DNA of 64,000 bases from Verrucomicrobiota bacterium. Lineage in GTDB: Bacteria > Verrucomicrobiota > Verrucomicrobiia > Limisphaerales > UBA8199. The stretch covers positions 4,167-68,166 of the forward strand of contig JBEKRX010000027.1 of assembly GCA_049518415.1 (NCBI GenBank), read 5' to 3'. Every line of letters starts with the position of its first letter. Within the stretch, counting starts at the first letter, position 1. Made by a program: the position numbers and the translations under genes. Under the pieces are notes generated by a model. The model ran no database searches, was not told the origin of the DNA, and was given only the letters and a program-made list of their open reading frames with translations. Positions 1 to 64,000 of the stretch are shown here, piece by piece.

Positions 1-58
1 GCGAAGGGCGCGACTTATGCAATCGGCGCTCGGATTTCGGACTTAAAACTCACACCGC

Positions 59-514
59 ATGTTTGACGAACTCAACGATCTCTATCAGCAGGTGATTCTC
101 GACCATTGCAAGCACCCGCGGAATTTCCATGAGCTGGGCCACCCCACCTGCTCCGCCCAGGGACACAACCCGCTGTGCGGCGATGAGTTGCAGCTCTACC
201 TCGCGCTCGAAGGCGACGTCATCCGGGACATCAGCTTCGTCGGTTCCGGTTGTTGCATCTCCAAGGCCTCGGCCTCCCTGCTCACCGAGGCGGCTAAGGG
301 CAAGACCCGGCGCGAAGTCGAACAGATGTTCGATCAGGTGCACGCCATGGTGACCACCGGCCGGGCCGTGGGGGACATGGGGAAATTGGCGGTCTTCGCC
401 GGCGTGCACAAGTTCCCCGCGCGGGTCAAGTGCGCCATCCTGGCCTGGCACGCCCTCATGGCCGCCATCAAAGGCCAAGGCCAGCCCGTCACGACGGAAA
501 ACCAGGAGACGTAG
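59..514 (+). CDS. sufU: SUF-system Fe-S cluster assembly scaffold, SufU/IscU-like
   Basis: 151-aa ORF with the three conserved Cys motifs NPLCGD, GSGCCISKAS and ARVKCA typical of SufU/IscU. sufT and sufS lie nearby on the same strand. Confidence 0.85.
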   Translation: MFDELNDLYQQVILDHCKHPRNFHELGHPTCSAQGHNPLCGDELQLYLALEGDVIRDISFVGSGCCISKASASLLTEAAKGKTRREVEQMFDQVHAMVTTGRAVGDMGKLAVFAGVHKFPARVKCAILAWHALMAAIKGQGQPVTTENQET

Positions 515-553
515 GAGGATGCTGGCGGTCGCGTCCGGGGATAGGCGGCTTAA

Positions 554-581
554 CCGTTTATGTGGAGCTCCACATAAACGG
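554..581. repeat. Perfect 28-bp palindrome between convergent genes (possible bidirectional terminator or protein-binding site)
   Basis: CCGTTTATGTGGAG followed directly by its reverse complement CTCCACATAAACGG. It is AT-rich relative to its surroundings and has no flanking T-run. Confidence 0.5.
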
Positions 582-619
582 CTTAGTTGCCCGCCCGCCG
601 CTGGTGTGATTGGGAGGGT

Positions 620-1051
620 TTAAAGCGGAACCTCTTCCTTGTCTTTAACGAGACTAAAAATCGCCCTGAAGCTGCTGAAGAATCGGACTTTGTATTTTTG
701 AACGTCCGTGCCGGTCATCGGGTTGCGCGTGAAGACAACGAAGCAACGCTTCCGGAAGCAAGCGCGGTCGGCTGAAAGCTTGTCGATGGTGGCTTCCAAC
801 TGCACAACCGCACGGTGGATGTCCGAGCCCTTCAACTCGACGTAAATCTCCTCTTGAGAGAGCATGTCTGCGAGGCGAACCAGCCAATCGCAACGGGGCC
901 CTTGGGTGATGGCGCAATTGTCCACCTCGACTTGCTCCACGCTGCGCTCCTGGGGGTTTAAAAGATAGAGCGTGGAGGTTCTCCTGCCAGTCAGCGCGAT
1001 CTTCCGGTGCTGCAAAAAAGTGCTGCACTCGCGGCCGTCAGGGCTTTTCAT
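620..1051 (-). CDS. Small (143 aa) PD-(D/E)xK-like putative nuclease, partner of the upstream ATPase
   Basis: In-frame ATG at 1051 is preceded by GGAGGG and overlaps the ATPase stop by 14 nt. Residues CD55W ... YVE72-L-K74G followed by a helix (HRAVVQLEATI) match restriction-endonuclease-like core spacing. The fold assignment is inference only. Confidence 0.55.
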   Translation of the reverse strand: MKSPDGRECSTFLQHRKIALTGRRTSTLYLLNPQERSVEQVEVDNCAITQGPRCDWLVRLADMLSQEEIYVELKGSDIHRAVVQLEATIDKLSADRACFRKRCFVVFTRNPMTGTDVQKYKVRFFSSFRAIFSLVKDKEEVPL

Positions 1052-2327
1052 TTCCCTCCGCGAGCAGTTGATCAAATTCAATTGCGATGTCGTTCGAGAC
1101 CTGGTCGATATAGCTGGCATCGATCAACCCTGTTCCGGGGTCCACGATAGGCATGGCCCTTCCTTCCTCGAGCGCGTAAAAGCAGACCTCGCCGGGGTTG
1201 AAGGAACCGCGGATAATCTTGGGAAGTCGCGCACCGGCGCGCCGGTCTCGCTTCGCATTCGCATCTTTCCAGAGCTTCCCCGCCTGGAGGAGATTGTTGA
1301 AGGACGTCAGTATGTACGGACTGTGAGTCGTCACCACCAGACACAGTTCGTCTTTCCGGCAACGAAAGACCCTGCCGATTAGTTCGACGATCTGTTTCTG
1401 GGTCGACGGAAAGAGGTGCGCCTCGGGTTCTTCAATGTAAAGGGAGCGGTCTCGCCAACCAGGCATTGAGAAGATGAGCGCGAGCAACCGCAGAATGGGC
1501 AAGGCCTCCTGCTGGCCGGAGGATGCCTGGGCTAGTTTTGCCTGGCGTCCATCACCAAACTGAAGGAACTCCTGCCCTTTGGCTCGGCCCAATTCAGCGT
1601 GCAGGATCTCTTTGATGGAAGATCGGATGCCCTGGAAAGCGTCGGGCTTGACCGGGTCGTAAAAGCCTCTTTCGTCCAGGCGCGCCTTGGTCGACTCGAG
1701 CAAAGAGCCGAAGGCGGTCAGGAACGGCTCGGGGCTCTCACCGCCATGAAGCGTGGTGAAGATGCTCGCCTGGACTTGCGAGAAAAAAGCCCGGCCAGCC
1801 GGGATAAACATCTGCTCGCAAGTGGACCAGGGACCCAGGATCTCCTTGGCTTCCTCGTCGTATTCCTGGATCAGTTTACTCCCGACTTCCTCAGAGGCGT
1901 ATTCATCTCCCTGCGTCCGAACTCCGAAAAGCTCGTCTTTCCTACGCTTCAACCTCTCCATCGCGCGCGGATAAAAGTCGCTCCACTCCAAGCTCAGAGC
2001 CTCCTGCCTCGCCGCCGGCATTCCGCAGAACTTCACGCGCACATGTTCGCTCCCGGTCGTGTAGGTGATGTCGAAGTCTGCAACTCCGCCGCTGCCGATG
2101 GGAAAATATCGTTGGAACCGCTCGCAGCACTCGGCGTTGTACTGGCTGCTCTCCCGGTCATGTATTACCGCATGGGGCAGCCGCGAGGCTGTTTCCCGAA
2201 AAAAGTAGAGCAGCTTGGCGATGATGCTCTTGCCAGTGGCTTCCGGGCCGATCAGACCGGTGACGCGACTGACCTCGAGATTCACATCCTCCAGCCCCGC
2301 AAAATTGTTGATCTGAATTCTTTCCAT
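1038..2327 (-). CDS. ABC/SMC-like AAA_15/AAA_21-type ATPase (429 aa)
   Basis: Start chosen at MERIQINNF. Walker A GPEATGKS, signature-like ASSGQQEALP, Walker B SLYIEEPEAHLFP and H-loop VVTTHSPYIL are present. The upstream 94 codons of the ORF look non-coding. Confidence 0.85.
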   Translation of the reverse strand: MERIQINNFAGLEDVNLEVSRVTGLIGPEATGKSIIAKLLYFFRETASRLPHAVIHDRESSQYNAECCERFQRYFPIGSGGVADFDITYTTGSEHVRVKFCGMPAARQEALSLEWSDFYPRAMERLKRRKDELFGVRTQGDEYASEEVGSKLIQEYDEEAKEILGPWSTCEQMFIPAGRAFFSQVQASIFTTLHGGESPEPFLTAFGSLLESTKARLDERGFYDPVKPDAFQGIRSSIKEILHAELGRAKGQEFLQFGDGRQAKLAQASSGQQEALPILRLLALIFSMPGWRDRSLYIEEPEAHLFPSTQKQIVELIGRVFRCRKDELCLVVTTHSPYILTSFNNLLQAGKLWKDANAKRDRRAGARLPKIIRGSFNPGEVCFYALEEGRAMPIVDPGTGLIDASYIDQVSNDIAIEFDQLLAEGNEKP

Positions 2328-2535
2328 GCTGGCGCAAATGCCGGTTGTGCGTAACCTGCCCCAATTTAGCCAAAGCCCCTGGGGATGCGCAACTCGGATC
2401 TCGCGCCCCGCGCGCCGGCGGCCCGGCGCTGGGGCAAGGAGCTTCGTCCCGACTTGCGCCAGGCCGCTTGGCGTGGGAAGGTTTGCAGGGTCAGGCGCGA
2501 CAGTTTGGCCCCAATCGGCTATAGTTTTTGTGGTT

Positions 2536-3084
2536 ATGAGTGGCAACGAGAGCATCACCCTGGCCCGGGACGTGGAGGCGGCCATGATTCCCATTGGGTC
2601 CAAAGTCACGCTCCAAAAGGGCGAGCAGGCCTACCTGACCCAGTCGCTGGGCGGCGCCTACACCGTGATCGTCAATGGGAACCTGTTTCGCATCGAAGGC
2701 AAAGACGCCGACGCGCTGGGCTTGGAGCCGGCGGCGGCGCCGGTGAGCGTCGGCGCGCCGCTGAGCCAGGAACAGCTCGAAAAGGAAATCTGGAACCGGT
2801 TGCGGTCCTGCTATGACCCGGAAATCCCGGTGAACATTGTCGACCTGGGCCTGATTTACGATTGCCACCTCTCGCCGCTGGGGGCGGCGAGCTATCGCGT
2901 GGACGTGAAGATGACGCTCACGGCACCCGGCTGCGGCATGGGCCCGATGCTGGCGCAGGACGTGCAAAACCGCTTGCTCGGGCTGGAGGGCGTCGACGAC
3001 GTCGCCGTCGAGCTGGTTTGGGAGCCGCCGTGGAACCAGGCGATGATGACTGAAGCGGCCAGGTTGCAGTTGGGATTGATGTGA
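2536..3084 (+). CDS. sufT: Fe-S assembly SUF protein SufT (long form with DUF59/MIP18 domain)
   Basis: Start at MSGNESI. DUF59 motifs YDPEIPVNIVDLGLIY and MTLTAPGCGMG are present. The stop lies 2 nt before sufS. Confidence 0.8.
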   Translation: MSGNESITLARDVEAAMIPIGSKVTLQKGEQAYLTQSLGGAYTVIVNGNLFRIEGKDADALGLEPAAAPVSVGAPLSQEQLEKEIWNRLRSCYDPEIPVNIVDLGLIYDCHLSPLGAASYRVDVKMTLTAPGCGMGPMLAQDVQNRLLGLEGVDDVAVELVWEPPWNQAMMTEAARLQLGLM

Positions 3085-3085
3085 G

Positions 3086-4342
3086 ATGCCCCCCTCCACC
3101 GCCATTCGAGCCCAGACCCCGATGAACTGGTCCTCCTTGCGGGCCGATTTCCCGATTCTCGACCAGAAAGTCCATGGCTGGCCGCTGGTCTATTTCGACA
3201 ACGCCGCCACGACCCAAAAGCCGCGGCCGGTGCTCGAGGCCCTGCGCCGCTACTACGAGTGCGACAACGCCAACGTGCACCGCGGCATCCATGCCTTGAG
3301 CAATCGCGCCACCGCCGCCTTCGAGGCCGCCCGCGCCCGCGCCGCCGCCTTTATCCATGCCCGCAGCGCCGAGGAGATCGTTTTCACCCGCGGCACCACT
3401 GAGGGCATCAACCTGGTGGCCCAGTCCTGGGGCGCCAAATACCTCCGGGCCGGCGACCGCCTCCTGCTCACCGAGATGGAGCACCACAGCAACCTCGTCC
3501 CCTGGCAACTGCTGGCCGAGCGCACCGGGGCCGGGCTGGTCTTCCTGCCGGTGACCGGGGACATGGGCCTGCTGGACCTGAACCGGTTGGACGAAGTCCT
3601 CACCAAAGAGGTGAAGCTGTTCGCCATGACGCACATATCCAACTCGCTGGGCACCATCAACCCGGTGGCGGAGCTCTGCGCGCGGGCGCGCAAGCTGGGC
3701 ATCACTACGCTGGTCGATGCCGCCCAGAGCGCCGGGCACCGCCCGCTGGACGTGCAGGAGCTGGGCTGCGATTTCCTGGCCTTTTCCGGCCACAAGATGT
3801 GCGGCCCCACGGGGATCGGGGTCTTGTATGGACGGCAGGAACTGCTGGAGGGCCTGCCGCCCTACCAGGGCGGCGGCGAGATGATCCTGAGCGTCGATTT
3901 CCATCACAGCACCTGGAAACACGCCCCTCACAAATTCGAGGCCGGCACGCCCGACATCGCCGGCGCCGTCGGATTGCACGCCGCCATGGATTACCTGGAC
4001 CACATCGGCCGGCAGCACATTGCCGGGCACGACCAGGAACTGGGGGCCTACGCCTACGCCCGGCTCGCGCGCCTGAAGGGCATCCGCCTGTTCGGCCCGC
4101 ACCTCGGGCGCGCCGGTCTGGTCAGTTTCCTGCTCGAGGGCGTGCATGCCCACGACGTGGTGACCGTGGCCGACCAGCGCGGCGTCGCCTTGCGCGGCGG
4201 CCACCACTGCAACCAACCCCTGATGCGCAAACTCGGCGTCGAGTCCACCGCCCGCGCCAGTTTTTATTTCTATAACACCACCCAGGAAATCGACCGCTTC
4301 GTCGAGGTCCTTGCCGAAATCCAGAAATTCTTCGGGGCGTAA
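3086..4342 (+). CDS. sufS: Cysteine desulfurase SufS (class V aminotransferase)
   Basis: PLP-lysine motif SGHKMCGPTGIGVLYG and catalytic-Cys motif RGGHHCNQPLM are present. Length is 418 aa. Confidence 0.9.
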   Translation: MPPSTAIRAQTPMNWSSLRADFPILDQKVHGWPLVYFDNAATTQKPRPVLEALRRYYECDNANVHRGIHALSNRATAAFEAARARAAAFIHARSAEEIVFTRGTTEGINLVAQSWGAKYLRAGDRLLLTEMEHHSNLVPWQLLAERTGAGLVFLPVTGDMGLLDLNRLDEVLTKEVKLFAMTHISNSLGTINPVAELCARARKLGITTLVDAAQSAGHRPLDVQELGCDFLAFSGHKMCGPTGIGVLYGRQELLEGLPPYQGGGEMILSVDFHHSTWKHAPHKFEAGTPDIAGAVGLHAAMDYLDHIGRQHIAGHDQELGAYAYARLARLKGIRLFGPHLGRAGLVSFLLEGVHAHDVVTVADQRGVALRGGHHCNQPLMRKLGVESTARASFYFYNTTQEIDRFVEVLAEIQKFFGA

Positions 4343-4393
4343 CCTGTTCGAGTGTTTCTGCCTTTGGAGCGTGTCCGAGAATTGCCCTTTTTT

Positions 4394-4435
4394 TGGTTCT
4401 TCCGAAAAGTTGGTGTCTGGGCGCGGCGTTTTGGC
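4394..4435 (+). repeat. 42-bp repeat core, copy 1 (half element)
   Basis: TGGTTCTTCCGAAAAGTTGGTGTCTGGGCGCGGCGTTTTGGC is the exact reverse complement of 33346-33387. It lies about 50 nt after the sufS stop. Confidence 0.8.
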
Positions 4436-4528
4436 AGCCTGAGGCCTTGGTCGAGACTTGCTCCGCCAGGCCCGCTGTAACCAAGGGGCCAAGGATTGGC
4501 AACAACCCCAAGGGTTGTCAGAAAGTAG

Positions 4529-4569
4529 CCGGTGGTCGTTCTGCGGCGACAGGGCAGAACGACCACCGG
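4529..4569. repeat. Perfect 16-bp-stem hairpin (REP-like)
   Basis: CCGGTGGTCGTTCTGC, a 9-nt loop, then GCAGAACGACCACCGG. It lies about 65 nt beyond the stop of the IS200-like relic and has no T-run. Confidence 0.7.
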
Positions 4570-4632
4570 AAAGTCGCGCCGGGGTTCGCCCGCACCCCGC
4601 CAGGGGTGCCAGAACTCTCGGTGGGCCGCCAC

Positions 4633-4830
4633 CTACACCAGGTATTGGGGATCATACTTTACGCCGTTCCTTTCGAGCAACCGCTTCAGTTCGTCCACGA
4701 AGGAGAGCGCTCTATGGTGTGCCTCCTGGCCGGCAATGTAGCGGCGCAACGCCAGCCCATGGGTCCAGCTCGCGCTAAAAATCGAGTAGCCCTCCTGCCA
4801 GGAGAAGCCGCGCTCGAAGTTCGTTGCGCC
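4633..4830 (-). pseudogene. C-terminal relic of an IS200/RAYT-like (Y1/HUH) transposase
   Basis: Only the last ~60 aa (FSWQEGYSIFSAS...RRYIAGQEAHHRALSFVDELKRLLERNGVKYDPQYL) resemble the family C-terminus. The upstream part of the 209-aa ORF shows no family resemblance. Confidence 0.55.
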
Positions 4831-4923
4831 GCATTTGGGCTGGGGCAAGGCGCGACGAAGGAGCATGCCCTGATGGGTCTGCGACTGAGGAGCAACGCCG
4901 CCCCAGCCCAAATGCGGCGCAAC
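4823..4923. repeat. 24-bp inverted repeat with a 53-nt spacer
   Basis: GTTGCGCCGCATTTGGGCTGGGGC (4823-4846) pairs with GCCCCAGCCCAAATGCGGCGCAAC (4900-4923). It sits where the transposase relic loses similarity. Confidence 0.7.
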
Positions 4924-5221
4924 CCCCCGGGCGGCAGGTCTTTTCGCTCCAGCCTTCGTTGCTCGCTCCTCATCCCGACAGGTCGGGAACGGGTATGCTC
5001 GTCGCTCGCGCCTCGGCTGGAGCGAAAATCCCTGGCCGCGAACGTCACCGTATTTATGACACGCAGTACTAAGCCGGGGTCTGGCAGTCGAAGGCGCCGC
5101 CGAGCCGACCATCGCCGCCCAATGGATTTCCAAACCGTGTGCGAAAAAATGAGAGGCCCCCTTGCCGTGCTCTGCCCCGGCTTGACCGCAACCGGCGTTC
5201 AGTCTATTAGAAACAACGGCT

Positions 5222-5560
5222 GTGCCAACATACGAATACATCTGCGAAAAGTGCGGACACACTTTTGAGAAGTTTCAATCCATGTCGGCTGAACCGTTGC
5301 GTGTCTGCCTGGCCAAGGTCTGCCCCCGGAAACCGTGGGGCAAGGGCAAAGTCAAACGAACCATCACCGGCGGCGCGAACCTCCTCTTCAAAGGCAGCGG
5401 CTTTTACGCCACCGATTATCGCTCCGAACAGTACAGACAAGCCGCCAGCAAAGAAGCCGCCCCGGCATCCTCCTCGGCCGGCGAAAGCAAATCCAGCGCT
5501 GAGACCAAGCCCGCGGCCAAATCCGAAACCAAACCAACCTCAACTCCAAAAACAGCATAG
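5222..5560 (+). CDS. FmdB-family zinc-ribbon protein (CxxC_CxxC_SSSS)
   Basis: MPTYEYICEKCGHTFE with a second Cys pair (RVCLAKVCP), then FKGSGFYATDY and a low-complexity tail. Confidence 0.8.
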   Translation: MPTYEYICEKCGHTFEKFQSMSAEPLRVCLAKVCPRKPWGKGKVKRTITGGANLLFKGSGFYATDYRSEQYRQAASKEAAPASSSAGESKSSAETKPAAKSETKPTSTPKTA

Positions 5561-5901
5561 ATTATGTCTTGCCGGCCGGGCCTGACAAAAACACCAGCTC
5601 AAGGAATCGAGCCTTCAGACTGGCCCGCCCTGCTGCCCCGGAAACGCAACCCTTTCCGGAGCCGGCGGCGGCAGCCTTTGCGTTTGGCGATTCGCGCCTT
5701 TTTCGGTCCTGGGCCTTCGGGCTGCGGCCCGCGCCCTGTCGGAGCCGGACTTCGGGTTCCAGTACACCGGCGGGGAAGTTGCCTTACTTTGGTCGCCGCA
5801 GTTGGTTCCCGATTTTGTCGCGATTCCCCCTCGCCCCCTGCCGGCGCCGGGCGCGGCGCGGCAGGGCCGCAGGGGGTCAGGGAGAGGAGATCAACGGCTT
5901 C

Positions 5902-7252
5902 ATGGATATGCCGATACTTTTTTGTCGCTGCACCATTCCTCTGCTGCGCTTTGACTGCCGGTTCGGTTCGCGCTCAATTCCCGCCCCCCAACCCGCTGGC
6001 CGCCAGCAGCCGTTCCGGCCAATTCATTGTCCAGGCCGCCACCGCCGCCGAGCCGGACCGGCTGCTGGCGACCAACCAGAGCCTCGTCCACCTCCAGCCG
6101 ACCCTGCTGGCCGTCTCGGCCGAACGGATCAAACAAAACCTGTGCCGCGAGCTCGGGGCCAACGAATCCTGGCGCGGGAAGGTCTTCGTCACGCTCTATC
6201 GCGCCTTGAGCGCGGAGGACGGCGCCACTATCCGTTCGGACCGGTTCAAGGACGGCTGGCTATACCATGTTTTTCTGCCCGACGTGGTGGAGCGCGGCCG
6301 TTACGTGCGGGTGCTGACGCAAGTGGTGCTGCTGGAGTTGGCCAATCGCTCGGCCGGGCTCCGCTCGGCCGAGATCCCAACCTGGCTCGTGGAAGGTCTG
6401 GCCCGGCAACTCCTGGCTTCCAGCGAGGTGGAAATCATCCTCCCGCCCCCGGGCGTCCGCGTCAACGGCGTCGCCCTCACCCCAACTTTCCTCAACGGCC
6501 GCTGGGAAAACCCCCTCCAGCGCGCCCATCAGCAATTGACCCGCCACCCGCCGCTCACCTTCCAGGAACTGAGCTGGCCGGCGCCAAACCAGTTGGTTGG
6601 CGAGGCCGGCGAACTCTACCGCAGCAGCGCGCAATTGTTCGTCAACAGTCTCTTGCGCCTCCAAAGCGGCCCCGCCTGCCTGCGCGCCTTCCTGGCCGAA
6701 TTGCCCCAGCACTACAATTGGCAGTTCGCCTTCTTGCGCGCCTTCCAAGCCCATTTTGCGCGCCCGCTCGATGTCGAGAAATGGTGGGCCCTGCAAGCGG
6801 CCAATTTCACCGGCTGCGACCTGTCCCAAGCCTGGCCGGCCGAGAGAAGCTGGGAGAAACTCGACGAAGCCGTGCGCTCCCCCATCCAGGTCCGCACCGG
6901 CACCAATGAACTGCCGCTCCACGCCCAAGCCACATTGCAGAACGTAATCCGCGACTGGGACCGCGCGCCGCAGACCTTTGTGCTCCAAAACAAACTGCGG
7001 GAACTGGCAGTGGTCCGCCTCCGCGCTTCCCGCGACCTCGCCCCTCTCGTGAACGATTACTCCAGAGTCATCGCCTCTTATCTGCAAAACCGCGACCGGA
7101 CCGGCTTCCTGCTGCGCTTCCGCAAAAAAGCCGCCCACCGCCACGCGACCGTAGCCGCCCTCATGCAGTTGGATGCCCTCGACAGGCAGCGCCTGGCCCT
7201 GCGCCCCACCCAACCGCCACCCTCACTCCCCGCTCAAGCTGCCCTCAAGTGA
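5902..7252 (+). CDS. Secreted hypothetical protein. The ATG start and the body are in different frames across a T6 tract.
   Basis: The long ORF (track 5564-7252) carries a signal-peptide-like FFVAAPFLCCALTAGSVRAQ but has no in-frame start nearby. ATG 5902 follows GGAGAGGAG and joins the ORF if one T of the 5918-5923 run is dropped, giving MDMPILFVAAPFLCCALTAGSVRAQ. Confidence 0.6.
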
Positions 7253-7455
7253 CCCTGCCAGCGAGCACGGAGGACGGAGAACGGAGAACGCAATGCAATT
7301 GCCAGTTGGACTTCCCAGAGCGCAGGCCGGGAGAGGACAGGCGGGCACCAGGCGGAAACTCGAAGTTGACAATTGACAGTGGGAAATGAACGTCTCCAAG
7401 TCCTTGTTGCCAAGCCACTTATGCCGGGCAACCTGGCCCTTTCCACTTCCCCGGC

Positions 7456-7483
7456 TTGACAGCCTGCGGATCATACTTATAGT
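7456..7483 (+). promoter_or_regulatory. Sigma70-like promoter upstream of kamA
   Basis: TTGACA, a 16-nt spacer, then TATAGT, ending 25 nt before the ATG at 7508. Confidence 0.4.
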
Positions 7484-7507
7484 GCGCTAACAAAAACGAA
7501 GCGAAAA

Positions 7508-8746
7508 ATGCAGACCCCCACCTCATCCGGGAGCAGCGACGAGCCGCCATCGCGGCGCTGGCCACATGCCTTGAAGGAATTCCACTCTGCGGGCAGAGGA
7601 TTTTGGAGCGACATTGCCGATGCGAACTGGGGTGACTGGCATTGGCAGCTCAAGCACCGCATCACCACCGTCGAGCAACTCCAACGCTTGATGCGCACCC
7701 TCACCCCGGAAGAAGTCGCCGGCGCCAGGCTCGCCAACCAGAAGCTCGCCCTGGCCATTACCCCTTACTTTTTCAATCTCATTGACCCGGCGGACGAGGA
7801 CTGCCCGATTCGCCGGCAGGTGATTCCGCGCGTGGAGGAAACCTACACCGCGCCGTGGGAGATGAGCGACCCTTGCAGCGAGGACTCGCATTCCCCGGTG
7901 CCGGGACTCGTGCACCGCTATCCGGACCGCGTGCTGTTCCTGGTGACCGACCGGTGCGCCGCCTATTGCCGCTATTGCACCCGCTCGCGCCTCGTCAGCA
8001 ATGCCTCCGGCTACGATTTCCATCCCGAGCTCGACCGGCAGGTGGATTACATCCGTCGCCATTCCGCAGTGCGAGACGTGCTGCTGAGCGGCGGCGACCC
8101 ACTGCTCTTGAGCGACGAGAAGCTTGAGTACCTGCTGGGCCGGTTGCGTGCCATCCCCCATGTCGAGTTCCTGCGGATTGGCACTCGGATTCCCATTTTC
8201 CTGCCGCAACGCATCACCCCGCAGCTCTGCGCGGTGCTGGGCAACTACCACCCGCTGTTCATCAGCATTCACTCCAATCATCCCCGGGAGTTGACCACCG
8301 AAGCGCGCGACGCCCTGGGCCGGCTGGCCGACGCGGGCATTCCGCTGGGCAACCAATCCGTTCTGCTCCGCAAGGTGAATGACGACCCCGCCCTCATGCA
8401 AGCCCATGTCCAAAAGCTCCTCATGTGCCGCGTCAAACCTTACTATCTCTACCAGTGCGACCTGATCGCGGGCTCCGCCCACTTGCGCGCCAGCCTGCGG
8501 CAAGGCCTGGACATCATGGAGAAGTTGCGCGGCCACACCACCGGTTACGCCGTGCCGCAATATGTCATCGATGCCCCCGGCGGCGGCGGCAAAGTCCCCA
8601 TCAATCCGGATTACATCCTCAGCCGCAATGCCGACCGCGTCGTCATCCGCAATTACGAAGGCAAGGTCTTCGAATATCTCGAGGCCCAGGATGGCACGCC
8701 CCTCACCCCCGCCCCGAGCCAAATCGAAGAGCCCGAATTGGTTTAG
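7508..8746 (+). CDS. kamA: Lysine 2,3-aminomutase (KamA-family radical SAM)
   Basis: Radical-SAM cluster motif CAAYCRYCTRS, plus LLSGGDPLL and KamA-type N- and C-terminal regions. Length is 412 aa. Confidence 0.85.
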   Translation: MQTPTSSGSSDEPPSRRWPHALKEFHSAGRGFWSDIADANWGDWHWQLKHRITTVEQLQRLMRTLTPEEVAGARLANQKLALAITPYFFNLIDPADEDCPIRRQVIPRVEETYTAPWEMSDPCSEDSHSPVPGLVHRYPDRVLFLVTDRCAAYCRYCTRSRLVSNASGYDFHPELDRQVDYIRRHSAVRDVLLSGGDPLLLSDEKLEYLLGRLRAIPHVEFLRIGTRIPIFLPQRITPQLCAVLGNYHPLFISIHSNHPRELTTEARDALGRLADAGIPLGNQSVLLRKVNDDPALMQAHVQKLLMCRVKPYYLYQCDLIAGSAHLRASLRQGLDIMEKLRGHTTGYAVPQYVIDAPGGGGKVPINPDYILSRNADRVVIRNYEGKVFEYLEAQDGTPLTPAPSQIEEPELV

Positions 8747-8766
8747 CCGGAACGATTCAGTTGAAC

Positions 8767-8793
8767 CGCTAATCTGCGCTAATAAACGCTAAT
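8767..8793 (+). promoter_or_regulatory. Three phased CGCTAAT heptamers (10-bp period), left array
   Basis: CGCTAAT at 8767, 8777 and 8787, with non-conserved 3-nt spacers. Confidence 0.6.
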
Positions 8794-8897
8794 AAAGACG
8801 GGCTTGAGGCAGGGGTCTGGCACTTCCAGGCGTCGCGCCCTGCGGGACCACACGATGAGCGGAACCTTCCGGTCAGGACATCGATCACACCCCTCTT

Positions 8898-8924
8898 CCT
8901 AGCGTCCATTAGCGTCTATTAGCG
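8898..8924 (-). promoter_or_regulatory. Three phased CGCTAAT-like heptamers (10-bp period), right array in inverted orientation
   Basis: ATTAGCG at 8908 and 8918 plus a degenerate CCTAGCG at 8898, the mirror image of the left array. Confidence 0.6.
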
Positions 8925-9130
8925 GTTTCTCCTTCGAATCGTTACGGTTGCGCCGGCCCCGCGCTCCGTAATCTGTGGCTGCCAAATCATCTTCCGGTCC
9001 CAAATTCTTCCGTGAGCTTTCCCCTTCGCTTGCCGCCCGGCCGCGCGGAGCCGCCGGTGGGTGCAAAATGCCAGTTTCCCTTTGTCCCGGTTGTGCTACC
9101 ATGCGCCTCCGTTGCAACCAAGACCTGACT

Positions 9131-11392
9131 ATGGACGCGAGCCACACTTGGAAATTCTTTCGGGCTGGCGGCTTCGACCAGGTTCGGCTCGAAACCGGGG
9201 CCGATCTCATGGCGCTGGACCAGTTGGACCAGAAGCTCTGGGTCGCCCTGGCCTGCCCCACGACCGGCCTGGAATTCGATGCCAAGACCCTGGCCCTGAT
9301 TGATACCGACGGCGATGGGCGGATCCGCGCCCCCGAGATTATTGCCGCCGTCCAATGGGCGGGCAGATGTCTCAACCACACCGACGACCTGCTCGCAGGC
9401 TCGGCCGAACTGCCGCTGAGCGCCATCAACCAGGCGACGCCCGAAGGCAGGCGACTCCTGGCTTCGGCGCGCCAGATCCTCCTCAACCTCGGCAAGTCCG
9501 ACGCGGCGGTGATCACCGTCGAAGACACCATCGACACGGCCAAGATCTTCACCCAAACCCAATTCAACGGGGACGGCATTGTGCCGGCGGATTCGGCGGC
9601 GGATGAGGCCACCAAGGCGGTCATTCAAGACCTGATCGCCTGCTTGGGCGCCGAAACGGATCGCAGCGGCAAACCCGGCGTGAGCCAGGCCAAGGTCGAG
9701 CAGTTCTTTGCCGCCGCCCAGGCCTATTCCGACTGGTGGCACCAGGCGGAAACCGACCAGGCCATTCTCCCGCTCGACGGCTCGACCACTGTGGCGGCGG
9801 CCGCTTTTCAGGCGATCAAGTCCAAGGTGGACGACTATTTCGTCCGCTGCCGCCTGGCCGCCTTCGATCCGCGCGCGGTCAACGCCTTGAACCGCGAAGA
9901 AAAGGAGTACCTTGCTTTCACCGCCAAAGACCTCACGCTTAGTTCGGCCGAAATCGCCGCTTTGCCGCTGGCGCAGGTGGGGGTCGGCAAACCGCTCTCG
10001 CTCCGCGAGGGCCTCAACCCGGCGTGGGCAGGGGCGATGGCCACCTTTGCCGCTCAAGTAGTGGGGCCGATGTTCGACGGCAAGGCCGCGCTGAGCGAAT
10101 CGGATTGGGCTGCGATCAGCGCCCGGTTCACGGCCTACGAGGCCTGGGCCCAAGCCAAAGCCGGCGCCGCTGTGGAAAAGCTGGGCCTCAAGCGGGTGCG
10201 CGAGCTCCTGGCTGGCCAAGGCAGGCAGGCCATCAGCGCGCTGATTGCCAGGGACAAGGCCCTGGAGCCCGAGGCCAATGCCATCGCCGCCGTCGAACGG
10301 CTCACCCGCTATTACCGCGACCTTTACAAGCTGGTCAACAACTTCGTTTCTTTCCGCGATTTCTACAGCCGCAAAGACAAAGCGATTTTCCAGGCCGGCA
10401 CCCTCTATCTCGACCAACGAAGCTGCGACTTGTGCATCACCGTCACCGACGCCGCCAAACACGCCGTGATGGCCAGCCTCGCCGGCACTTACCTGGCCTA
10501 TTGCGACTGCGCGCGCAAAGGCACCGGCGAACAAATGCAAATCGTGGCGGCCTTTACCCACGGCGACTCCGACAACCTGATGGTCGGCCGCAACGGGATC
10601 TTCTACGACCGCAAAGGCCGGGATTGGGATGCGACCATTTCCAAGATCGTGGACAACCCGATCAGCATCCGGCAGGCCTTTTGGGCGCCCTACAAAAAGG
10701 TCGCCCGCCTCATCCAGGAGCAACTCGCCAAACACGCCGCCGACACCACCGGCGAGACGACCTTCACCAAGCTCACGGAAGCGGCCGCCAAAGTCAGCAG
10801 CGCGGTGGCCAAAGCCCAGGCCGCGCAGCCGGCGGCGCCCCAGAAAATTGACCCGGGCCTCATTGCGGCCTTGAGCGTGGGCGCCGCGGGCGTCGGCGGC
10901 ATGGTGGGCGGCATCGTCACCGGCTTCCTGGGCCTGAAATGGCTGATGCCCCTCGGCGTGCTCGGCCTCGTGCTCATCATCTCCGGCCCCTCGATGTTGC
11001 TGGCCTGGCTCAAGCTCCACAAACGCAATCTCGGCCCGATCCTGGATGCCAACGGTTGGGCCGTGAACGCCAAGGCGAAGATCAACGTGCCCTTTGGCGC
11101 CTCACTCACGCGCGTGGCCTCGCTCCCCACCGGCGCCCAGCGCGACCTGGTCGATCTGTTCGCCGAGAGACATCGCCCGTGGAAGCTCTACCTCACCCTG
11201 GCGGCCATGCTGTTCCTGGCGGTCGGTTGGTGGCACGGCTGGCTCGATGGTTCGCTGCCTGGCTTCGCCAAGAGCACCGCGGTCCTCGGCACCAATGCCC
11301 CGGCCTACACACCGCCCGCGCAACCAGCACCCACCCACCTGCCGGCCCCCACGAACGCGCCAAGGGCCATGCCGGCGCAAAAGAGCCAGTAG
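9131..11392 (+). CDS. Large hypothetical protein with a canonical EF-hand loop and C-terminal transmembrane segments
   Basis: Start chosen at MDASHTWKFF. DTDGDGRIRAPE fits the 12-residue EF-hand loop (D1, D3, D5, G6, I8, E12). The C-terminus has 3-4 hydrophobic helices (GAAGVGGMVGGIVTGFLGL, LGVLGLVLIISGP, LYLTLAAMLFLAVGWW). Confidence 0.7.
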   Translation: MDASHTWKFFRAGGFDQVRLETGADLMALDQLDQKLWVALACPTTGLEFDAKTLALIDTDGDGRIRAPEIIAAVQWAGRCLNHTDDLLAGSAELPLSAINQATPEGRRLLASARQILLNLGKSDAAVITVEDTIDTAKIFTQTQFNGDGIVPADSAADEATKAVIQDLIACLGAETDRSGKPGVSQAKVEQFFAAAQAYSDWWHQAETDQAILPLDGSTTVAAAAFQAIKSKVDDYFVRCRLAAFDPRAVNALNREEKEYLAFTAKDLTLSSAEIAALPLAQVGVGKPLSLREGLNPAWAGAMATFAAQVVGPMFDGKAALSESDWAAISARFTAYEAWAQAKAGAAVEKLGLKRVRELLAGQGRQAISALIARDKALEPEANAIAAVERLTRYYRDLYKLVNNFVSFRDFYSRKDKAIFQAGTLYLDQRSCDLCITVTDAAKHAVMASLAGTYLAYCDCARKGTGEQMQIVAAFTHGDSDNLMVGRNGIFYDRKGRDWDATISKIVDNPISIRQAFWAPYKKVARLIQEQLAKHAADTTGETTFTKLTEAAAKVSSAVAKAQAAQPAAPQKIDPGLIAALSVGAAGVGGMVGGIVTGFLGLKWLMPLGVLGLVLIISGPSMLLAWLKLHKRNLGPILDANGWAVNAKAKINVPFGASLTRVASLPTGAQRDLVDLFAERHRPWKLYLTLAAMLFLAVGWWHGWLDGSLPGFAKSTAVLGTNAPAYTPPAQPAPTHLPAPTNAPRAMPAQKSQ

Positions 11393-11396
11393 GGCA

Positions 11397-12047
11397 ATGC
11401 CTCGCGAATCCAAAGCTGGAAAGGCCGACCGGCTCAAAGAGATCATCGCCGGCCTGCAGGAGGCCTACCCGCACGCGCATTGCGAACTCAACTATGCGAA
11501 TCCGCTCGAACTGCTCATCGCAACGATTCTCTCCGCCCAATGCACTGACCAGCGCGTCAATCTCGTCACCGCACAGTTGTTCAAAAAGTACCGCTCGGCG
11601 GCCGACTATGCCCATGCCCCCCTGCCCGAGTTGGAACAGGCGATCCGAACCACCGGCTTCTTCCGCAACAAGGCCAGGAGCATCAAGCACGGCTGCCTGG
11701 CCCTGCTCCAAAAGCACGGCGGCCAGGTTCCCCGCACCCTGGAAGAACTGGTCTCGCTCGGCGGGGTCGGACGCAAGACCGCCAACGTGGTGCTGGGCAA
11801 TGCCTTCCACATCAACTGCGGGGTGGTCGTAGATACCCACGTGGCCCGGCTGGCGCGGCGCCTGGGTCTGACCCCGGAAAAGGCTCCCGCCAAAATCGAG
11901 CGGGACTTGATGCCCCTGTTGCCGCAAGCTCAATGGACCATGTTCAGTCACTGGCTCATCTGGCACGGACGCCGCCGCTGTCATGCGCGCAATCCCGACT
12001 GTCCCTGCTGCGAAATCAAATCCCTTTGTCCCCAGATTGGGATCTGA
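11397..12047 (+). CDS. nth: Endonuclease III
   Basis: HhH motif LVSLGGVGRKTANVVL and 4Fe-4S cluster motif C-x6-C-x2-C-x5-C (CHARNPDCPCCEIKSLC). Start at MPRESKAG. Confidence 0.9.
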   Translation: MPRESKAGKADRLKEIIAGLQEAYPHAHCELNYANPLELLIATILSAQCTDQRVNLVTAQLFKKYRSAADYAHAPLPELEQAIRTTGFFRNKARSIKHGCLALLQKHGGQVPRTLEELVSLGGVGRKTANVVLGNAFHINCGVVVDTHVARLARRLGLTPEKAPAKIERDLMPLLPQAQWTMFSHWLIWHGRRRCHARNPDCPCCEIKSLCPQIGI

Positions 12048-12062
12048 AAGGAGCGGGCGCCT

Positions 12063-12761
12063 TTGGCATACGCAACGCACAGCACGGCCTATCTGCTTGA
12101 CTCGGGCCCGGGCGACTCGGCCTTCAACATGGCCCTGGACGAGGCCTTGCTCGAGGCGGCCCCGCGCCTGGGCCAACCGCTCTTGCGCTTTTACAGTTGG
12201 ACCGAGCGCGCGGCATCCTTCGGTTATTTCCAGAAATACGCGCAGGTGGAGCGCCTGACCCGGTTGCGCCCGCTGGTTCGCCGGCCCACGGCCGGGGGCC
12301 TCGTCCCGCACGACGCCGACTGGACTTACAGCCTGCTTTTCCCCGCGGGCAATCCTTGGTATGCGCTCCGGGCCGCCGAGAGCTACCGGCGCGTCCATAT
12401 CTGGATTCAAGCCGCTTTCTCCAGGCTCGGCGTGGCCGCCGATTTGGCCCCCTGCGGCCGCAAATCCCAGGGCGGCCAATGCTTCATCGGCTACGAGCAA
12501 TCGGACCTGCTCTGGCGCGGAGTCAAGATCGCGGGCGCCGCCCAGCGCCGCACGCGCCAGGGGCTGCTCATCCAGGGGTCGGTGCAGCCGCCCCCGGTGG
12601 GATTGGCCAGGGCCGAATGGCAGGGAGCGATGCGCGGCGCAGCGCCTTTCCAGCAGGCGGTCCAATGGCTGCAATTCTGTCCGGACACACCCCTCCAGCA
12701 ACGGGCGCTTGAACTCGCCGCCGGGAAATACGCGCTGGCCAGTTACAACCGGAAACGCTGA
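12063..12761 (+). CDS. Lipoate-protein ligase / octanoyltransferase-family protein (BPL/LplA/LipB domain)
   Basis: [23 protein letters not shown] and [10 protein letters not shown] (conserved Lys) match the LplA-family catalytic domain. The ORF begins with TTG, so the start is uncertain. Confidence 0.65.
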
Positions 12762-12900
12762 TTGAATTGCTGGTCGTCATTGCGATCATCGCCATCCTTG
12801 CGGCGATGCTCCTGCCCGCACTGGCCAAGGCCAAGGAGAATGCCCGGCGCATCCAGTGCTTGAATAACCTGAAGCAGTTCACCTTAGCGCTGCACGTTTA
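12762..12900 (+). pseudogene. 5'-truncated fragment of a prepilin-type (H-X9-DG family) gene
   Basis: Encodes (L)[48 protein letters not shown]. There is no Met or leader, it begins at the stop of the preceding gene, and it loses similarity after ~45 aa. Confidence 0.6.
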
Positions 12901-12953
12901 TGCCACGGCAAGTTGTGAATCGCCGCGTTGGGCCCCAGCACGGTCGGTGCGGC

Positions 12954-14156
12954 TCACTTGGGCAGCGAATCGGAACAAGGAACGGGCGACACGGGTGCGG
13001 GGCTGGTTTGGGCAGCCCGCCGGGACGGCGCCAATGTGCCCTCGGGCAGGCTGGCGCGGGCCGGAGCGGCCCGCCGCTCCCAGAGTCTCTTTCCGAGCCT
13101 GCTGCCCTCCCGCTCGATTAACCGGTAAGACAGCCACGACAGCCCGGCAATCGCCCCGGCGGTCGCGACGCCGGCGATGAGGCTGGGGGCAAAACGTCCA
13201 AACCACCCGGAGAGCATTGATAACAGGGGCTGGTGCCACAAATAGACCGAGTAACTGATCAGCCCGGTAAACGCCAGAAAGCTAAGCCCGAGGTTGCGAC
13301 TGGACCGCATGGAGACCATCAAATCCAGGACCACCGCCGAAACGGCAGCCGCCAGAGAAAAGCTAAACACCGTCAAAGGCTTGAACACGGTGCTGAAAAC
13401 GAAGGCGGGCGCCAGGACCGCCAGCCAGACGGCGTGCTTGGTGAAGGCCCTTCGCTGCTGAGCCGTGCGCTCCGCGATATAAGCCCCCAGGGTCCAGTCA
13501 AACCAGGTCATGATGGGCGAATTGAAGGCAGGGGCGCCGACGCGTTCCGGCAGTCCGCAGAGAGCCACCGCCATCAGGCGCCACAACATGCTGGCCACGA
13601 AAGTAATCGCCAGGCAGCCTCCCATCCCCCAACGCCGGCGGAGCAGCAACACCACCGGGAACAAAAGATAAAGCTGGACCTCGGCGGCGATGCTCCAGAA
13701 AGCGGGATTGATTCCGAAAAAGGAAGCGTGGTGAAAATTATGGACCAGCAGCACGTGCGCCAGCAATTGCTTGACGCCCCCGGAGGTGGTCAAGTCCAGC
13801 CGTTCCAAGCAGCAAAAGGCAACCAGCGCGACCAGGTAGGCGGGATAAATCCGCCAAAACCGGTGCCAGAAGAACTGGGCGTTGGTGAAGCGCGGGGAGC
13901 GCAGGCAAGACGTATGGATGCAAAATCCGCTGAGCACGAAAAACAGGGCCACCCCCGCCCACCCGAAGGAAGCGGGATAAAACACCAGGAAATGCTCGCT
14001 CGGGGGGGCGTGAAAGTCTTGCCAATTGCCGTTCCAGGGGAGGCAGAACCCGTACAAGCGCCCAAAGGTATGGTAGAGCACCACCGACAGGATGGCCACC
14101 CCGCGAAGGATGTCGGCCCCGAAAAAGCACTTCGGATCATGTATCGAACTGCGCAT
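12954..14156 (-). CDS. Acyltransferase family 3 membrane protein (O-acyltransferase)
   Basis: Multi-TM protein with [16 protein letters not shown] near the N-terminus, typical of acyltransferase_3. Confidence 0.8.
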
Positions 14157-14244
14157 AGGCGGAGCGGTCGTCTGACGCGCCGCAGTCTAGCCTGCCGGCC
14201 TGGACTGTGGCAACCCGGAAACGAGCTTCCGGGCAAATCCCCAA

Positions 14245-15798
14245 TCACACCTTCCGGGGTGGCGCCTCAGGCCTGGCGGCCAGCCAGTCTTGTCGCGCGC
14301 GTCGAAACCGGCGGAATATCGCCAGCAAATCCCCTCGGAAAAGTCCCGTAAAGCAGGCGGTCGCCCCCACGGCTGCCGCACCTTCAGCCAGCAGCAAGCG
14401 TTCCGAGGTCGCGGTTTGGCGAAAGGCAAAGAATTCCCCCGCCAACAGTGCCGAAAAGATGAACAAAACCATTCCGTGGTCTCGAACGAGCCGCCCCAGG
14501 CTGAGGTTGAGCAGCTTCGGCGCTTTGAGCGTGCAGTACCAAAAACCGAGGCTGACCAGATTATAAAGGACCGTGAAGGCAATGTAACCGTTCAAGCCGT
14601 GCCACTGGGCGCCCGCAATGCCGGCAATCAGTCCCAAAACCGTGTCCGCCGAGGCCACCGCCGCCAACCCCTTCATGCGCTTGGCCAGCACAAAAGCGCA
14701 GGCCAGACAATGGCTCCAGACCTGAAGGACCACAAAAAGGGCAAAGAACAAATCGAAGGTCTTGCCGGCGTAAAGTTCCTGTTTGCCGAAGCTGAACACA
14801 AACCACCGGTTCAGGGCGAAACAACACGTCATCGCCAGCGCCGCCAGGCCCATGGTGAGCCGGAACAGCCGGCGAAACTCCTCGGTGAGCGGTGCGGTCT
14901 CTTGCTTGGCCCAGAGAATCTGCCAACGCGGCAGGAAGGCGTCAAAAGGCCGCCAGATACATTGCATCAGCAGCATGGGCACCCGGCTGCACATCGTGAA
15001 ACTGGCCACCGCTCCCAGCCCCACAATCTTGGTGATCACTGGCGCCTGGCTCACTAGGGCGACCTGGACGGCGATGCCGATGACGAACACCGCCAGACTG
15101 AAGCCGAACAACTCGCGCGTGTGATGCCACGGGATGTCGCGGAACGAAACCCGAAAACGATTCGGTCCCCGCGACACGGCCAGCAACGTCAATCCTGAAC
15201 TGACCAACATCTGCACGGCGGCGGAGAAACCGTAGGCCAGGGTGCTCCAACCCAGTCTGAGGAAGAGGTAAAACGTCAATAATCCAAACCAACTGCCGGT
15301 CACCGCGCCGACGGACACCCAATAACTCCGGTTTTGTGCCCCCAGGATTCCGGGAAACAGCCGCAACGGAAACATCAGCGCGTTCAAAAACAGCAGCATC
15401 AGCCAAAGCCGCCGGGCTTCCACCAGCAACGGCGCCGGAATATTGAACCACTGAAGGATGGGGTCGGTCAGGAGCACGCCCGCCCCCAGAATCAGCCCCG
15501 CCTGAATCAAGAGCACGGCCAAAAAGAGGTTGAACCAGCCGTTCCAAGTCCGCTCGTCGCCCTTGTGAATCGGATCGGTCAGCAGCCGACCCAGGGAATT
15601 GGTCACCCCAAAGTCCAGCAAAAGCACGTAGCCCAGCGATTGGGAAATGAACGACCAAAGACCAAAACGCTCGTTGTCCAGGAAAGTGAGGGCGATGGGG
15701 ATGGCCACCAATTGTGTCAACACCAGGCTCCCCATCTGAACGTAGGAAGCCGCCCCGGTTAGAATGGTGTTGCGCAGTCGCATCAAAGCATCCGGCAT
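14245..15798 (-). CDS. Oligosaccharide/polysaccharide flippase (Wzx-like, MOP superfamily)
   Basis: 517 aa with about 12-14 TM helices. The N-terminus is of the polysaccharide-biosynthesis-protein type. It lies next to GT2 and acyltransferase genes. Confidence 0.7.
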   Translation of the reverse strand: MPDALMRLRNTILTGAASYVQMGSLVLTQLVAIPIALTFLDNERFGLWSFISQSLGYVLLLDFGVTNSLGRLLTDPIHKGDERTWNGWFNLFLAVLLIQAGLILGAGVLLTDPILQWFNIPAPLLVEARRLWLMLLFLNALMFPLRLFPGILGAQNRSYWVSVGAVTGSWFGLLTFYLFLRLGWSTLAYGFSAAVQMLVSSGLTLLAVSRGPNRFRVSFRDIPWHHTRELFGFSLAVFVIGIAVQVALVSQAPVITKIVGLGAVASFTMCSRVPMLLMQCIWRPFDAFLPRWQILWAKQETAPLTEEFRRLFRLTMGLAALAMTCCFALNRWFVFSFGKQELYAGKTFDLFFALFVVLQVWSHCLACAFVLAKRMKGLAAVASADTVLGLIAGIAGAQWHGLNGYIAFTVLYNLVSLGFWYCTLKAPKLLNLSLGRLVRDHGMVLFIFSALLAGEFFAFRQTATSERLLLAEGAAAVGATACFTGLFRGDLLAIFRRFRRARQDWLAARPEAPPRKV

Positions 15799-16021
15799 GG
15801 CCCGGCCTCAGTCAGACAAAACCTCGTAACGCTGCGTTCAATAGGCGCAATGTTGCCGGCAGCCAAAAAGACCCTGCTTGAAACCGTCCAAGCCCCCACC
15901 CGACAGTTTCAGCGCCGGCAGCCCAGGACGGGGATTTCTTGCCAGCCAAGAGCACACCCACGCTTAAGAAATCGGCTGCTTGACGCGGCGGAGCAATAAT
16001 CCTGAGAAACCGCCAACCTCG

Positions 16022-16990
16022 TCATCGTGCCGGAAGACTTTTCCCCGCCCCCCAACCCGTCCGCTTGCGGAGGCCGTTGATCAAGTACGGCCCCAAATCA
16101 CTGGTTAGGTCGGCCGGTGTATAGACCTGGCGGTAAAGACGCCAGGCGCGCTTGGCATTGCCCCATTTGCCGCGACGCAATTGCTGGAACAACAGGCCGG
16201 AAACCGGACGAATCACCGCGGCGGCCATCGTTTGGGTGTCAAACCCCAAGGCCCGCCATTTTTCTCGTTCCTCACTCAGCAAGTCGGCCCGCAATTCCGC
16301 GGCCTCCATCGCCCAAGTGAAGCTGGCGCTTTGCAGGCGCGAGGCATTCTGAGAGTGTCTCCGATACCTCAGGGTGGCTAAAGGATCGTAGAGAATCGGC
16401 CCGCCCGCGTAGAGGGCGAGCTTCATCAAAAAATGCCAGTCCATTAAAAGCGAGTAGCGGGTGTCGAACCCAAGGCCTGCCTCCTTGGCTCGCCGCAAGC
16501 GCAAAAGGGCCGAATGTCCGTTGATCGGATTGCCAGGAAATACCCTGGCCAGGAAAGCAGCGACCGGTTCTTCCCGGGGAACGTCCTGGGTGTAGGTCCA
16601 GGTCTTGGCCCCCGTCCCGTCGATGATTTGGACCGCTCCATGAACAAACGTGGTGTTGGGGAAATCGTGAAGCAAAGCAGACTTCTTTTCCAGGTGAGTC
16701 GGCTCAAATACGTCGTCCGCCCCCAACACGCACCCCAGTTCGCCCCGCGAACGCTCAAAAAGAAATTGCCAATTCCCGGCGGCACTGGTGGTCCTTTCCT
16801 GGCAATAGAGCCGGATGCGGGGGTCGTGGTAGCTCCTGATCACTTCCAAAGTCTTGTCCCGCGAGGCATTCTCGGAGATGACTAACTCCCAATCAGTGAA
16901 GGTCTGCGCCAGGACACTCTCAATCGCCTGGCCAACGTAGCGTTCGGCCTGGTAGGCCGGAAGCAGGACAGAAATCTGCGGTGAACTCAT
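16022..16990 (-). CDS. Glycosyltransferase family 2
   Basis: ISVLLPAYQAERYVGQAIESVLAQTFTDWELVISENASRDKT and GADDVF (DxD-like) motifs are present. Confidence 0.85.
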   Translation of the reverse strand: MSSPQISVLLPAYQAERYVGQAIESVLAQTFTDWELVISENASRDKTLEVIRSYHDPRIRLYCQERTTSAAGNWQFLFERSRGELGCVLGADDVFEPTHLEKKSALLHDFPNTTFVHGAVQIIDGTGAKTWTYTQDVPREEPVAAFLARVFPGNPINGHSALLRLRRAKEAGLGFDTRYSLLMDWHFLMKLALYAGGPILYDPLATLRYRRHSQNASRLQSASFTWAMEAAELRADLLSEEREKWRALGFDTQTMAAAVIRPVSGLLFQQLRRGKWGNAKRAWRLYRQVYTPADLTSDLGPYLINGLRKRTGWGAGKSLPAR

Positions 16991-17005
16991 GGGAAATCGG
17001 TCCTC

Positions 17006-17218
17006 TCACGCGGCGCGGGCAAGGAAGCGCTGCCGGCCGGCCGGTCCCGTTTCGCGGAGCGCCCCGGCAGAACCCGCTGCCACTATCCGCTTCAGCGCCG
17101 TCCCCGTCATCGTCATCCAAAAAACCGGCGCAAAATCGATTCCGAGAACGGCGACAAGGGCGAGGAGGATGCAACACCGCTGGCCTTTCGGACACGTTCT
17201 CACCATCATCACGGCCAT
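17006..17218 (-). CDS. Possible small single-TM protein (70 aa)
   Basis: MAVMMVRT...CCILLALVAVLGIDFAPVFW. Third-position GC is high as in real genes, and the ORF ends 15 nt before the GT2 start. I recognise no homologous family. Confidence 0.25.
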   Translation of the reverse strand: MAVMMVRTCPKGQRCCILLALVAVLGIDFAPVFWMTMTGTALKRIVAAGSAGALRETGPAGRQRFLARAA

Positions 17219-17314
17219 TATGCGGCCCCGTAGCCGGGCGTCAAATCCCAAATGGCGCCCATCACCTGGGCGGTTGGGTCATCCGCGCCAGGGCCTCCCT
17301 GAGTTCAAGGACAC

Positions 17315-18418
17315 TCACTGTTCCGCATCGGCCACGTTGCCGGTGTTGCGCGGATTGCCGCGGAATTTCGGCCAGGGGCTGTGGGCGAGGGGCAGATTGG
17401 AGTCAATCGCGGAGAACAAGAACGCGCGTTCGGCCACGTAGGAAACGCCGGCGGGGTCGACGGCCTGGCAGGCATAACCAGCGCCATAACAGTAGTAACC
17501 GCAGACGGGCTCATGCTGCTCGTCCAGGGTGAGCAGCGACCCGCTGCGGGAAATGAAACTGACCGCGCGGTTGGCCAGAGCCACGGGCGAGGCCTCAATC
17601 GGCTCTTCATTCCAGCGCGGCCATTTCTGCCGGCCGTCGGGATTGACGGCCCATAATTCGTGGTTGACGCCGACATAGATGGTGCCGTCCTGGGCGATGA
17701 CCGGGGAAGATTCGGTGATGCCGCCCGTGCGCAGGCGCCAGCGCAAGGAGCCATCCAGGTTCAGGGCATAGAGGCAGCCATCGACCGACGTAAAATAGAG
17801 GCACTGGTCCAGGTTGAGCGCGGGCGAGGAAACGATCGGACCACGCGTGGCATATTCCCATCTCTTCTTTCCGTCCGCGCCAAGGGCGTAAAATCGCCCG
17901 TCGTGAGACCCGAAATAAATGGCGCCGTCCAGGCCAATGGCCGGCGAAGAAACGATCTCGCCCGCGGTGGCGAATTGCCACCGCTGGGAACCATCCGCGT
18001 TCAGGGCGTAGAACTTCTTGTCCCACCCGCCGAAGCAAATGGCCCCGTCCCGGGCCAGCGCGGGCGAGGAATCGACCCAGCCCCCGGTCCGGAACTTCCA
18101 CTTGAGTTTGCCGTTGGCCCCCACGGCGTAAAAATAGCGGTCGCGCGAGCCGACATACACGGTGCCGTCCAATCCCACGGCGGGGGAGGACTTGATTTCG
18201 CGGTCGGTGCGGAAGACCCACCGGACGGTCCCGTTAGTCTCGACCGCCCAGAGCCTGCCATCGCGCACACCGAAATAGAGCGTGCCGTCGCTGCCCAGGG
18301 CAGGGCAAGAATCACTGCGAGCGAAAATAGTCATCGTCCACAGGTTCGTCAGCGCACGGGAGCCGCCCCAAGCGGGAACCGCCAGCAGGGCAAGGCCCAG
18401 ACAAATAGGCTTCCACAT
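17315..18418 (-). CDS. PQQ-like beta-propeller repeat protein (BamB-like), secreted
   Basis: Start at MWKPICLGLALLAVPAWG (signal peptide). About 7 repeats of the pattern SSPA.G.DGT.Y.GS.D..FYA....G..KW are present. Confidence 0.8.
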   Translation of the reverse strand: MWKPICLGLALLAVPAWGGSRALTNLWTMTIFARSDSCPALGSDGTLYFGVRDGRLWAVETNGTVRWVFRTDREIKSSPAVGLDGTVYVGSRDRYFYAVGANGKLKWKFRTGGWVDSSPALARDGAICFGGWDKKFYALNADGSQRWQFATAGEIVSSPAIGLDGAIYFGSHDGRFYALGADGKKRWEYATRGPIVSSPALNLDQCLYFTSVDGCLYALNLDGSLRWRLRTGGITESSPVIAQDGTIYVGVNHELWAVNPDGRQKWPRWNEEPIEASPVALANRAVSFISRSGSLLTLDEQHEPVCGYYCYGAGYACQAVDPAGVSYVAERAFLFSAIDSNLPLAHSPWPKFRGNPRNTGNVADAEQ

Positions 18419-18539
18419 AACTGCCTTCAATGCCCGCCCAGGGTAGCCAAAGCCCGACCGCCCGCCAAGGCCGACGCAGCTAAATTCGAGGGCAACGAGG
18501 CCAAAGCCGCGCCGTGTTAAGGAGTGCGCCGGCCAGGCC

Positions 18540-20057
18540 TCAACGTTGCCCGGCGGCGGGTTTTTCAGGCGGGGCGTTGGTGCCGGCGGCGGGGGCCGGG
18601 GCGGTTTCGGCGGGCAGGCCCAGCTTGGTGCGCAGGATGGCGCGGATTTCCGGCGCGGCGCCGTGCTGCGGGTCCAGCACGCGATTGCGGATTTCGCGGT
18701 CGATGTCCTCGAAGGGTGGCAGGCCAACGGCGGGGCGGCGTTCGGCGGGGATCTTGTCCATGTAAGTCTCCCAGATTTTGCGGGCCAGGAGTTTGTAGCC
18801 GGCGGCATGGTCGTCTTCATCGATGGCGAGGCTGCGGTAGGAATTCATGATTTGTCCTTCGATGACGCCCTTGATGCGGTCGCGCGGGGTGCCTTCGACA
18901 TCCTCCTGGATGCGGGAGATGCAGTATTGGTCGAGGGTGACGTTGCGGGGGAACGAATCGGGCTTGCCGTCCAGCATCGTGCCGTCGGGGTATTTCTCGC
19001 CGAGGTATCTGTACCAGGAGGCCGCCTCGGACAGGCGATGGTATTCATAGAGGAAATAGACGGCGTCTTTGAGGAAATTCCGGTGGGCCTTCAGGATGTG
19101 GTCGTGGTTGGCGGCGTCCTCCTGGGCGGCCTGCTCGTAGGCCTGGTTGACCTTGGGAATGATGTCCAGGTTGGGACCGAACTCGAAGGCCTGGCTAAAG
19201 GGATTGGCGGCCAGGCGACCCCGCTGGAAGCTCAATTGCATGGATTGGTAAATCACGCGCCGGAGGGTGATCAAATCATCGGGTTTAATCTTGGTGGGAT
19301 TGCCGGCGGCGGCTTGCAGGCCCTGGGCGGCCCAGTAAATGGCATGGGCCTCGGGGAGACGCCATTCGAGGGGGCCGTAGCGCTGGTCCACTTCTTTCAT
19401 GACGCTGGGGTCCATTTTGTACTTCTCCTTGAGCAGCCGGGCGCGCGCTTTCTGGTCGTCGGTCTGGGGGTTGATCAACTCGTCGGGGTCGGGTTTTCTG
19501 AGTTTGCCGAAGACCTGGGCCATTTGGTTGGCCCACTGCTGCTTGTAGTACATGTGGGCGTCGTCGAGGTTGGCGCCCAGCTTGTGCTGGAAGAACCAGG
19601 CCAGTTCGCGGTAGATGAGGGTTTCGTTTGGGTTATAATGCAGGCCCTCGTCGCGCAACAGTTCGATCCCCCGCTGGACCCACCGCCAGCGGTCGGCGAA
19701 GTCAGTGAACTTGACGGAGATGTTGTAGGCCATGTTCCAGGCCTGCACGAGCCAGACCTGGACGTAATGGGGTTCCAGCTTGGTGATCCAGTCGGCCAGT
19801 TGGGCCATCTCAAAGAACTTGTCCTGGTCCTGGAGGTCCATGGCGCGAATCCAGAGCAGGTTCGAGATGAGCCCGCGGAAACCCCCCAGGGCAACGGTCG
19901 TGAAGGCGAGGACCGGCGGGGCGTTTTCCAGCGGTTCCACCCGGGTCAGGCCGAGCTGGTCGCGGTCGCGGTTCAAGGAGCCCTGGAGGAAAAACACCCC
20001 CACCAGCAGCAGCAGCGCCAGCAATAGGAGCAGGGCCTTTTTAAGCCGGCTGCTCAT
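18540..20057 (-). CDS. Membrane-anchored hypothetical protein
   Basis: 505 aa with an N-terminal TM segment (LLLLLALLLLVGVFFL). Its start overlaps the permease stop by 4 nt (ATGA). I recognise no family. Confidence 0.7.
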   Translation of the reverse strand: MSSRLKKALLLLLALLLLVGVFFLQGSLNRDRDQLGLTRVEPLENAPPVLAFTTVALGGFRGLISNLLWIRAMDLQDQDKFFEMAQLADWITKLEPHYVQVWLVQAWNMAYNISVKFTDFADRWRWVQRGIELLRDEGLHYNPNETLIYRELAWFFQHKLGANLDDAHMYYKQQWANQMAQVFGKLRKPDPDELINPQTDDQKARARLLKEKYKMDPSVMKEVDQRYGPLEWRLPEAHAIYWAAQGLQAAAGNPTKIKPDDLITLRRVIYQSMQLSFQRGRLAANPFSQAFEFGPNLDIIPKVNQAYEQAAQEDAANHDHILKAHRNFLKDAVYFLYEYHRLSEAASWYRYLGEKYPDGTMLDGKPDSFPRNVTLDQYCISRIQEDVEGTPRDRIKGVIEGQIMNSYRSLAIDEDDHAAGYKLLARKIWETYMDKIPAERRPAVGLPPFEDIDREIRNRVLDPQHGAAPEIRAILRTKLGLPAETAPAPAAGTNAPPEKPAAGQR

Positions 20058-21457
20058 CCTTGCGTTCCTTGGGCGGTGGCCAGCTCGCGCCGGGTAAAGA
20101 CGACCATGCCAACCAGGCCAAGGCCGCCGGCCATCAGGAGCACGATTTGGCTGAAGGCCAGGCCAAGCTGCGTCCAGGTCACGCTGCGCCCGGTGCTCAG
20201 GGAATCGATGGGCGAAAACTCCTCGGCCAGGTGGATGACCTTCAGGGCGGCGCGAAAGGTGGGGATGACGACTAGGTCCAGGGGGGAGGAGCCTTTGGTG
20301 CCATGTTCGGCGTCATAATTGGCGACGGTGCCTTCCTCGACGGCCCCGGCCATGGTGCCGCTGGACAGCGTCATGGTCAGCAGGCCCAGCGAAAAAAAGG
20401 CGGCCACCGGAAAAGAAAGAAAGCTCGCCGAGGCCAGGCCGAGCGCGGCCAGCAGCGCCATCCAGCAGAGAATAATCCCCAGTCCGCGCACGAAACTCAG
20501 CCCGAAGCTCCCTTCGCGATAGAGCACCTCCACGCCGTCCTCGAGGGGGAAGAGCAGCGCAGTGTCATTGGGATTGCCAAAGCTGATGGTGAGCACGCCG
20601 TTCTCGTCAAAGAGGTCCGGGGGAATTTCGAACTCATGGAAAGTGTCTGCGGACAGGCTCAGGAGGTCGCTTTGCCAGAGCCGGGTCTTTCGCGGCACGC
20701 CTACCTGGAAGACGCCCTCGTAAGTGCCGCTCGGGCTCTTATCGGCGGCGTTGAACTTGACGCGGAGAAACAGCGGTTGGCCGCGCAGGCGATGCCGCGC
20801 CAAACCCAAATTGATCTCCCAGGGGCGCGACTGGTAGCCTGGCAGGACCAGTTGGTAGGCGGCCTTGACCTGCTCGCGGATTTGCTTTCGCGCGGCGGCG
20901 CGGTCGGCTCTGCCGAGCGTGTTTTTCTCAACCTTCTCCAGCCGCTCCCGGAGCAACTGGTCGCTCCGCGCATCGATGTCGGCGTCGAAGCTCCTTTCCC
21001 TGGCCGAGCCGCGCGCCACCAGGACCTCCTGGCGCAGGAGTTGCCGCTGGTCCGGGGGCAACTGGCGGGCGCGCCATTGCAGCAGGCCGTAGAGACAGCC
21101 GCCCGCCAAGGCCAGCAGGACGGCATCCAGCGACACGATGCCCAGCCATTTGCCCAGCCAGATTTGCCAGCGGGCGATGGGCTTTACCGCCAGCATCTGG
21201 ACCTGGCATTCCTCGATGTCGCGCGCCAGCGTGCCGCAGGCCAGCCACAGGGTCGAGAGCCCCAGCAAAGCGGTGATGGTCGTCAGCGTGTAGGTCAGCA
21301 GGATCTGCGCGAAGCCGCGCGCCGTGCCATCGTCCTTGTTGATCAACAACGGCAACCCGACCACCGAGCCCAGCAACAACACCGCCACGACCAGGAAAAG
21401 CCGGAACCGAAAGGCGGCTTTCCACGTCAGCCAGGCGATGGCGTAAACGCGCTGCAT
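20054..21457 (-). CDS. ABC-2-type transporter permease-like membrane protein
   Basis: Start at MQRVYAIAWLTWKAAFRFRLFLVVAVLLL. Multiple TM segments flank a large extracytoplasmic loop. It lies downstream of an ABC ATPase. Confidence 0.7.
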   Translation of the reverse strand: MQRVYAIAWLTWKAAFRFRLFLVVAVLLLGSVVGLPLLINKDDGTARGFAQILLTYTLTTITALLGLSTLWLACGTLARDIEECQVQMLAVKPIARWQIWLGKWLGIVSLDAVLLALAGGCLYGLLQWRARQLPPDQRQLLRQEVLVARGSARERSFDADIDARSDQLLRERLEKVEKNTLGRADRAAARKQIREQVKAAYQLVLPGYQSRPWEINLGLARHRLRGQPLFLRVKFNAADKSPSGTYEGVFQVGVPRKTRLWQSDLLSLSADTFHEFEIPPDLFDENGVLTISFGNPNDTALLFPLEDGVEVLYREGSFGLSFVRGLGIILCWMALLAALGLASASFLSFPVAAFFSLGLLTMTLSSGTMAGAVEEGTVANYDAEHGTKGSSPLDLVVIPTFRAALKVIHLAEEFSPIDSLSTGRSVTWTQLGLAFSQIVLLMAGGLGLVGMVVFTRRELATAQGTQG

Positions 21458-21634
21458 TTCAGGCCAAGTCCCCAATTTGCCCCCGCTGTCGGCTTTGGGC
21501 AGCCGCTGGCAGAATCCGCGCGCCGCGCGCGGCGCCGGCAGCGGGTGAGGGGAAACCCGGGGTGCAATCATCCTGCGGGCGCCACTTGTGCAAGTGCCCC
21601 TGGGATTTAGTATGAACTCTGCACGGAAGCGGCG

Positions 21635-22843
21635 TCATGGCTTGGGGTTTGCTAACAACGACGCCAGTTTCTCGTCGGCCTGCTCGAGTTCGGTCGCCCT
21701 GTCCGGCCCGGGGGCGGGCGCCGGGGCGGGCGCCGCCGGCGCGGGGGCCTTGGTCAGGGCCTCGAGCTTTGCCTGGTCCACAGTGGGCGCCGGCGCCGGC
21801 GCCGGGGGCGGCGGGGCCGCGGCCGGGGACAAAGTGAGCCGCTCGAGGAACCTGTCGGCCGCGGGCTGGGCCTCGGCCTCGCCGCGCAGGTAGGCCGCCA
21901 CCCGCGCCCCGGACACCGCCCCGGAAGTCTCGGCGGCGGCCTGCCGGGCGTTTTTGACCACCTCCAGGAAATAGTGCTCCAGGTTTTGCGTGGGGGTGTC
22001 GATCCGGACTTTGTCCTCGGCGACGTCCTGACGGATGATGGCCAGCACGCGCTCGAGGGTTTCACGCGGGAGCACGGGGGTGGTGATGCGGAGGGTGTCG
22101 GGCTTGGCCAGCAACTCATGCAAGCTGCCCATCGCGTGAATGCGGCCGCCGTAATAAATCACCACGCGATCGCAGACGTTCTCGACATCGGCCAGCAAAT
22201 GGCTGCTGAGGATGACGGTCTTGCCGCGCCGGGCCAGGGCCAGGATGAGGTCCTTCACCTCGCGGCAGCCGATCGGGTCCAGGCCGGACGTCGGCTCGTC
22301 CAGGATGACCAGGTCGGGGTCGTTGATCAGGGCCTGGGCCAGGCCGACCCGGCGCTGCATGCCCTTGGAAAACTCCCCGACGGCGCGCCTTTGAACCTGC
22401 CGGAGGCCGACCATCTCGAGCAATTGCTCGGCGCGGCTGGCGCGCTCGCGCCTGGGCAATTCGAAGAGGTTGCCGAAGAAGTTCAGCGTCTCGCGCGAGT
22501 CCAGGTAGCGATAAAGATAGGATTCCTCCGGCGAGTAACCAATGCGGGCCTTGGTGGCCACGTGGCGGGGCGAATGCCCGAAGACCTGGATGTGGCCCTT
22601 GGTGGGATAAAGCAGGCCGAGAATCAATTTGACCGTCGTGGTCTTGCCCGAGCCGTTAGGCCCGAGCAGGCCGAAGACCTCGCCGCGCCGAACCTCGAAA
22701 TCCACCCGGTCCACCGCCCGCGCCTTGGGCCGGCCCCAAAAATCCTTGAAGACTTTGGTCAGGCCGCGAACGGAAACGACCGTCTCGCCGTCCGACTGCG
22801 GCGTGCGGGGTGCCGAGTGAGGAGTGGGGAGATCAGCGGTCAT
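21635..22843 (-). CDS. ABC transporter ATP-binding protein with an Ala/Pro-rich C-terminal tail
   Basis: Walker A GPNGSGKTT, signature-like FSKGMQRR and Walker B ILDEPTSGLD are present. Start chosen at MTADLPTP. Confidence 0.85.
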   Translation of the reverse strand: MTADLPTPHSAPRTPQSDGETVVSVRGLTKVFKDFWGRPKARAVDRVDFEVRRGEVFGLLGPNGSGKTTTVKLILGLLYPTKGHIQVFGHSPRHVATKARIGYSPEESYLYRYLDSRETLNFFGNLFELPRRERASRAEQLLEMVGLRQVQRRAVGEFSKGMQRRVGLAQALINDPDLVILDEPTSGLDPIGCREVKDLILALARRGKTVILSSHLLADVENVCDRVVIYYGGRIHAMGSLHELLAKPDTLRITTPVLPRETLERVLAIIRQDVAEDKVRIDTPTQNLEHYFLEVVKNARQAAAETSGAVSGARVAAYLRGEAEAQPAADRFLERLTLSPAAAPPPPAPAPAPTVDQAKLEALTKAPAPAAPAPAPAPGPDRATELEQADEKLASLLANPKP

Positions 22844-23140
22844 GGCAGGAGTTAGACAGCGCGGCAGAAGCATTCGGACAAAGCCACAATAGCCGATAGC
22901 TAATCGCAAATAGCCAATGAACGGGGCGTCTCCGCTTACTTATGAACTTTGGTCTAATCATGTTGCGCGGCGGCTTTTCGATGCATGGCGGCCAGTCGGG
23001 CCTTGTTCGGTTGTCCCTTAGGCTCGGCCGCGCTCATTCGGCCAAGCGACGGAACAAATCAGCGTGTGGGCGCAAGACTTTCTGGGCCGACCTTTCAAAG
23101 CCCGCATCGACCGCGTAACGCACTTCGGCATAGGCGGGGA

Positions 23141-25162
23141 TCACACTCCGTTGGCCGCCAACTCCAGGCGCGGCCCCGGCGGAGCAGGCTGGGTCGGCTT
23201 GGGAGCGGCCGGCGCTGGCTGGTAATGTTCGAGTTCCTCGCCCTTGCGGACGAGGCGGGCGCTGTTGAACACGACGATGAGGGAGCCGCCGGTGTGCATG
23301 GCGGCGGCCATCACGGGCGGGACCTGCCCAGCGGCGGCCAGGGTCATGCCGCCGATGATAAAGGCGACCCCGAAGAGGAAATTCTGGTTGATGACCGAGC
23401 GGGTGCTGCGGGAGAGCTTGATCAGGAACGGCAGGCGGCGCAGGTCGTTGTTCATCAGGGCAATGGTCGCGCTGTGAATGGCCACCTCGCTGCCGGCCGC
23501 GCCCATGGCAATGCCGATGTCGCCTGCCGCCAGCGCGGGGGCGTCGTTGACGCCATCGCCGACCACGGCCACCTGGTAACCCTTGGCCTTGACGGCGCGC
23601 ACGAACTCCACCTTGTTCTGCGGCAGGCACTCGCCTTTGACTTCCTCGCAGCCGATTTCCTGCGCCACCCGGAGGGCCACCGGCTGGCGGTCGCCGGAGA
23701 TCATCGCCACCCGGCGCACGCCGCTCTTTTTCAACTCCGCCAGCGACTCGCGGGCCTCGGCGCGGGTTTGGTCCTGCAACCCCACCCAACCGACGCACCG
23801 GCCGTCGCGGGCCACGAAGATGAGGCTCCAGCCCTCCGTCTCGTTGAGGTCCACCGACTGCATGAGGTCTTCGGTGACCTCATTGTCGCGCAGCCACTGG
23901 GCGCGCCCCACGAGGATGGTGGCGCCGTTGACCTGGGCCCTGACGCCGCGCCCGGCCGCCTCGAAGAAATCCAGGGGCTCGACCAGGGGCACCCCGGCCT
24001 GGACGGCGAGCTGGGCCAGGGCCTTGGCCGTCGGGTGATTGCTGTATTGCTCGGCCGAGGCGGCCAGGCGGAGCAACTCGGCGGGCCTGGTCTGGCCCAG
24101 CGGGGCGAGCCGGCTGACGGCCAGTTCGCCCGTCGTCAGCGTGCCGGTCTTATCGAAGACGAAGGCGTTGATTTTGGCGGCCAGCTCGATGTCGGCCACG
24201 TTCTTGATGAGGATGCCCAGGCGGGCGGCGGCGGACAGCGCGGCGACCATGGCCGTGGGCGTGGCCAGGATGAAGGCGCACGGACAACTGAAAATGAGGA
24301 CCGAGATCACGTTACTGAGGTTCCGGGTGAAGGCCCACACCAGGGCCGCGATGACCAGGACCAGCGGGGTGTAGAAGCCCATGTATTGGTCGACGATCTT
24401 CATGATCGGCAGCCTGGTCTTCTCGGCCGCCAGGATCAACTCGCGCACCCGGCCCAGCGTGGTGTCGGTGCCCGCGCGCGTGACTTTGATTTCCAGCACC
24501 CCGGTCAGGTTCTGGGTGCCGGCGAAGACTTCGTCGCCCGGCTTCTTGTCCGCCGGCAGCGATTCCCCGGTGATGGTCGCCTGGTTGAAAGAGCCCTGAC
24601 CGGTGAGGATCAGGCCGTCGGCGGCGACGTTGTCGCCGGGCCGCACGCGGATGACATCGCCCACGGCCAACTCCTGCGCCGCGACCTCTTCCTCGCCCCC
24701 CGGGGTGAGGCGGCGGGCTTTAGTGGGCGTGAGCCGGATGAGGGATTCAATCGAGGCGCGGGCGCCTTCGGCCGTGCGGGTTTCGATGATTTCGCCCATT
24801 AACATGAAGAAGGCGACCACGCCGGCGGTCTTGTAATCGGTCGAGGCAAAGGCGGCCAGGACGGCGATGGCCACCAGTTCATTGATGCTGAGCGTGCCGC
24901 GGTAGAGGTCTTTGACGGCCGTCCAGACAATGGGGTAGCCGAGGATGAGGGCGCCCACGAAGGCGCTGGCGCTGGCGACGGTTTGGCCCTTGTCAAACGC
25001 CCAATCCACGATAAACGCGTTCAGGACGCAGACGACCCCAAAGAGGGTCTGCCACAGGCGGACCGGGGCGTGTTCGTGTTCGGAGTCGGGGCCGCACGCG
25101 GGGCAGGCAGCGTCAGGCGCCTGCGGGTGGCGACGCCTGCTTAAAAGAGAGGTGACTTGCAT
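23141..25162 (-). CDS. Heavy-metal translocating P1B-type ATPase
   Basis: TGES, a transmembrane CPC (FSCPCAFILATP), DKTGTLT and GDGVNDAPAL are present. The N-terminus is His-rich (SEHEHAP) with no obvious HMA domain. Confidence 0.9.
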   Translation of the reverse strand: MQVTSLLSRRRHPQAPDAACPACGPDSEHEHAPVRLWQTLFGVVCVLNAFIVDWAFDKGQTVASASAFVGALILGYPIVWTAVKDLYRGTLSINELVAIAVLAAFASTDYKTAGVVAFFMLMGEIIETRTAEGARASIESLIRLTPTKARRLTPGGEEEVAAQELAVGDVIRVRPGDNVAADGLILTGQGSFNQATITGESLPADKKPGDEVFAGTQNLTGVLEIKVTRAGTDTTLGRVRELILAAEKTRLPIMKIVDQYMGFYTPLVLVIAALVWAFTRNLSNVISVLIFSCPCAFILATPTAMVAALSAAARLGILIKNVADIELAAKINAFVFDKTGTLTTGELAVSRLAPLGQTRPAELLRLAASAEQYSNHPTAKALAQLAVQAGVPLVEPLDFFEAAGRGVRAQVNGATILVGRAQWLRDNEVTEDLMQSVDLNETEGWSLIFVARDGRCVGWVGLQDQTRAEARESLAELKKSGVRRVAMISGDRQPVALRVAQEIGCEEVKGECLPQNKVEFVRAVKAKGYQVAVVGDGVNDAPALAAGDIGIAMGAAGSEVAIHSATIALMNNDLRRLPFLIKLSRSTRSVINQNFLFGVAFIIGGMTLAAAGQVPPVMAAAMHTGGSLIVVFNSARLVRKGEELEHYQPAPAAPKPTQPAPPGPRLELAANGV

Positions 25163-25168
25163 ATTAAA

Positions 25169-26269
25169 TCATGGTTTGGTCGCCTCGGCCTTGGGTTTGG
25201 CGGGTTCACGATTCAACATGAGCCGCAGTTCCTTGGGTTGGCCCTCGGCGCTTTCAGTGAGGAAGAGCTTGTCCTGGACATTGGTCAGGGCGCGGCCGAG
25301 GGCCTCGGCGAGGCGCTGCTGGACGAAGAGACTGGGATGCTCGTTGTACTTGGGCAGCAACTCCTGGAACTGTTTGGCGCGGCTGGAGATGTCCGCGACG
25401 AACCGGGCGCGCTCGGATTCGGCGAGCTTGACGCGGGAGGTGGCCTCGGCGCTCGCCCGGTTGGTGGTTTGGATTTCATAACCGCGGGCGTCGGTGATCA
25501 GTCTGCTGCGTTTGACGTCGGCATCGAGCACATTCTGGAAGGCCTGCTGCAACTGGCGCGGCGGCTTGCTCTGGACGACGCATTCTTCGACCGCCACGCC
25601 GAGGTTGCGCTGCTCGATCAGCCCGGTGGCGCGTCGCCGCACGGCGTCTTTGAACCCGAACACATCGTGCACCAGGATGTCATCAACCTTGAACCGGGAG
25701 GCCGCGTAGAGCAGGGCGTTATCCAGGGCATTCTGCATGGTGTTGGAGGCATTGACAAAACCGAAGACGTAGCGGACCGGGTCGCTGATGTGGTAGGTCA
25801 AGGTGGCGCGGGTATGGATGATGTTGGCATCGGCCGTGATGGCGCAGCCATCGACCACCGGGTTCATCGGGGTCCCGAACGGGACGCTCGGTTCCGTGCC
25901 GGCCAGTTCCTGTTCGGGCGTCGTGGCGTACCAGCCGACGGTGGACTTGACCTGTTGGAGGCCGGAGATGGAAACGATGACGGCCTCGTCGATGGGATAG
26001 GGAAAGGACCAATGGAGGCCCGGCCCGAGCAGCGCCTGCGGGCCCTGCGCCACCGGCCGGCCAAAGCGCAGAATCAGCGCCTGCTGCTGCGGCCCGACGG
26101 TGAAAAAGCCGGAGGCCAGAAAGACGGCCACCAGGACGACCATCACGAACTTGATGATGACAAAACTGCTGCGCAGGGCCTCGGCCAGGGCCTGCGAACC
26201 GGCATCAACCGGCACCTCCGGCGGCGTGGGCCCAGCCGGCGGCTGGCGGGCAGAAGGCGGAGCGTCCAT
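25169..26269 (-). CDS. SPFH/band-7 domain protein (HflK-like)
   Basis: An N-terminal TM segment is followed by GPQQQALILRFGRP and an SPFH body with a coiled-coil tail. Confidence 0.75.
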   Translation of the reverse strand: MDAPPSARQPPAGPTPPEVPVDAGSQALAEALRSSFVIIKFVMVVLVAVFLASGFFTVGPQQQALILRFGRPVAQGPQALLGPGLHWSFPYPIDEAVIVSISGLQQVKSTVGWYATTPEQELAGTEPSVPFGTPMNPVVDGCAITADANIIHTRATLTYHISDPVRYVFGFVNASNTMQNALDNALLYAASRFKVDDILVHDVFGFKDAVRRRATGLIEQRNLGVAVEECVVQSKPPRQLQQAFQNVLDADVKRSRLITDARGYEIQTTNRASAEATSRVKLAESERARFVADISSRAKQFQELLPKYNEHPSLFVQQRLAEALGRALTNVQDKLFLTESAEGQPKELRLMLNREPAKPKAEATKP

Positions 26270-26271
26270 AA

Positions 26272-27231
26272 CTATTGGTTAGACGCCGGCGGTGAAGGGC
26301 GTGGCCTGGCTGGCCCCGGCGCTTGCTTCAAGAGGTTGGTCGCCACGCCCTGGAGCAGGCCGAAGGGGACCGTGTGCTGGTCGAAAATCAAGGTCGAGCG
26401 TTCCTTGAGCGCGTCTTTGAGCGCGTCGAGCTCGAAGATGAAGTTGGCCAGGTCGGGGTCTTGGTTGAACACGGCCAGCGACTCGGCCGCCTGGGCCTCG
26501 CCCCGGGCCTTGATTTGGGTGGCCTGGCTGTCGGCCTCCGAGAGCAACACGGCAGCTTTGCGGTCGGCCTCGGACCGGATCTTGGCCGCTTCCCCCTCCC
26601 CTTCGGATTGCCATCTGTCGGCCAGCATTTTGCGCTCGGCCTGCATCCGATCGAAGACCGTTTTGCTGACGCTTTCGGGCAGTTGCAGCTTCTTGAGGCC
26701 GAGGAAGGCCACCTCGAGGCCCCAGTTGTTGGTGCTGACCTGGCCCTGAATCGCCGCCAGCATTTCATTTTCAATGGCCACCAGGCCGGCGCCGCTCTCG
26801 GTGGTCGACACGAAATCGGACAGGTCATGTTTGCCGACGATGGCGCTCTTGACGTTGCCCAGGCGCTCCTCGAGTTTGCTTTCCGCCTCGGCAATGGGGT
26901 TGGCGCTGCCGGCAAAAACCGGGAAGAAGGCGGTCGAGTTCGTGATCTTCCATCCCACATAGACCGAGGTCAGGAGGTTGAAGCTGTCGCGCGTCAGCCC
27001 CTCGGTGACGCGGTCTTCGAAATTCTGGATGCGCTGGTCGAACTTATGGACCTTCTGGATCGGCCAAGGCCACTTGAAGTGGGCGCCCGGCTCGGTGATG
27101 GGCCGGGTCGGCTTGCCAAAGGTGGTCACCAGCGCCACTTCCGATTGGCGGACCTGGAAGACGAAGAGCAGCAGGCCGAAGATCAGGAGCAGCAGCAGGC
27201 CCACCAGGAGCGTGAACAGATTGCGTTTCAT
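26272..27231 (-). CDS. SPFH/band-7 domain protein (HflC-like)
   Basis: An N-terminal TM segment is followed by VRQSEVALVTTFGKP...GAHFKWPWPIQKV and a coiled-coil region. Confidence 0.75.
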   Translation of the reverse strand: MKRNLFTLLVGLLLLLIFGLLLFVFQVRQSEVALVTTFGKPTRPITEPGAHFKWPWPIQKVHKFDQRIQNFEDRVTEGLTRDSFNLLTSVYVGWKITNSTAFFPVFAGSANPIAEAESKLEERLGNVKSAIVGKHDLSDFVSTTESGAGLVAIENEMLAAIQGQVSTNNWGLEVAFLGLKKLQLPESVSKTVFDRMQAERKMLADRWQSEGEGEAAKIRSEADRKAAVLLSEADSQATQIKARGEAQAAESLAVFNQDPDLANFIFELDALKDALKERSTLIFDQHTVPFGLLQGVATNLLKQAPGPARPRPSPPASNQ

Positions 27232-27237
27232 GGGAGG

Positions 27238-29139
27238 TTACTTGTTGGTCTTGGGCGCCGGCAGGTTCAGGTTTTCCAGCAGTTCCGGGCGAATCTTGTC
27301 TTCGAGGTCGAAGATAATGACGTCGTGGGTGTTGGTGGTGAGCACAATGTATTTGCGCGCGTTGGCCGTAGCGCGGGTGAAAGTCTGCAGATAAGCCCGC
27401 TTGGCATAGACCGCGGGGGCGGCCTGGAAAGCGGGGATCTGGTTGGTGAACAGGGCCGCCTGGGCCAGCGCGCCGGCTTCGCGGGCTTTGCATTCGGCGC
27501 TGGCTTGGTTGAGGATGTTGGTGGCCTGGGCCGCCGCCAGGGTGTTCGTCCGGATGTCGTCGGCCTGGGCGGCCAGGATCTTGGCCTGTTTGGTCTGGGT
27601 GGCCGCCACGACGTTTTCGTAGGACTCGGCGACTTTGACCGGGGGATGCAGGTCCTGCAAAGCGACGGTCAGGACGCGGGCGCCCAGCCGGTGTTGGTCG
27701 GCCGCCGCCTGGATGCGCTCGGCCAGGGTTTGGGAGGCCTCCAGCCGGCCCGCCGACATCAACTCGTTCATGTCGGCGCTGGCGAAATAGCGGAGGATTT
27801 CACGAGTAGCCAGGTCCTGCAACAGGGCGCTGGCGTCTTCATTGTTATAGACCCAGTCCATCAGGTTGGTAATCTGGAATTCCACCGGCAGGCTGCCGGT
27901 CAGGAAGCTCACGGGCGGGGTGCGTTTGGCGGCTGGCTGGTTGGTGGCCTCGACCAGACCCTGGTCCCGGTTGGCCACCAGGAAGTTCTCTTCCTTGGTG
28001 TTCGCCCGCGTGTGCGCCTTGGTCCAGAGCACGATCGGCTCGCTCTCCTTGGAGGAGTCGGGGGCGACCCCGACTTCGAAGGTCTGGATTTGCTCGGTGC
28101 GGGAGCGGTAAACCTGGTCAATCGGCCAGGGCCATTTCAAGTGCGCGCCCGCCCCGAGCGGGGTGCGGCCTTGGACCGGGTTGCCAAAGCGCTCCAGCAG
28201 GCCCTGTTCGCCGGCATCGATGAACACGACGCAGGTCGAGAGCACCAGCATGCCCGCCTGGAGCAGCAGCAGCCACTTGAGCGCCCGCTCGAAAAACAGC
28301 CGGTAGAACCAGGTTTCTGAGACCTTGAAGCCGAATTGGTAATCGACCGCCTGGGCCGCCGTGGTCACCAAGCCTTCCGGCTGGGCCAGCAGCCCCACCA
28401 GCCGGCTTTCATACAAAGGCCGCTCCAGCTTGCCCTTGACCCGCGGGCGATAGACCTCGAGCACCAGCGCGATGAGGCTCTCCACCGCCACCAGCGCCAG
28501 CAGCCCACAGAGGGCGTGGGCGAGATAAAAGTCCGTCTTGGGGAATTGCCATTCCACGCCGATGATGCCCGCCGCCACCAGGGCGCACAGGAAGGCGTTG
28601 AGCAGCACATAACTGGCGCTGGGCCGGAGCAGGCGGTTGTTCTCCAGCCGCGCGAAGGTGGCCGAGAACCGGCCCAAAAGGAAGAGCACCAGCGCGAACA
28701 GGCCGAACAGCCCCAAAGCAAGCGTCGGGTCCTTCAAGTCCGTCACCGTGGCCGGCCTTCCCAGCCGCCGCCACAACAAATAGCCGCCCCCGGCCTGAAG
28801 CAGGCCCAAAAGGACCGTGAATAGCGGGACGAAGATCCGTTCGAATTGTTCGCGCGAACGCTGCGCCGGGAAGACCTCCGCGTCCCTGGCCTCGAACATG
28901 GCCGAGCCGCCGTGCGTCCGGGCCAGGTCCTCCAGCTCGAGCTTTTCCAGCCGCTCGTTTTCCTCCAGGCGCATTTGGAACCAGCTTACGGCGGCGACCA
29001 GCAGGCCCATGCCCAGGAAGAGCGTGCCGACCTGGCCCGCCAGCGAGTGGCTATGCCGCGCCACGGCAAAGGCCGCCACCCCAACCACCAGCAGCGCCAG
29101 CAGGTTGATTAGACCGTTCTTCTGTGTGCTTCGTTCCAT
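27238..29139 (-). CDS. Polytopic membrane protein fused to an SPFH/band-7 domain
   Basis: 633 aa. About 7-8 N-terminal TM helices are followed by GAGAHLKWPWPIDQVYR and an SPFH body. Confidence 0.75.
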   Translation of the reverse strand: MERSTQKNGLINLLALLVVGVAAFAVARHSHSLAGQVGTLFLGMGLLVAAVSWFQMRLEENERLEKLELEDLARTHGGSAMFEARDAEVFPAQRSREQFERIFVPLFTVLLGLLQAGGGYLLWRRLGRPATVTDLKDPTLALGLFGLFALVLFLLGRFSATFARLENNRLLRPSASYVLLNAFLCALVAAGIIGVEWQFPKTDFYLAHALCGLLALVAVESLIALVLEVYRPRVKGKLERPLYESRLVGLLAQPEGLVTTAAQAVDYQFGFKVSETWFYRLFFERALKWLLLLQAGMLVLSTCVVFIDAGEQGLLERFGNPVQGRTPLGAGAHLKWPWPIDQVYRSRTEQIQTFEVGVAPDSSKESEPIVLWTKAHTRANTKEENFLVANRDQGLVEATNQPAAKRTPPVSFLTGSLPVEFQITNLMDWVYNNEDASALLQDLATREILRYFASADMNELMSAGRLEASQTLAERIQAAADQHRLGARVLTVALQDLHPPVKVAESYENVVAATQTKQAKILAAQADDIRTNTLAAAQATNILNQASAECKAREAGALAQAALFTNQIPAFQAAPAVYAKRAYLQTFTRATANARKYIVLTTNTHDVIIFDLEDKIRPELLENLNLPAPKTNK

Positions 29140-29170
29140 CTATCGCATTTGACTGGTTTAACGCCCATGC

Positions 29171-30313
29171 TCAACTCAGCTCCCGCTCTTCAAACAACAT
29201 GACCGCCAGCGCCAGGGCCGCTCCCACATAGGCCACCGCGTAGGCAAAGGCCTTGCCCACATAGCCCCAGTGATACGTGCTCTTGCCGGTATCCAGGGCG
29301 TCGGCGAGCCAGAAAACCTGCCAATTCGGCGTCACGGTGTAAAGCGCCGCGGCCCACCACGAACCGCCCATCCCCGCCTGCGCCAGCCGCCCTTTGTCCT
29401 CGGCGCTGAGGTTCGCCCGCCCGCCCGCGGCCGCCTTGCCTTCGCGCTCCTGGCCGTATTTCTCCACCAGTTCCTTGAGCAGCCCTTGTTGGCTCTCCGA
29501 CCAGCGGGTACTGCTCAATTCCTCTTTCAGGTCATAGCGCCAGACCGGGTCCGCAAACCGGCCGAAGAGGTAATCCGACATGATGCCCAGCAGAAACAGG
29601 GCGGAGCAAATGGCCAGCGTCGGGATCATGTCCAGCCGGGTCGAGCAGGCCAGCGCCAGGCCGGCGAGGACCCAAACGGCGAACAGGATGAGAATGGCCG
29701 CCGGGACCACTTGCCAATCCACCCCGGTGGCGAAGGCCTGGGGCTTGCCTTCTTTCGAGTAGAAGTTGATCACCACAAAAGCCAGGCTCACCATCACCAC
29801 CAGGCACAAGACGGCCTCCGAAACGAAGGGGCGGCGGAGAAAGAAATTGCTGAAACCGCCCAGCAGATAGGCGATTACCAGCGCCAGGGCGAAAATGCCC
29901 AGGGCGAACAAATCGGTCGAGCCGTAGGCATCGAAGGCCATGCGGCTGGCCAGCAGGGCGGCCACCAGGTTGACATAAGTCAGCAGCGACAGGGCCACGA
30001 CCAGGCCGCTGTACTTGGCCAGCAGGAATTGAGCGCGACCGACCGGTTTGGCCAGCACCGCCAGGGCGGTCCCGACCCGGATTTCACGCGCCAGCGAGGC
30101 CGAGGCGCTCAAGACCGCCCCAAACAGCCCGGCCAGCAGCATCACCGCCAGCGTGCTGTTCTTGACCAGCTTGGGCTCGTCGCCGAACGCAAAGTAGTAC
30201 GGCGTCGCCAGGAAGACCTCGAACACGGCAGAACTGGTCATCAGCAGGAGGAACACCGGCTGCCGCACCAGCTCCATGAACGCATTCGTCGCGATGGTGA
30301 TGAACTGCCGCAT
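29171..30313 (-). CDS. ABC-2-like polytopic membrane protein
   Basis: 380 aa with 6 or more TM helices. The N-terminus (MRQFITIATNAFMELVRQPVFLLL) is like ABC-2 permeases. It is the first gene of the SPFH/P-type ATPase operon. Confidence 0.65.
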   Translation of the reverse strand: MRQFITIATNAFMELVRQPVFLLLMTSSAVFEVFLATPYYFAFGDEPKLVKNSTLAVMLLAGLFGAVLSASASLAREIRVGTALAVLAKPVGRAQFLLAKYSGLVVALSLLTYVNLVAALLASRMAFDAYGSTDLFALGIFALALVIAYLLGGFSNFFLRRPFVSEAVLCLVVMVSLAFVVINFYSKEGKPQAFATGVDWQVVPAAILILFAVWVLAGLALACSTRLDMIPTLAICSALFLLGIMSDYLFGRFADPVWRYDLKEELSSTRWSESQQGLLKELVEKYGQEREGKAAAGGRANLSAEDKGRLAQAGMGGSWWAAALYTVTPNWQVFWLADALDTGKSTYHWGYVGKAFAYAVAYVGAALALAVMLFEERELS

Positions 30314-30407
30314 CGTCTAGTCGCTCAAGTCTGACAGGGTATCGAGCGCCCGATTAAATGCAATCTGATAATTCATTGCCCGGGTGCGCAGTTCACGTTT
30401 TTCCGGG

Positions 30408-30471
30408 GCGCGGACAATCCTGTCCGCTTTGGCGTTGACCAATCCGCGGAGGCGGCCAGGATTGTCCGCGC
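30408..30471. promoter_or_regulatory. 15-bp perfect inverted repeat (34-nt spacer) in the operon leader
   Basis: GCGCGGACAATCCTG pairs with CAGGATTGTCCGCGC, 95-160 nt upstream of the start at 30313. No T-run follows on either strand. Confidence 0.45.
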
Positions 30472-30556
30472 TCCAATCACCCGCGTTGGCGACGTCGGAA
30501 AAATGTGAGACGCGCGCTTGGGCGGGATTATGCCTGGCTTGGGCCGGGCGTGAAGC

Positions 30557-30598
30557 GTGCGTTTGAAGGCACACGCTGTGCGTCTGAAGGCACACGGG
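30557..30598. repeat. Tandem 21-bp direct repeat, two copies
   Basis: GTGCGTTTGAAGGCACACGCT followed by GTGCGTCTGAAGGCACACGGG. Confidence 0.7.
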
Positions 30599-30725
30599 CA
30601 TGGTCGAGGATTGATTTCCAGGCCGCTCGCAAGCAACCCGTTCGCCAATGTCAGCTTCCTCGAAGCCAGGGCGCACGGTCTGCCGCCCGACGTTTTAACG
30701 CCGGGACGAGTTCCGCATCTGCAGG

Positions 30726-33272
30726 CTAGCGAACCAGATTCACCTTGTAGAACCGGCGGCCGGCAGTGGCGGCGCCTGAATCCAGGATCCCCGCTGTGCC
30801 TTGCTCCACAACGGCCGGCGTTTTGAGCAATAACCAGGTTGCCAGATCCTCCGAGTAGAGCGCGCGATAGCGCCGGGTCGGCTCGCCCGGCCACTGCAGG
30901 CGCACGCCATTGGCGCCAAACTGCGGGAGCATCAGCCGCAACCCATTGGTGGCCGCGCTGGCGTCGGAGAATAGGGTCACCGGCTGCATAAAACTCGCGA
31001 CCCAGTCTGGCCGCGCTGGCTGGCTCCCACTGGCCAGCAGGTTGGTCCAGTTTTCGTCGGTCAACCGGTTGTCCATGGGCCATTTGAATTCGTAGCTGGA
31101 AAACACCGGCCCGGCCCCCAGCACGGTGCGCCCCCCGGGGACCTGGTAGGCGGCCACCAGCAGCTTCACATAACCCACCCCTTCCTCCAAAACCTTGCCG
31201 CTATTAGGATCCGTGTGGACGTCGGCAACCAAGGCCGTTTGGCCGGCTTGTGTGTCCGAGAGCCCCTCGCCCAACGGCGCCAGGGTGTGGCCAAACCCGT
31301 TAATATACTCGCCGTCGGCGGCACTGGGACCCCGACCTTCCAGTTCGCCAACCGAAATAGTGGTCAGGCGATCCAGAACATCTCCCAAGAGGTTAAGACG
31401 GCTGGCTTGGGTCGAATCCAGCACATTGAACGTGGCCAAGCCCGTCTGCGTCATCCGGGTCAAGGCCTTCAGGCGGTTGTAAAACTCCGGCACCGGCTCG
31501 ACATAGCCGCAGTCGGTCGTATCGGGGCCGACGTAAGAGGTGCCCACGGTAGTGCTCTGCTTGGCGTACAAGATGGTGTCGTGGCGCAACTCTGCCCAGG
31601 AAGCCAGGGCCGCGCCCAATTGTTTGTCCTGCCAGGCCGCGGTCTGCATGAAGGCCGGATAACCGGGCCCGCAACGCTCAAGCAACGGTTGCAGCGCGTA
31701 TAGCCAGCTCCAGTACAGGTTCCGCGTCCACTCCTGCCGGCTAAAAGCTCGGAACTGCCGGATCAGCGCGTTCATGCTTGCATCGTAGTCCGCGTAATCC
31801 GTGTCGCCCTCCCGATCCAGGATGTTCAACGCCCGCTCTGAGCCGAGCACCACCATCACATCCAATCCTCGAGGAAAACCACGAATTGGTCCGCCCAGGC
31901 TCATTACCAGGGTGAACGGATTCCCCGCCCCGGTATAAAGCCCCACCGCGGGGAAAACCAGGTGCTGCATCATGTAAGAGTCGGGAACGAACCGCTGGCC
32001 CATCAACCGCATGCCCTTGGTCTTGGCCAGGACTTGGTCCAGGTCCGCGGCCGTCGCGTCCGGCGGCAACAGGATATTCCCGGTCCCGCCATAAATCTCC
32101 GGGTTTGGCATCGCCGCCAGCGCTTTGCGAAGGGCCAGGAAACTGGCATCATCCGTCAGCGACAATACATTGACTTGCGCCCCGAACACCTGGCCGAGGG
32201 CGACTTTGTAATCATAGGGAGTCAAATCATCGGCCAGCCCGACAAAAAAGGCGGTCACCGCATAGACCCGGTTCCAAATATCCGCGATGGGCTGCCCGCC
32301 GGCCTGCAACCGGTCCAGGTCAAGCGTCAGCAGGGCGGCTGCCAGGGTTTGAATCCGCGCCTCGGCCACCGAAACCAGGGCCTCGTCGGGAACATGGCCG
32401 CCTTTGAGCAGGAAAGCCATCCGGCCATACCACATCAAAGTCTTAAAGTACTCTTTCAGTTCCTCGCTGCGCGTGTAATGGCCGCGCGGAACGTATTGCG
32501 AATAGTCCTCCTGGTAAGCGAAGAGGGGACTTTGCCCAAACCCGGCATGGCGCTCGATCTTATCCAGTTCCCCAGCGACGATGTCCGCAACGGGCGCCGG
32601 CGCCACAATGGCTTCTCCCAGCAACGCCAGGGCCACGCTGCAGAAGGCCACGTTGCGCCGCGCCGCTTCTTGCAGGTCCCCAGTGAGGGCGCCGTACTGG
32701 TTGGTGGCGCTTTCAAACAAGGCCTCGGACATGACCTTCATTTGGGGGAAGAACTCATTGGCCTCCACCGTCTTCAGAATCTCGTCAAACTGCACGTGAT
32801 ACAGGTGCAACATGGAGTCCGAGGTGATGAAATTGGGAACATGAAGCTCGGCCAGTTGCTCGTAGGCCCCAATCATGTCCACCTCCTGGCGGTCGGGCAG
32901 CACTACGAATCCATTGCGTTCGAGGGCTTGGCGGGCGCTTTGGTCCATGGGCGGCAGCACATCTACCACGGGCGCGTTCGAGACCTGGTCCAGGCTCAGC
33001 GGCAATGGGGCGGACAAGGCGTTGGGGGTCACCGCAACGGGTTGATATTCGTAAAAGGAGCCAAGCTCGATTCGGGCCAGTCCGCCGGGAGTGGGTGGAG
33101 ACTGCGCTTTCAGGGCCGAGGACCCTGCCAGGGCCAACACCAGGGCAAACCAAAGCCCTGGCGCACCTGCGGCCAATAGTCCCTCCCGGGCGTGGCTGCC
33201 CCGCCGCCAGAGGGTATTAACGATGGCGCGCTCGCCAACACCATACCTTTCAAAATAGAAACGTGGTCTCAT
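30726..33272 (-). CDS. Large secreted protein, DUF3160-like (assigned from memory of the family)
   Basis: Signal peptide GLWFALVLALAGSSALKA. About 800 aa, with FITSDSMLHLYHVQFDEIL-type motifs. The start is ambiguous: ATG 33272, or TTG 33176 preceded by GGGAGGG. The upstream ORF extension overlaps the moaA terminator. Confidence 0.6.
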   Translation of the reverse strand: MRPRFYFERYGVGERAIVNTLWRRGSHAREGLLAAGAPGLWFALVLALAGSSALKAQSPPTPGGLARIELGSFYEYQPVAVTPNALSAPLPLSLDQVSNAPVVDVLPPMDQSARQALERNGFVVLPDRQEVDMIGAYEQLAELHVPNFITSDSMLHLYHVQFDEILKTVEANEFFPQMKVMSEALFESATNQYGALTGDLQEAARRNVAFCSVALALLGEAIVAPAPVADIVAGELDKIERHAGFGQSPLFAYQEDYSQYVPRGHYTRSEELKEYFKTLMWYGRMAFLLKGGHVPDEALVSVAEARIQTLAAALLTLDLDRLQAGGQPIADIWNRVYAVTAFFVGLADDLTPYDYKVALGQVFGAQVNVLSLTDDASFLALRKALAAMPNPEIYGGTGNILLPPDATAADLDQVLAKTKGMRLMGQRFVPDSYMMQHLVFPAVGLYTGAGNPFTLVMSLGGPIRGFPRGLDVMVVLGSERALNILDREGDTDYADYDASMNALIRQFRAFSRQEWTRNLYWSWLYALQPLLERCGPGYPAFMQTAAWQDKQLGAALASWAELRHDTILYAKQSTTVGTSYVGPDTTDCGYVEPVPEFYNRLKALTRMTQTGLATFNVLDSTQASRLNLLGDVLDRLTTISVGELEGRGPSAADGEYINGFGHTLAPLGEGLSDTQAGQTALVADVHTDPNSGKVLEEGVGYVKLLVAAYQVPGGRTVLGAGPVFSSYEFKWPMDNRLTDENWTNLLASGSQPARPDWVASFMQPVTLFSDASAATNGLRLMLPQFGANGVRLQWPGEPTRRYRALYSEDLATWLLLKTPAVVEQGTAGILDSGAATAGRRFYKVNLVR

Positions 33273-33323
33273 AATAACGCCCGTTGGCCTCATTATCATC
33301 TTGGCCGGGTCCAAGTCAAGCAT

Positions 33324-33397
33324 AAAAAAAGGGTTCATCCGAAAAGCCAAAACGCCGCGCCCAGACACCAACTTTTCGGAAGAACCACTTGTTTTTT
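33324..33397 (-). terminator. Intrinsic (bidirectional) terminator after moaA, built on repeat-core copy 2
   Basis: 15-bp stem (one mismatch) GGTTCATCCGAAAAG / CTTTTCGGAAGAACC with a 25-nt loop. It is flanked by an A7 run on one side and a T6 run on the other, giving a U-tract directly after the stem on the minus strand. Confidence 0.7.
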
Positions 33398-33407
33398 GCA
33401 CGGGCGC

Positions 33408-34466
33408 TTAGCCGCCGATGCAGCTCATGGATGGCGGGGGGGCGACGAATTCCGGCTCGCCGATGCGGTGACGGGGCTCTTTTTGCCAAACCACGCCCTT
33501 GAGCCAGTCGGCGATTTCGTCGTCCGAGTCCCCCCGGCGCACGCGCGAGCGGAGGTCGTGCTCGGTGACGCTGAACAGGCAGGTGCGAATCTTGCCGTCG
33601 GCGGTCAGGCGGAGGCGATTGCAATGGCGGCAGAAGGGTTGGCTGACCGGGGCGATGAGGCCCAGCTCGCCGCGTCCGTCGGCGAAGGCCCAGCGCCTGG
33701 CGGTGGCGGACGGGTTTTGAGCCGGGACGGACCGGAGGTCGAAGCGGGCCTGGAGGCGGGCGAGCACTTCGCGGGCGGGGAGGAGCATTTCCCCGAGGCC
33801 GGCGCGGGCGGAATCCAGGGGCATGAATTCGATGAAGCGGCAGCACAGGTGGTGGTCCCGCGCGAACTGGGCGAGGGCTTCGATTTCGTGGTCGTTGAGG
33901 CCGCGGATGATGACGGCGTTGATCTTCACGGGGTGGAAGCCCAGTTCCTGCGCCAGGCGGATGCTGTGGAGGACTTGGCGGAGGTAGTCGCCGCCGGTGA
34001 TCTTTTTGAAGTTGTCACGGTCCAGCGAGTCGAGGCTGAAGCTGACGCGGCGGAGGCCAGCGGCGCGGAGGGCGAGGGCCTTTTGTGGGAAGAGCAAGCC
34101 GTTGGTGGTCATCGCCAGGTCGGCCAGGCCGGGGATGGCGGCGAGGCGGGAGACGAGGTTTACGGCGTCGTGGCGCAGGAGGGGTTCGCCGCCGGTCAGC
34201 CGGACTTTGCGGATGCCCCAGCGAACGGCCAGGCGCACCACGCGCTCGATTTCCTCGAAGCTGAGGAGTTGGGTCCTGGGCAGCCATTGGGCAATGACGG
34301 GGGCCGAAGACGGCCTCTGGGCCCGGTGGTTGCGGTAGAGATTGGCCGCCGCCTCCGTTTCCGGCAGGCAATAGAGGCACCGGAAATTGCAGCGGTCCGT
34401 CAGGCTCACGCGCAGGTCGCGCAGGCGGCGGCCCTGCGAATCGACGAGCTCCCGGACGCCGCTCAT
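33408..34466 (-). CDS. moaA: GTP 3',8-cyclase MoaA (radical SAM)
   Basis: Start at MSGVRELV. Contains LRVSLTDRCNFRCLYC and the C-terminal second-cluster Cys motif (CRHCNRLRLTADGKIRTC). Confidence 0.9.
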   Translation of the reverse strand: MSGVRELVDSQGRRLRDLRVSLTDRCNFRCLYCLPETEAAANLYRNHRAQRPSSAPVIAQWLPRTQLLSFEEIERVVRLAVRWGIRKVRLTGGEPLLRHDAVNLVSRLAAIPGLADLAMTTNGLLFPQKALALRAAGLRRVSFSLDSLDRDNFKKITGGDYLRQVLHSIRLAQELGFHPVKINAVIIRGLNDHEIEALAQFARDHHLCCRFIEFMPLDSARAGLGEMLLPAREVLARLQARFDLRSVPAQNPSATARRWAFADGRGELGLIAPVSQPFCRHCNRLRLTADGKIRTCLFSVTEHDLRSRVRRGDSDDEIADWLKGVVWQKEPRHRIGEPEFVAPPPSMSCIGG

Positions 34467-35272
34467 TTGGCAGCCGGATTGGTGGCCGCCGGTCGGTTGG
34501 TCGGCGGCGGGACGACCTTGACAGTGCCGTCGGAACCGACCTCGACGTTGAGGTCGTAGCTGGGCTTGGGGGCCTTGACCAGGACCTGGGGCAGGGTCAG
34601 GCCCTGGAGCAGCTTCTGGGCGCCTCTTTGTTCGCCGCTGGCAAAGAGGCCCAGGCGAATCCACTCCAGCCGGCGCGCGATGGTCAACTCCTCTTTTATC
34701 CTGGCCACCTGGGCGCGCAGCACGGTCAGGTCGGTGAATTGACGTTCCAGTTCGGCTTTCTCGGCCAGGAGGCGCTTCAGATTGTTCTCCAGCAGGGCTT
34801 TGTCCCCTTCCGAGGCGGCCAGTTTTCTCTTGGTCTCCTCGATCTGCACGGTCAGGTTGGTGATGGAGGAGCGCAGGTCCAGGGCGCGCTTGTCGAGGTC
34901 CTGGTTCTGTTTCTCCAGGTCGGCGATCTTGGCGTCGCGTTTCTTAAGTTCGTCCTCGGTCGCCTTGAGGGCGGCCTCGGTTTTCGCCAGGCCGGCGCTG
35001 GCCTGGGAGAGGTTGGCGGAGACCTGGGTGAAGGTGTTGGTCAGCTCGACGAAGGCCTTCTTCTGGTCTTCCAGGTCTTTTTGAGAGGCGGTGCTGCGCT
35101 GGATCTCCTCGCCGAGCCTGGTCTTGGTGAGCACCAGGTTATTGGAAAGCGCATCGATGTCGTCGGCATCCCTGCGCTGTTGCTGGACGGCCTGCTTCCT
35201 GACCGCAATCAAGGCGATGCCAAGGCACAGGCAAATCAGAATTAAAATGATTACCCCAGTTCGGTTTTTCAT
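34463..35272 (-). CDS. Membrane-anchored coiled-coil protein, unknown function
   Basis: N-terminal TM segment (GVIILILICLCLGIALIAV) followed by about 170 aa of heptad-rich sequence. Its stop overlaps the moaA ATG (ATGA). Confidence 0.7.
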   Translation of the reverse strand: MKNRTGVIILILICLCLGIALIAVRKQAVQQQRRDADDIDALSNNLVLTKTRLGEEIQRSTASQKDLEDQKKAFVELTNTFTQVSANLSQASAGLAKTEAALKATEDELKKRDAKIADLEKQNQDLDKRALDLRSSITNLTVQIEETKRKLAASEGDKALLENNLKRLLAEKAELERQFTDLTVLRAQVARIKEELTIARRLEWIRLGLFASGEQRGAQKLLQGLTLPQVLVKAPKPSYDLNVEVGSDGTVKVVPPPTNRPAATNPAAK

Positions 35273-35422
35273 AGCCCGGCCATAATGGAGAAGATTTGGC
35301 CGTTTGGCAAGCCCGCTTCTCGGTCTGAATATCCCCTGGGGGTTAAGCCGCCGCCCGCCTCGAGAAAGTGAGGCTGGCGACTACTGAGGGCAAGGTCCTG
35401 ACGCAGCCCCACGTTCCGACGC

Positions 35423-36271
35423 TCACGTGAGGAGGCCGGGATCGATTTCTTGAGGCTGCCACAGGCAGCGGCCTTCCATGCCGCCGGCAATGACCAGGAT
35501 TTGCCCGGTGATGTGCCGGGCCAGGGCATCGGAAGAGAGGAACACTGCCGCGTTGCCGATGTCCTCCGGGCGCGCCAGTTGGGGCAGGGCCATGGTGGCG
35601 GCGATTTTGCGGAGAGTCGGCGCGTCGCTGAGCTGGGCGGCCAGGCGCGGCACGAGGGTCCAGCCGGGGCAAATGCAATTGATGCGTCCGCCGCAATAAT
35701 CGTGCGTGTGCGGGGCGAGCCGGGCGAGTTCGTTTTTGAGCGAGCGGGTGAGGCCGTAGGCCAGGGCGGCCTTGGCCGAGGCGTAATCGGCGTGGCCGGC
35801 CTCGCCGAAGACGGCGGCGGTGGAGGCAATCAGCACGGCATTGCCCCGCCTTTGCCGGGCGGCCAGCCGCAGAAAGGCGCGCAGGCTCAGAAACGCCGTG
35901 GTCAGGACGCCCTCGAGGGTTTGCCGCCATTGGCGCAGCGACATCGCCGGCAGCAGCACGTCGCGCCGCTCCCAGGAGCCGGCGTTGGCCACCAGGGTGT
36001 CAACCCGCCCAAAACGTTTCACCGCCGCGGCCAAGAGGCCCTGGGCCCCGGCCTCCCTCGCCAGGTCCGCCCGGACGGGGAGCGATTCGACACCTTGAAA
36101 CTCCCGCTGGAGGGCAGCCACGTTGGCCGGGTGGCGGCGATAATGCAGCACGAGTCTCGCCCCTTCGGCGGCGAATCTCCTGGCAATCGCCGAGCCGATG
36201 CCGCCGGAGGCGCCGGTGATGACCACCACTTTGCCTGTCAGTTCACTGTTCATTGGGTTGGTGACGGACAT
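35423..36271 (-). CDS. SDR-family oxidoreductase
   Basis: TGASGGIGSAIA cofactor motif and catalytic YASAKAAL motif. Confidence 0.85.
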   Translation of the reverse strand: MSVTNPMNSELTGKVVVITGASGGIGSAIARRFAAEGARLVLHYRRHPANVAALQREFQGVESLPVRADLAREAGAQGLLAAAVKRFGRVDTLVANAGSWERRDVLLPAMSLRQWRQTLEGVLTTAFLSLRAFLRLAARQRRGNAVLIASTAAVFGEAGHADYASAKAALAYGLTRSLKNELARLAPHTHDYCGGRINCICPGWTLVPRLAAQLSDAPTLRKIAATMALPQLARPEDIGNAAVFLSSDALARHITGQILVIAGGMEGRCLWQPQEIDPGLLT

Positions 36272-36473
36272 TTCCTACCGCGCACGGCCATCAACTGCAC
36301 CATTGGGGCCCGTCGGCCCGGCCGTCTCAAGAGCGCGTCGGTGCGTCGAGTGTCGAGTGACAACCCGCGCGGAGTATATAATCGCTCAAGCGGGAGCGCA
36401 ACGCTCGCCAAACCAAGAGGCAGCCGCTGGCCCGAGGGCCGGAGCCGGTGGCGTTGGCCGGGCGATTTTCTGG

Positions 36474-36502
36474 TTGACTCCAGGCGCAGGATGCGCATAA
36501 AT
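36474..36502 (+). promoter_or_regulatory. Sigma70-like promoter upstream of the pseudopilin-like gene
   Basis: TTGACT, a 17-nt spacer, then ATAAAT, ending 28 nt before the start at 36531. Confidence 0.35.
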
Positions 36503-36530
36503 ATGGGCGGTTGACCCGGGCAGTGTCAGA

Positions 36531-37412
36531 ATGCAGTTTGCGATCACTGATTTTATGAAAGCCAGCTCGCGGTACCATCGGACCAGCAGCTTTACGCTGA
36601 TCGAGCTGCTGGTGGTCATTGCCATCATTGCCATTTTGGCAGCGATGCTGTTGCCCGCTTTGGGGCGCGCCAAACTCAAGACGCAAGCTGTTTCCTGCAT
36701 GAACAATTGCCGGCAGATGATGCTGGCGTGGAGATGTTACGCCGAGGACAACTCCGACAGGTTGACGTCGGCCTGGGGGTACCCCGCCACCGATTGGATT
36801 CCGTTTGATTACGAGATGAGTTGGTCTGGCAATCCCGTGACCGATGGCCAAAACCCAAACAATTGGGATGTCAATGTGGTCGTAAAGAAAAGTCTGCTGT
36901 GGCCATACTGTGGAAACAGCCCGGGCATCTGGCAGTGTCCGGGTGACAACCAATATCCGTGCATTGCCCCGTCGGGACCACAGAAGGGCCAGTCATTCCC
37001 GCGGCAGCGGAGCAGGTCCATGCTCAGTTGGTTCAACGGCATTGACGCCGATGGCTTCACTGGCTGCAGCGGCTACACCAAGTATAAGCGACTGACCCAG
37101 GTGCTGAACCCGGGGCCCGCGATGACCATCGTGTTCCTGGATGAAAGATGCGACAGCATCAACGACGGCGAGTGGTGTACCAGCATGAATGGCTGGCCGG
37201 ACAAGCCGCAGCAGTGGTACATGATCGATTTTCCCGCCAGTTACCACGGGGGAGCCGGGGGGCTTGCCTTTGTGGATGGCCACGCGGAAATCCACAAATG
37301 GAGGGACCCCAGGACGATACCACCCATAGGCAGACTCGGGGCTCTCAATGTTCCCTCTCCCAACAACCGGGATGCTTATTGGGTCATGGAACGCTCCACG
37401 CGGAAGCCCTAA
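36531..37412 (+). CDS. Prepilin-type N-terminal cleavage/methylation domain protein, H-X9-DG family
   Basis: [26 protein letters not shown]-terminus and C-terminal [12 protein letters not shown] (H-X9-DG). Confidence 0.85.
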
Positions 37413-37429
37413 TCCACCGAGACCATTCC

Positions 37430-37509
37430 TAGCGCGGCGGAGCCGCAACCAAAGTCCGGGCAGAATTCCCTCCTCAGGGAAGCAACGGGAGCCTCGCCCC
37501 GCCGCGCTA
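37430..37509. repeat. 80-bp palindromic intergenic element, intact copy
   Basis: Terminal 11-bp inverted repeat TAGCGCGGCGG / CCGCCGCGCTA and an internal hairpin TTCCCT-CCTC-AGGGAA. It is homologous to the two halves flanking the IS at 59064-59088 and 60922-60970. Confidence 0.7.
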
Positions 37510-37511
37510 AT

Positions 37512-40016
37512 ATGAGCAGACCGATGAGCAATAGGTGTCGAACAACGGCGGCGATCCTGCTGGTTTGCGGCGCTTGCCGCACCCTGGCAGTGACGCCCCA
37601 GCCGGGAGAATTCCTGGCCTGCGAGGCTTGGGTGGAGCGGCTGTTTAGCGCCGAGGGCAGCGGCGAGGCGGGCCAGTATCTAAAGCTGCTTTATGAAGAT
37701 GCCCCCGATGCGGTGACGCGGGGAAGGTCGTGGCGAGGGACCCCCTACCAACTGGGCGACAAGACCTACACGCACGGGATCGGTTTCAATTCGACCAAGC
37801 ACATCCTGGTTCATCTGGGCCGGCCGGCGCAACGGTTCACCGCCGAGATCGGTTTGGAGAACAACGACGACACCCGGCGGGGGGAGTTGCTGGGCCAGGG
37901 CTCGGTCACCTTTCACGTATTGGTCGAGGGGAGGGAAGTATTTACCTCTCCGGTCCGCCGGCGGAAAGACGGCCCAATGCCACTGGAGATTTCACTCCGG
38001 GGCGCCCGAGAGTTCGAGATTCGCGTCAAGGACGGGGGCGACGGGCGAGGTTGGGATCAGGCCTTGTGGGCCGAGGCGGTGGTGGTGCTGGAAGATGGGG
38101 CGCGGCGGCGCTTGCAGGATTTGCCATGGGCGGAAAGTGCGGGGGCCAATCGTTACGGTTTTTCTTTTGGCTACAGGGGGACCAATAGCGCCAGGCTATT
38201 GAACCAGTGGCCGCGGCAAGTCCGGGACCAAAGGGCCGAGGGGCAGGGCCGGCGGCGAGAGGCAACCTGGCGCGACCCCGCCAGCGGCCTGGAGGTCCGC
38301 CTGGAGGCGGTTCAGTTCAGCGACTTTCCGGCGGTGGAGTGGGTGGTGCATCTCACCAACCAGCAAGCCACCAACACCCCTCGGCTGGAGGCCATCCAGG
38401 CCCTGGACGCCGTGCTGCCGGTGCCGGCGGCCGGTCAAGTGGTGCTGCACTGGGCCAAGGGCGCCGTGGCCTCGTTTGATGATTTTGCGCCGCAGCAAAC
38501 GATGCTGCAGGCGGGCGCCCGGTTGCGGCTCCAGCCTGGGGGAGGGCGCTCCTCGAGCCAGGTGCTGCCGTTCTTCAACCTGGAGGGCGCCAACAGCGGC
38601 ATCGTAGCCGCCGTGGGCTGGAGCGGCGAATGGGCCGCCGAGTTTAGTTGTGACCCGCGCGGCCAGGTGGCCATGAAGGCGGGCTTGGACCACACCGACC
38701 TGGTGCTGCAGCCGGGCGAAACGATCCGCACTCCGCGCCTGCTGCTGCTCTTTTACGAGGGCGACCGCTGGCGCGGGCAGAATCTGCTGCGGCAATTCCT
38801 GCTTTGCCACCACCGGCCCAAGCGCGGCGGCCAACCCTTGGTGGCGCCGGTCACTTGCGGCAACTGGGGCGGGACCCGCGCCGAGGTGCATCTGGACAAC
38901 ATCCAAAAGATTATCCGGCACCAGTTGCCCATCGAGTATTACTGGATTGACGCCGAATGGTTTGGCCAGGGCGGGTGGCCGGTGAACGTCGGCAATTGGG
39001 AGGTCAAAGCAGACCTTTACCCCGGCGGATTCAAGCCCCTGAGCGACGCCCTGCGCCGGTCCGGGCGCGAGTTGCTGCTGTGGTTCGAGCCGGAGCGGGT
39101 CTATAAGGGCACGCCCTGGCAGCAGGCGCACCGCGAGTGGCTCATCGGGAGCGGCGGCGACAATTACCTGCTCGACCTGGGCAATCCCGCCGCGCGGAAG
39201 TTCCTGACGGATTTCATCTCCGCCAAAGTGCGGGAGTTCGGCTTGGGCTGCTACCGGCAGGATTTTAACATAGACCCGCTGCCGTTCTGGCGGGGGGCCG
39301 ATGCGCCGGACCGGCAGGGCATCACCGAAATCCGCTACGTGGAAGGCCTCTACGCCTTCTGGGACGAACTGCTGGAACGAAATCCGGGGCTGATCATCGA
39401 CAACTGTGCCAGCGGCGGGCGGCGGCTGGACCTCGAGACGCTGGGGCGGGCGACGCCGTTTTGGCGGACGGACGGTCCGCGCGATGCGATCGCCCATCAA
39501 TGCCACACTTATGGGTTGCTGGCCTGGGTGCCCCTGAACGCCACCAGCCAGGACCGGGCGCGCGACGATTACGAGTTTCGCAGCAGCATGTCCAGCGGGC
39601 TGTGCCTGAACTGGTGGGTGTCGGGGGATGCCCCGGCGGAACGCATCCCGGAGGACTTTCCGTTTGCCTGGGCCAAGGCCACTTTGGAGCAGTATTTAAA
39701 AGTCCGCCAGTTCTACTATGGGGATTATTATCCGCTAACGAGCTACTCGCAGGCCGGCGACGTCTGGATGGCCTATCAGCTCGCTGGCCCGGACTTAGGG
39801 CACGGGATGGTAGTGGTGTTGCGGCGCCCCGAAAGCCCCTATGAATCGGCGCGGTTTGCCTTGCGGGGCCTGGAGGCGCGGGCTTCCTATCGAGTCACCA
39901 ACCCCGACACGCGGGAGCAGAGCCTGCACACCGGGCAGGAGTTGCTGCGGCAGGGCCTGGAAGTGTCCCTCAAGACACGCCCGGCCTCCGCCTGCCTGCT
40001 CTATGAACGAGAATAG
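37512..40016 (+). CDS. Alpha-galactosidase (GH36-like) with an N-terminal NPCBM domain
   Basis: NPCBM-like YTHGIGFNS...FTAEIGLEN...GSVTFHVLVEG. GH36-type motifs YYWIDAEWF, CYRQDFN and IDNCASGGRRLD. A signal peptide is present. Confidence 0.75.
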   Translation: MSRPMSNRCRTTAAILLVCGACRTLAVTPQPGEFLACEAWVERLFSAEGSGEAGQYLKLLYEDAPDAVTRGRSWRGTPYQLGDKTYTHGIGFNSTKHILVHLGRPAQRFTAEIGLENNDDTRRGELLGQGSVTFHVLVEGREVFTSPVRRRKDGPMPLEISLRGAREFEIRVKDGGDGRGWDQALWAEAVVVLEDGARRRLQDLPWAESAGANRYGFSFGYRGTNSARLLNQWPRQVRDQRAEGQGRRREATWRDPASGLEVRLEAVQFSDFPAVEWVVHLTNQQATNTPRLEAIQALDAVLPVPAAGQVVLHWAKGAVASFDDFAPQQTMLQAGARLRLQPGGGRSSSQVLPFFNLEGANSGIVAAVGWSGEWAAEFSCDPRGQVAMKAGLDHTDLVLQPGETIRTPRLLLLFYEGDRWRGQNLLRQFLLCHHRPKRGGQPLVAPVTCGNWGGTRAEVHLDNIQKIIRHQLPIEYYWIDAEWFGQGGWPVNVGNWEVKADLYPGGFKPLSDALRRSGRELLLWFEPERVYKGTPWQQAHREWLIGSGGDNYLLDLGNPAARKFLTDFISAKVREFGLGCYRQDFNIDPLPFWRGADAPDRQGITEIRYVEGLYAFWDELLERNPGLIIDNCASGGRRLDLETLGRATPFWRTDGPRDAIAHQCHTYGLLAWVPLNATSQDRARDDYEFRSSMSSGLCLNWWVSGDAPAERIPEDFPFAWAKATLEQYLKVRQFYYGDYYPLTSYSQAGDVWMAYQLAGPDLGHGMVVVLRRPESPYESARFALRGLEARASYRVTNPDTREQSLHTGQELLRQGLEVSLKTRPASACLLYERE

Positions 40017-40103
40017 GAGCTCCGGGGCTTTTCGGGTTCCGGGAGAGCAGCGGGCGTTTTGGCCCCGGTCACCGGTTCGATAATTGACGAGAGGCAGCGA
40101 GAC

Positions 40104-41447
40104 TCAGCGGTCTCGCCGATCACGTCGTTCGTCGCGAGCGCCCTTTTTCTCGAGCCGTTCGTCGCGAACATCCTTTTTCTCAAGTTCTCCCCGTTCCCGA
40201 GTCCTTGAATCGCGCATCCTGGCTTCTTCGACGCGGATTTCGCGGTGGGTGAGAGCGGCCATGCGCTCGCGGCCCAGGCCCTCGACAATGAGTCTGCCAT
40301 GGTCGACGCGATAGCCGTTCATGATTATACTCCGGCGAAAGATGAGTTGCGCTCTTTCGCGGGGCAAGAGCCGGAGCCGCAGATCATGGTCCCAAAAATG
40401 ATCGTAGGGGACAAAAGTGAACATTTCCAGACCGAGCCCAAAGTCGACATCAACTGCCAGACGCCCCCCAAACCACAAGCCGACGCCGACCTTGAACCGG
40501 GCGCTGGGCGGCAGTGGAGCCCAGCCGCAATAGCCCTCGGCCCGGCGCCAGCAAACCCAGGCGGGAGCCCAATCGTAAGCTGGCACCCAAATCCAGCCCA
40601 GGCTGTCGCGGTACCAACGGCCATAATGAAAAACGATGTCGCCCCAGGGATAATCCGATTGCCAGAACCAGCCGTCCGCAGTGTAGAGCCAGTGTCCCTG
40701 GTCGCAGTAGGGCCGCCAGTAAGGATCGGCTGCCGCCACAGCCGGGCGCCAGCACAGACCGTAGCCTGGCACCTGCATCCAGGTGCCGTAGGGGGCCAGT
40801 TGGCTCTGAAAAGAGTCAAGGCTCACGGCTGGCGGAGTTGAAACAGCCGGGAGGGCAGGGGCAGCCGCGGCGAGCGGCGCCGGGGCGTAAAGGCCAGCCG
40901 GAGGTGGGAGAGCGGACGGTGGAGAACTGGACGCCGGCACTGGCGCGCCCCCGGCCGGGGCGGCCGGGGCCGGGGTGGGGTTGACCGGAACCGCCGCATT
41001 GCCGGAACCAAGCAAAGCTCCAATCACGGCTTGAGACACGCCCTGGTCACGCAGGTAAATGATTTGATCGGCCGTCAAGCTGTAAGATGCGCCGGTGTTC
41101 TTGACCTGCGCCAGCACGACGTCATCCGAGATTCCGGCGCGGACAAGCTTCACTACGTCCTGGACGCCCGGGGGCAGATTTACTGCGGCCGTTTGGGCTT
41201 GGCAACGATTGCCCGGAAGCTGGAGGGCCAATCCCGCTGCCAGGCAGGCAAAGGCAACCGACGTGTGCATCTTAATGAGTTTGATCAAGTTCATATTTCT
41301 AAAGAGGGTTTGACGATTGGACCGGATTTTTTCTTCAATATCACCCAGCTCGGCGACGGCAGCCTGCTGGTCGGGCGAGAGCCGGTTCAGGAGCGAGCGT
41401 CCATCAGGTTTTCTGTTCATGGTATCGAGATACTCTTGTGGGGGCAT
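40104..41447 (-). CDS. Trp-rich DUF6600-like protein with a charged C-terminal tail
   Basis: YGTWMQVPGYGLCWRP...WRPY..GHWLYTADGWFWQSDYPWGDIVFHYGRW...WVPAYDWAPAWVCW pattern. The start is uncertain: 41447, or the signal-peptide-compatible 41294 or 41270. Confidence 0.6.
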   Translation of the reverse strand: MPPQEYLDTMNRKPDGRSLLNRLSPDQQAAVAELGDIEEKIRSNRQTLFRNMNLIKLIKMHTSVAFACLAAGLALQLPGNRCQAQTAAVNLPPGVQDVVKLVRAGISDDVVLAQVKNTGASYSLTADQIIYLRDQGVSQAVIGALLGSGNAAVPVNPTPAPAAPAGGAPVPASSSPPSALPPPAGLYAPAPLAAAAPALPAVSTPPAVSLDSFQSQLAPYGTWMQVPGYGLCWRPAVAAADPYWRPYCDQGHWLYTADGWFWQSDYPWGDIVFHYGRWYRDSLGWIWVPAYDWAPAWVCWRRAEGYCGWAPLPPSARFKVGVGLWFGGRLAVDVDFGLGLEMFTFVPYDHFWDHDLRLRLLPRERAQLIFRRSIIMNGYRVDHGRLIVEGLGRERMAALTHREIRVEEARMRDSRTRERGELEKKDVRDERLEKKGARDERRDRRDR

Positions 41448-41481
41448 GGTCTCACGTTTTGGCGCAGGGGCCTAATGTTCC

Positions 41482-41508
41482 ATTGGCTGTATTGGCTGTA
41501 TTGGCTTT
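41482..41508. repeat. Tandem 9-mer ATTGGCTGT, three copies, followed by a T-run
   Basis: ATTGGCTGT ATTGGCTGT ATTGGCTTT. On the minus strand this gives three CCAAT motifs at 9-bp spacing upstream of the 41447 gene. Confidence 0.6.
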
Positions 41509-41602
41509 TTTTGCGGCCGGGAGGGTCGTGGCGGGGCTGGGTTGCCGCTCTCGAGTGATGGCGGGGCTCCCGGCAGCATGGAGCTGTGTGGCTGGAAGCC
41601 GT

Positions 41603-42247
41603 TCAGGGCAAGCTGGCAGCGTCAGCCGGCGTAATGATGGAGAATTGCTGGTCGAAGCGTTCGCGCAACGTCCGAGGCGCCTGGACCCCCGGCGGGGGAG
41701 CGTCCGAGCGAGGCACGATGGCCAGATGGATCGCCCGGCGTTCCAGGAGCCGCTTATAGCCCGGACGGAGGGAGGAAACCACAACGGTTTTGACGCCCGA
41801 TTTTTTCAGGGCCTCGAGCTCCGGCTCGGCCAACTGTGGGAAACCAAAGAACAGCACAACGGCAGCGGCGTGCGCATGGGTTTCGAGCGCACTGAAGAAC
41901 TGGTCGGGCGGCAAGCCGCCGCCGGTGGCCATCATGAGCATGGGCGTGACCTGGATCTTTTGAGTGACCACACTTAGACCCGAGTGCTGCTTGAGCGTTT
42001 GTTGGAAGGCCTTCAGCTCGGCTTCGACTGACGGATTCTTATCGGCGCCGGTGCCGCGGGCCATGAGCAGGACCTGGCCTTTATATCCCAGCAGCCTGGC
42101 GGTTTCTTCGGCCGTGACGGCGCCCAGGACGTGGTAGGGATCGAGATTGATCTTTTGGGAGCGCCCGGCGAAAGCGAAATAGAGTGCACCCGCGGCCGCA
42201 GCGAGGGCGAGGCTCGCCACCATTATATCTTTGGTTCGCTTGTCCAT
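41603..42247 (-). CDS. Membrane-anchored hypothetical protein
   Basis: 214 aa with an N-terminal TM segment (IMVASLALAAAAGALYFAF). I recognise no motif. Confidence 0.55.
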   Translation of the reverse strand: MDKRTKDIMVASLALAAAAGALYFAFAGRSQKINLDPYHVLGAVTAEETARLLGYKGQVLLMARGTGADKNPSVEAELKAFQQTLKQHSGLSVVTQKIQVTPMLMMATGGGLPPDQFFSALETHAHAAAVVLFFGFPQLAEPELEALKKSGVKTVVVSSLRPGYKRLLERRAIHLAIVPRSDAPPPGVQAPRTLRERFDQQFSIITPADAASLP

Positions 42248-42320
42248 ATTAGTTGAGGAAGCCGCGAGACTCTGAGCGGCGGCGGTTCAGATACCGGAGA
42301 GGGGTCTGCAAAGCGTCCAT

Positions 42321-43127
42321 TCAGGAGCCCCAGGACCACATCCAGCGCGGATCATATCGGCCATTGCCGCCGAGCCACTCGATGCCGGTGGCGGTGACGC
42401 CCGCGGTGCCAAAGTACTGCAAGCCGATCCTGCTGACTCTGAGGGCCTCGGCGTGACCCTCGGCAAAGCCGGCATTGCAGCGCCTGAGGTGGCGGCCGAC
42501 GGGGCGCTGGGGATCGTCATCGTAATAACCCCGGTTGGTGGGCACGCGCCAATAGAGGGCCTGCTGGTTGGGCACCTCGAGCCAGTTGTCCGGATTGCGG
42601 TCGAGGGGATTGCCGATCAAGCCGGAATCCACAAAGGGAAGCTTCATCACCGGGTTCTTAAGTGTGGTCAGCTTGGGCCGCCAGTCGGTTGACCAGGCCG
42701 AGAGTTCGGGATGACTTAAAGCCAGGCCGAGCCCGCCCGGGCCGCCGACGCCGAAGGGGACGCTGCCCCAGACGGTGGGGCAGGCGAGGAGGTTGGTCCC
42801 CAGGAGGTAAGGCCGGAGCAGGTCCACCCACCAGGTGACGTCACCCGGGTAGAAGGCGCCTGGTGGCGCCGTTTGGAACAGATAGAGCGTGACCACGTCA
42901 TCGTTGTGGTCGTTGGCGTAGAGGATGTAACCCAGGGACATCTGGCGGATGTTGCTGAGGCATCTGATGGATTTAGCCTTTTCCTTTGCGCGAGACAGCG
43001 CCGGCAGCAGCATGCTGGCCAGGATGGCAATGATGGCAATCACGACCAGCAATTCGATCAAGGTAAAGCCGCGCGGACGGTTTGGCTGTAACAGCCGGCC
43101 GGAGGGATTAAGCGCCTGCAATTTCAT
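42321..43127 (-). CDS. Prepilin-type N-terminal domain protein, H-X9-DG family variant
   Basis: [27 protein letters not shown]-terminus and C-terminal [12 protein letters not shown] (H-X9-EG). Confidence 0.85.
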
Positions 43128-43383
43128 AGACTATTGCCTTGGTGACCAGTCAATCCGAGTACTGAAACTCAAGACATGAAATTAACCCAGTTTCAGGTCA
43201 AAACGGCCCGCTAACGAATATCGTGTCAAAAAGCCGCCCATCATCAGGATGAGGAGCCTGAATCGAGGCCATGAAAAGTCAAGCCCGAATCCGCGCCGGA
43301 CAGGATTTCCTGCCAGCGAGAAGCGGTCAAAGCGTAACTGTTCCGACTGACCAGGGGTGGTGCGTGCCGGCACGAAGACACTC

Positions 43384-43632
43384 ATGGCGCGGCAACTGCG
43401 AGTTGAATATCCGGGAGCCATTTACCACTTGTGAGCCGGGGAGACCGCAAGAAGGACATCTGCCTGGGAGACGTGGACCGGCAGGATTTTCTCAAGACGC
43501 CGGCCGGGGCCTGCCAGTCCCGATTTGCATCGGGACCAGGTGCAGGCGTATGGCCTGAGGCGCAACCATTTTCACCTGGTGGTCGAGACGGCCAAGGCGA
43601 ACGTGGCGGCCGGGATGCGCTGGCTCTTGTAA
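43384..43632 (+). pseudogene. Frameshifted, truncated Y1/HUH (IS200-like, REP-associated type) transposase
   Basis: The sequence reads across three frames: MARQLRVEYPGAIYHL*, then SRGDRKKDICLGDVDRQDFLKT, then VQAYGLRRNHFHLVVETAKANVAAGMRWLL*. The HUH motif (HFH) is present but the C-terminal catalytic-Tyr region is missing. Confidence 0.7.
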
Positions 43633-43753
43633 GGAGTCCCGAGAACAATGAAGCGTTATGGTTTGACGGCTTTTGAGAAAGACGCAGGCTTCCCCCTGTG
43701 CGTCGAGACGCACACTTGCGGTTTAGAGGCGTTGGTGCTATGAGGTTTGGCTT

Positions 43754-44617
43754 GTGAAAGCCCTTCGCCGACGACACGCCAGCCCTGGCCTCAGAGAGGG
43801 CACGAGATTCTGGGCGGGCGGGGCGTTTACGCTGATCGAACTGCTGGTGGTGATTGCGATCATCGCGATTCTCGCGGCCATGCTGCTGCCGGCGCTGGCG
43901 AAGGCCAAGGCGGAGGCGCTCCGGGTTCAGTGCGTGAACAACCAGAAGCAACTGATGCTGACCTGGGCCATGTACTCAAACGATAACCGGGAGATGCTGG
44001 CTCTGAATGGAGGAGACGCGGCGGTGTCTTCCTCCCAGGCGCACCTCTGGGTCTATGGCGGCAACCACGGAGACCCGGAGACGCTGACCAATTCGCAATA
44101 CCTGGTGGGCGCCAGTTACGCGCTGTTTGCGCCGTTTCTCGGCTCGGTCCAGCCTTACAAGTGCCCGGCGGATCGCTCGCTTTGGTCGATCGGCGGGAGA
44201 AGCGTGAACGAGCTCCGCAGCTACTCCCTGAATTGCTACGTGGGGACCCCGCCAGCGAACGCCCTGCGGCCGATCGATCTTAATGCGGGCTACCGTGTTT
44301 ATCTGAGGTGCTCGGACCTGGCGATCGATTCACCCGCCAATCGGTTTGTGTTTATCGATGTCAACCCCGCGAGTATTTGCACGCCCGCCTTCGGAGTGGA
44401 CATGAGCCTGCAAACGTTCGTGCATTACCCTTCCAGTTTGCACCGAGCCCTCGGGGTGGTCTCGTTCGCTGACAACCACATCGAATCGCGCAAATGGTTG
44501 GACGCTCGGACCAGTAAAGGGCTGCCCAGGGGGCAACAGTATATCCCCCATGGCGACGCCTCGCCGAACAACCAGGATTTGCGCTGGATTGGGCAACGAA
44601 CCACGTCCCGGAAGTAA
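43754..44617 (+). CDS. Prepilin-type N-terminal domain protein, H-X9-DG family variant
   Basis: GTG start. [27 protein letters not shown]-terminus and C-terminal [12 protein letters not shown] (H-X9-DN). Confidence 0.85.
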
Positions 44618-44670
44618 AGGGGACATCCGGTTACCACTGGTTCGCCAGATTCGCAAGATCAAGGGCTGGC

Positions 44671-47600
44671 TCAGGGTGCGATCACCAGCAGGCGAAGGAA
44701 GAGGGGATTGGCCGTGCGGGCGGGCAGGCTTCCGACCCGCAACTGGGTCGTGCCGTTGGTCGATACGGCGGTGTCGTTGATATTGTTGCTGGACCAATTG
44801 GCCAGGTCCGAACTCCACTGGACTTGGAAACGCAGGTCGGTCGCCGCAAGGCTCCTGGTATAGGTCAGAGCGAAGTTGGGGCCGGCCAAACTGCCCGTCG
44901 GCCAGGCACTGCGCGGAGCCGGGACCGTGGGGTCCAAGTTAAGGAACCGTTTCAATACATTGACAATTCCATCACCGGCGGGATCGGCGCCATCGGCGGC
45001 GATGCCGGCGTTGGTGGTGGCGCCAAACCATAGCAGGCGCCAGTCGTCCGCCGGCGTCGTGACCGCCACGGCGGCGGAGGTGGCGCTGGCCAGTTTGGTG
45101 TTGTCATGGGCGCAAGCGACCAGTCCCACCAGGGCGTTGGCGGCCATGGTGGTATTGTGCGTGGCGAGGGCAACCCAGTTGGCCGTTGAGGGCGTCCCGG
45201 CCGTGGTCGCGTAGCAGGCGGTGAACGCAGCGTTATCGCGCACGAGTTTAAGCCATACAGGTGGGTTGAGCGGAACCACCGGACCCTGTTGACCGGCCGC
45301 GACTCCGGTTGAATCGCGATAGAGCATTTGCAATCCCTGGGTCTGATCGTGAACCAGGGCCACGAAGGGGGCGCTCGACGAAGCGGAGTCGCGGAACATG
45401 ATGCCGGCCTTGGCGTTGGCATTGGTTGTACCGTCGCTGTCAATGGCGGCGGAGATTACCTGGGCCACGATGGTTCCCGGCCCGGGAAAAGTCTGATAGG
45501 CGTAATGAAACTGGTCGGCGGTGGAGCCGATATCCGAGCCGCTGCCGCCAAGGGTCCAGCGCTGGGTAGCGGAGGCATAGTTGGCATAGCCGGCACTGCC
45601 GGGGCTGCCGATGTCAGCCTCTTGCCACGGGGAGGGCAAGGGCTGCGGGTTGAACAGCGCCGCGACCTGGCTGGCGTTCAACTCGTAATTGTAGAGGCGA
45701 ACGTCGTCGAGCGCGCCGGAGAAGAAGCCGCCCGGGTAGCCGGCTTGAATACTGCCGATGCGCAAGGCGGGCGGCGCCGAACGCGTCCCCGTCGGGCCGG
45801 TCCGCGAGGCCTGGAGCACGCCGTCGACGTAAAGTTTCATGGCTCCGGGAGAGTTGTTGCGGGTGGCGGCGACATGATGCCATTGGCCGTCGTTGATGGC
45901 GGTGGCGGAGGTGATCGTGGTATCGGGGTTACCGATGCCAAAGGCAGCCTTGCTTCCCAGCAACGACGTGCCGAAATCCGCCGCCGCGCCCGGAACCTCG
46001 CCGTCCACCAAGCCCTTGCCCGCCCACCATTGGCCGGTGGCACCGGTGGCGGTGGTCTGGACCCAGAAGGCGAGGCTGAAATCACTCGCCACCGAGGCCG
46101 GGATTTGGACGCAGCCGCTCACGCCGTCGAATTGGGCGGCCTGGGCCCCCACCTTGCCCGGGACGTAGGTGACGTTGTGGCCCGCGCTGCCGTGGTTGGC
46201 GAAACCGCTGCTGTCAAGGGCATCTCCTTCAAAGGCGTAATTCGCCACCAGGGTGGCACCCACGTTGGCCAACTGCGTCACCTGAGCCGGACTGAGGAGG
46301 CAATTGTAGAGCCGCACCTCATCCAACGAGCCGTTAAAGTAGTTGACGCCCGACTGGAGGCTGCCGAGGCGCAGTGAAACGGGCGTTGACCGCGTGGCCG
46401 TGGAGGCGGTGGCCGAGGCTTGGAGCGCGCCGTCGACGTAAAGCCACATCGCACCGGAGGCGCCGCTCCGGGTGGCGGCCACGTGATGCCAATGGCCATC
46501 GTTGATGGCGGTGGTCGAGGTGATGGTAGTGTCCGGATTGCCGATGCCAAAGGCGGCCTTGGTCCCTAGCAACGACATGCCGAAATCGTTGGTCAGGCCG
46601 GGAACCTTGCCGTCCACCAACCCGGCTCCGGCCCACCATTGACCGGTGCGGCCGGTGGCCGTGGTGTTCACCCAAAAGGCAATGCTGAAATCGTTGCCCA
46701 AAGGATTGGGAATCTCGACGTAAGAATCGTCGCCGCCGGTAAAAGCAATGGCGGTCGAATCCACGCGGCCCGCGCAGAAACCCGTGACGCCATGGAGCGT
46801 CCCGTGAAAGCCGTTGCCGCTGCCGTCCTGGGCGGTGTTCTCGAATTTATATTCCGCCACCAAACCCGTCCCCAATCCACTCAAGGGCTGGGCCGCCGCT
46901 TCGGCGGAGTACGGGGATTCATCTTCCAAACCATCCATGGCCGTGACGACATAGTAGCAGGTGCCCCCATCGGAAACGGTGTTGTCGGTGAACAGACTAC
47001 GGCTGAGGTCAGAGACGATGCGCGTGTAGGGACCGCCCGAGGTGAGGCTGCGATAAACACAATAGTGGGCGGCGCTGCCCGTCCAGCGGAGGGTAACACT
47101 CCGGTCGGACGGCGTGGCGCTGAGGTTGGTGGGCGCGGCGGGTGGGGTTACCGAGACCGGGAAGCAAGGTTTGACTAACCTCCAGCGGGTGTTGTCCGAA
47201 GGCGAACCGGAGGCGACGGCGGTGAAAGAAATCGCGGGCGGCGACCCAGCGCCGCTGAGGCTCACGCCGCCATTGGGATTGTCGAGGAAATAATAGCCAT
47301 TGCTGTCCGGCCCATTGAAGCTCCACTCCAAGGCCGCGCCGGCGGTGCCGGCCGAGGCGAGGTCCAGCAGGCCGCCGCTATAACGCAGCCGACGGCCATC
47401 GGCGAGGGAGACCAGGTAATAATGGCTCTGCGCCGGGGCGGCCACCAAAGCCCATTGCGTGGCGGCGTCGCCATGACGAATCGAGGAGGCCGCCGGGCCG
47501 GTGGCGTCCCGGGCTGAGGTCAGGCGAAAGCAGGTGGCGCAGTTGTGAATGAAATAGGGTGTTTGCGTCTGCAGCGTCCGGTCGGCATCCCAGGCGGCAT

Positions 47601-48819
47601 AAAGCTCGCCATAAGGCGTCAACGTGGCGTTGTCGGGCATGAAAGTGTCACCCCGGTGACCGTTGCCATCCCACGGGTTGGGGGACGGGGTGCCGCTGAA
47701 GAAGAAGAGGGAATAGCGCTTGAACCAGACCCGGTCTTCGGCCTGCCAGAGGAACTCAGCCAGGAAACGATAGTTGTCCTGCTCCGTCCAGGTGGCGGTG
47801 CCGGCCCAGTCGACCGTGGAAAATTCGGTGAGCCACACGCCGCGTCCCCAAGTGTTATACACACTCACCAGTTCGCTCATAAGCCCGCTGGCGCTGGGAT
47901 TGGCATACCAATGAACCGCGGTAAAATCCACCCGGTAGCCATGAGCGGCGATCTTCGTGTAAAAGTCGCCCAGCCAGCCGCCGAAGGGGTTGACGGGGGC
48001 GGGGCTGACGAGGGGCAAGTTCATGGACTGGAGTTGCGGCCAGAGAGCGATGGCCTGGGCGGTCGTCATATTTGCCTGCGCCGAGCCGTCCGGCTCGTTG
48101 AAGCCGAGGATATAGATGGGCTTTTCAGTCGAGTGCCAGGCGGCATAAGGCGACCTGTCCACGTTCCAGTTGCCCCATTGCATCGGCTCGAAGACGACTG
48201 ACGCCGGCAGGGGCACGCTGGTGCCCCAGGCCCAGTTGTAGAGCCAGTTGGCGCCGAACTGCGCCCAGTCCGCATCCCAGCCGGCGAGGCCCTTTTTCGG
48301 ATAATGCGTCTGGTAGGCGAACTGCCAGTATTGGAACGGGCTGGAGTTGGTGGCCGCCAGCGTGACGTGGGCCGGCGTGCCGTTATCGGTCTGGAGGGCG
48401 AGGCCGCTGAGCGCATTGACAATACGAAAATAACCCCCGCCCACATCCACGAAGTTCCATTGTTGCCAGGCCGCCCCGGTGTAGCTGGGAACAGTGACGA
48501 CCGGCGTGCCCGGGGCGGTGGCGCCGTTCCGGGCTCCGATGCAGAGCCAACTATCGTGGTTGCGCAGGCGGAAGGTGGCGTTCTGGTTATTGTAGAGGAG
48601 TTCAAACTGCTGCTGGGCGGCGGCGGTGCCCGTCACGGCCTGGCTGGCCCCGTTACTATTGACGGTGAGCGTATTCCCATTCGCCTGATTGACGATGGTC
48701 CAGAAGCCGTCGCCGTAAGTGTCGAATTGGAAGGCCGGGGCGGAGGCAGCACTCGCGAACCACGTCCAGAGCAGCAGGAGCAGGCGCAAGCGGATTCGGA
48801 AACAAGGTCGCAGACGCAC
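44671..48819 (-). CDS. 1382-aa secreted multidomain glycoside hydrolase (ricin-B lectin, Glyco_hydro_cc-type catalytic core, second ricin-like domain, FN3, 2x LamG, C-terminal concanavalin-like domain and tail)
   Basis: Signal peptide is present. QxW motifs (QQWNF, FQYWQF). Catalytic-core pattern NWLYNWAWG...EPMQWG...ILGFNEPD...VDFTAVHWY...VWLTEFS. FN3 region VTLRWTGSAAHYCVYRS. Two LamG modules end in LDEVRLYN and LDDVRLYN. Confidence 0.8.
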   Translation of the reverse strand: MRLRPCFRIRLRLLLLLWTWFASAASAPAFQFDTYGDGFWTIVNQANGNTLTVNSNGASQAVTGTAAAQQQFELLYNNQNATFRLRNHDSWLCIGARNGATAPGTPVVTVPSYTGAAWQQWNFVDVGGGYFRIVNALSGLALQTDNGTPAHVTLAATNSSPFQYWQFAYQTHYPKKGLAGWDADWAQFGANWLYNWAWGTSVPLPASVVFEPMQWGNWNVDRSPYAAWHSTEKPIYILGFNEPDGSAQANMTTAQAIALWPQLQSMNLPLVSPAPVNPFGGWLGDFYTKIAAHGYRVDFTAVHWYANPSASGLMSELVSVYNTWGRGVWLTEFSTVDWAGTATWTEQDNYRFLAEFLWQAEDRVWFKRYSLFFFSGTPSPNPWDGNGHRGDTFMPDNATLTPYGELYAAWDADRTLQTQTPYFIHNCATCFRLTSARDATGPAASSIRHGDAATQWALVAAPAQSHYYLVSLADGRRLRYSGGLLDLASAGTAGAALEWSFNGPDSNGYYFLDNPNGGVSLSGAGSPPAISFTAVASGSPSDNTRWRLVKPCFPVSVTPPAAPTNLSATPSDRSVTLRWTGSAAHYCVYRSLTSGGPYTRIVSDLSRSLFTDNTVSDGGTCYYVVTAMDGLEDESPYSAEAAAQPLSGLGTGLVAEYKFENTAQDGSGNGFHGTLHGVTGFCAGRVDSTAIAFTGGDDSYVEIPNPLGNDFSIAFWVNTTATGRTGQWWAGAGLVDGKVPGLTNDFGMSLLGTKAAFGIGNPDTTITSTTAINDGHWHHVAATRSGASGAMWLYVDGALQASATASTATRSTPVSLRLGSLQSGVNYFNGSLDEVRLYNCLLSPAQVTQLANVGATLVANYAFEGDALDSSGFANHGSAGHNVTYVPGKVGAQAAQFDGVSGCVQIPASVASDFSLAFWVQTTATGATGQWWAGKGLVDGEVPGAAADFGTSLLGSKAAFGIGNPDTTITSATAINDGQWHHVAATRNNSPGAMKLYVDGVLQASRTGPTGTRSAPPALRIGSIQAGYPGGFFSGALDDVRLYNYELNASQVAALFNPQPLPSPWQEADIGSPGSAGYANYASATQRWTLGGSGSDIGSTADQFHYAYQTFPGPGTIVAQVISAAIDSDGTTNANAKAGIMFRDSASSSAPFVALVHDQTQGLQMLYRDSTGVAAGQQGPVVPLNPPVWLKLVRDNAAFTACYATTAGTPSTANWVALATHNTTMAANALVGLVACAHDNTKLASATSAAVAVTTPADDWRLLWFGATTNAGIAADGADPAGDGIVNVLKRFLNLDPTVPAPRSAWPTGSLAGPNFALTYTRSLAATDLRFQVQWSSDLANWSSNNINDTAVSTNGTTQLRVGSLPARTANPLFLRLLVIAP

Positions 48820-48931
48820 TCTAGCCCTTTATTCGGACGGGAAGGTTTCGTCAAGCCTAGAGGGTGCAGAAATTCATCCGCCCGCATCGCGTTTTCGCCT
48901 GGCACCAACACGCAGGGCTGGAGCTCTGCGC

Positions 48932-51037
48932 TTAGGGCTTGGCCGGCGTTGGTGACACCCCGACCTGTCGGAAATGGCGCACGAGACGCTTCTTGCCGGT
49001 CTGGTCCTGGGCCTCGAGGACGATTGTACCTTCCGATGAAGGGGAGAGTTGCGCCAGGAACAGGCCGTCGGCGGCCACGGGCACGGGTTGGCCGTTGATG
49101 GTGATGAGCGTCCCCGGGGCAGCCCAGCCATGGGCGTCAATGGCGCAGCCCGTGGCCACGGGTGAGTGTTCGAGGGGGTTGGTTTGGAGGAGGACGCGCG
49201 GGGACTGCTCCAAGGCGAGCACCTCTTCAATGGCCTGACGCCGGGCATGGTAAAGCACCTCGGGGTCCCTGGTATAATCGTAATAGGCAGCGATGACTTG
49301 GGAGGCAATTTCAACGCCGCGCCGGCGAGGGTCGATCAGGGCGGCGACGCGTCCATTGAGGGTTGCTTTTATCCGGGCAATGTTGTTTTCGAGCAGCCAG
49401 AGGCATTCGTAGTCTTGGAGGCCATTGCGCATCTGCTCCCAGCGGAGGGAATTGAGGAGGCCGTCCTGCTTGGGATAGACCTGCCAGCCATCGCCCCGGT
49501 GTTCGCCCGGGGCGTTGATGGGGTCGTCGGTCCAGGCATTAAAGCCCCAATGCAAATAGCCCCGGAGAGCGAAGCGATAGTTCAGCCAATGGAGCAGGCG
49601 GGTTTCAATGAGGGGGACATCGACGGTCTTGTTGGGCAGGGAACCGCCCTGGAAGATGCCGACGGTGTAGAACCAGAGTTCGTTGGCCTGGCGCTGGGCT
49701 TGCTCATAGGCCTCGTGCCAGGTAGCGAGGTGATCCAGCTTGGGGACCCAGACTTCGAGCGCTCCCAAGCAGTGTGGGGTCTCAATGGCGTCAATCCGGC
49801 GCAACTCCGGGGCGTGGCGGTGGAGGAAATCGGCGGCGTTTCGCCAGGCCATAATATTGTGGTTGGAGGGCTCGTCAGCGATATGGAAGACGGTTTTTGC
49901 GAGCCAGCCTTTTGCGCGCAGATGGCTGACGAAAGCCGGGAGGAATTGGGGGAGGAAGTCCTGGCCGGGGAGCGAGGCGCGGCGGCCGGTCAAGGCGTCC
50001 CGCACCGGGAAGTCGGAGAGTTCAACCTGGCTGCCGGACCAACCGCCTGGGCCGAAGCGGGCAATGAAACCGGTCTCGAGCAAATCCATGCGGGCGGTGT
50101 CCCAGAAGACCTGGGCCGACTGGTCGAAGCGGGAAAAATCGAATTCGAGCTGGCGAGCAGCGGTGCGGCGGGACTCGACCAATTCCAAGCCGAGGCGGAA
50201 CACATTCTGGCGGTGCTCGGCCATGTTGTCGGCATAGACTTTGAGCAGGCGGTAGAAGCGCTGGTCATCGGCGGGAGCCAGTTTGTGGTGCTTGGCGAAC
50301 TCGGAAGTTGAGAACCACTCGGTGACCAGGAGATGACGTTGTTGCGGCAGGGTGAGGGGATAAACCTCGAGGACCAACGGCAAGGAGACGCTGGCGGCGC
50401 CGGCGGTGGCGGTGAGGGCGGTCCGATACTCGCCCGGCGGCGCCTGTGGAGGGATGTGGAGAGTAAGATAGACGGCCTTACGGGTTCCTTTGCGGATTGA
50501 GCACCGAGGCTCGTCGCTGAGGTAGTCGGGGAACCATGCGGGGGCGGGGCGCAGCAGGCCGCTCTTTTGCCGGTTGGGCGAGTTCTTCTCAATGAAGATG
50601 CTGCCGACGAAATTCCAGTGGACGTTTTGTTCAGGAATGACGGCCGAGCCATCGGCCTGCCGGAGGGCGCCCACCGAAAGGGTCAGGTCTTCCAAATCGT
50701 CATGCGCCAGGAGCACGCATTGGGCGGAGACGGTTTCATCGCGCAGGCCAAACAGGCGGAGGGTCGTGAGCCGGGGTTCGGGTGGTCCGTTGCCGTCTTC
50801 GAAGACGCGGACGAGGTCGCTGGTGGCGAAGCAATCGAAGGTGGGGGAGGCGGCCGCGAGGGCCAGCCAAGGTTTCAGCATCAGGGAGCATCCCAGGAGC
50901 AGAGACAGCCCTTTGCCTGGGCCGAGGCAGGCCCCGGCGGCAGCCAAGGGGCTGCGGGTTTGCGGCTGCGCTCGTGGAAGAAAATAGCGTGGGGTTAGGG
51001 CGGCCTGTTCTTGCGGAAGTCGCTGGGATGGATTCAT
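48932..51037 (-). CDS. DUF4091 domain protein (GH123-related glycan hydrolase-like)
   Basis: C-terminal pattern YLHWGFNAW...RGDGWQVYP...LNSLRWEQMRNGLQDYECLWLL. The start is uncertain (51037 or 50881). Confidence 0.65.
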   Translation of the reverse strand: MNPSQRLPQEQAALTPRYFLPRAQPQTRSPLAAAGACLGPGKGLSLLLGCSLMLKPWLALAAASPTFDCFATSDLVRVFEDGNGPPEPRLTTLRLFGLRDETVSAQCVLLAHDDLEDLTLSVGALRQADGSAVIPEQNVHWNFVGSIFIEKNSPNRQKSGLLRPAPAWFPDYLSDEPRCSIRKGTRKAVYLTLHIPPQAPPGEYRTALTATAGAASVSLPLVLEVYPLTLPQQRHLLVTEWFSTSEFAKHHKLAPADDQRFYRLLKVYADNMAEHRQNVFRLGLELVESRRTAARQLEFDFSRFDQSAQVFWDTARMDLLETGFIARFGPGGWSGSQVELSDFPVRDALTGRRASLPGQDFLPQFLPAFVSHLRAKGWLAKTVFHIADEPSNHNIMAWRNAADFLHRHAPELRRIDAIETPHCLGALEVWVPKLDHLATWHEAYEQAQRQANELWFYTVGIFQGGSLPNKTVDVPLIETRLLHWLNYRFALRGYLHWGFNAWTDDPINAPGEHRGDGWQVYPKQDGLLNSLRWEQMRNGLQDYECLWLLENNIARIKATLNGRVAALIDPRRRGVEIASQVIAAYYDYTRDPEVLYHARRQAIEEVLALEQSPRVLLQTNPLEHSPVATGCAIDAHGWAAPGTLITINGQPVPVAADGLFLAQLSPSSEGTIVLEAQDQTGKKRLVRHFRQVGVSPTPAKP

Positions 51038-51243
51038 AACGCGATCCGGCCCATGCGAACGGGGAAAACCGGTTTTGTCAAAGGAAAAACCACCTGGTAG
51101 TTGGAGGCCGGGGCCAGGTGATAGCGAAGTCCCAGGAGGGCGCGCGGTCACAGGCATTGACGCGCCTCATGGCAGGAGGCTGCCATTGATGCTGAGGGGG
51201 GCAGTGTCTCGGAATTCCAGGTCGCTCTTCTTTCTGGACGTTA

Positions 51244-52443
51244 TTACCATCGCTTTTTGCTCGCCCACCACGCGAGGGCCAGCAGCCCCACGGACACCAT
51301 GAGGACCGCCAGGCCGCCCATGAAGAGCAGCAGTCGGCGCGAGACTGAGGCGGTTTGGGAGGAAACGGGGAGCGGGGCGGCTTGGGCGCGCGATTGGGCG
51401 GCGCCAGTTGTGTTTTCCAAATGGCTGGCAAGCGGGGTTTGCCGCGCAGTTGAACTGGCCGCCCCAGGCAAGGCAGCCTGATACCCCGCCGGCACGGCGG
51501 TCGCGGGAGCGCGCCGGCCCATGATGCGGCCCGCCTCGAGCTTGACCAGCGGGCTTTCGGGGTCAAAGCCCAAAGCCCGGGCCACTTGCGCGTGGACTTT
51601 CTCATCCCAGCGGACCGGGAGGCGCGTGCCCAGGGTCCAGGAGATATCCAAGCCGCATTCGCAATCGGCGCCAATGATGGAAAGGATGCCAGTGAGGTTG
51701 GGTTCGGAGATTTCTTCGCCCATCATCAACGGGCCGAGCCAACGGGCTTTGCCGTAAAGCAGGGCGGCGCGCGGCTGGGGCGCAGCGGTGGGGCCGAGGC
51801 CCAGACTCCAGAGCAGCACCTTTTCGCGGGCGAGTGAGTCGGCCTTCAGCACGATGAGCGCGGGAGGCTCGGCGATGGCCTTGGGCAGCCCTTTCATTTG
51901 GGCGCGGATTTGGTCAATGGCCTGGGCGATGGCGGCGCGGGCGCGGCGATTCCCAGCGGCGCTTTCGCCCTCAATGAGCAGCACCGCGGCAAAGGCCCGA
52001 CTGACGGCGCGCAGAATCTCCTGGCGCTTGGGCGAGGCAGCGAGGTCCTCGAGCGCGGAGCGAAAAGTGTCCCCGAACAGTTGGCCGGGTTTGGAAAGCG
52101 TGACCGGCATCGCCTGACCATCGGGCGAGACGAGCACCGCGGCGGGAGAGGACCTCGGGGCGAGCCGCTTGAAGTGCTGCATGGCCGGGTGGTTGGTTTG
52201 TCGGTCGGCGTTAACCAATTCGAGCCGGATGTTGGACTCGCCGAGAGCCGTGCGCGCCGCCGCTGTCAACTGGGAGACGGTCTGGGCCGGAGTATCGTTG
52301 CGAACGCAGCAAAAGAGTGTGTAGGCCTCGTCGCCGAGGTCAACAAAGCCGAGGTCGCGCACGTTGTATTTGCAGGCGAGCAGGCCAAGGGGTTGGAGGC
52401 AACTCCAGAGGCAGAAGCACAGGACCGCGGTTCGCAGTTTCAT
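51244..52443 (-). CDS. Hypothetical protein with a signal peptide and a C-terminal TM anchor
   Basis: MKLRTAVLCFCLWSCLQPLGLLAC at the N-terminus and LLLFMGGLAVLMVSVGLLALAWW at the C-terminus. I recognise no family. Confidence 0.6.
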   Translation of the reverse strand: MKLRTAVLCFCLWSCLQPLGLLACKYNVRDLGFVDLGDEAYTLFCCVRNDTPAQTVSQLTAAARTALGESNIRLELVNADRQTNHPAMQHFKRLAPRSSPAAVLVSPDGQAMPVTLSKPGQLFGDTFRSALEDLAASPKRQEILRAVSRAFAAVLLIEGESAAGNRRARAAIAQAIDQIRAQMKGLPKAIAEPPALIVLKADSLAREKVLLWSLGLGPTAAPQPRAALLYGKARWLGPLMMGEEISEPNLTGILSIIGADCECGLDISWTLGTRLPVRWDEKVHAQVARALGFDPESPLVKLEAGRIMGRRAPATAVPAGYQAALPGAASSTARQTPLASHLENTTGAAQSRAQAAPLPVSSQTASVSRRLLLFMGGLAVLMVSVGLLALAWWASKKRW

Positions 52444-52499
52444 GGAGATGAAATCGCATTACGCATTTCGGGTCGGGGAGATGATGGTTGATTTGGGCT

Positions 52500-55400
52500 T
52501 CAACCGAAGCAGAGGACGTGGCCGTTCTCCAGCGTGAGGATGATGCGGCCGTGGCGGTCGACGGCCAGGCCCCAAGGGACCGGGGCAGCCGGCAAGGGGT
52601 GGGTCCAGAGCTGCTGGCCGGTTTGGAGGTCGAGGAGGAGGACTTGCGAGGCGGTGGCAATCACGACGGCATTGCTGCACAGCGCCAGGGCAACGCTGCC
52701 TGGACAATCGTTTTCCCAAACCGGTTTGAGTCCGGGGATTTCCAGTTTTCCCCAGGCGCGCAGGACACGCTGGCGCTGGTCGTCGGCCAAACGGTCAAAG
52801 GCAGTCAGTTTCGCATTGTTGACCCAGGCCAGTTCGCGGTCACCCAGGGAGGCGAGCAGGGTTTTGTTGAACACGGAGGCATCGTAAACCGGGTACTTCG
52901 GATGCGAATAGAACGGTTTGCCGCTGACCATGACGCGGTTGGCGATTTGGTACAACTCCCAGCCGCGCGGGCAGTCGGCCCCCGGGAGGTTGTTGTTGTG
53001 GAGGCGGCGCAAGAGCTCGGGATCGTTGAGACACTTCCCGTCTTTGAGGTCATAGACAGCCGGTGAGACAGCGTTGCCGCCGGCGAGAAAGAGTTTTCCT
53101 TCGTGAAGAAGCATGTGGCCCTGGACACTGACGCCACTGCGCGCCTGGGGGTCCAGATGACCGGAGGTGTTATTCTGCCACTTGAGCTGGCCGGTGAGGG
53201 CGTCGAGCGCATAGACGTGGGTGCCGTCGTAATTGACGATGCCGGCGGCGACGTAAGCGATGCCATCGGCGACCAGGACACCGCTGGCCGCCGGCCAGGT
53301 GGAGAGGAGTTGCCCATAGACCGGGATGCGGCGCTCGGCCGGGGCAGCGCGGAAGCGCCAAAGCAAGGCGCCGGTGCGGGCGGCGAAGGCATAGACCCAG
53401 CCGTCGCCCGACCCGACCAAGGCGCGTCCCTTCCAGAGCGTCGGGGGAAAGCGAATGGCGCCACCCGTGTAGGCCTGCCAAAGGGGCTTGCCGGTGGCGG
53501 CGTCCAGGGCGCGGACGATGCCGTCGGAACCGCAAAGGAAGGCCAGGTCGTCGACGGCGGTGGGAGGGCTGGGGGTGATCTCGGCAGGCAAGACCAGGCG
53601 CCAGATTTGGCGGCTGGTTTCGGGAACCACGGCGGCGGAGGTTACGGAGCCAGAGTTGTTGGCGCGGAACGTGGGCCAATCCGCGGGCGAGTCGGGCAAA
53701 TCGGGCAGGGCGGCCTCAGGGACGGCGGTTGGTTCGAGGCGGAGGGCGTCGGTGGCGGGCTGAGCGAAGTCGAAGTTGCCCGCGGGACCAAGGCAAGTGA
53801 TACCATAAAGGGTCAGGTCGCAGTCGCAGACCGAAGGCCACCAATAAAGCAGGCCGTTGGCAATGGTCACGCCGTCCTGACACTGGGCGCGCATGGGGGA
53901 GACCAATTCGGGCTGAGTCTTGGTCAGGTCCAGCCGCGTGGAGCCTTCTTCGGCGCGGCAGAAGATGGCGTCAATCGAGCCGGTTGGGCGAGTGCAGGCG
54001 CGGCGGCCCAGTTTGATCTCGGCGAGGACCGCGCCGGTGAGCGGATTGAACTTGCGGCTGACCTCCTTGTCGATTTGCCCGCTGATGCCATAGAGGGCGT
54101 CGCCCTGGAGGACCAACTGATAGTTGTCATAGGGATGCTGCCAAAGGAGGCGGCCAGTTTCGGCCGAGACGGCGATGAGTTTGCTGATGGTGGGGCCGGA
54201 GAAGAACAGGGCCTGGTCGCTGCATTTGAGGTAGGCGGTGGTGCGCCAGTTGGTGCGCCAATCCTGTCGCGGCAAAGTGGGCCCGAGGGCGGCGAAGAGG
54301 GCGGGGGCGTTTTCCTGGGTCTGGCGCCAGAGTGTCTGGCCGGTCCTGGCGTCCAGGCAGGCGAGGTATGCCCCATGGCGGAAGATGAAGAGGCGTCCCT
54401 TGGCCATGCAGATGGCGCGGCTGTCGATCGGCTCGGCTTCTGGATGGCGCCAGAGGACGCGCTTGGTTTTGGGTTCGATGGCCAGCACGGTTCGCCCGAA
54501 TCCCCAGGTATGCTCGGGCCGGTTGAAGCCTGGCGAGAGTGGGTCCCAGGGCCAGCCGTGCTTGTCGCTGCGCAAACGGATGACTGGGTCGCGCTGCTCC
54601 TGCTCGCCAATGAGGGCATAGAGGAGGCCGTCTTCCAGGGCCATCCACTTCCAGAAGGTTCCGCCGGCGATGTCCTCGGGCGGGGCGATTTCATCGCGGA
54701 GGTCACCGGTGGCGGGGTCGAGGACCTTGCAGGAGTGGTCATCGCCGAAGTAAAGCGCGGTGGGGGTGGCGATGAGGGTGCTGCGATGGACCATGAGGGC
54801 CTCCGGAATGCTCCGGCGCCAGAGGAGGGTGCCGTTGTAGCCGTTGAAGGCAGCGAGAGTGTTGAGCCAGGGTTCTTCCCGCTCCTTGAAGGCGATATGG
54901 CCGAAGGCCTTGAAGACGCGGCCGGCCGAGGCGACGGCGAGCTGTGGCAGCGGGGCATAGCGAGGCTCGGCTAAAAACTGGGTCAGGTAAGGCGCGCGCG
55001 CGAGCCGGTCGCGCGAAACCGGGTTGTTGTCCGGCCCATGGTAGGGATGACTCCAATCCTCCGCCCCGGCCGGCAAGGGCTTAACCAATTCCTTCTGGTC
55101 CAGGATGGCCTTGCCCTGCGGACGCAACACGCGGAGGGCCTCGGTTTCCGGCATCGTGGCGGCCTCGCCCACCGCCAGCAGCGCGTCGGCCACGTTGTCA
55201 GCCAGGTGCAGTTTGGCGAGCGGGCCTTGGTCGATATAGATGCGCTTGCCATAGAAACCCGCCTCCTCAGTCAGGCGCCGGGCGGCTTGGAGGTCGTCGC
55301 GGGGCGCCATTTGCACGTAGATGAGGAGTTCGGTTTCGCGGGCCAACTGCAAAGCGAGTTGAGGCCGGCGCTCGCCCAGCACGACGGCGAGGCCGCGCGA

Positions 55401-55544
55401 GACGCCGATTTGGCGCAGGAGGGGAGCGGCTTGGGGTTTGGCGGATTGTCCGGCGGGGTCAGGCGTCTGCGCGGCGGCCTGGGAGAGGAGGGCGATACCG
55501 AGCAGTTTCAGGAAGGATTTCGGCGCTGGACTCGAGGGTCTCAT
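52500..55544 (-). CDS. 1014-aa PQQ-like beta-propeller repeat protein with a methyltransferase-like N-terminal module
   Basis: Signal peptide, then GLAVVLGERRPQLALQLARETELLIYVQ (Rossmann-like), then many propeller repeats (G..LW.., DG..Y......L.ALD..TG..LW). Confidence 0.75.
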   Translation of the reverse strand: MRPSSPAPKSFLKLLGIALLSQAAAQTPDPAGQSAKPQAAPLLRQIGVSRGLAVVLGERRPQLALQLARETELLIYVQMAPRDDLQAARRLTEEAGFYGKRIYIDQGPLAKLHLADNVADALLAVGEAATMPETEALRVLRPQGKAILDQKELVKPLPAGAEDWSHPYHGPDNNPVSRDRLARAPYLTQFLAEPRYAPLPQLAVASAGRVFKAFGHIAFKEREEPWLNTLAAFNGYNGTLLWRRSIPEALMVHRSTLIATPTALYFGDDHSCKVLDPATGDLRDEIAPPEDIAGGTFWKWMALEDGLLYALIGEQEQRDPVIRLRSDKHGWPWDPLSPGFNRPEHTWGFGRTVLAIEPKTKRVLWRHPEAEPIDSRAICMAKGRLFIFRHGAYLACLDARTGQTLWRQTQENAPALFAALGPTLPRQDWRTNWRTTAYLKCSDQALFFSGPTISKLIAVSAETGRLLWQHPYDNYQLVLQGDALYGISGQIDKEVSRKFNPLTGAVLAEIKLGRRACTRPTGSIDAIFCRAEEGSTRLDLTKTQPELVSPMRAQCQDGVTIANGLLYWWPSVCDCDLTLYGITCLGPAGNFDFAQPATDALRLEPTAVPEAALPDLPDSPADWPTFRANNSGSVTSAAVVPETSRQIWRLVLPAEITPSPPTAVDDLAFLCGSDGIVRALDAATGKPLWQAYTGGAIRFPPTLWKGRALVGSGDGWVYAFAARTGALLWRFRAAPAERRIPVYGQLLSTWPAASGVLVADGIAYVAAGIVNYDGTHVYALDALTGQLKWQNNTSGHLDPQARSGVSVQGHMLLHEGKLFLAGGNAVSPAVYDLKDGKCLNDPELLRRLHNNNLPGADCPRGWELYQIANRVMVSGKPFYSHPKYPVYDASVFNKTLLASLGDRELAWVNNAKLTAFDRLADDQRQRVLRAWGKLEIPGLKPVWENDCPGSVALALCSNAVVIATASQVLLLDLQTGQQLWTHPLPAAPVPWGLAVDRHGRIILTLENGHVLCFG

Positions 55545-55751
55545 AGCTCATTGGAATTAGTCTCGTAACCTGCGCTCCAACCGGGGTGGTCCCCGGGTCG
55601 AAACGCGGGTGCAAATTCGGGGGCCATCTTGCCCAGGGGCGCCGGCCTAAGCAAGCCTTATCTGATTGGTCAAGATGGGGCATGGAGCGGTGGAGTGGTG
55701 GAGCGGGGTGGCGGCGGTTCAGCTTGGGGGGCGCGGCGGCAAAGTCCTTGA

Positions 55752-57281
55752 GTGGTGAGCGCCGGCGGCGTATCCTCTGCCGGTGTGAACTCGGCACTAA
55801 AGGTCTTCTTGCTCTCATTGTTGGCGGGGGGCGCGCTGGTGCTGTTGCTGTACTGGCACCCCGGCGAAGGGCGGCGGGGCCAAACCACAGGGCCGTTGCT
55901 GGTCTATTGTGCCGCCGGCCTCAAGCCGCCCGTCGAGGCGGTGGCCCGCCAATACGAAAAAGAGTGCGGGGTGGCGGTCCAACTTCAGTATGGCGGCTCC
56001 GGCACGTTGCTGAGCAACCTCCGCGTGGCCGCGCGGGGCGACGTGTTTCTCGCCGGCGATGAGAGTTATATCGAGCTGGCCCGCTCGAACGGACTGGTGG
56101 TCGAATCGATCCCAATCGGGCGAATGGGATTGGTGGTGGCGGTGCGCAGGGGTAATCCGAAGGGGGTCCATTCGCTGGGGGACCTGGTGCGGGCCGACGT
56201 AAGGCTGGCGCTGGGCAACCCGGATGCGGCGGCGGTGGGGAAGCTTGGGCGGGAACTGCTGGAGCAAACCGGGGACTGGGCGGCCATCGAAGCGCGGGCC
56301 AAGGTTTTCAAGCCCACGGTCAATGATTTGGCCAACGACGTGAAGCTCGGGGCGGCGGACGCTGCGCTGGTGTGGGACGCGACGGTGAGCGCCTATCCGG
56401 AACTGGAGGCGGTGAAATTCCCGCCCATTGATCGTGGCGAGCAGCGGGTCACGCTGGGTGTGCTCCGGTGCAGCCGGCAGCCAACGGCAGCGCTGCACTT
56501 CGCCCGTTATCTCACGGCCGGCGACCGGGGCCTGGGGGAGTTCAGACGGGCCGGCTACCGGGTGACTGAGGGGGATGTGTGGGCGGAGCGGCCGGAAGTG
56601 CTGCTCTACAGCGGGGGCGTGAATCGCCTGGCGGTGGAAGACACGATTCGGCAATTTGAAGAGCGCGAAGGCGTCAAGGTCACCCGCGTCTATAACGGTT
56701 GCGGCATCCTCGTGTCGCAAATCAAAGCGGGCCAGCGCCCGGATGCTTACCTGGCGTGCGATGTGTCGTTCCTGACCCCGGTAGCAGAGTTTTTCGGGGA
56801 GCCGGTGGAAATTTCCGAGACCGCCATGGTGCTGCTCGTGGCCAAGGGAAACCCGCGGCAGATACGATCGCTGGCAGACCTGGCGCAGCCCGGGCTGCGT
56901 CTGGGGGTGGCCAACGCGCGGCAGAGCACCCTGGGAGACCTGACGGCGAAGCTGCTGCGGGGAGCGCAGCTCTTCGAGGCGGTGATGGCGAACGTCAAGA
57001 CGCAGACGCCGACCGCCGATCTGCTGGTCAACGAGATTCGCACCGGGGCGCTGGACGCGGTGGTCGTCTATGCGGCCAATACCAGCCAGGTGCGGGGGGT
57101 GCTCGAGATGGTGCCGTTGAATCTGGCAGGGGCGAAAGCCGTTCAGCCCTACGCGGTGGGAAAGAACTCCGGGCACCGGTTGCTGATGGAACGTCTGCGG
57201 GCGGCGCTTCAATCCGAGGAGTCACGCCGGCGGTATGAAGGGCTGGGCTTCCAGTGGCGCGGCGCGAAGCCCTCACCGTGA
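55752..57281 (+). CDS. modA: Molybdate-type ABC substrate-binding protein, tandem double PBP domain
   Basis: The first half has LLVYCAAGLKPPVEAVARQYEKE..QLQYGGSGTLLSNL. The second half is a second type-2 periplasmic binding-protein module (LLYSGGVNRLAVEDTIRQFEE). A GTG at 55785 is an alternative start. Confidence 0.75.
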   Translation: MVSAGGVSSAGVNSALKVFLLSLLAGGALVLLLYWHPGEGRRGQTTGPLLVYCAAGLKPPVEAVARQYEKECGVAVQLQYGGSGTLLSNLRVAARGDVFLAGDESYIELARSNGLVVESIPIGRMGLVVAVRRGNPKGVHSLGDLVRADVRLALGNPDAAAVGKLGRELLEQTGDWAAIEARAKVFKPTVNDLANDVKLGAADAALVWDATVSAYPELEAVKFPPIDRGEQRVTLGVLRCSRQPTAALHFARYLTAGDRGLGEFRRAGYRVTEGDVWAERPEVLLYSGGVNRLAVEDTIRQFEEREGVKVTRVYNGCGILVSQIKAGQRPDAYLACDVSFLTPVAEFFGEPVEISETAMVLLVAKGNPRQIRSLADLAQPGLRLGVANARQSTLGDLTAKLLRGAQLFEAVMANVKTQTPTADLLVNEIRTGALDAVVVYAANTSQVRGVLEMVPLNLAGAKAVQPYAVGKNSGHRLLMERLRAALQSEESRRRYEGLGFQWRGAKPSP

Positions 57282-58123
57282 ACGCGGCCGCTTCGGAGTC
57301 CATTGCAGCTTCGGCTCGGCTGGGGGGAGCGGACCGGCGGTTTTTCTATGGGCTGTCGCTGTTGGGGGGCGTGTATGTGGCGCTGATTGTGGCGCTGCTG
57401 GCGGCCGATGTTTGCTTCACGTCGCCCAATGCCTTTCTCCAGGCGCTGCGCAACCGGGAGATTCGCTACGCCATCAGGCTGAGCCTGATTTCGTGCAGCC
57501 TGACCACCCTCCTTTCGCTCTGGGTGGCCGTGCCGATAGGTTATCTGATGTCGCGCCGGCAATTCCACGGCAAGGCGCTGCTGGACGCGCTGCTGGACAT
57601 CCCGATCGTGCTCCCGCCCCTGGTGATCGGGCTGAGCCTGCTGATCCTTTTCCAGACGGCGCCGGGGCGGGCCCTGGAGCGGGTTTTGCCGGTGACTTAC
57701 GCGATTCCGAGCGTGATCCTGGCGCAATTCACGGTCGCCTGCGCGTTTGCCGTGCGCACGATGCGGGCGACTTTCGATCAAATCAATCCGCGGGCCGAGC
57801 AAGTGGCGCTGACGCTGGGTTGTCGGCGGAGCCAGGCCTTTTGGCTGGTGGTTTTGCCCGAGGCCCGGCGCGGAGTGCTGACGGCGGCGACGCTGGCCTG
57901 GGCGCGGGCGCTGGGGGAATTCGGGCCGATTCTGGTCTTCTCGGGGGCGACGCGGATGCGGACGGAGGTGATGCCCACGACGGTTTTTCTGGAGCTGAGC
58001 GTGGGTAACATCGAGGCGGCCGTGGCCGTGTCCATGCTGATGGTGGTGGCGGCCGTGATGGTGCTGCTGATAATCCGGTACTTCGGCTCGGCGCCGACGC
58101 TGGGCCAGGCGGTGAGGCCATGA
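57254..58123 (+). CDS. modB: Molybdate/sulfate-type ABC transporter permease
   Basis: Multi-TM protein with an EAA-like loop (ARALGEFGPILVFSG). A GTG at 57278 overlaps the modA stop (GTGA) and is an alternative start. Confidence 0.8.
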   Translation: MARREALTVNAAASESIAASARLGGADRRFFYGLSLLGGVYVALIVALLAADVCFTSPNAFLQALRNREIRYAIRLSLISCSLTTLLSLWVAVPIGYLMSRRQFHGKALLDALLDIPIVLPPLVIGLSLLILFQTAPGRALERVLPVTYAIPSVILAQFTVACAFAVRTMRATFDQINPRAEQVALTLGCRRSQAFWLVVLPEARRGVLTAATLAWARALGEFGPILVFSGATRMRTEVMPTTVFLELSVGNIEAAVAVSMLMVVAAVMVLLIIRYFGSAPTLGQAVRP

Positions 58124-58758
58124 TTCGGCTGGAGCAGCTTTGGGTCCGGGCCGGGCCGTTCGCGTTGCGCGAGGTGGGGCTGGAGGTCGGCAGCGGGGAG
58201 CACGCGTTTCTGATGGGCAAGACGGGGACGGGAAAGACGACGCTGCTGGAAGCGTTGTGCGGGCTGCGGCCGGTCCTGCGGGGCTGCGTGCGGCTGAGGG
58301 GCAAAGACGTGACGCACTGGCCGCCCGGACAGCGCGGCATCGGGCTTGTGCCGCAGGATGCGGCGCTTTTTGGCCATCTGACGGTGCGTGAGCACCTGGG
58401 TTTTGCGCTAGCTATTCGGCGCTGGCCCCGTGAACAAATCGAGCAGCGGGTAAGCGAACTGGTAGATTGGCTGGGGTTGCGCAGCTTGCTGGGGCGCCGG
58501 CCACCGGGGCTGAGCGGGGGCGAGGCGCAACGTGTCGCCCTGGGCCGGGCACTGTCATTCCGGCCGGACATCCTCTGCCTGGATGAGCCGCTGAGCGCGC
58601 TGGATGACGAGACGCGGGCCGAAATGGGCGACCTGCTGCGGAAGGTGCGGGCACAAACGGGGGTGACGATTCTGCACATCACGCACAACCGTTCTGAGGC
58701 GGAGCGGTTGGCGGATCGGATTTTTCTTTTAAGAGACGGCCAGGTTGAGCAGGAATGA
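58120..58758 (+). CDS. modC: ABC transporter ATP-binding protein (ModC-like, no TOBE domain)
   Basis: GKTGTGKTT, LSGGEAQRVALGRAL and LCLDEPLSALD. Only 212 aa. Its ATG overlaps the modB stop. Confidence 0.8.
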   Translation: MIRLEQLWVRAGPFALREVGLEVGSGEHAFLMGKTGTGKTTLLEALCGLRPVLRGCVRLRGKDVTHWPPGQRGIGLVPQDAALFGHLTVREHLGFALAIRRWPREQIEQRVSELVDWLGLRSLLGRRPPGLSGGEAQRVALGRALSFRPDILCLDEPLSALDDETRAEMGDLLRKVRAQTGVTILHITHNRSEAERLADRIFLLRDGQVEQE

Positions 58759-59010
58759 AGGGCGACGGGCGGCGAGCCAAAGCAACAGGGCCTCGCGGGG
58801 GAAGAACTGGCCGCTTGCGAGAGGCCGTTGGCAGCCCCGGATTTTGGCGCGGTCGCGGCGGTGGGCGGCGGCCCGGCCGCCAGGGAGGCGCTCAAGGCCA
58901 AGGCCGGTTTGGGCCAGCCGCTCGTTGGACGGATACTGGTATTGGACCTGCGCGACATGAGCTTGCGGACCTGGCGGGTTGGGCGCGGCCCCAATTGCGC
59001 GGAATGCCAG
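58759..59010 (+). pseudogene. C-terminal relic of MoeB/ThiF-type adenylyltransferase
   Basis: The frame opening right after the modC stop encodes ...CERPLAAPDFGAVAAVGGGPAAREALKAKAGLGQPLVGRILVLDLRDMSLRTWRVGRGPNCAEC. This aligns with the last ~65 aa of MoeB (C..GV.G...G..G...A.EA.K...G.G..L.G.....D......R......P.C..C). No N-terminal part is present. Confidence 0.55.
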
Positions 59011-59063
59011 GGCCCGCCTGCCGGCCGGCAGGCGGTGGGGAGAGGCTCCCGCTGCTCTCCTGT

Positions 59064-59088
59064 TAACGCGGCGGAGCCGCAACCAAGA
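59064..59088. repeat. Left half of the IS-disrupted copy of the ~80-bp palindromic element
   Basis: TAACGCGGCGGAGCCGCAACCAAGA matches TAGCGCGGCGGAGCCGCAACCAAAG at 37430. Confidence 0.65.
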
Positions 59089-60921
59089 GCTAACCTAACT
59101 TCCCGCCCCATTTGATGAAAATGGCTGAAAACCTGTGTTTTCACCCGAAAATGTAGCAAGTATTATTTCATTATTGTGCTTGACATCGCCGTGTTATATC
59201 GTTACTCTGTAGCGCGTATGTTCGTCCAGGCCACCCAGTGCAAGCACCGCCGCCACACCTACCTCACCTACCTGGTCCGGGAGTCCTTCCGTAGCCCCAA
59301 AGGTCCACGCTCCCGCACCATTTGCAATATCACCGCCCTGCCGCCAGACACCCGACAGCTCATTGCCCAATCCCTGCGCGGCCAGAGCTTTGTCCCCAGC
59401 GATGAGCTTGAACTGGCCGAGGCCCTGAGCTTTGGCGGCCTGGCCGTTTTGCGCCAGGCCTGGGAGCAGCTTGAGCTGGAGCGGCTGTTCCAGGGCTTGA
59501 GCGATCCGCGCGCCGTCGGCCTGCTCAAAGCGATGATTTTTGGCCGCATCCTCTTTCCCAGTGCCAAGCTGGCTTTAGCCGACCACGCCCGGGGCACGCT
59601 GCTGGCCGCCGCTTGCACCCTGGATCAAGCCACCGAGGATTTCGATGAAGACGACTTGTATGCGGCGATGGATCAGTTGACCGGGCGGTGGGTGGGCATG
59701 GAGAAGCAGCTCTACAGCCAAAGCTTTCCCCAAGGCGTCTCGCTGGTGCTCTATGATCTGACCAGCGTGTATTTTGAGGGCGAGGGCCCCGCCGGCATGA
59801 GCCGTTACGGCCACAGCCGCGACCATCGCTCCGACCGTCCGCAAGTGATTTTGGCGGTGGCCGCCGATGCCCAGGGAGTGCCACTCCATCTGGAGGTTCT
59901 GCGCGGCAATCGCGGCGACACGACCACCTTGCAGGGACTGCTGGCTGCCTTGCGGCGGCGCTTCGGGATTAAGGAAGCAGTCTTTGTTTTTGATGGCGGC
60001 ATGAGCAGCAAGGTCAATCTGGAAGCGGTCGAAACCCTTAAGCTCAAATACGTAACCCGGTTGAGCGCGGCTACGCTGGACCAATTGCTGGAGCAATTAC
60101 CCGCCGACCAGTCGCCCGAACTGTGGGACCGCACCCAGGTGATGGAGATCGTGCGGGCAGGCAAACGCTACGTAATCGCGGGCGGGCCTTGGCGCCAGCA
60201 ACGGGACCAGCAACGACGGCAGGCCCGGCTGGCCAAAGCCGAAGCAAAACTGCAGCGGATCGCGGCGGTGAAGCGTAAGAAAGTCGATGCGCAAAAGCTG
60301 GCCAGCCAGGTGGGCCGGGCGCTGCAGCGGCTCAAGGCCCACAAGTATTTCGAGTATTCGGTGGACCCGCAGGGCAAGCTACAGTGGAGTCGTCGTGCCG
60401 ACTCGATCCGGGCTGAAACGATTCGTGACGGTCTCTACCTGCTGGCCACCAACACCAGTGCCCAGCAAGTTCCGGCCACCGGAGTGCTGGCTCATTACAA
60501 AAATCTTCTGGAAGTGGAGGATGCGTTTTGCCACTTGAAATCTTACCTGGGCGTGCGCCCAGTGTTTCACCGCCGACCGGATCGGGTGCGCAATCATGTG
60601 CGGATTTGTTTTATCGCTTACTGGCTGAGCGCCAAACTGGAACTCCAATGGCGCCAAAAAGACCAAACCATCGAAATTCATAATCTGCTCCGACAACTCC
60701 AATCCATCCGCTTGGGCCGCTTGGAACTCGGGGGCAAGGCTTTCAAAACGCTGCTAACGCAGGTGCCCAAGGATATGAATGCCACGCTCGACAAACTGGG
60801 ATTGCTGCCGCTCTTTGCAGCTCCACCAGCTTGGGCAACCGCCAATTGTAGCAAGTGAACGAAAGGTCGAAGCTTGCAAGCCAACAACTTACGCGCGAGT
60901 CGAGGGGAAGTCAGGCTAAGC
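59089..60921 (+). mobile_element. IS1634/IS4-family insertion sequence (~1.83 kb)
   Basis: Imperfect terminal inverted repeats GCTAACCTAACTTCCC (59089-59104) and GGGAAGTCAGGCTAAGC (60905-60921), about 14 of 17 matching. A single DDE transposase ORF is present. Composition is AT-richer than the flanks. I found no clear target-site duplication. Confidence 0.65.
59176..60858 (+). CDS. IS1634/IS4-family DDE transposase
   Basis: 560 aa. LVLYDLTSVYFEGEG, GHSRDHRSDRPQVILAVAADAQGVPLHLEVLRGNRGDTTTL, FVFDGGMSS and a C-terminal YKNLLEVEDAFCHLKS region match the IS1634-type pattern. Confidence 0.8.
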   Translation: MLDIAVLYRYSVARMFVQATQCKHRRHTYLTYLVRESFRSPKGPRSRTICNITALPPDTRQLIAQSLRGQSFVPSDELELAEALSFGGLAVLRQAWEQLELERLFQGLSDPRAVGLLKAMIFGRILFPSAKLALADHARGTLLAAACTLDQATEDFDEDDLYAAMDQLTGRWVGMEKQLYSQSFPQGVSLVLYDLTSVYFEGEGPAGMSRYGHSRDHRSDRPQVILAVAADAQGVPLHLEVLRGNRGDTTTLQGLLAALRRRFGIKEAVFVFDGGMSSKVNLEAVETLKLKYVTRLSAATLDQLLEQLPADQSPELWDRTQVMEIVRAGKRYVIAGGPWRQQRDQQRRQARLAKAEAKLQRIAAVKRKKVDAQKLASQVGRALQRLKAHKYFEYSVDPQGKLQWSRRADSIRAETIRDGLYLLATNTSAQQVPATGVLAHYKNLLEVEDAFCHLKSYLGVRPVFHRRPDRVRNHVRICFIAYWLSAKLELQWRQKDQTIEIHNLLRQLQSIRLGRLELGGKAFKTLLTQVPKDMNATLDKLGLLPLFAAPPAWATANCSK

Positions 60922-60970
60922 GTCAATTCCTGAGTGGGAAGAGCAACGTGGGCCTTCCCCCGCCGCGTTA
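60922..60970. repeat. Right half of the IS-disrupted copy of the ~80-bp palindromic element
   Basis: GTCAATTCC..TGAGTGGGAAGAGCAACGTGGGCCTTCCCCCGCCGCGTTA parallels GAATTCCCTCCTCAGGGAAGCAACGGGAGCCTCGCCCCGCCGCGCTA at 37462-37509. Confidence 0.6.
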
Positions 60971-61087
60971 AATGAGGCGCTCCGCGCCGAAGAATCAGGC
61001 CCCTCCAAAGGAAACATGCCAAGACATTCACGCAAAAACGTGGATGTTGCGACCAAAGACTCTAAGGGAGCTTACCTCTGAGTTGGG

Positions 61088-63274
61088 TTACAGCGCCGCG
61101 GCCTGCCGGGCTTTGATGGCGGCGCGCGCGAGGCGGAGCCGGGGGTAATCGTAGCGGCCGCCCAGCGACTCGAACACGGCCGAGAGGCTGCCCAAGCCGC
61201 TTTGCTCGAAGGCCGCCGCCACCTCCCGCTTCTGCTCCGGCGTGAAGAATGGGTTGAGGTCCAGCGGTTCACCGGCCTCCATGGCCTCGGCCAGGTGGGC
61301 GTAAACCGTGGCGGGGGTGAGCCGGCGTTGGCGGGCGATCTGCTCGAGGGATTGGCCGGCGCGGAAGAGGCGGAGCGTCTCCCGGACGGTATCGCCCAGC
61401 CCAGCCCGGGCCGGGAGCGGCGCTGGCGCCGCAAAGGAGTCCTCGGCGAAAATCTGGCGCGGGTTGGTTTGCAGGTGCGCGGCAATCTCGGCCAGGAACA
61501 GGGCGGCGAATTCCTGCAATTTCTTCTCGCCCACGCCGCTGATGCGGGCGAACTCCGGTGGGTTGGCCGGGTAATCGTGGGCCATCTGGCGCAAGGAAAC
61601 ATCGGAAAAGACAATGTAAGGCGGCAGACCGCGCTCGTCCGCCAGCCTCTTGCGAAGCTGGCGCAGCTTGTCGAACAGGGCCTCGTCGCAGGCAATCTCG
61701 CCCGCCCGGTGGGCCTTGGGCGGCGGGGCGCTGACCGGCTTGGTCAGCGTGATGCGCCGGCGGTGCTTGAGCGCCGCCAGGCCCTCGGGCGTGAGCGCGA
61801 GCACGCTGAACTTCTCCGCCGTCTGGCCCAGGTAGCCCAGCCGGATCAGCTCCCGTCCGATCGCGCCCCACTCCGAGCGGGTGTGTTCCTGGCCGATGCC
61901 GTAGGTGGAGAGTTGCTCGTGGTGCCAGCGCCGGATCTTTTCCGTATCGGCGCCGGTCAGGACCTCGACGATATGATGGAGGCCGACGCTGAAGCGCGTG
62001 CTTTCGCGGACTCGAAAGACGCAGGAAAGGAATTTCTGCGCCGCTAAGGTGCCGTCGAAGGTCTGGCGCGGGGAGAGGCAATTGTCGCAGGCGCGGCAGT
62101 CGGCTTCCGGGAAGGCCTCGCCGAAATAGGCGAGCAGTTCGGTGCGGCGGCAGCCGGAACACTCGGCGTAATGCACCATCTGCTGCAACTGCGCGCGGGC
62201 GATTTTCTGCTCTTTGGGGTCGGGTTTTTCGTCAATGAAAAGGGTTTGCTTGACGACATCGCCCGGGCTGAAGAGCAGCACGCAGTCGCTGGGCAGCCCG
62301 TCGCGGCCGGCGCGCCCGGTTTCCTGGTAATAGCCTTCGATGTTCTTGGGCAGGTCGTAGTGGAGGACGAAGCGGACGTTGGGTTTGTTGATGCCCATGC
62401 CGAAGGCAATGGTGGCGCAGATGACCCGGGCCTCGTCGCGCAGAAAGAGGTCCTGGTGCTCGGTGCGTTGGGCCGGGGTCAGCCCGGCGTGGTAGGGCCG
62501 GGCCCGTACGCCGTCTTCGTTGAGCCGCTCGGCGAGGTGCTCGGCCGTTTTGCGCGCCTGGCAATAGACGATGCCGCTGTCCCTGGGCCTGGCGGAGACG
62601 AACTGGAGAACCTGCTGGTAGGGCTTGCTCTTGGCGAACACGCGGTAGGTCAAGTTGGGCCGGTTGAAGCTGGCCAGGTAACAGGCGGGGTCGCGCAGTT
62701 TGAGCAGGGTGAGGATGTCCTGGCGCACGCGCTCGGTCGCTGTGGCCGTGAGGGCCATCATGGGCGCGGCCGGGAAGAGCCGGCGCAAGTCGGCGAGTTG
62801 GCGGTATTCCGGGCGGAAATCATGCCCCCACTCGCTGATGCAATGCGCCTCGTCAATCGCCAGCAGGCCCACCTGCCAGCGCTGCAAATCCGAGAGGAAC
62901 CCCGGGAGCATGAGCCGCTCCGGGGCAACGTAGAGCAGCCGATAGTGGCCCTGGTGCAAGCCCCGCAGCCGCCCCCGCGACTCGCCGGGCGCCAGCGAAG
63001 AGTTCAGGAAGGTCGCCGGGACGCCGCCTGCCTGCAACCCGTCGACCTGGTCCTTCATGAGGGCAATCAGCGGCGAAACCACCACCGTCAGGCCCTCCTG
63101 CGCCACCGCCGGCAACTGGAAGCAGAGGGACTTGCCGCCGCCGGTGGGCAGCAACGCAAAGACGTCCCGGCCCGCCAGGGCGTCGCGGATGATCTGCTCC
63201 TGCAAGGGCCGAAAGGAAGTGAAGCCGAAGTATTGCTTGAGCAGCGGGAACAGGTCTGGAACGCGTTCTTCCAT
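61088..63274 (-). CDS. recQ: ATP-dependent DNA helicase RecQ with a C-terminal HTH-like extension
   Basis: Contains LLPTGGGKSL, DEAHCISEWGHDFRPEY, a zinc-binding Cys cluster (C..C....C..C), an HRDC region (LFDKLRQLRKRLADERGLPPYIVFSD) and an extra ~120-aa tail. Confidence 0.9.
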   Translation of the reverse strand: MEERVPDLFPLLKQYFGFTSFRPLQEQIIRDALAGRDVFALLPTGGGKSLCFQLPAVAQEGLTVVVSPLIALMKDQVDGLQAGGVPATFLNSSLAPGESRGRLRGLHQGHYRLLYVAPERLMLPGFLSDLQRWQVGLLAIDEAHCISEWGHDFRPEYRQLADLRRLFPAAPMMALTATATERVRQDILTLLKLRDPACYLASFNRPNLTYRVFAKSKPYQQVLQFVSARPRDSGIVYCQARKTAEHLAERLNEDGVRARPYHAGLTPAQRTEHQDLFLRDEARVICATIAFGMGINKPNVRFVLHYDLPKNIEGYYQETGRAGRDGLPSDCVLLFSPGDVVKQTLFIDEKPDPKEQKIARAQLQQMVHYAECSGCRRTELLAYFGEAFPEADCRACDNCLSPRQTFDGTLAAQKFLSCVFRVRESTRFSVGLHHIVEVLTGADTEKIRRWHHEQLSTYGIGQEHTRSEWGAIGRELIRLGYLGQTAEKFSVLALTPEGLAALKHRRRITLTKPVSAPPPKAHRAGEIACDEALFDKLRQLRKRLADERGLPPYIVFSDVSLRQMAHDYPANPPEFARISGVGEKKLQEFAALFLAEIAAHLQTNPRQIFAEDSFAAPAPLPARAGLGDTVRETLRLFRAGQSLEQIARQRRLTPATVYAHLAEAMEAGEPLDLNPFFTPEQKREVAAAFEQSGLGSLSAVFESLGGRYDYPRLRLARAAIKARQAAAL

Positions 63275-63355
63275 CCGCGGCAGTTTACCCGGGTCGGGCC
63301 GGCTTTGAAAATGAAAAGAGTTGTTTGCAAATCGCCATCATGGTAAATTGCCATC

Positions 63356-63631
63356 ATGATTAAGACGCAAGTCCAGATTCCCGACCACTTGTATCAGGAG
63401 GCCAAACGCATCGCCGCCGAGTACGAAATGAGCTTCGCCGAGGTGGTGCGGCGCGGCCTGGAGCGGCTTGCGCCTGCGTATCCGCCCAAGAGGCCGCTGA
63501 CGGACTGGGAACCACCCAAGCCGCGCCGGCTGGGTTGCCGGCCATTGACCGCGGCGCAATTGCGGGATATTGCCCGAGGCGAGGACGAGTTACCGGCCTG
63601 GCTGGCCAGGCCCAAGGGCAAGAAGACATGA
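63356..63631 (+). CDS. Type II antitoxin (VapB-like, RHH-type N-terminus)
   Basis: 91 aa starting MIKTQVQIPDHLYQEAKRIAAEYEMSFAEVVRRGLE. Its stop overlaps the downstream PIN-gene ATG (ATGA). Confidence 0.65.
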   Translation: MIKTQVQIPDHLYQEAKRIAAEYEMSFAEVVRRGLERLAPAYPPKRPLTDWEPPKPRRLGCRPLTAAQLRDIARGEDELPAWLARPKGKKT

Positions 63632-64000
63632 TCGCCCCGGATACCGGCCTGCTGTTTTTTGCCGTGGCGGAAGATCGTCCCGAGCACAGGGGGACCAAGG
63701 CGTGGCTTGACGGGCTGGCAGGGAGCAGCGATGTGTTGATCTGCGAATTGGTCCTGGCAGGGTTATACCGGCTGTTGCGCAATCCGGTCGTGTTGGCGTC
63801 GCCCCTTTCACCATCTGAGGCTGTGGCGGTGGTTCAAGCCTGGCGGCAGCATCCGCGGTGGCGTATTGCCGGTTTCCCACCCGACAGCCAGCGGCTGCAC
63901 GACCAACTGTGGCAAATCGCCGCCCGCCCCGGGTTCGCCTACCGGCGGCTCTTTGACGCCCGGCTGGCCTTGACATTGCTTCAGCACGGGGTGACAGAGT
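63628..64000 (+). CDS. vapC: PIN-domain toxin VapC (3' end beyond the window)
   Basis: My translation: MIAPDTGLLFFAVAEDRPEH...VLICELVLAGLYRLL...RRLFDARLALTLLQHGVTE. The acidic residues (D5, E40, D110) are spaced as in PIN domains. It is absent from the ORF track because no stop lies within the window. Confidence 0.65.
   Translation, partial: MIAPDTGLLFFAVAEDRPEHRGTKAWLDGLAGSSDVLICELVLAGLYRLLRNPVVLASPLSPSEAVAVVQAWRQHPRWRIAGFPPDSQRLHDQLWQIAARPGFAYRRLFDARLALTLLQHGVTE

Follow-up and report, generated by a model that had tools for sequence, protein, structure and literature searches.

Modules that combine an ABC-type ATPase with a nuclease are a major theme in bacterial immunity, with Septu, PARIS, Gabija, OLD and HEC-02 as examples. 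The described system that matches the locus considered here is PDC-M29, a computational candidate. It is listed as cassette CAS_00123, with the family order FAM_00005>>FAM_02872 and the entry 'Assign as candidate PDC-M29' (Payne et al. 2024, supplement, bioRxiv 10.1101/2024.01.29.577857). PDC-M29 was predicted via 'guilt-by-embedding' in BREX, DISARM or type I restriction-modification (RM) loci, for which one embedded instance per family suffices, and is one of 145 candidates given as untested (Payne et al. 2024, bioRxiv 10.1101/2024.01.29.577857). The same work reports HEC-02, an ABC ATPase with a NERD-family protein, as experimentally confirmed, and places HEC-01A and PDC-M29A in the same ATPase family, FAM_00005 (bioRxiv 10.1101/2024.01.29.577857). 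We found no published report of an experimental test, fold or mechanism of PDC-M29.

The window, that is the whole stretch of 64,000 nucleotides that was analysed, carries two minus-strand genes between a sufU-like gene and a sufT-sufS-like pair. A preliminary description had noted this arrangement and the open reading frames (ORFs) and Pfam matches bear it out. The features of the locus are as follows.

59-514, + strand: sufU-like gene (NifU_N), an ORF with a Pfam NifU_N match at 7.1e-21; left flank of the insertion site, convergent with the small gene
515-619, no strand: 105-nt spacer separating the convergent sufU gene and small gene, with a hairpin at 544-591
620-1051, - strand: small partner, 143 residues, PDC-M29B-like, ATG at 1051, stop included at 620
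1038-2327, - strand: ABC-type ATPase, 429 residues, PDC-M29A-like, ATG at 2327, stop included at 1038
1040-2160, - strand: replaced segment of the ATPase gene, from about codon 55 to the stop, from sliding DNA identity against the relative L013
2328-2535, no strand: divergent spacer from the ATPase start to the sufT start, from the sequence and the empty-site comparison
2536-3084, + strand: sufT-like gene (FeS_assembly_P), an ORF with a Pfam FeS_assembly_P match at 1.2e-14; with sufS (2536-4342 together) the right flank of the insertion site
3086-4342, + strand: sufS-like gene (Aminotran_5), an ORF with a Pfam Aminotran_5 match at 3e-144

Both minus-strand starts are backed by homologues. The relatives of the small protein (n = 85) are nearly all 143-144 residues long and those of the ATPase 417-441 residues; because these lengths fit proteins of 143 and 429 residues, longer mechanical ORFs of 166 and 523 residues were rejected. 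The ATG of the small gene at position 1051 is preceded by GGAGGG and, as first read from the sequence, the gene overlaps the end of the ATPase gene by 14 nt. The same overlap occurs in close relatives (L013, L015-L020 and L108-L111) and suggests, as its best explanation, that the small gene is coupled to the ATPase gene.

The composition of the two-gene segment is foreign to its surroundings. From 515 to 2510 the GC content is 58.5%, compared with a window mean of 63.8% (sd 2.0), the lowest value in the 64-kb window; three of 621 sliding 2-kb windows are as low in GC and all three overlap the cassette. The cassette genes have a GC3 of 0.71-0.72, as opposed to 0.86-0.88 in the suf genes. The impression, gained by eye, that the cassette is less GC-rich than its suf flanks is therefore confirmed by both measures. 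The junction itself provides an independent comparison. The cassette is present in none of 80 related suf loci, defined as those holding sufT relatives; sufU directly adjoins sufT in most of them, and in almost all of the closest loci (sufT 73-86% identical) the gap between the two is about 45-110 nt. Because GC and GC3 are low and the sufU-sufT junctions of relatives are empty, the segment from approximately 515 to approximately 2510 is a horizontally acquired two-gene cassette, lying antisense in a short sufU-sufT spacer. The occurrence of the pair at unrelated sites across phyla, described below, also supports the acquisition that had been proposed. The locus is of value as a case of a clean natural insertion, dated, in a well-conserved operon with many empty sites to compare.

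Two or three close relatives (L013, L014 and L110) retain the cassette between sufU and sufT, and the small protein has three invariant cysteines, both of which would suit an accessory of the suf iron-sulfur assembly pathway. Such a role is extremely improbable and is refuted as far as comparative genomics can go. The cassette is missing from all 80 related suf loci, suf genes are absent within 8 kb of the pair in all 12 genome loci that have it, and the genes run antisense to suf with a foreign GC3. Other small modules are found at the same position elsewhere: the sufU-sufT gap in locus L038 holds a RelB-like antitoxin with a ParE toxin, and that in L041 an Unstab_antitox addiction component.

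The spacer on the sufU side contains a stable, imperfect hairpin (544-591) with a folding energy near -30 kcal/mol; the two strands give z-scores of -5.7 and -7.0. Its core at 554-581 is a perfect palindrome of 28 nt, CCGTTTATGTGGAG followed by CTCCACATAAACGG, which is unique and the longest perfect palindrome in the window, and which had no counterpart in 100 shuffles. No T-run terminator was called in the 515-619 spacer, and the hairpin spacer is probably a two-way transcript end or an insulator. The palindrome had been taken to mark the left boundary of the cassette. It is indeed perfect, but it is not a general boundary mark: it is missing from other cassette loci, the copy in L013 and L014 is imperfect, and in the closest relative there are two uncompensated mismatches. 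The homology of the window to an unlinked copy of the cassette (L108) ends at position 622, and to judge from these alignments the hairpin spacer is lineage-specific and lies outside the mobile core.

On the sufT side the left part of the spacer, up to about 2497-2510, belongs to the insertion by sequence comparison, and the cassette promoter is presumably located there. To its right, AATCGGCTATAGT at about 2511-2525 is a conserved native box just upstream of sufT; at the empty sites of several relatives AATCGGCTATA[TC]T occurs some 10-20 nt ahead of the sufT ATG. There is one promoter-like match, GCGACA-17-TATAGT, at 2497-2525 on the + strand.

The larger protein displays the features of the ABC ATPase superfamily. 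Pfam AAA_15 (1.5e-20) and AAA_21 (1.1e-13) match it and the four motifs recognized at the outset are present on an ABC fold: Walker A GPEATGKS (G27-S34, with K33), a signature-like ASSGQQ (S269-E274), Walker B LYIEEPEAHLFP (E299-E302) and the H-loop TTHSPYIL (T333-S336). Their key residues are invariant across 40 homologues, namely G27, G32, K33 and S34, then S269, S270, G271, Q273 and E274, then E299, E300, P301, E302 and H304, and finally T333, T334, H335 and S336; Q172 is nearly invariant. The AF2 model has a pLDDT of 85.4. The solved structures nearest to it in a Foldseek search are PtuA (7.6e-11), Rad50 and AriA (both about 1e-9, AriA at 1.3e-9), each with a probability of 1.00. The predicted fold supports a place for the protein in the ABC ATPase neighbourhood of PtuA, AriA and Rad50, in keeping with the OLD/PtuA/AriA-type relationship first suggested for it. 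The model shows neither the long coiled coil nor the zinc hook of Rad50/SbcC. A conservation profile identifies helical inserts at approximately residues 101-160 and 221-240 as the least conserved parts of the ATPase, and these variable inserts are the obvious candidates for a sensing surface in a protein that we consider, by analogy, a putative sensor and regulator.

Is the small protein a nuclease? No family model in Pfam, NCBIfam or PHROG matches it and a comparison with the sequences of solved structures in the PDB gave no match. The D55...E72-L-K74 motif to which the preliminary description drew attention is present, and D55, E72 and K74 do not vary among 36 close or 63 distant homologues; L73 is likewise fixed in the close set and is conserved at 90% or more in the distant set. 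The residues listed as invariant are C9, N32, D44, C54, D55, E72, K74 and Q84; D55, E72, K74 and Q84 remain so over divergent sequences of 24-65% identity, and the beta-rich N-terminal part carries the invariant C9, C46 and C54. In the AF2 model (pLDDT 90.5) D55 is placed just before strand 56-61, E72-x-K74 ends strand 66-72, and Q84 is in helix 78-92. This predicted strand-strand-helix topology fits a PD-(D/E)xK core, in which core strand 2 begins with a conserved acidic residue and core strand 3 carries (D/E)xK; the model has no counterpart of the first helix that such cores usually have. Approximately 30 of the top 50 Foldseek matches in the PDB are PD-(D/E)xK nucleases (Mus81, FokI, BspD6I, BsmI, NucS/EndoMS, PaqCI, HamA and BamHI) and none is significant, the best E-value being 0.011 and the TM-scores at most 0.43, with similar results from a viral library. 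Scattered weak, sub-threshold profile matches in Pfam and PADLOC are to Cas4, the NERD-like HEC-02B, Vsr, HSDR_N_2, DUF2726 and NOV_C, and neither library yields a TOPRIM, HNH or AriB match. The earlier suggestion of a minimal PD-(D/E)xK-type effector is upheld with respect to the D...ExK residues, the topology and the distinction from TOPRIM and HNH partners; the structural search fell short of significance.

Alternatively the small protein might be an adaptor, or a DNA- or ligand-binding subunit, in which a D...ExK-like motif arose by chance, with the ATPase doing the work, for example in SMC/Rad50-like DNA clamping or remodelling. The Rad50-like fold of the ATPase would agree with this, as would the want of a significant Foldseek match or of a sequence link to any solved nuclease, the missing first helix and the beta-rich N-terminal part with its cysteines. 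We judge it improbable all the same. The invariance of D55, E72, K74 and Q84 at such low identities, on strand positions of the metal site, is hard to explain without catalysis, and nuclease folds dominate the weak structural and profile matches. A putative minimal PD-(D/E)xK nuclease effector is our preferred description. The family comprises 2,128 clusters at 50% identity and represents a sizeable unannotated, nuclease-like group.

The preliminary description could not match the pair to any named defence system, a statement that must now be withdrawn. The ATPase matches PDC-M29A (PDLC04562) with an E-value of 1.5e-20, its best specific-system model, and the match includes the C-terminal extension, residues 298-422. 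The small protein matches PDC-M29B (PDLC04563) at 1.8e-5 over residues 31-129, a weak match and its sole one in PADLOC. Across the two families PDC-M29A matches 40 of 40 ATPase homologues (best 8.6e-31) and PDC-M29B 55 of 63 small proteins (best 1.3e-11), a second model, PDLC04564, matching 11. No other specific-system model in PADLOC-DB matches both proteins. The PADLOC 'AriA' models give the window ATPase its top scores and appear to be generic AAA_15/AAA_21 domain models because their lengths are those of Pfam AAA_15 (373 versus 374) and AAA_21 (304). A match to an already described system had been named beforehand as an outcome that would count against a new one, and this is what was found, though PDC-M29 is a computational candidate.

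The PDC-M29 gene order, A then B, adjacent and on the same strand, is seen in the window and in 24 of 24 cassette loci. Embedding in BREX, DISARM or type I RM loci, the basis on which the candidate was predicted, is not seen in the contexts inspected. This does not exclude membership because the source paper requires one embedded instance per family. The assignment consists of modest matches to the HMM library together with gene order; on that footing the cassette is, at the level of sequence, a divergent member of candidate PDC-M29.

The co-occurrence of the two families, proposed as a check, proved strict. In each of the 24 cassette loci checked with an HMM search the small gene is immediately preceded by a same-strand ATPase gene, and the arrangement recurs in the called-gene tables of six further loci (L105-L107 and L109-L111). 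The 24 loci derive from Verrucomicrobiota, Planctomycetaceae, Hymenobacteraceae, Acidobacteria and cyanobacteria, and at long range the two proteins co-diverge, to about 40% identity each. The chromosomal site differs by lineage, with the pair found at unrelated positions between secA and an S41 peptidase gene and near accD, COX genes and coaBC. Wherever neighbours could be read the cassette stands alone among housekeeping genes. Among the contexts examined there was no surrounding defence island and no nearby integrase, and those inspected held no adjoining RM or BREX genes; the search did not find the cassette on plasmids or in IMG/VR viral contigs. The sole 'phage' record with the cassette is an unverified faecal contig of 4.7 kb.

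Within Microcoleus the module is kept across many strains, in a cluster of 101 members at 90% identity. Conservation of that kind, the setting among housekeeping genes and the presence of Rad50 among the best fold matches might suggest a housekeeping accessory of DNA repair or recombination, in the style of SbcCD or Rad50-Mre11. The distribution is, however, patchy, with no copy in the 80 closest suf loci; the composition is foreign to the window, the site is different in each lineage, the ATPase has neither the coiled coil nor the hook of Rad50/SbcC, and its alleles are swapped between near-identical genomes. We regard a repair function as most unlikely.

The allele swapping is evident on comparison with L013, the closest relative at the same locus. 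In sliding comparisons the small gene has 95-100% DNA identity to that of the window and the first 55 or so ATPase codons 82-90%, but over approximately 1040-2160 identity is 50-88%, mostly 60-80%, before it returns to 90-95% in the right spacer. Between close relatives dS is 0.65 in the ATPase gene, as against 0.10 in sufU and 0.011 in the small gene. Recombination has exchanged the ATPase allele between close relatives, from about codon 55 to the stop. In addition, the identities of ATPase and partner are incongruent (65% and 95% between the window and L013, 84% and 76% between the window and L108), so that the alleles of the two genes reassort. Replacement and reassortment of this type resemble the behaviour of an arms-race locus. 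Close relatives in which the ATPase allele differs while the putative nuclease gene next to it is almost the same offer a useful comparison.

A selfish addiction module, similar to a toxin-antitoxin (TA) pair and without a real anti-phage role, must also be considered. The nuclease would be the toxin, the ATPase would restrain it, and the pair would persist since its loss is harmful. The toxin-antitoxin components in the same sufU-sufT gap of L038 and L041 fit this picture, as do the solitary placement among housekeeping genes away from any integrase, the Pfam label of AAA_21 ('putative AbiEii toxin, Type IV TA system' domain) and a translational coupling suited to fixed stoichiometry. We think it possible, though unlikely. 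An ATPase of 429 residues with all its catalytic motifs invariant is far beyond the needs of an antitoxin, the way in which ATPase alleles are replaced and reassorted points to selection for new specificities, and the related PDC-M29 family came to notice through its embedding in restriction or BREX-type loci. Both ideas may hold at once, since many abortive-infection systems act as TA modules. Should a defence function fail to materialize, the locus would still show small selfish cassettes repeatedly colonizing one suf intergenic spacer.

Taken as a whole the locus is best explained as an acquired pair of an ABC ATPase and a PD-(D/E)xK-like protein, a member of PDC-M29 with a defence mechanism resembling those of Septu and PARIS, and we place the probability of this reading at roughly 60%. 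A defence function is plausible by analogy. By comparison with PtuA-PtuB of Septu and AriA-AriB of PARIS, the ATPase would oligomerize and keep the small nuclease in an inactive complex. The fast-evolving, recombining helical inserts may then sense a phage-derived cue, upon which a change in ATP binding or hydrolysis would release or activate the nuclease, and the activated enzyme would cut nucleic acid and stop the infection or the infected cell. If such a function were demonstrated the cassette would constitute a new compact defence system, possibly with a new small nuclease.

A broader proposal is more tentative and we incline against it at present. The small protein might found a large family (over 2,000 clusters at 50% identity) whose members would be minimal PD-(D/E)xK nucleases that bear cysteines and are obligate partners of a dedicated ABC ATPase; together the two would form a widespread anti-phage system. 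It would move as a bare two-gene unit with no mobility gene, landing in short housekeeping spacers, and would gain new specificities when homologous recombination exchanges entire ATPase (sensor) alleles whilst the nuclease stays constant. If true this would be a modular sensor-exchange strategy, to our knowledge one not yet described in ABC-ATPase defence systems.

How does the cassette compare with the known systems? AbiL and HEC-01 combine an AAA_21 ATPase with an RloB/TOPRIM-like partner, and the AbiLi and HEC-01A models match part of the ATPase family; the partner here has D...ExK in place of a TOPRIM-like domain, and the PDC-M29 models give the window proteins better scores. HEC-02, an ABC ATPase with a separate effector of the PD-(D/E)xK superfamily (NERD), is the closest analogue in domain logic reported as validated. 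However, the HEC-02A models are matched at 1e-10 or better by only 10-11 of 40 ATPase homologues, one of 63 small proteins touches HEC-02B (E 0.0039), and the effector here is much smaller and of a separate family. Membership of Gabija/OLD is ruled out, the 429-residue ATPase having no TOPRIM and no adjacent helicase gene; the GajA matches cover about 45 residues around Walker B.

PARIS (AriA ABC ATPase with the TOPRIM protein AriB) shares an AAA_15/AAA_21-type ATPase and a strong fold match to AriA, and the mechanism proposed here is modelled on its ATPase scaffold, which frees a nuclease once a phage protein is sensed. The profile match to AriA is, though, limited to the generic C-terminal ABC half, residues 232-340, and the partner is not a TOPRIM/DUF4435 protein; PARIS membership is ruled out, with no TOPRIM or AriB match to the small protein in Pfam or PADLOC. 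Septu (PtuA ABC ATPase with the HNH protein PtuB, including the effector modules of retrons Ec78, Ec83 and Eco7) provides the best structural match to the ATPase and the same two-gene operon, ATPase then nuclease, putative in our case; an ATPase oligomer that restrains a small nuclease is the likely common logic. Identities to the window ATPase are nevertheless 12-17% with TM-scores of 0.35-0.47, the score on the NCBIfam PtuA model is 26 bits against a cut-off of 500, and the partner has a D...ExK core instead of HNH. Septu membership is ruled out by the missing HNH match and the unreached PtuA cut-off.

PDC-M29 differs in that the matches are remote, the window clade (Verrucomicrobiota-type metagenome sequences and cyanobacteria) being far from the RefSeq sequences behind the models, and in that the instances here are solo insertions among housekeeping genes. 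It has in common with the cassette a layout of two genes, the first for an ABC ATPase and the second for a small protein that lacks a Pfam domain.

The start of the window falls inside a suf operon. Open reading frames (ORFs) and Pfam matches define the following genes, with two on the minus strand separating sufU from sufT-sufS:

59-514, plus strand, sufU-like gene (NifU_N; ORF and Pfam)
620-1051, minus strand, small protein of 143 aa (ATG 1051, stop 620; ORF), between sufU and sufT
1038-2327, minus strand, ATPase of 429 aa (ATG 2327, stop 1038; ORF), between sufU and sufT
2536-3084, plus strand, sufT-like gene (FeS_assembly_P/DUF59; ORF and Pfam)
3086-4342, plus strand, sufS-like gene (class-V aminotransferase; ORF and Pfam)

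The ATG of the small gene is preceded by GGAGGG and the gene overlaps the end of the ATPase gene by 14 nt. This start fits the lengths of homologues (n = 85), nearly all of 143-144 aa; homologues of the ATPase range from 417 to 441 aa. Because these lengths are so tightly distributed a 166-aa form of the small gene (ATG 1120) and a 523-aa form of the ATPase (GTG 2609) were ruled out. The GC content of the cassette is 58.5%, the lowest of any 2-kb stretch in the window (mean 63.8%, sd 2.0), and GC3 is 0.71-0.72 in the cassette genes compared to 0.86-0.88 in the flanking suf genes. The observation made in the preliminary description is confirmed, since the ORFs, the palindrome, the lower GC and the quoted sequence motifs, all found in the window proteins, check out. 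No tRNA genes or Rfam families were found in the window.

In a second low-GC stretch (12954-16990, about 59%), an ORF of 517 aa that Pfam does not match accompanies genes for an Acyl_transf_3 acyltransferase and a family-2 glycosyltransferase; this is probably a region of variable surface-polysaccharide genes. A low-GC patch contains the gene for a 560-aa DDE_Tnp_1 transposase (59176-60858, plus strand), with a perfect 22-nt palindrome, CCGCCTGCCGGCCGGCAGGCGG, just 5′ of it at 59014-59035 and a full-length RecQ helicase gene (61088-63274, minus strand) adjoining. At 4633-4740 (minus strand), 3′ of sufS, the C-terminus of a 209-aa ORF (...EAHHRALSFVDELKRLLERNGVKYDPQYLV) resembles that of IS200-like Y1 transposases. 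The match to Pfam Y1_Tnp (positions 90-121) is below threshold at E 0.16, and this end of the ORF may represent a degraded transposase remnant.

Is the cassette native to the suf locus? A metagenome scan with the sufT protein as query gave 80 loci, and neither cassette gene is present in any of them. In almost all of the closest empty loci (sufT 73-86% and sufU 70-86% identical) sufU, sufT and sufS are contiguous and sufU lies only about 45-110 nt from sufT. The horizontal acquisition proposed previously is supported by this comparison of the junction in relatives and by the foreign GC and GC3. That the two genes serve as an accessory to the suf system is exceedingly improbable, being effectively refuted by the empty sites.

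Several empty spacers (L021, L022, L024, L025, L026, L029 and L030) end in a conserved box, AATCGGCTATA[TC]T, some 10-20 nt 5′ of the sufT ATG. The window retains this box as AATCGGCTATAGT at approximately 2511-2525 and the foreign DNA therefore extends from about 515 to about 2497-2510, noting that similarities between the junction and the empty spacers are short and too weak for base-exact boundaries. Nothing convincing in the way of a target-site duplication or terminal repeats was identified among direct and inverted repeats at the insertion. The box overlaps the only sigma-70-like match of the region (GCGACA-17-TATAGT, 2497-2525), suggesting that sufT-sufS may have an internal promoter of its own with a very short leader. 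Such a promoter would explain tolerance of an antisense insertion.

The sufU-sufT spacer is a recurrent insertion hotspot. In L038, a relative's locus that lacks the cassette, genes for a RelB-like antitoxin and a ParE toxin together with a DUF7674 gene occupy the gap (442-1423), and in L041, also without the cassette, an Unstab_antitox addiction component (5123-5607) is placed just 5′ of sufT. The gaps of L043 and L056 are likewise enlarged. Two contigs, L110 (1-1506) and L111 (1-705), carry sufBD, sufU, the small gene and the ATPase gene with no sufT following. Their homology to the window breaks off about 94 nt 5′ of the ATPase start (window 2421). The place of sufT is taken by an ORF of 405 aa or more that Pfam does not match, a different right flank.

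Twelve cassette loci were obtained in a scan of species-representative genomes, from Verrucomicrobiota (including Limisphaerales), Planctomycetaceae, Hymenobacteraceae and Acidobacteria, and exact-protein look-ups added metagenomic contigs and cyanobacterial ones, for example of Microcoleus. The co-occurrence of the two families is strict: the ATPase gene immediately precedes the small gene, both on one strand, in 24 of 24 loci checked by HMM search, and called-gene tables display the same layout in six more (L105-L107 and L109-L111). In distant comparisons the divergence of one protein keeps pace with that of the other, with about 40% identity in each, while the GC content of the cassette ranges from 0.34 to 0.60 across hosts. 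The pair is obligate and moves as a unit. In the 12 genome loci no suf gene lies within 8 kb, the suf position being common only to the closest relatives L013, L014 and L110, and the neighbours vary by lineage (secA and an S41 peptidase gene; accD; cytochrome oxidase genes; coaBC; a P-type ATPase gene and opcA). No integrase or transposase adjoins the cassette in any chromosomal locus. It was not found in plasmid collections, nor in IMG/VR viral contigs searched with an alignment of 36 close small-protein homologues. The only match in phage collections, L101 (MT838931.1, ‘UNVERIFIED: Bacteriophage sp.’, 4.7 kb, human faeces), is of uncertain viral nature; it carries the pair at 3159-4647 (minus strand) and an rve-family integrase at 279-1163, the only such neighbour.

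Some copies may be decaying. The ATPase is split over two frames in two MAG loci, L001 and L002, by a frameshift or an assembly error, and the truncated small gene of L106 (9281-9481) is called as only 66 aa. In Microcoleus vaginatus (L104, 14823-16605) another two-gene unit, encoding a 367-aa protein with no Pfam match and then a DUF3226 protein, is located about 3 kb 3′ of the cassette.

The cassette loci inspected gave no sign of a defence-island context. The solo contexts of the cassette, and the toxin and antitoxin company at the sufU-sufT hotspot, favour the main rival to a defence function, namely that this is purely an addiction module of the toxin-antitoxin kind. We regard that as unlikely although deserving of consideration, and it is compatible with defence by abortive infection so the two are not exclusive.

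The preliminary description took a perfect 28-nt palindrome to mark the left boundary of the cassette. The palindrome is real: it occurs at 554-581 in single copy, is the longest perfect one in 64 kb and forms the core of an imperfect hairpin (544-591, approximately -30 kcal/mol, z -5.7 and -7.0 for the two strands). The role assigned to it does not hold. Unique in the window, missing at other cassette loci and degenerate in L013, the palindrome was rejected both as an end of the cassette and as a repeated element. At other loci the small gene has no such hairpin spacer 3′ of it, and the copy in the nearest relative shows two mismatches that are uncompensated. Homology to an unlinked copy of the cassette, L108, covers only 622-2346, essentially both ORFs, and the spacer lies outside the mobile core. 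The hairpin is read as a local transcript end or insulator between convergent genes.

The ATPase is matched by Pfam AAA_15 and AAA_21. Across 40 homologues the residues of the ABC motifs are invariant in Walker A (G27, G32, K33, S34), the signature (S269, S270, G271, Q273, E274), Walker B (E299, E300, P301, E302, H304) and the H-loop (T333, T334, H335, S336), and on this basis an active enzyme is predicted. The AlphaFold model (pLDDT 85.4) presents an ABC ATPase with helical inserts. Conservation reaches its minimum within the inserts (residues 101-160 and 221-240), and the C-terminal extension (381-420) is well conserved. The best fold neighbours in the PDB are PtuA (Septu; retron Ec78/Ec83/Eco7 effector complexes; 7.6e-11), Rad50 and AriA of PARIS (1.3e-9), with sequence identities of only 12-17% and TM-scores of 0.35-0.47. 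That the pair acts as an accessory to DNA repair is considered very unlikely.

No family in Pfam, NCBIfam or PHROG covers the small protein, and no solved structure matches it in sequence; its cyanobacterial relatives are labelled ‘hypothetical protein’ in NCBI records. Its own family is large. An exhaustive profile search retrieved 2,128 representative clusters at E ≤1e-3, 916 of them at ≤1e-10; the best 150 of the 2,128 are mostly of 132-169 aa, with about ten shorter fragments. The D...ExK arrangement proposed earlier is upheld, with Asp55, Glu72 and Lys74 invariant, together with Cys9, Asn32, Asp44, Cys54 and Gln84, in 63 sequences sharing 24-65% identity with the window protein. Cys46, Leu73 and Gly75 are near-invariant in the same set. 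In the AlphaFold model (pLDDT 90.5, pTM 0.88) Asp55 starts a strand (56-61) and Glu72-x-Lys74 ends the next (66-72); Gln84 is in the following helix, after which comes strand-helix-strand as in the PD-(D/E)xK core. In place of the first helix typical of this core there is an N-terminal β meander. The topology thus fits the restriction-endonuclease-like core suggested previously; the structural matches are not significant. About 30 of the top 50 Foldseek matches in the PDB are PD-(D/E)xK nucleases, including Mus81, FokI, Nt.BspD6I, BsmI, NucS/EndoMS, PaqCI, HamA, BamHI and EcoT38I, none of them significant (best E 0.011, TM ≤0.43). A fold search of the viral library BFVD gave the same weak trend and no significant match, and we use both searches as a trend only. 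Scattered profile matches below threshold in the family also go to superfamily members (Cas4, HEC-02B/NERD, Vsr, HSDR_N_2, DUF2726 and NOV_C). The best reading is a predicted minimal PD-(D/E)xK nuclease, resting mainly on the invariant residues and the topology rather than a significant structural match. The alternative, a partner that is not a nuclease, we think quite unlikely.

The invariant or near-invariant Cys9, Cys46 and Cys54, with Asn32 and Asp44, stand outside D...ExK, and the three cysteines may constitute a metal site.

Comparison with L013, a close relative's copy of the same sufBD-sufU-cassette-sufT locus, gives DNA identities of 96.7% for sufU, 98.1% for the small gene and 93.5% for both the right spacer and sufT, as opposed to 75.9% for the ATPase gene (protein 65%). 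The drop is sharp, running from the ATPase stop (about 1040) to near codon 55 (about 2160). The ATPase dS is 0.65, against 0.10 for sufU and 0.011 for the small gene. Positive selection was set aside as the cause because synonymous divergence is also very high (dN/dS 0.36), and replacement of the ATPase allele by recombination, rather than fast change in place, fits the sequences better. The window ATPase is closest to that of L108 (84%) where the small partners are only 76% identical, yet relative to L013 and L110 the ATPases are 65-66% and the partners 95-96% identical. Alleles of both genes therefore reassort, which fits a variable sensor with a constant effector.

About seven non-synonymous differences and a single synonymous one separate the two copies of the small gene (620-1051; L013 1715-2146), with dN/dS of about 2 and a dS ten-fold below that of sufU. 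These counts are too small to interpret, yet they hint that the segment was recently swept or transferred.

We favour a defence-type ATPase-nuclease pair, with a probability of roughly 60%. By analogy with Septu and PARIS, an oligomer of the ATPase would sequester the small nuclease, the variable inserts might detect a phage cue, and ATP turnover would control whether the nuclease is released, or activated, to act on nucleic acid of the phage or the host.

How does the cassette relate to catalogued systems? The top match of the ATPase in PADLOC-DB is an ‘AriA’ model, PDLC02979, of 373 positions (Pfam AAA_15 has 374); another AriA model equals AAA_21 in length (304 positions each). Given these lengths both appear to be generic AAA_15/AAA_21 domain models. 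The next match is PDC-M29A (1.5e-20), and the sole match of the small protein is PDC-M29B (1.8e-5). PDC-M29A matches 40 of 40 ATPase homologues (best 8.6e-31) and PDC-M29B 55 of 63 relatives of the small protein (best 1.3e-11). The earlier view that no named defence system corresponds must be abandoned: judged by these profile matches, the cassette belongs, as a divergent member, to PDC-M29, a candidate known from computational prediction. Payne et al. 2024 (bioRxiv 10.1101/2024.01.29.577857) list it in their supplement as cassette CAS_00123 (FAM_00005>>FAM_02872, leading count 110). It is one of 145 ‘phage defence candidates’ that derive from genes lying within BREX, DISARM or type I RM loci and that the authors call untested. 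We found no mention of PDC-M29 in the main text of papers, it is missing from two studies that test PDC candidates, and no functional report on any family member was found.

The kind of cassette is therefore already catalogued, as a prediction only. The partner family is large and unannotated, and with its empty sites, swapped sensor alleles and insertion hotspot the locus amounts to a natural experiment of unusual clarity. The architecture is a familiar theme, and the proposal of a foreign pair that combines an ATPase with a nuclease-like effector of neither TOPRIM nor HNH type is supported, there being no HNH or TOPRIM matches. Septu pairs its ATPase with an HNH protein, which the cassette lacks, and the score against PtuA falls well short of the threshold; PARIS employs a TOPRIM partner, also lacking here, and Gabija and OLD have a fused TOPRIM, Gabija with a helicase besides, neither of which is present. 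The nearest analogue in domain logic reported as validated is HEC-02, an ABC ATPase with a NERD protein, though of a different family.
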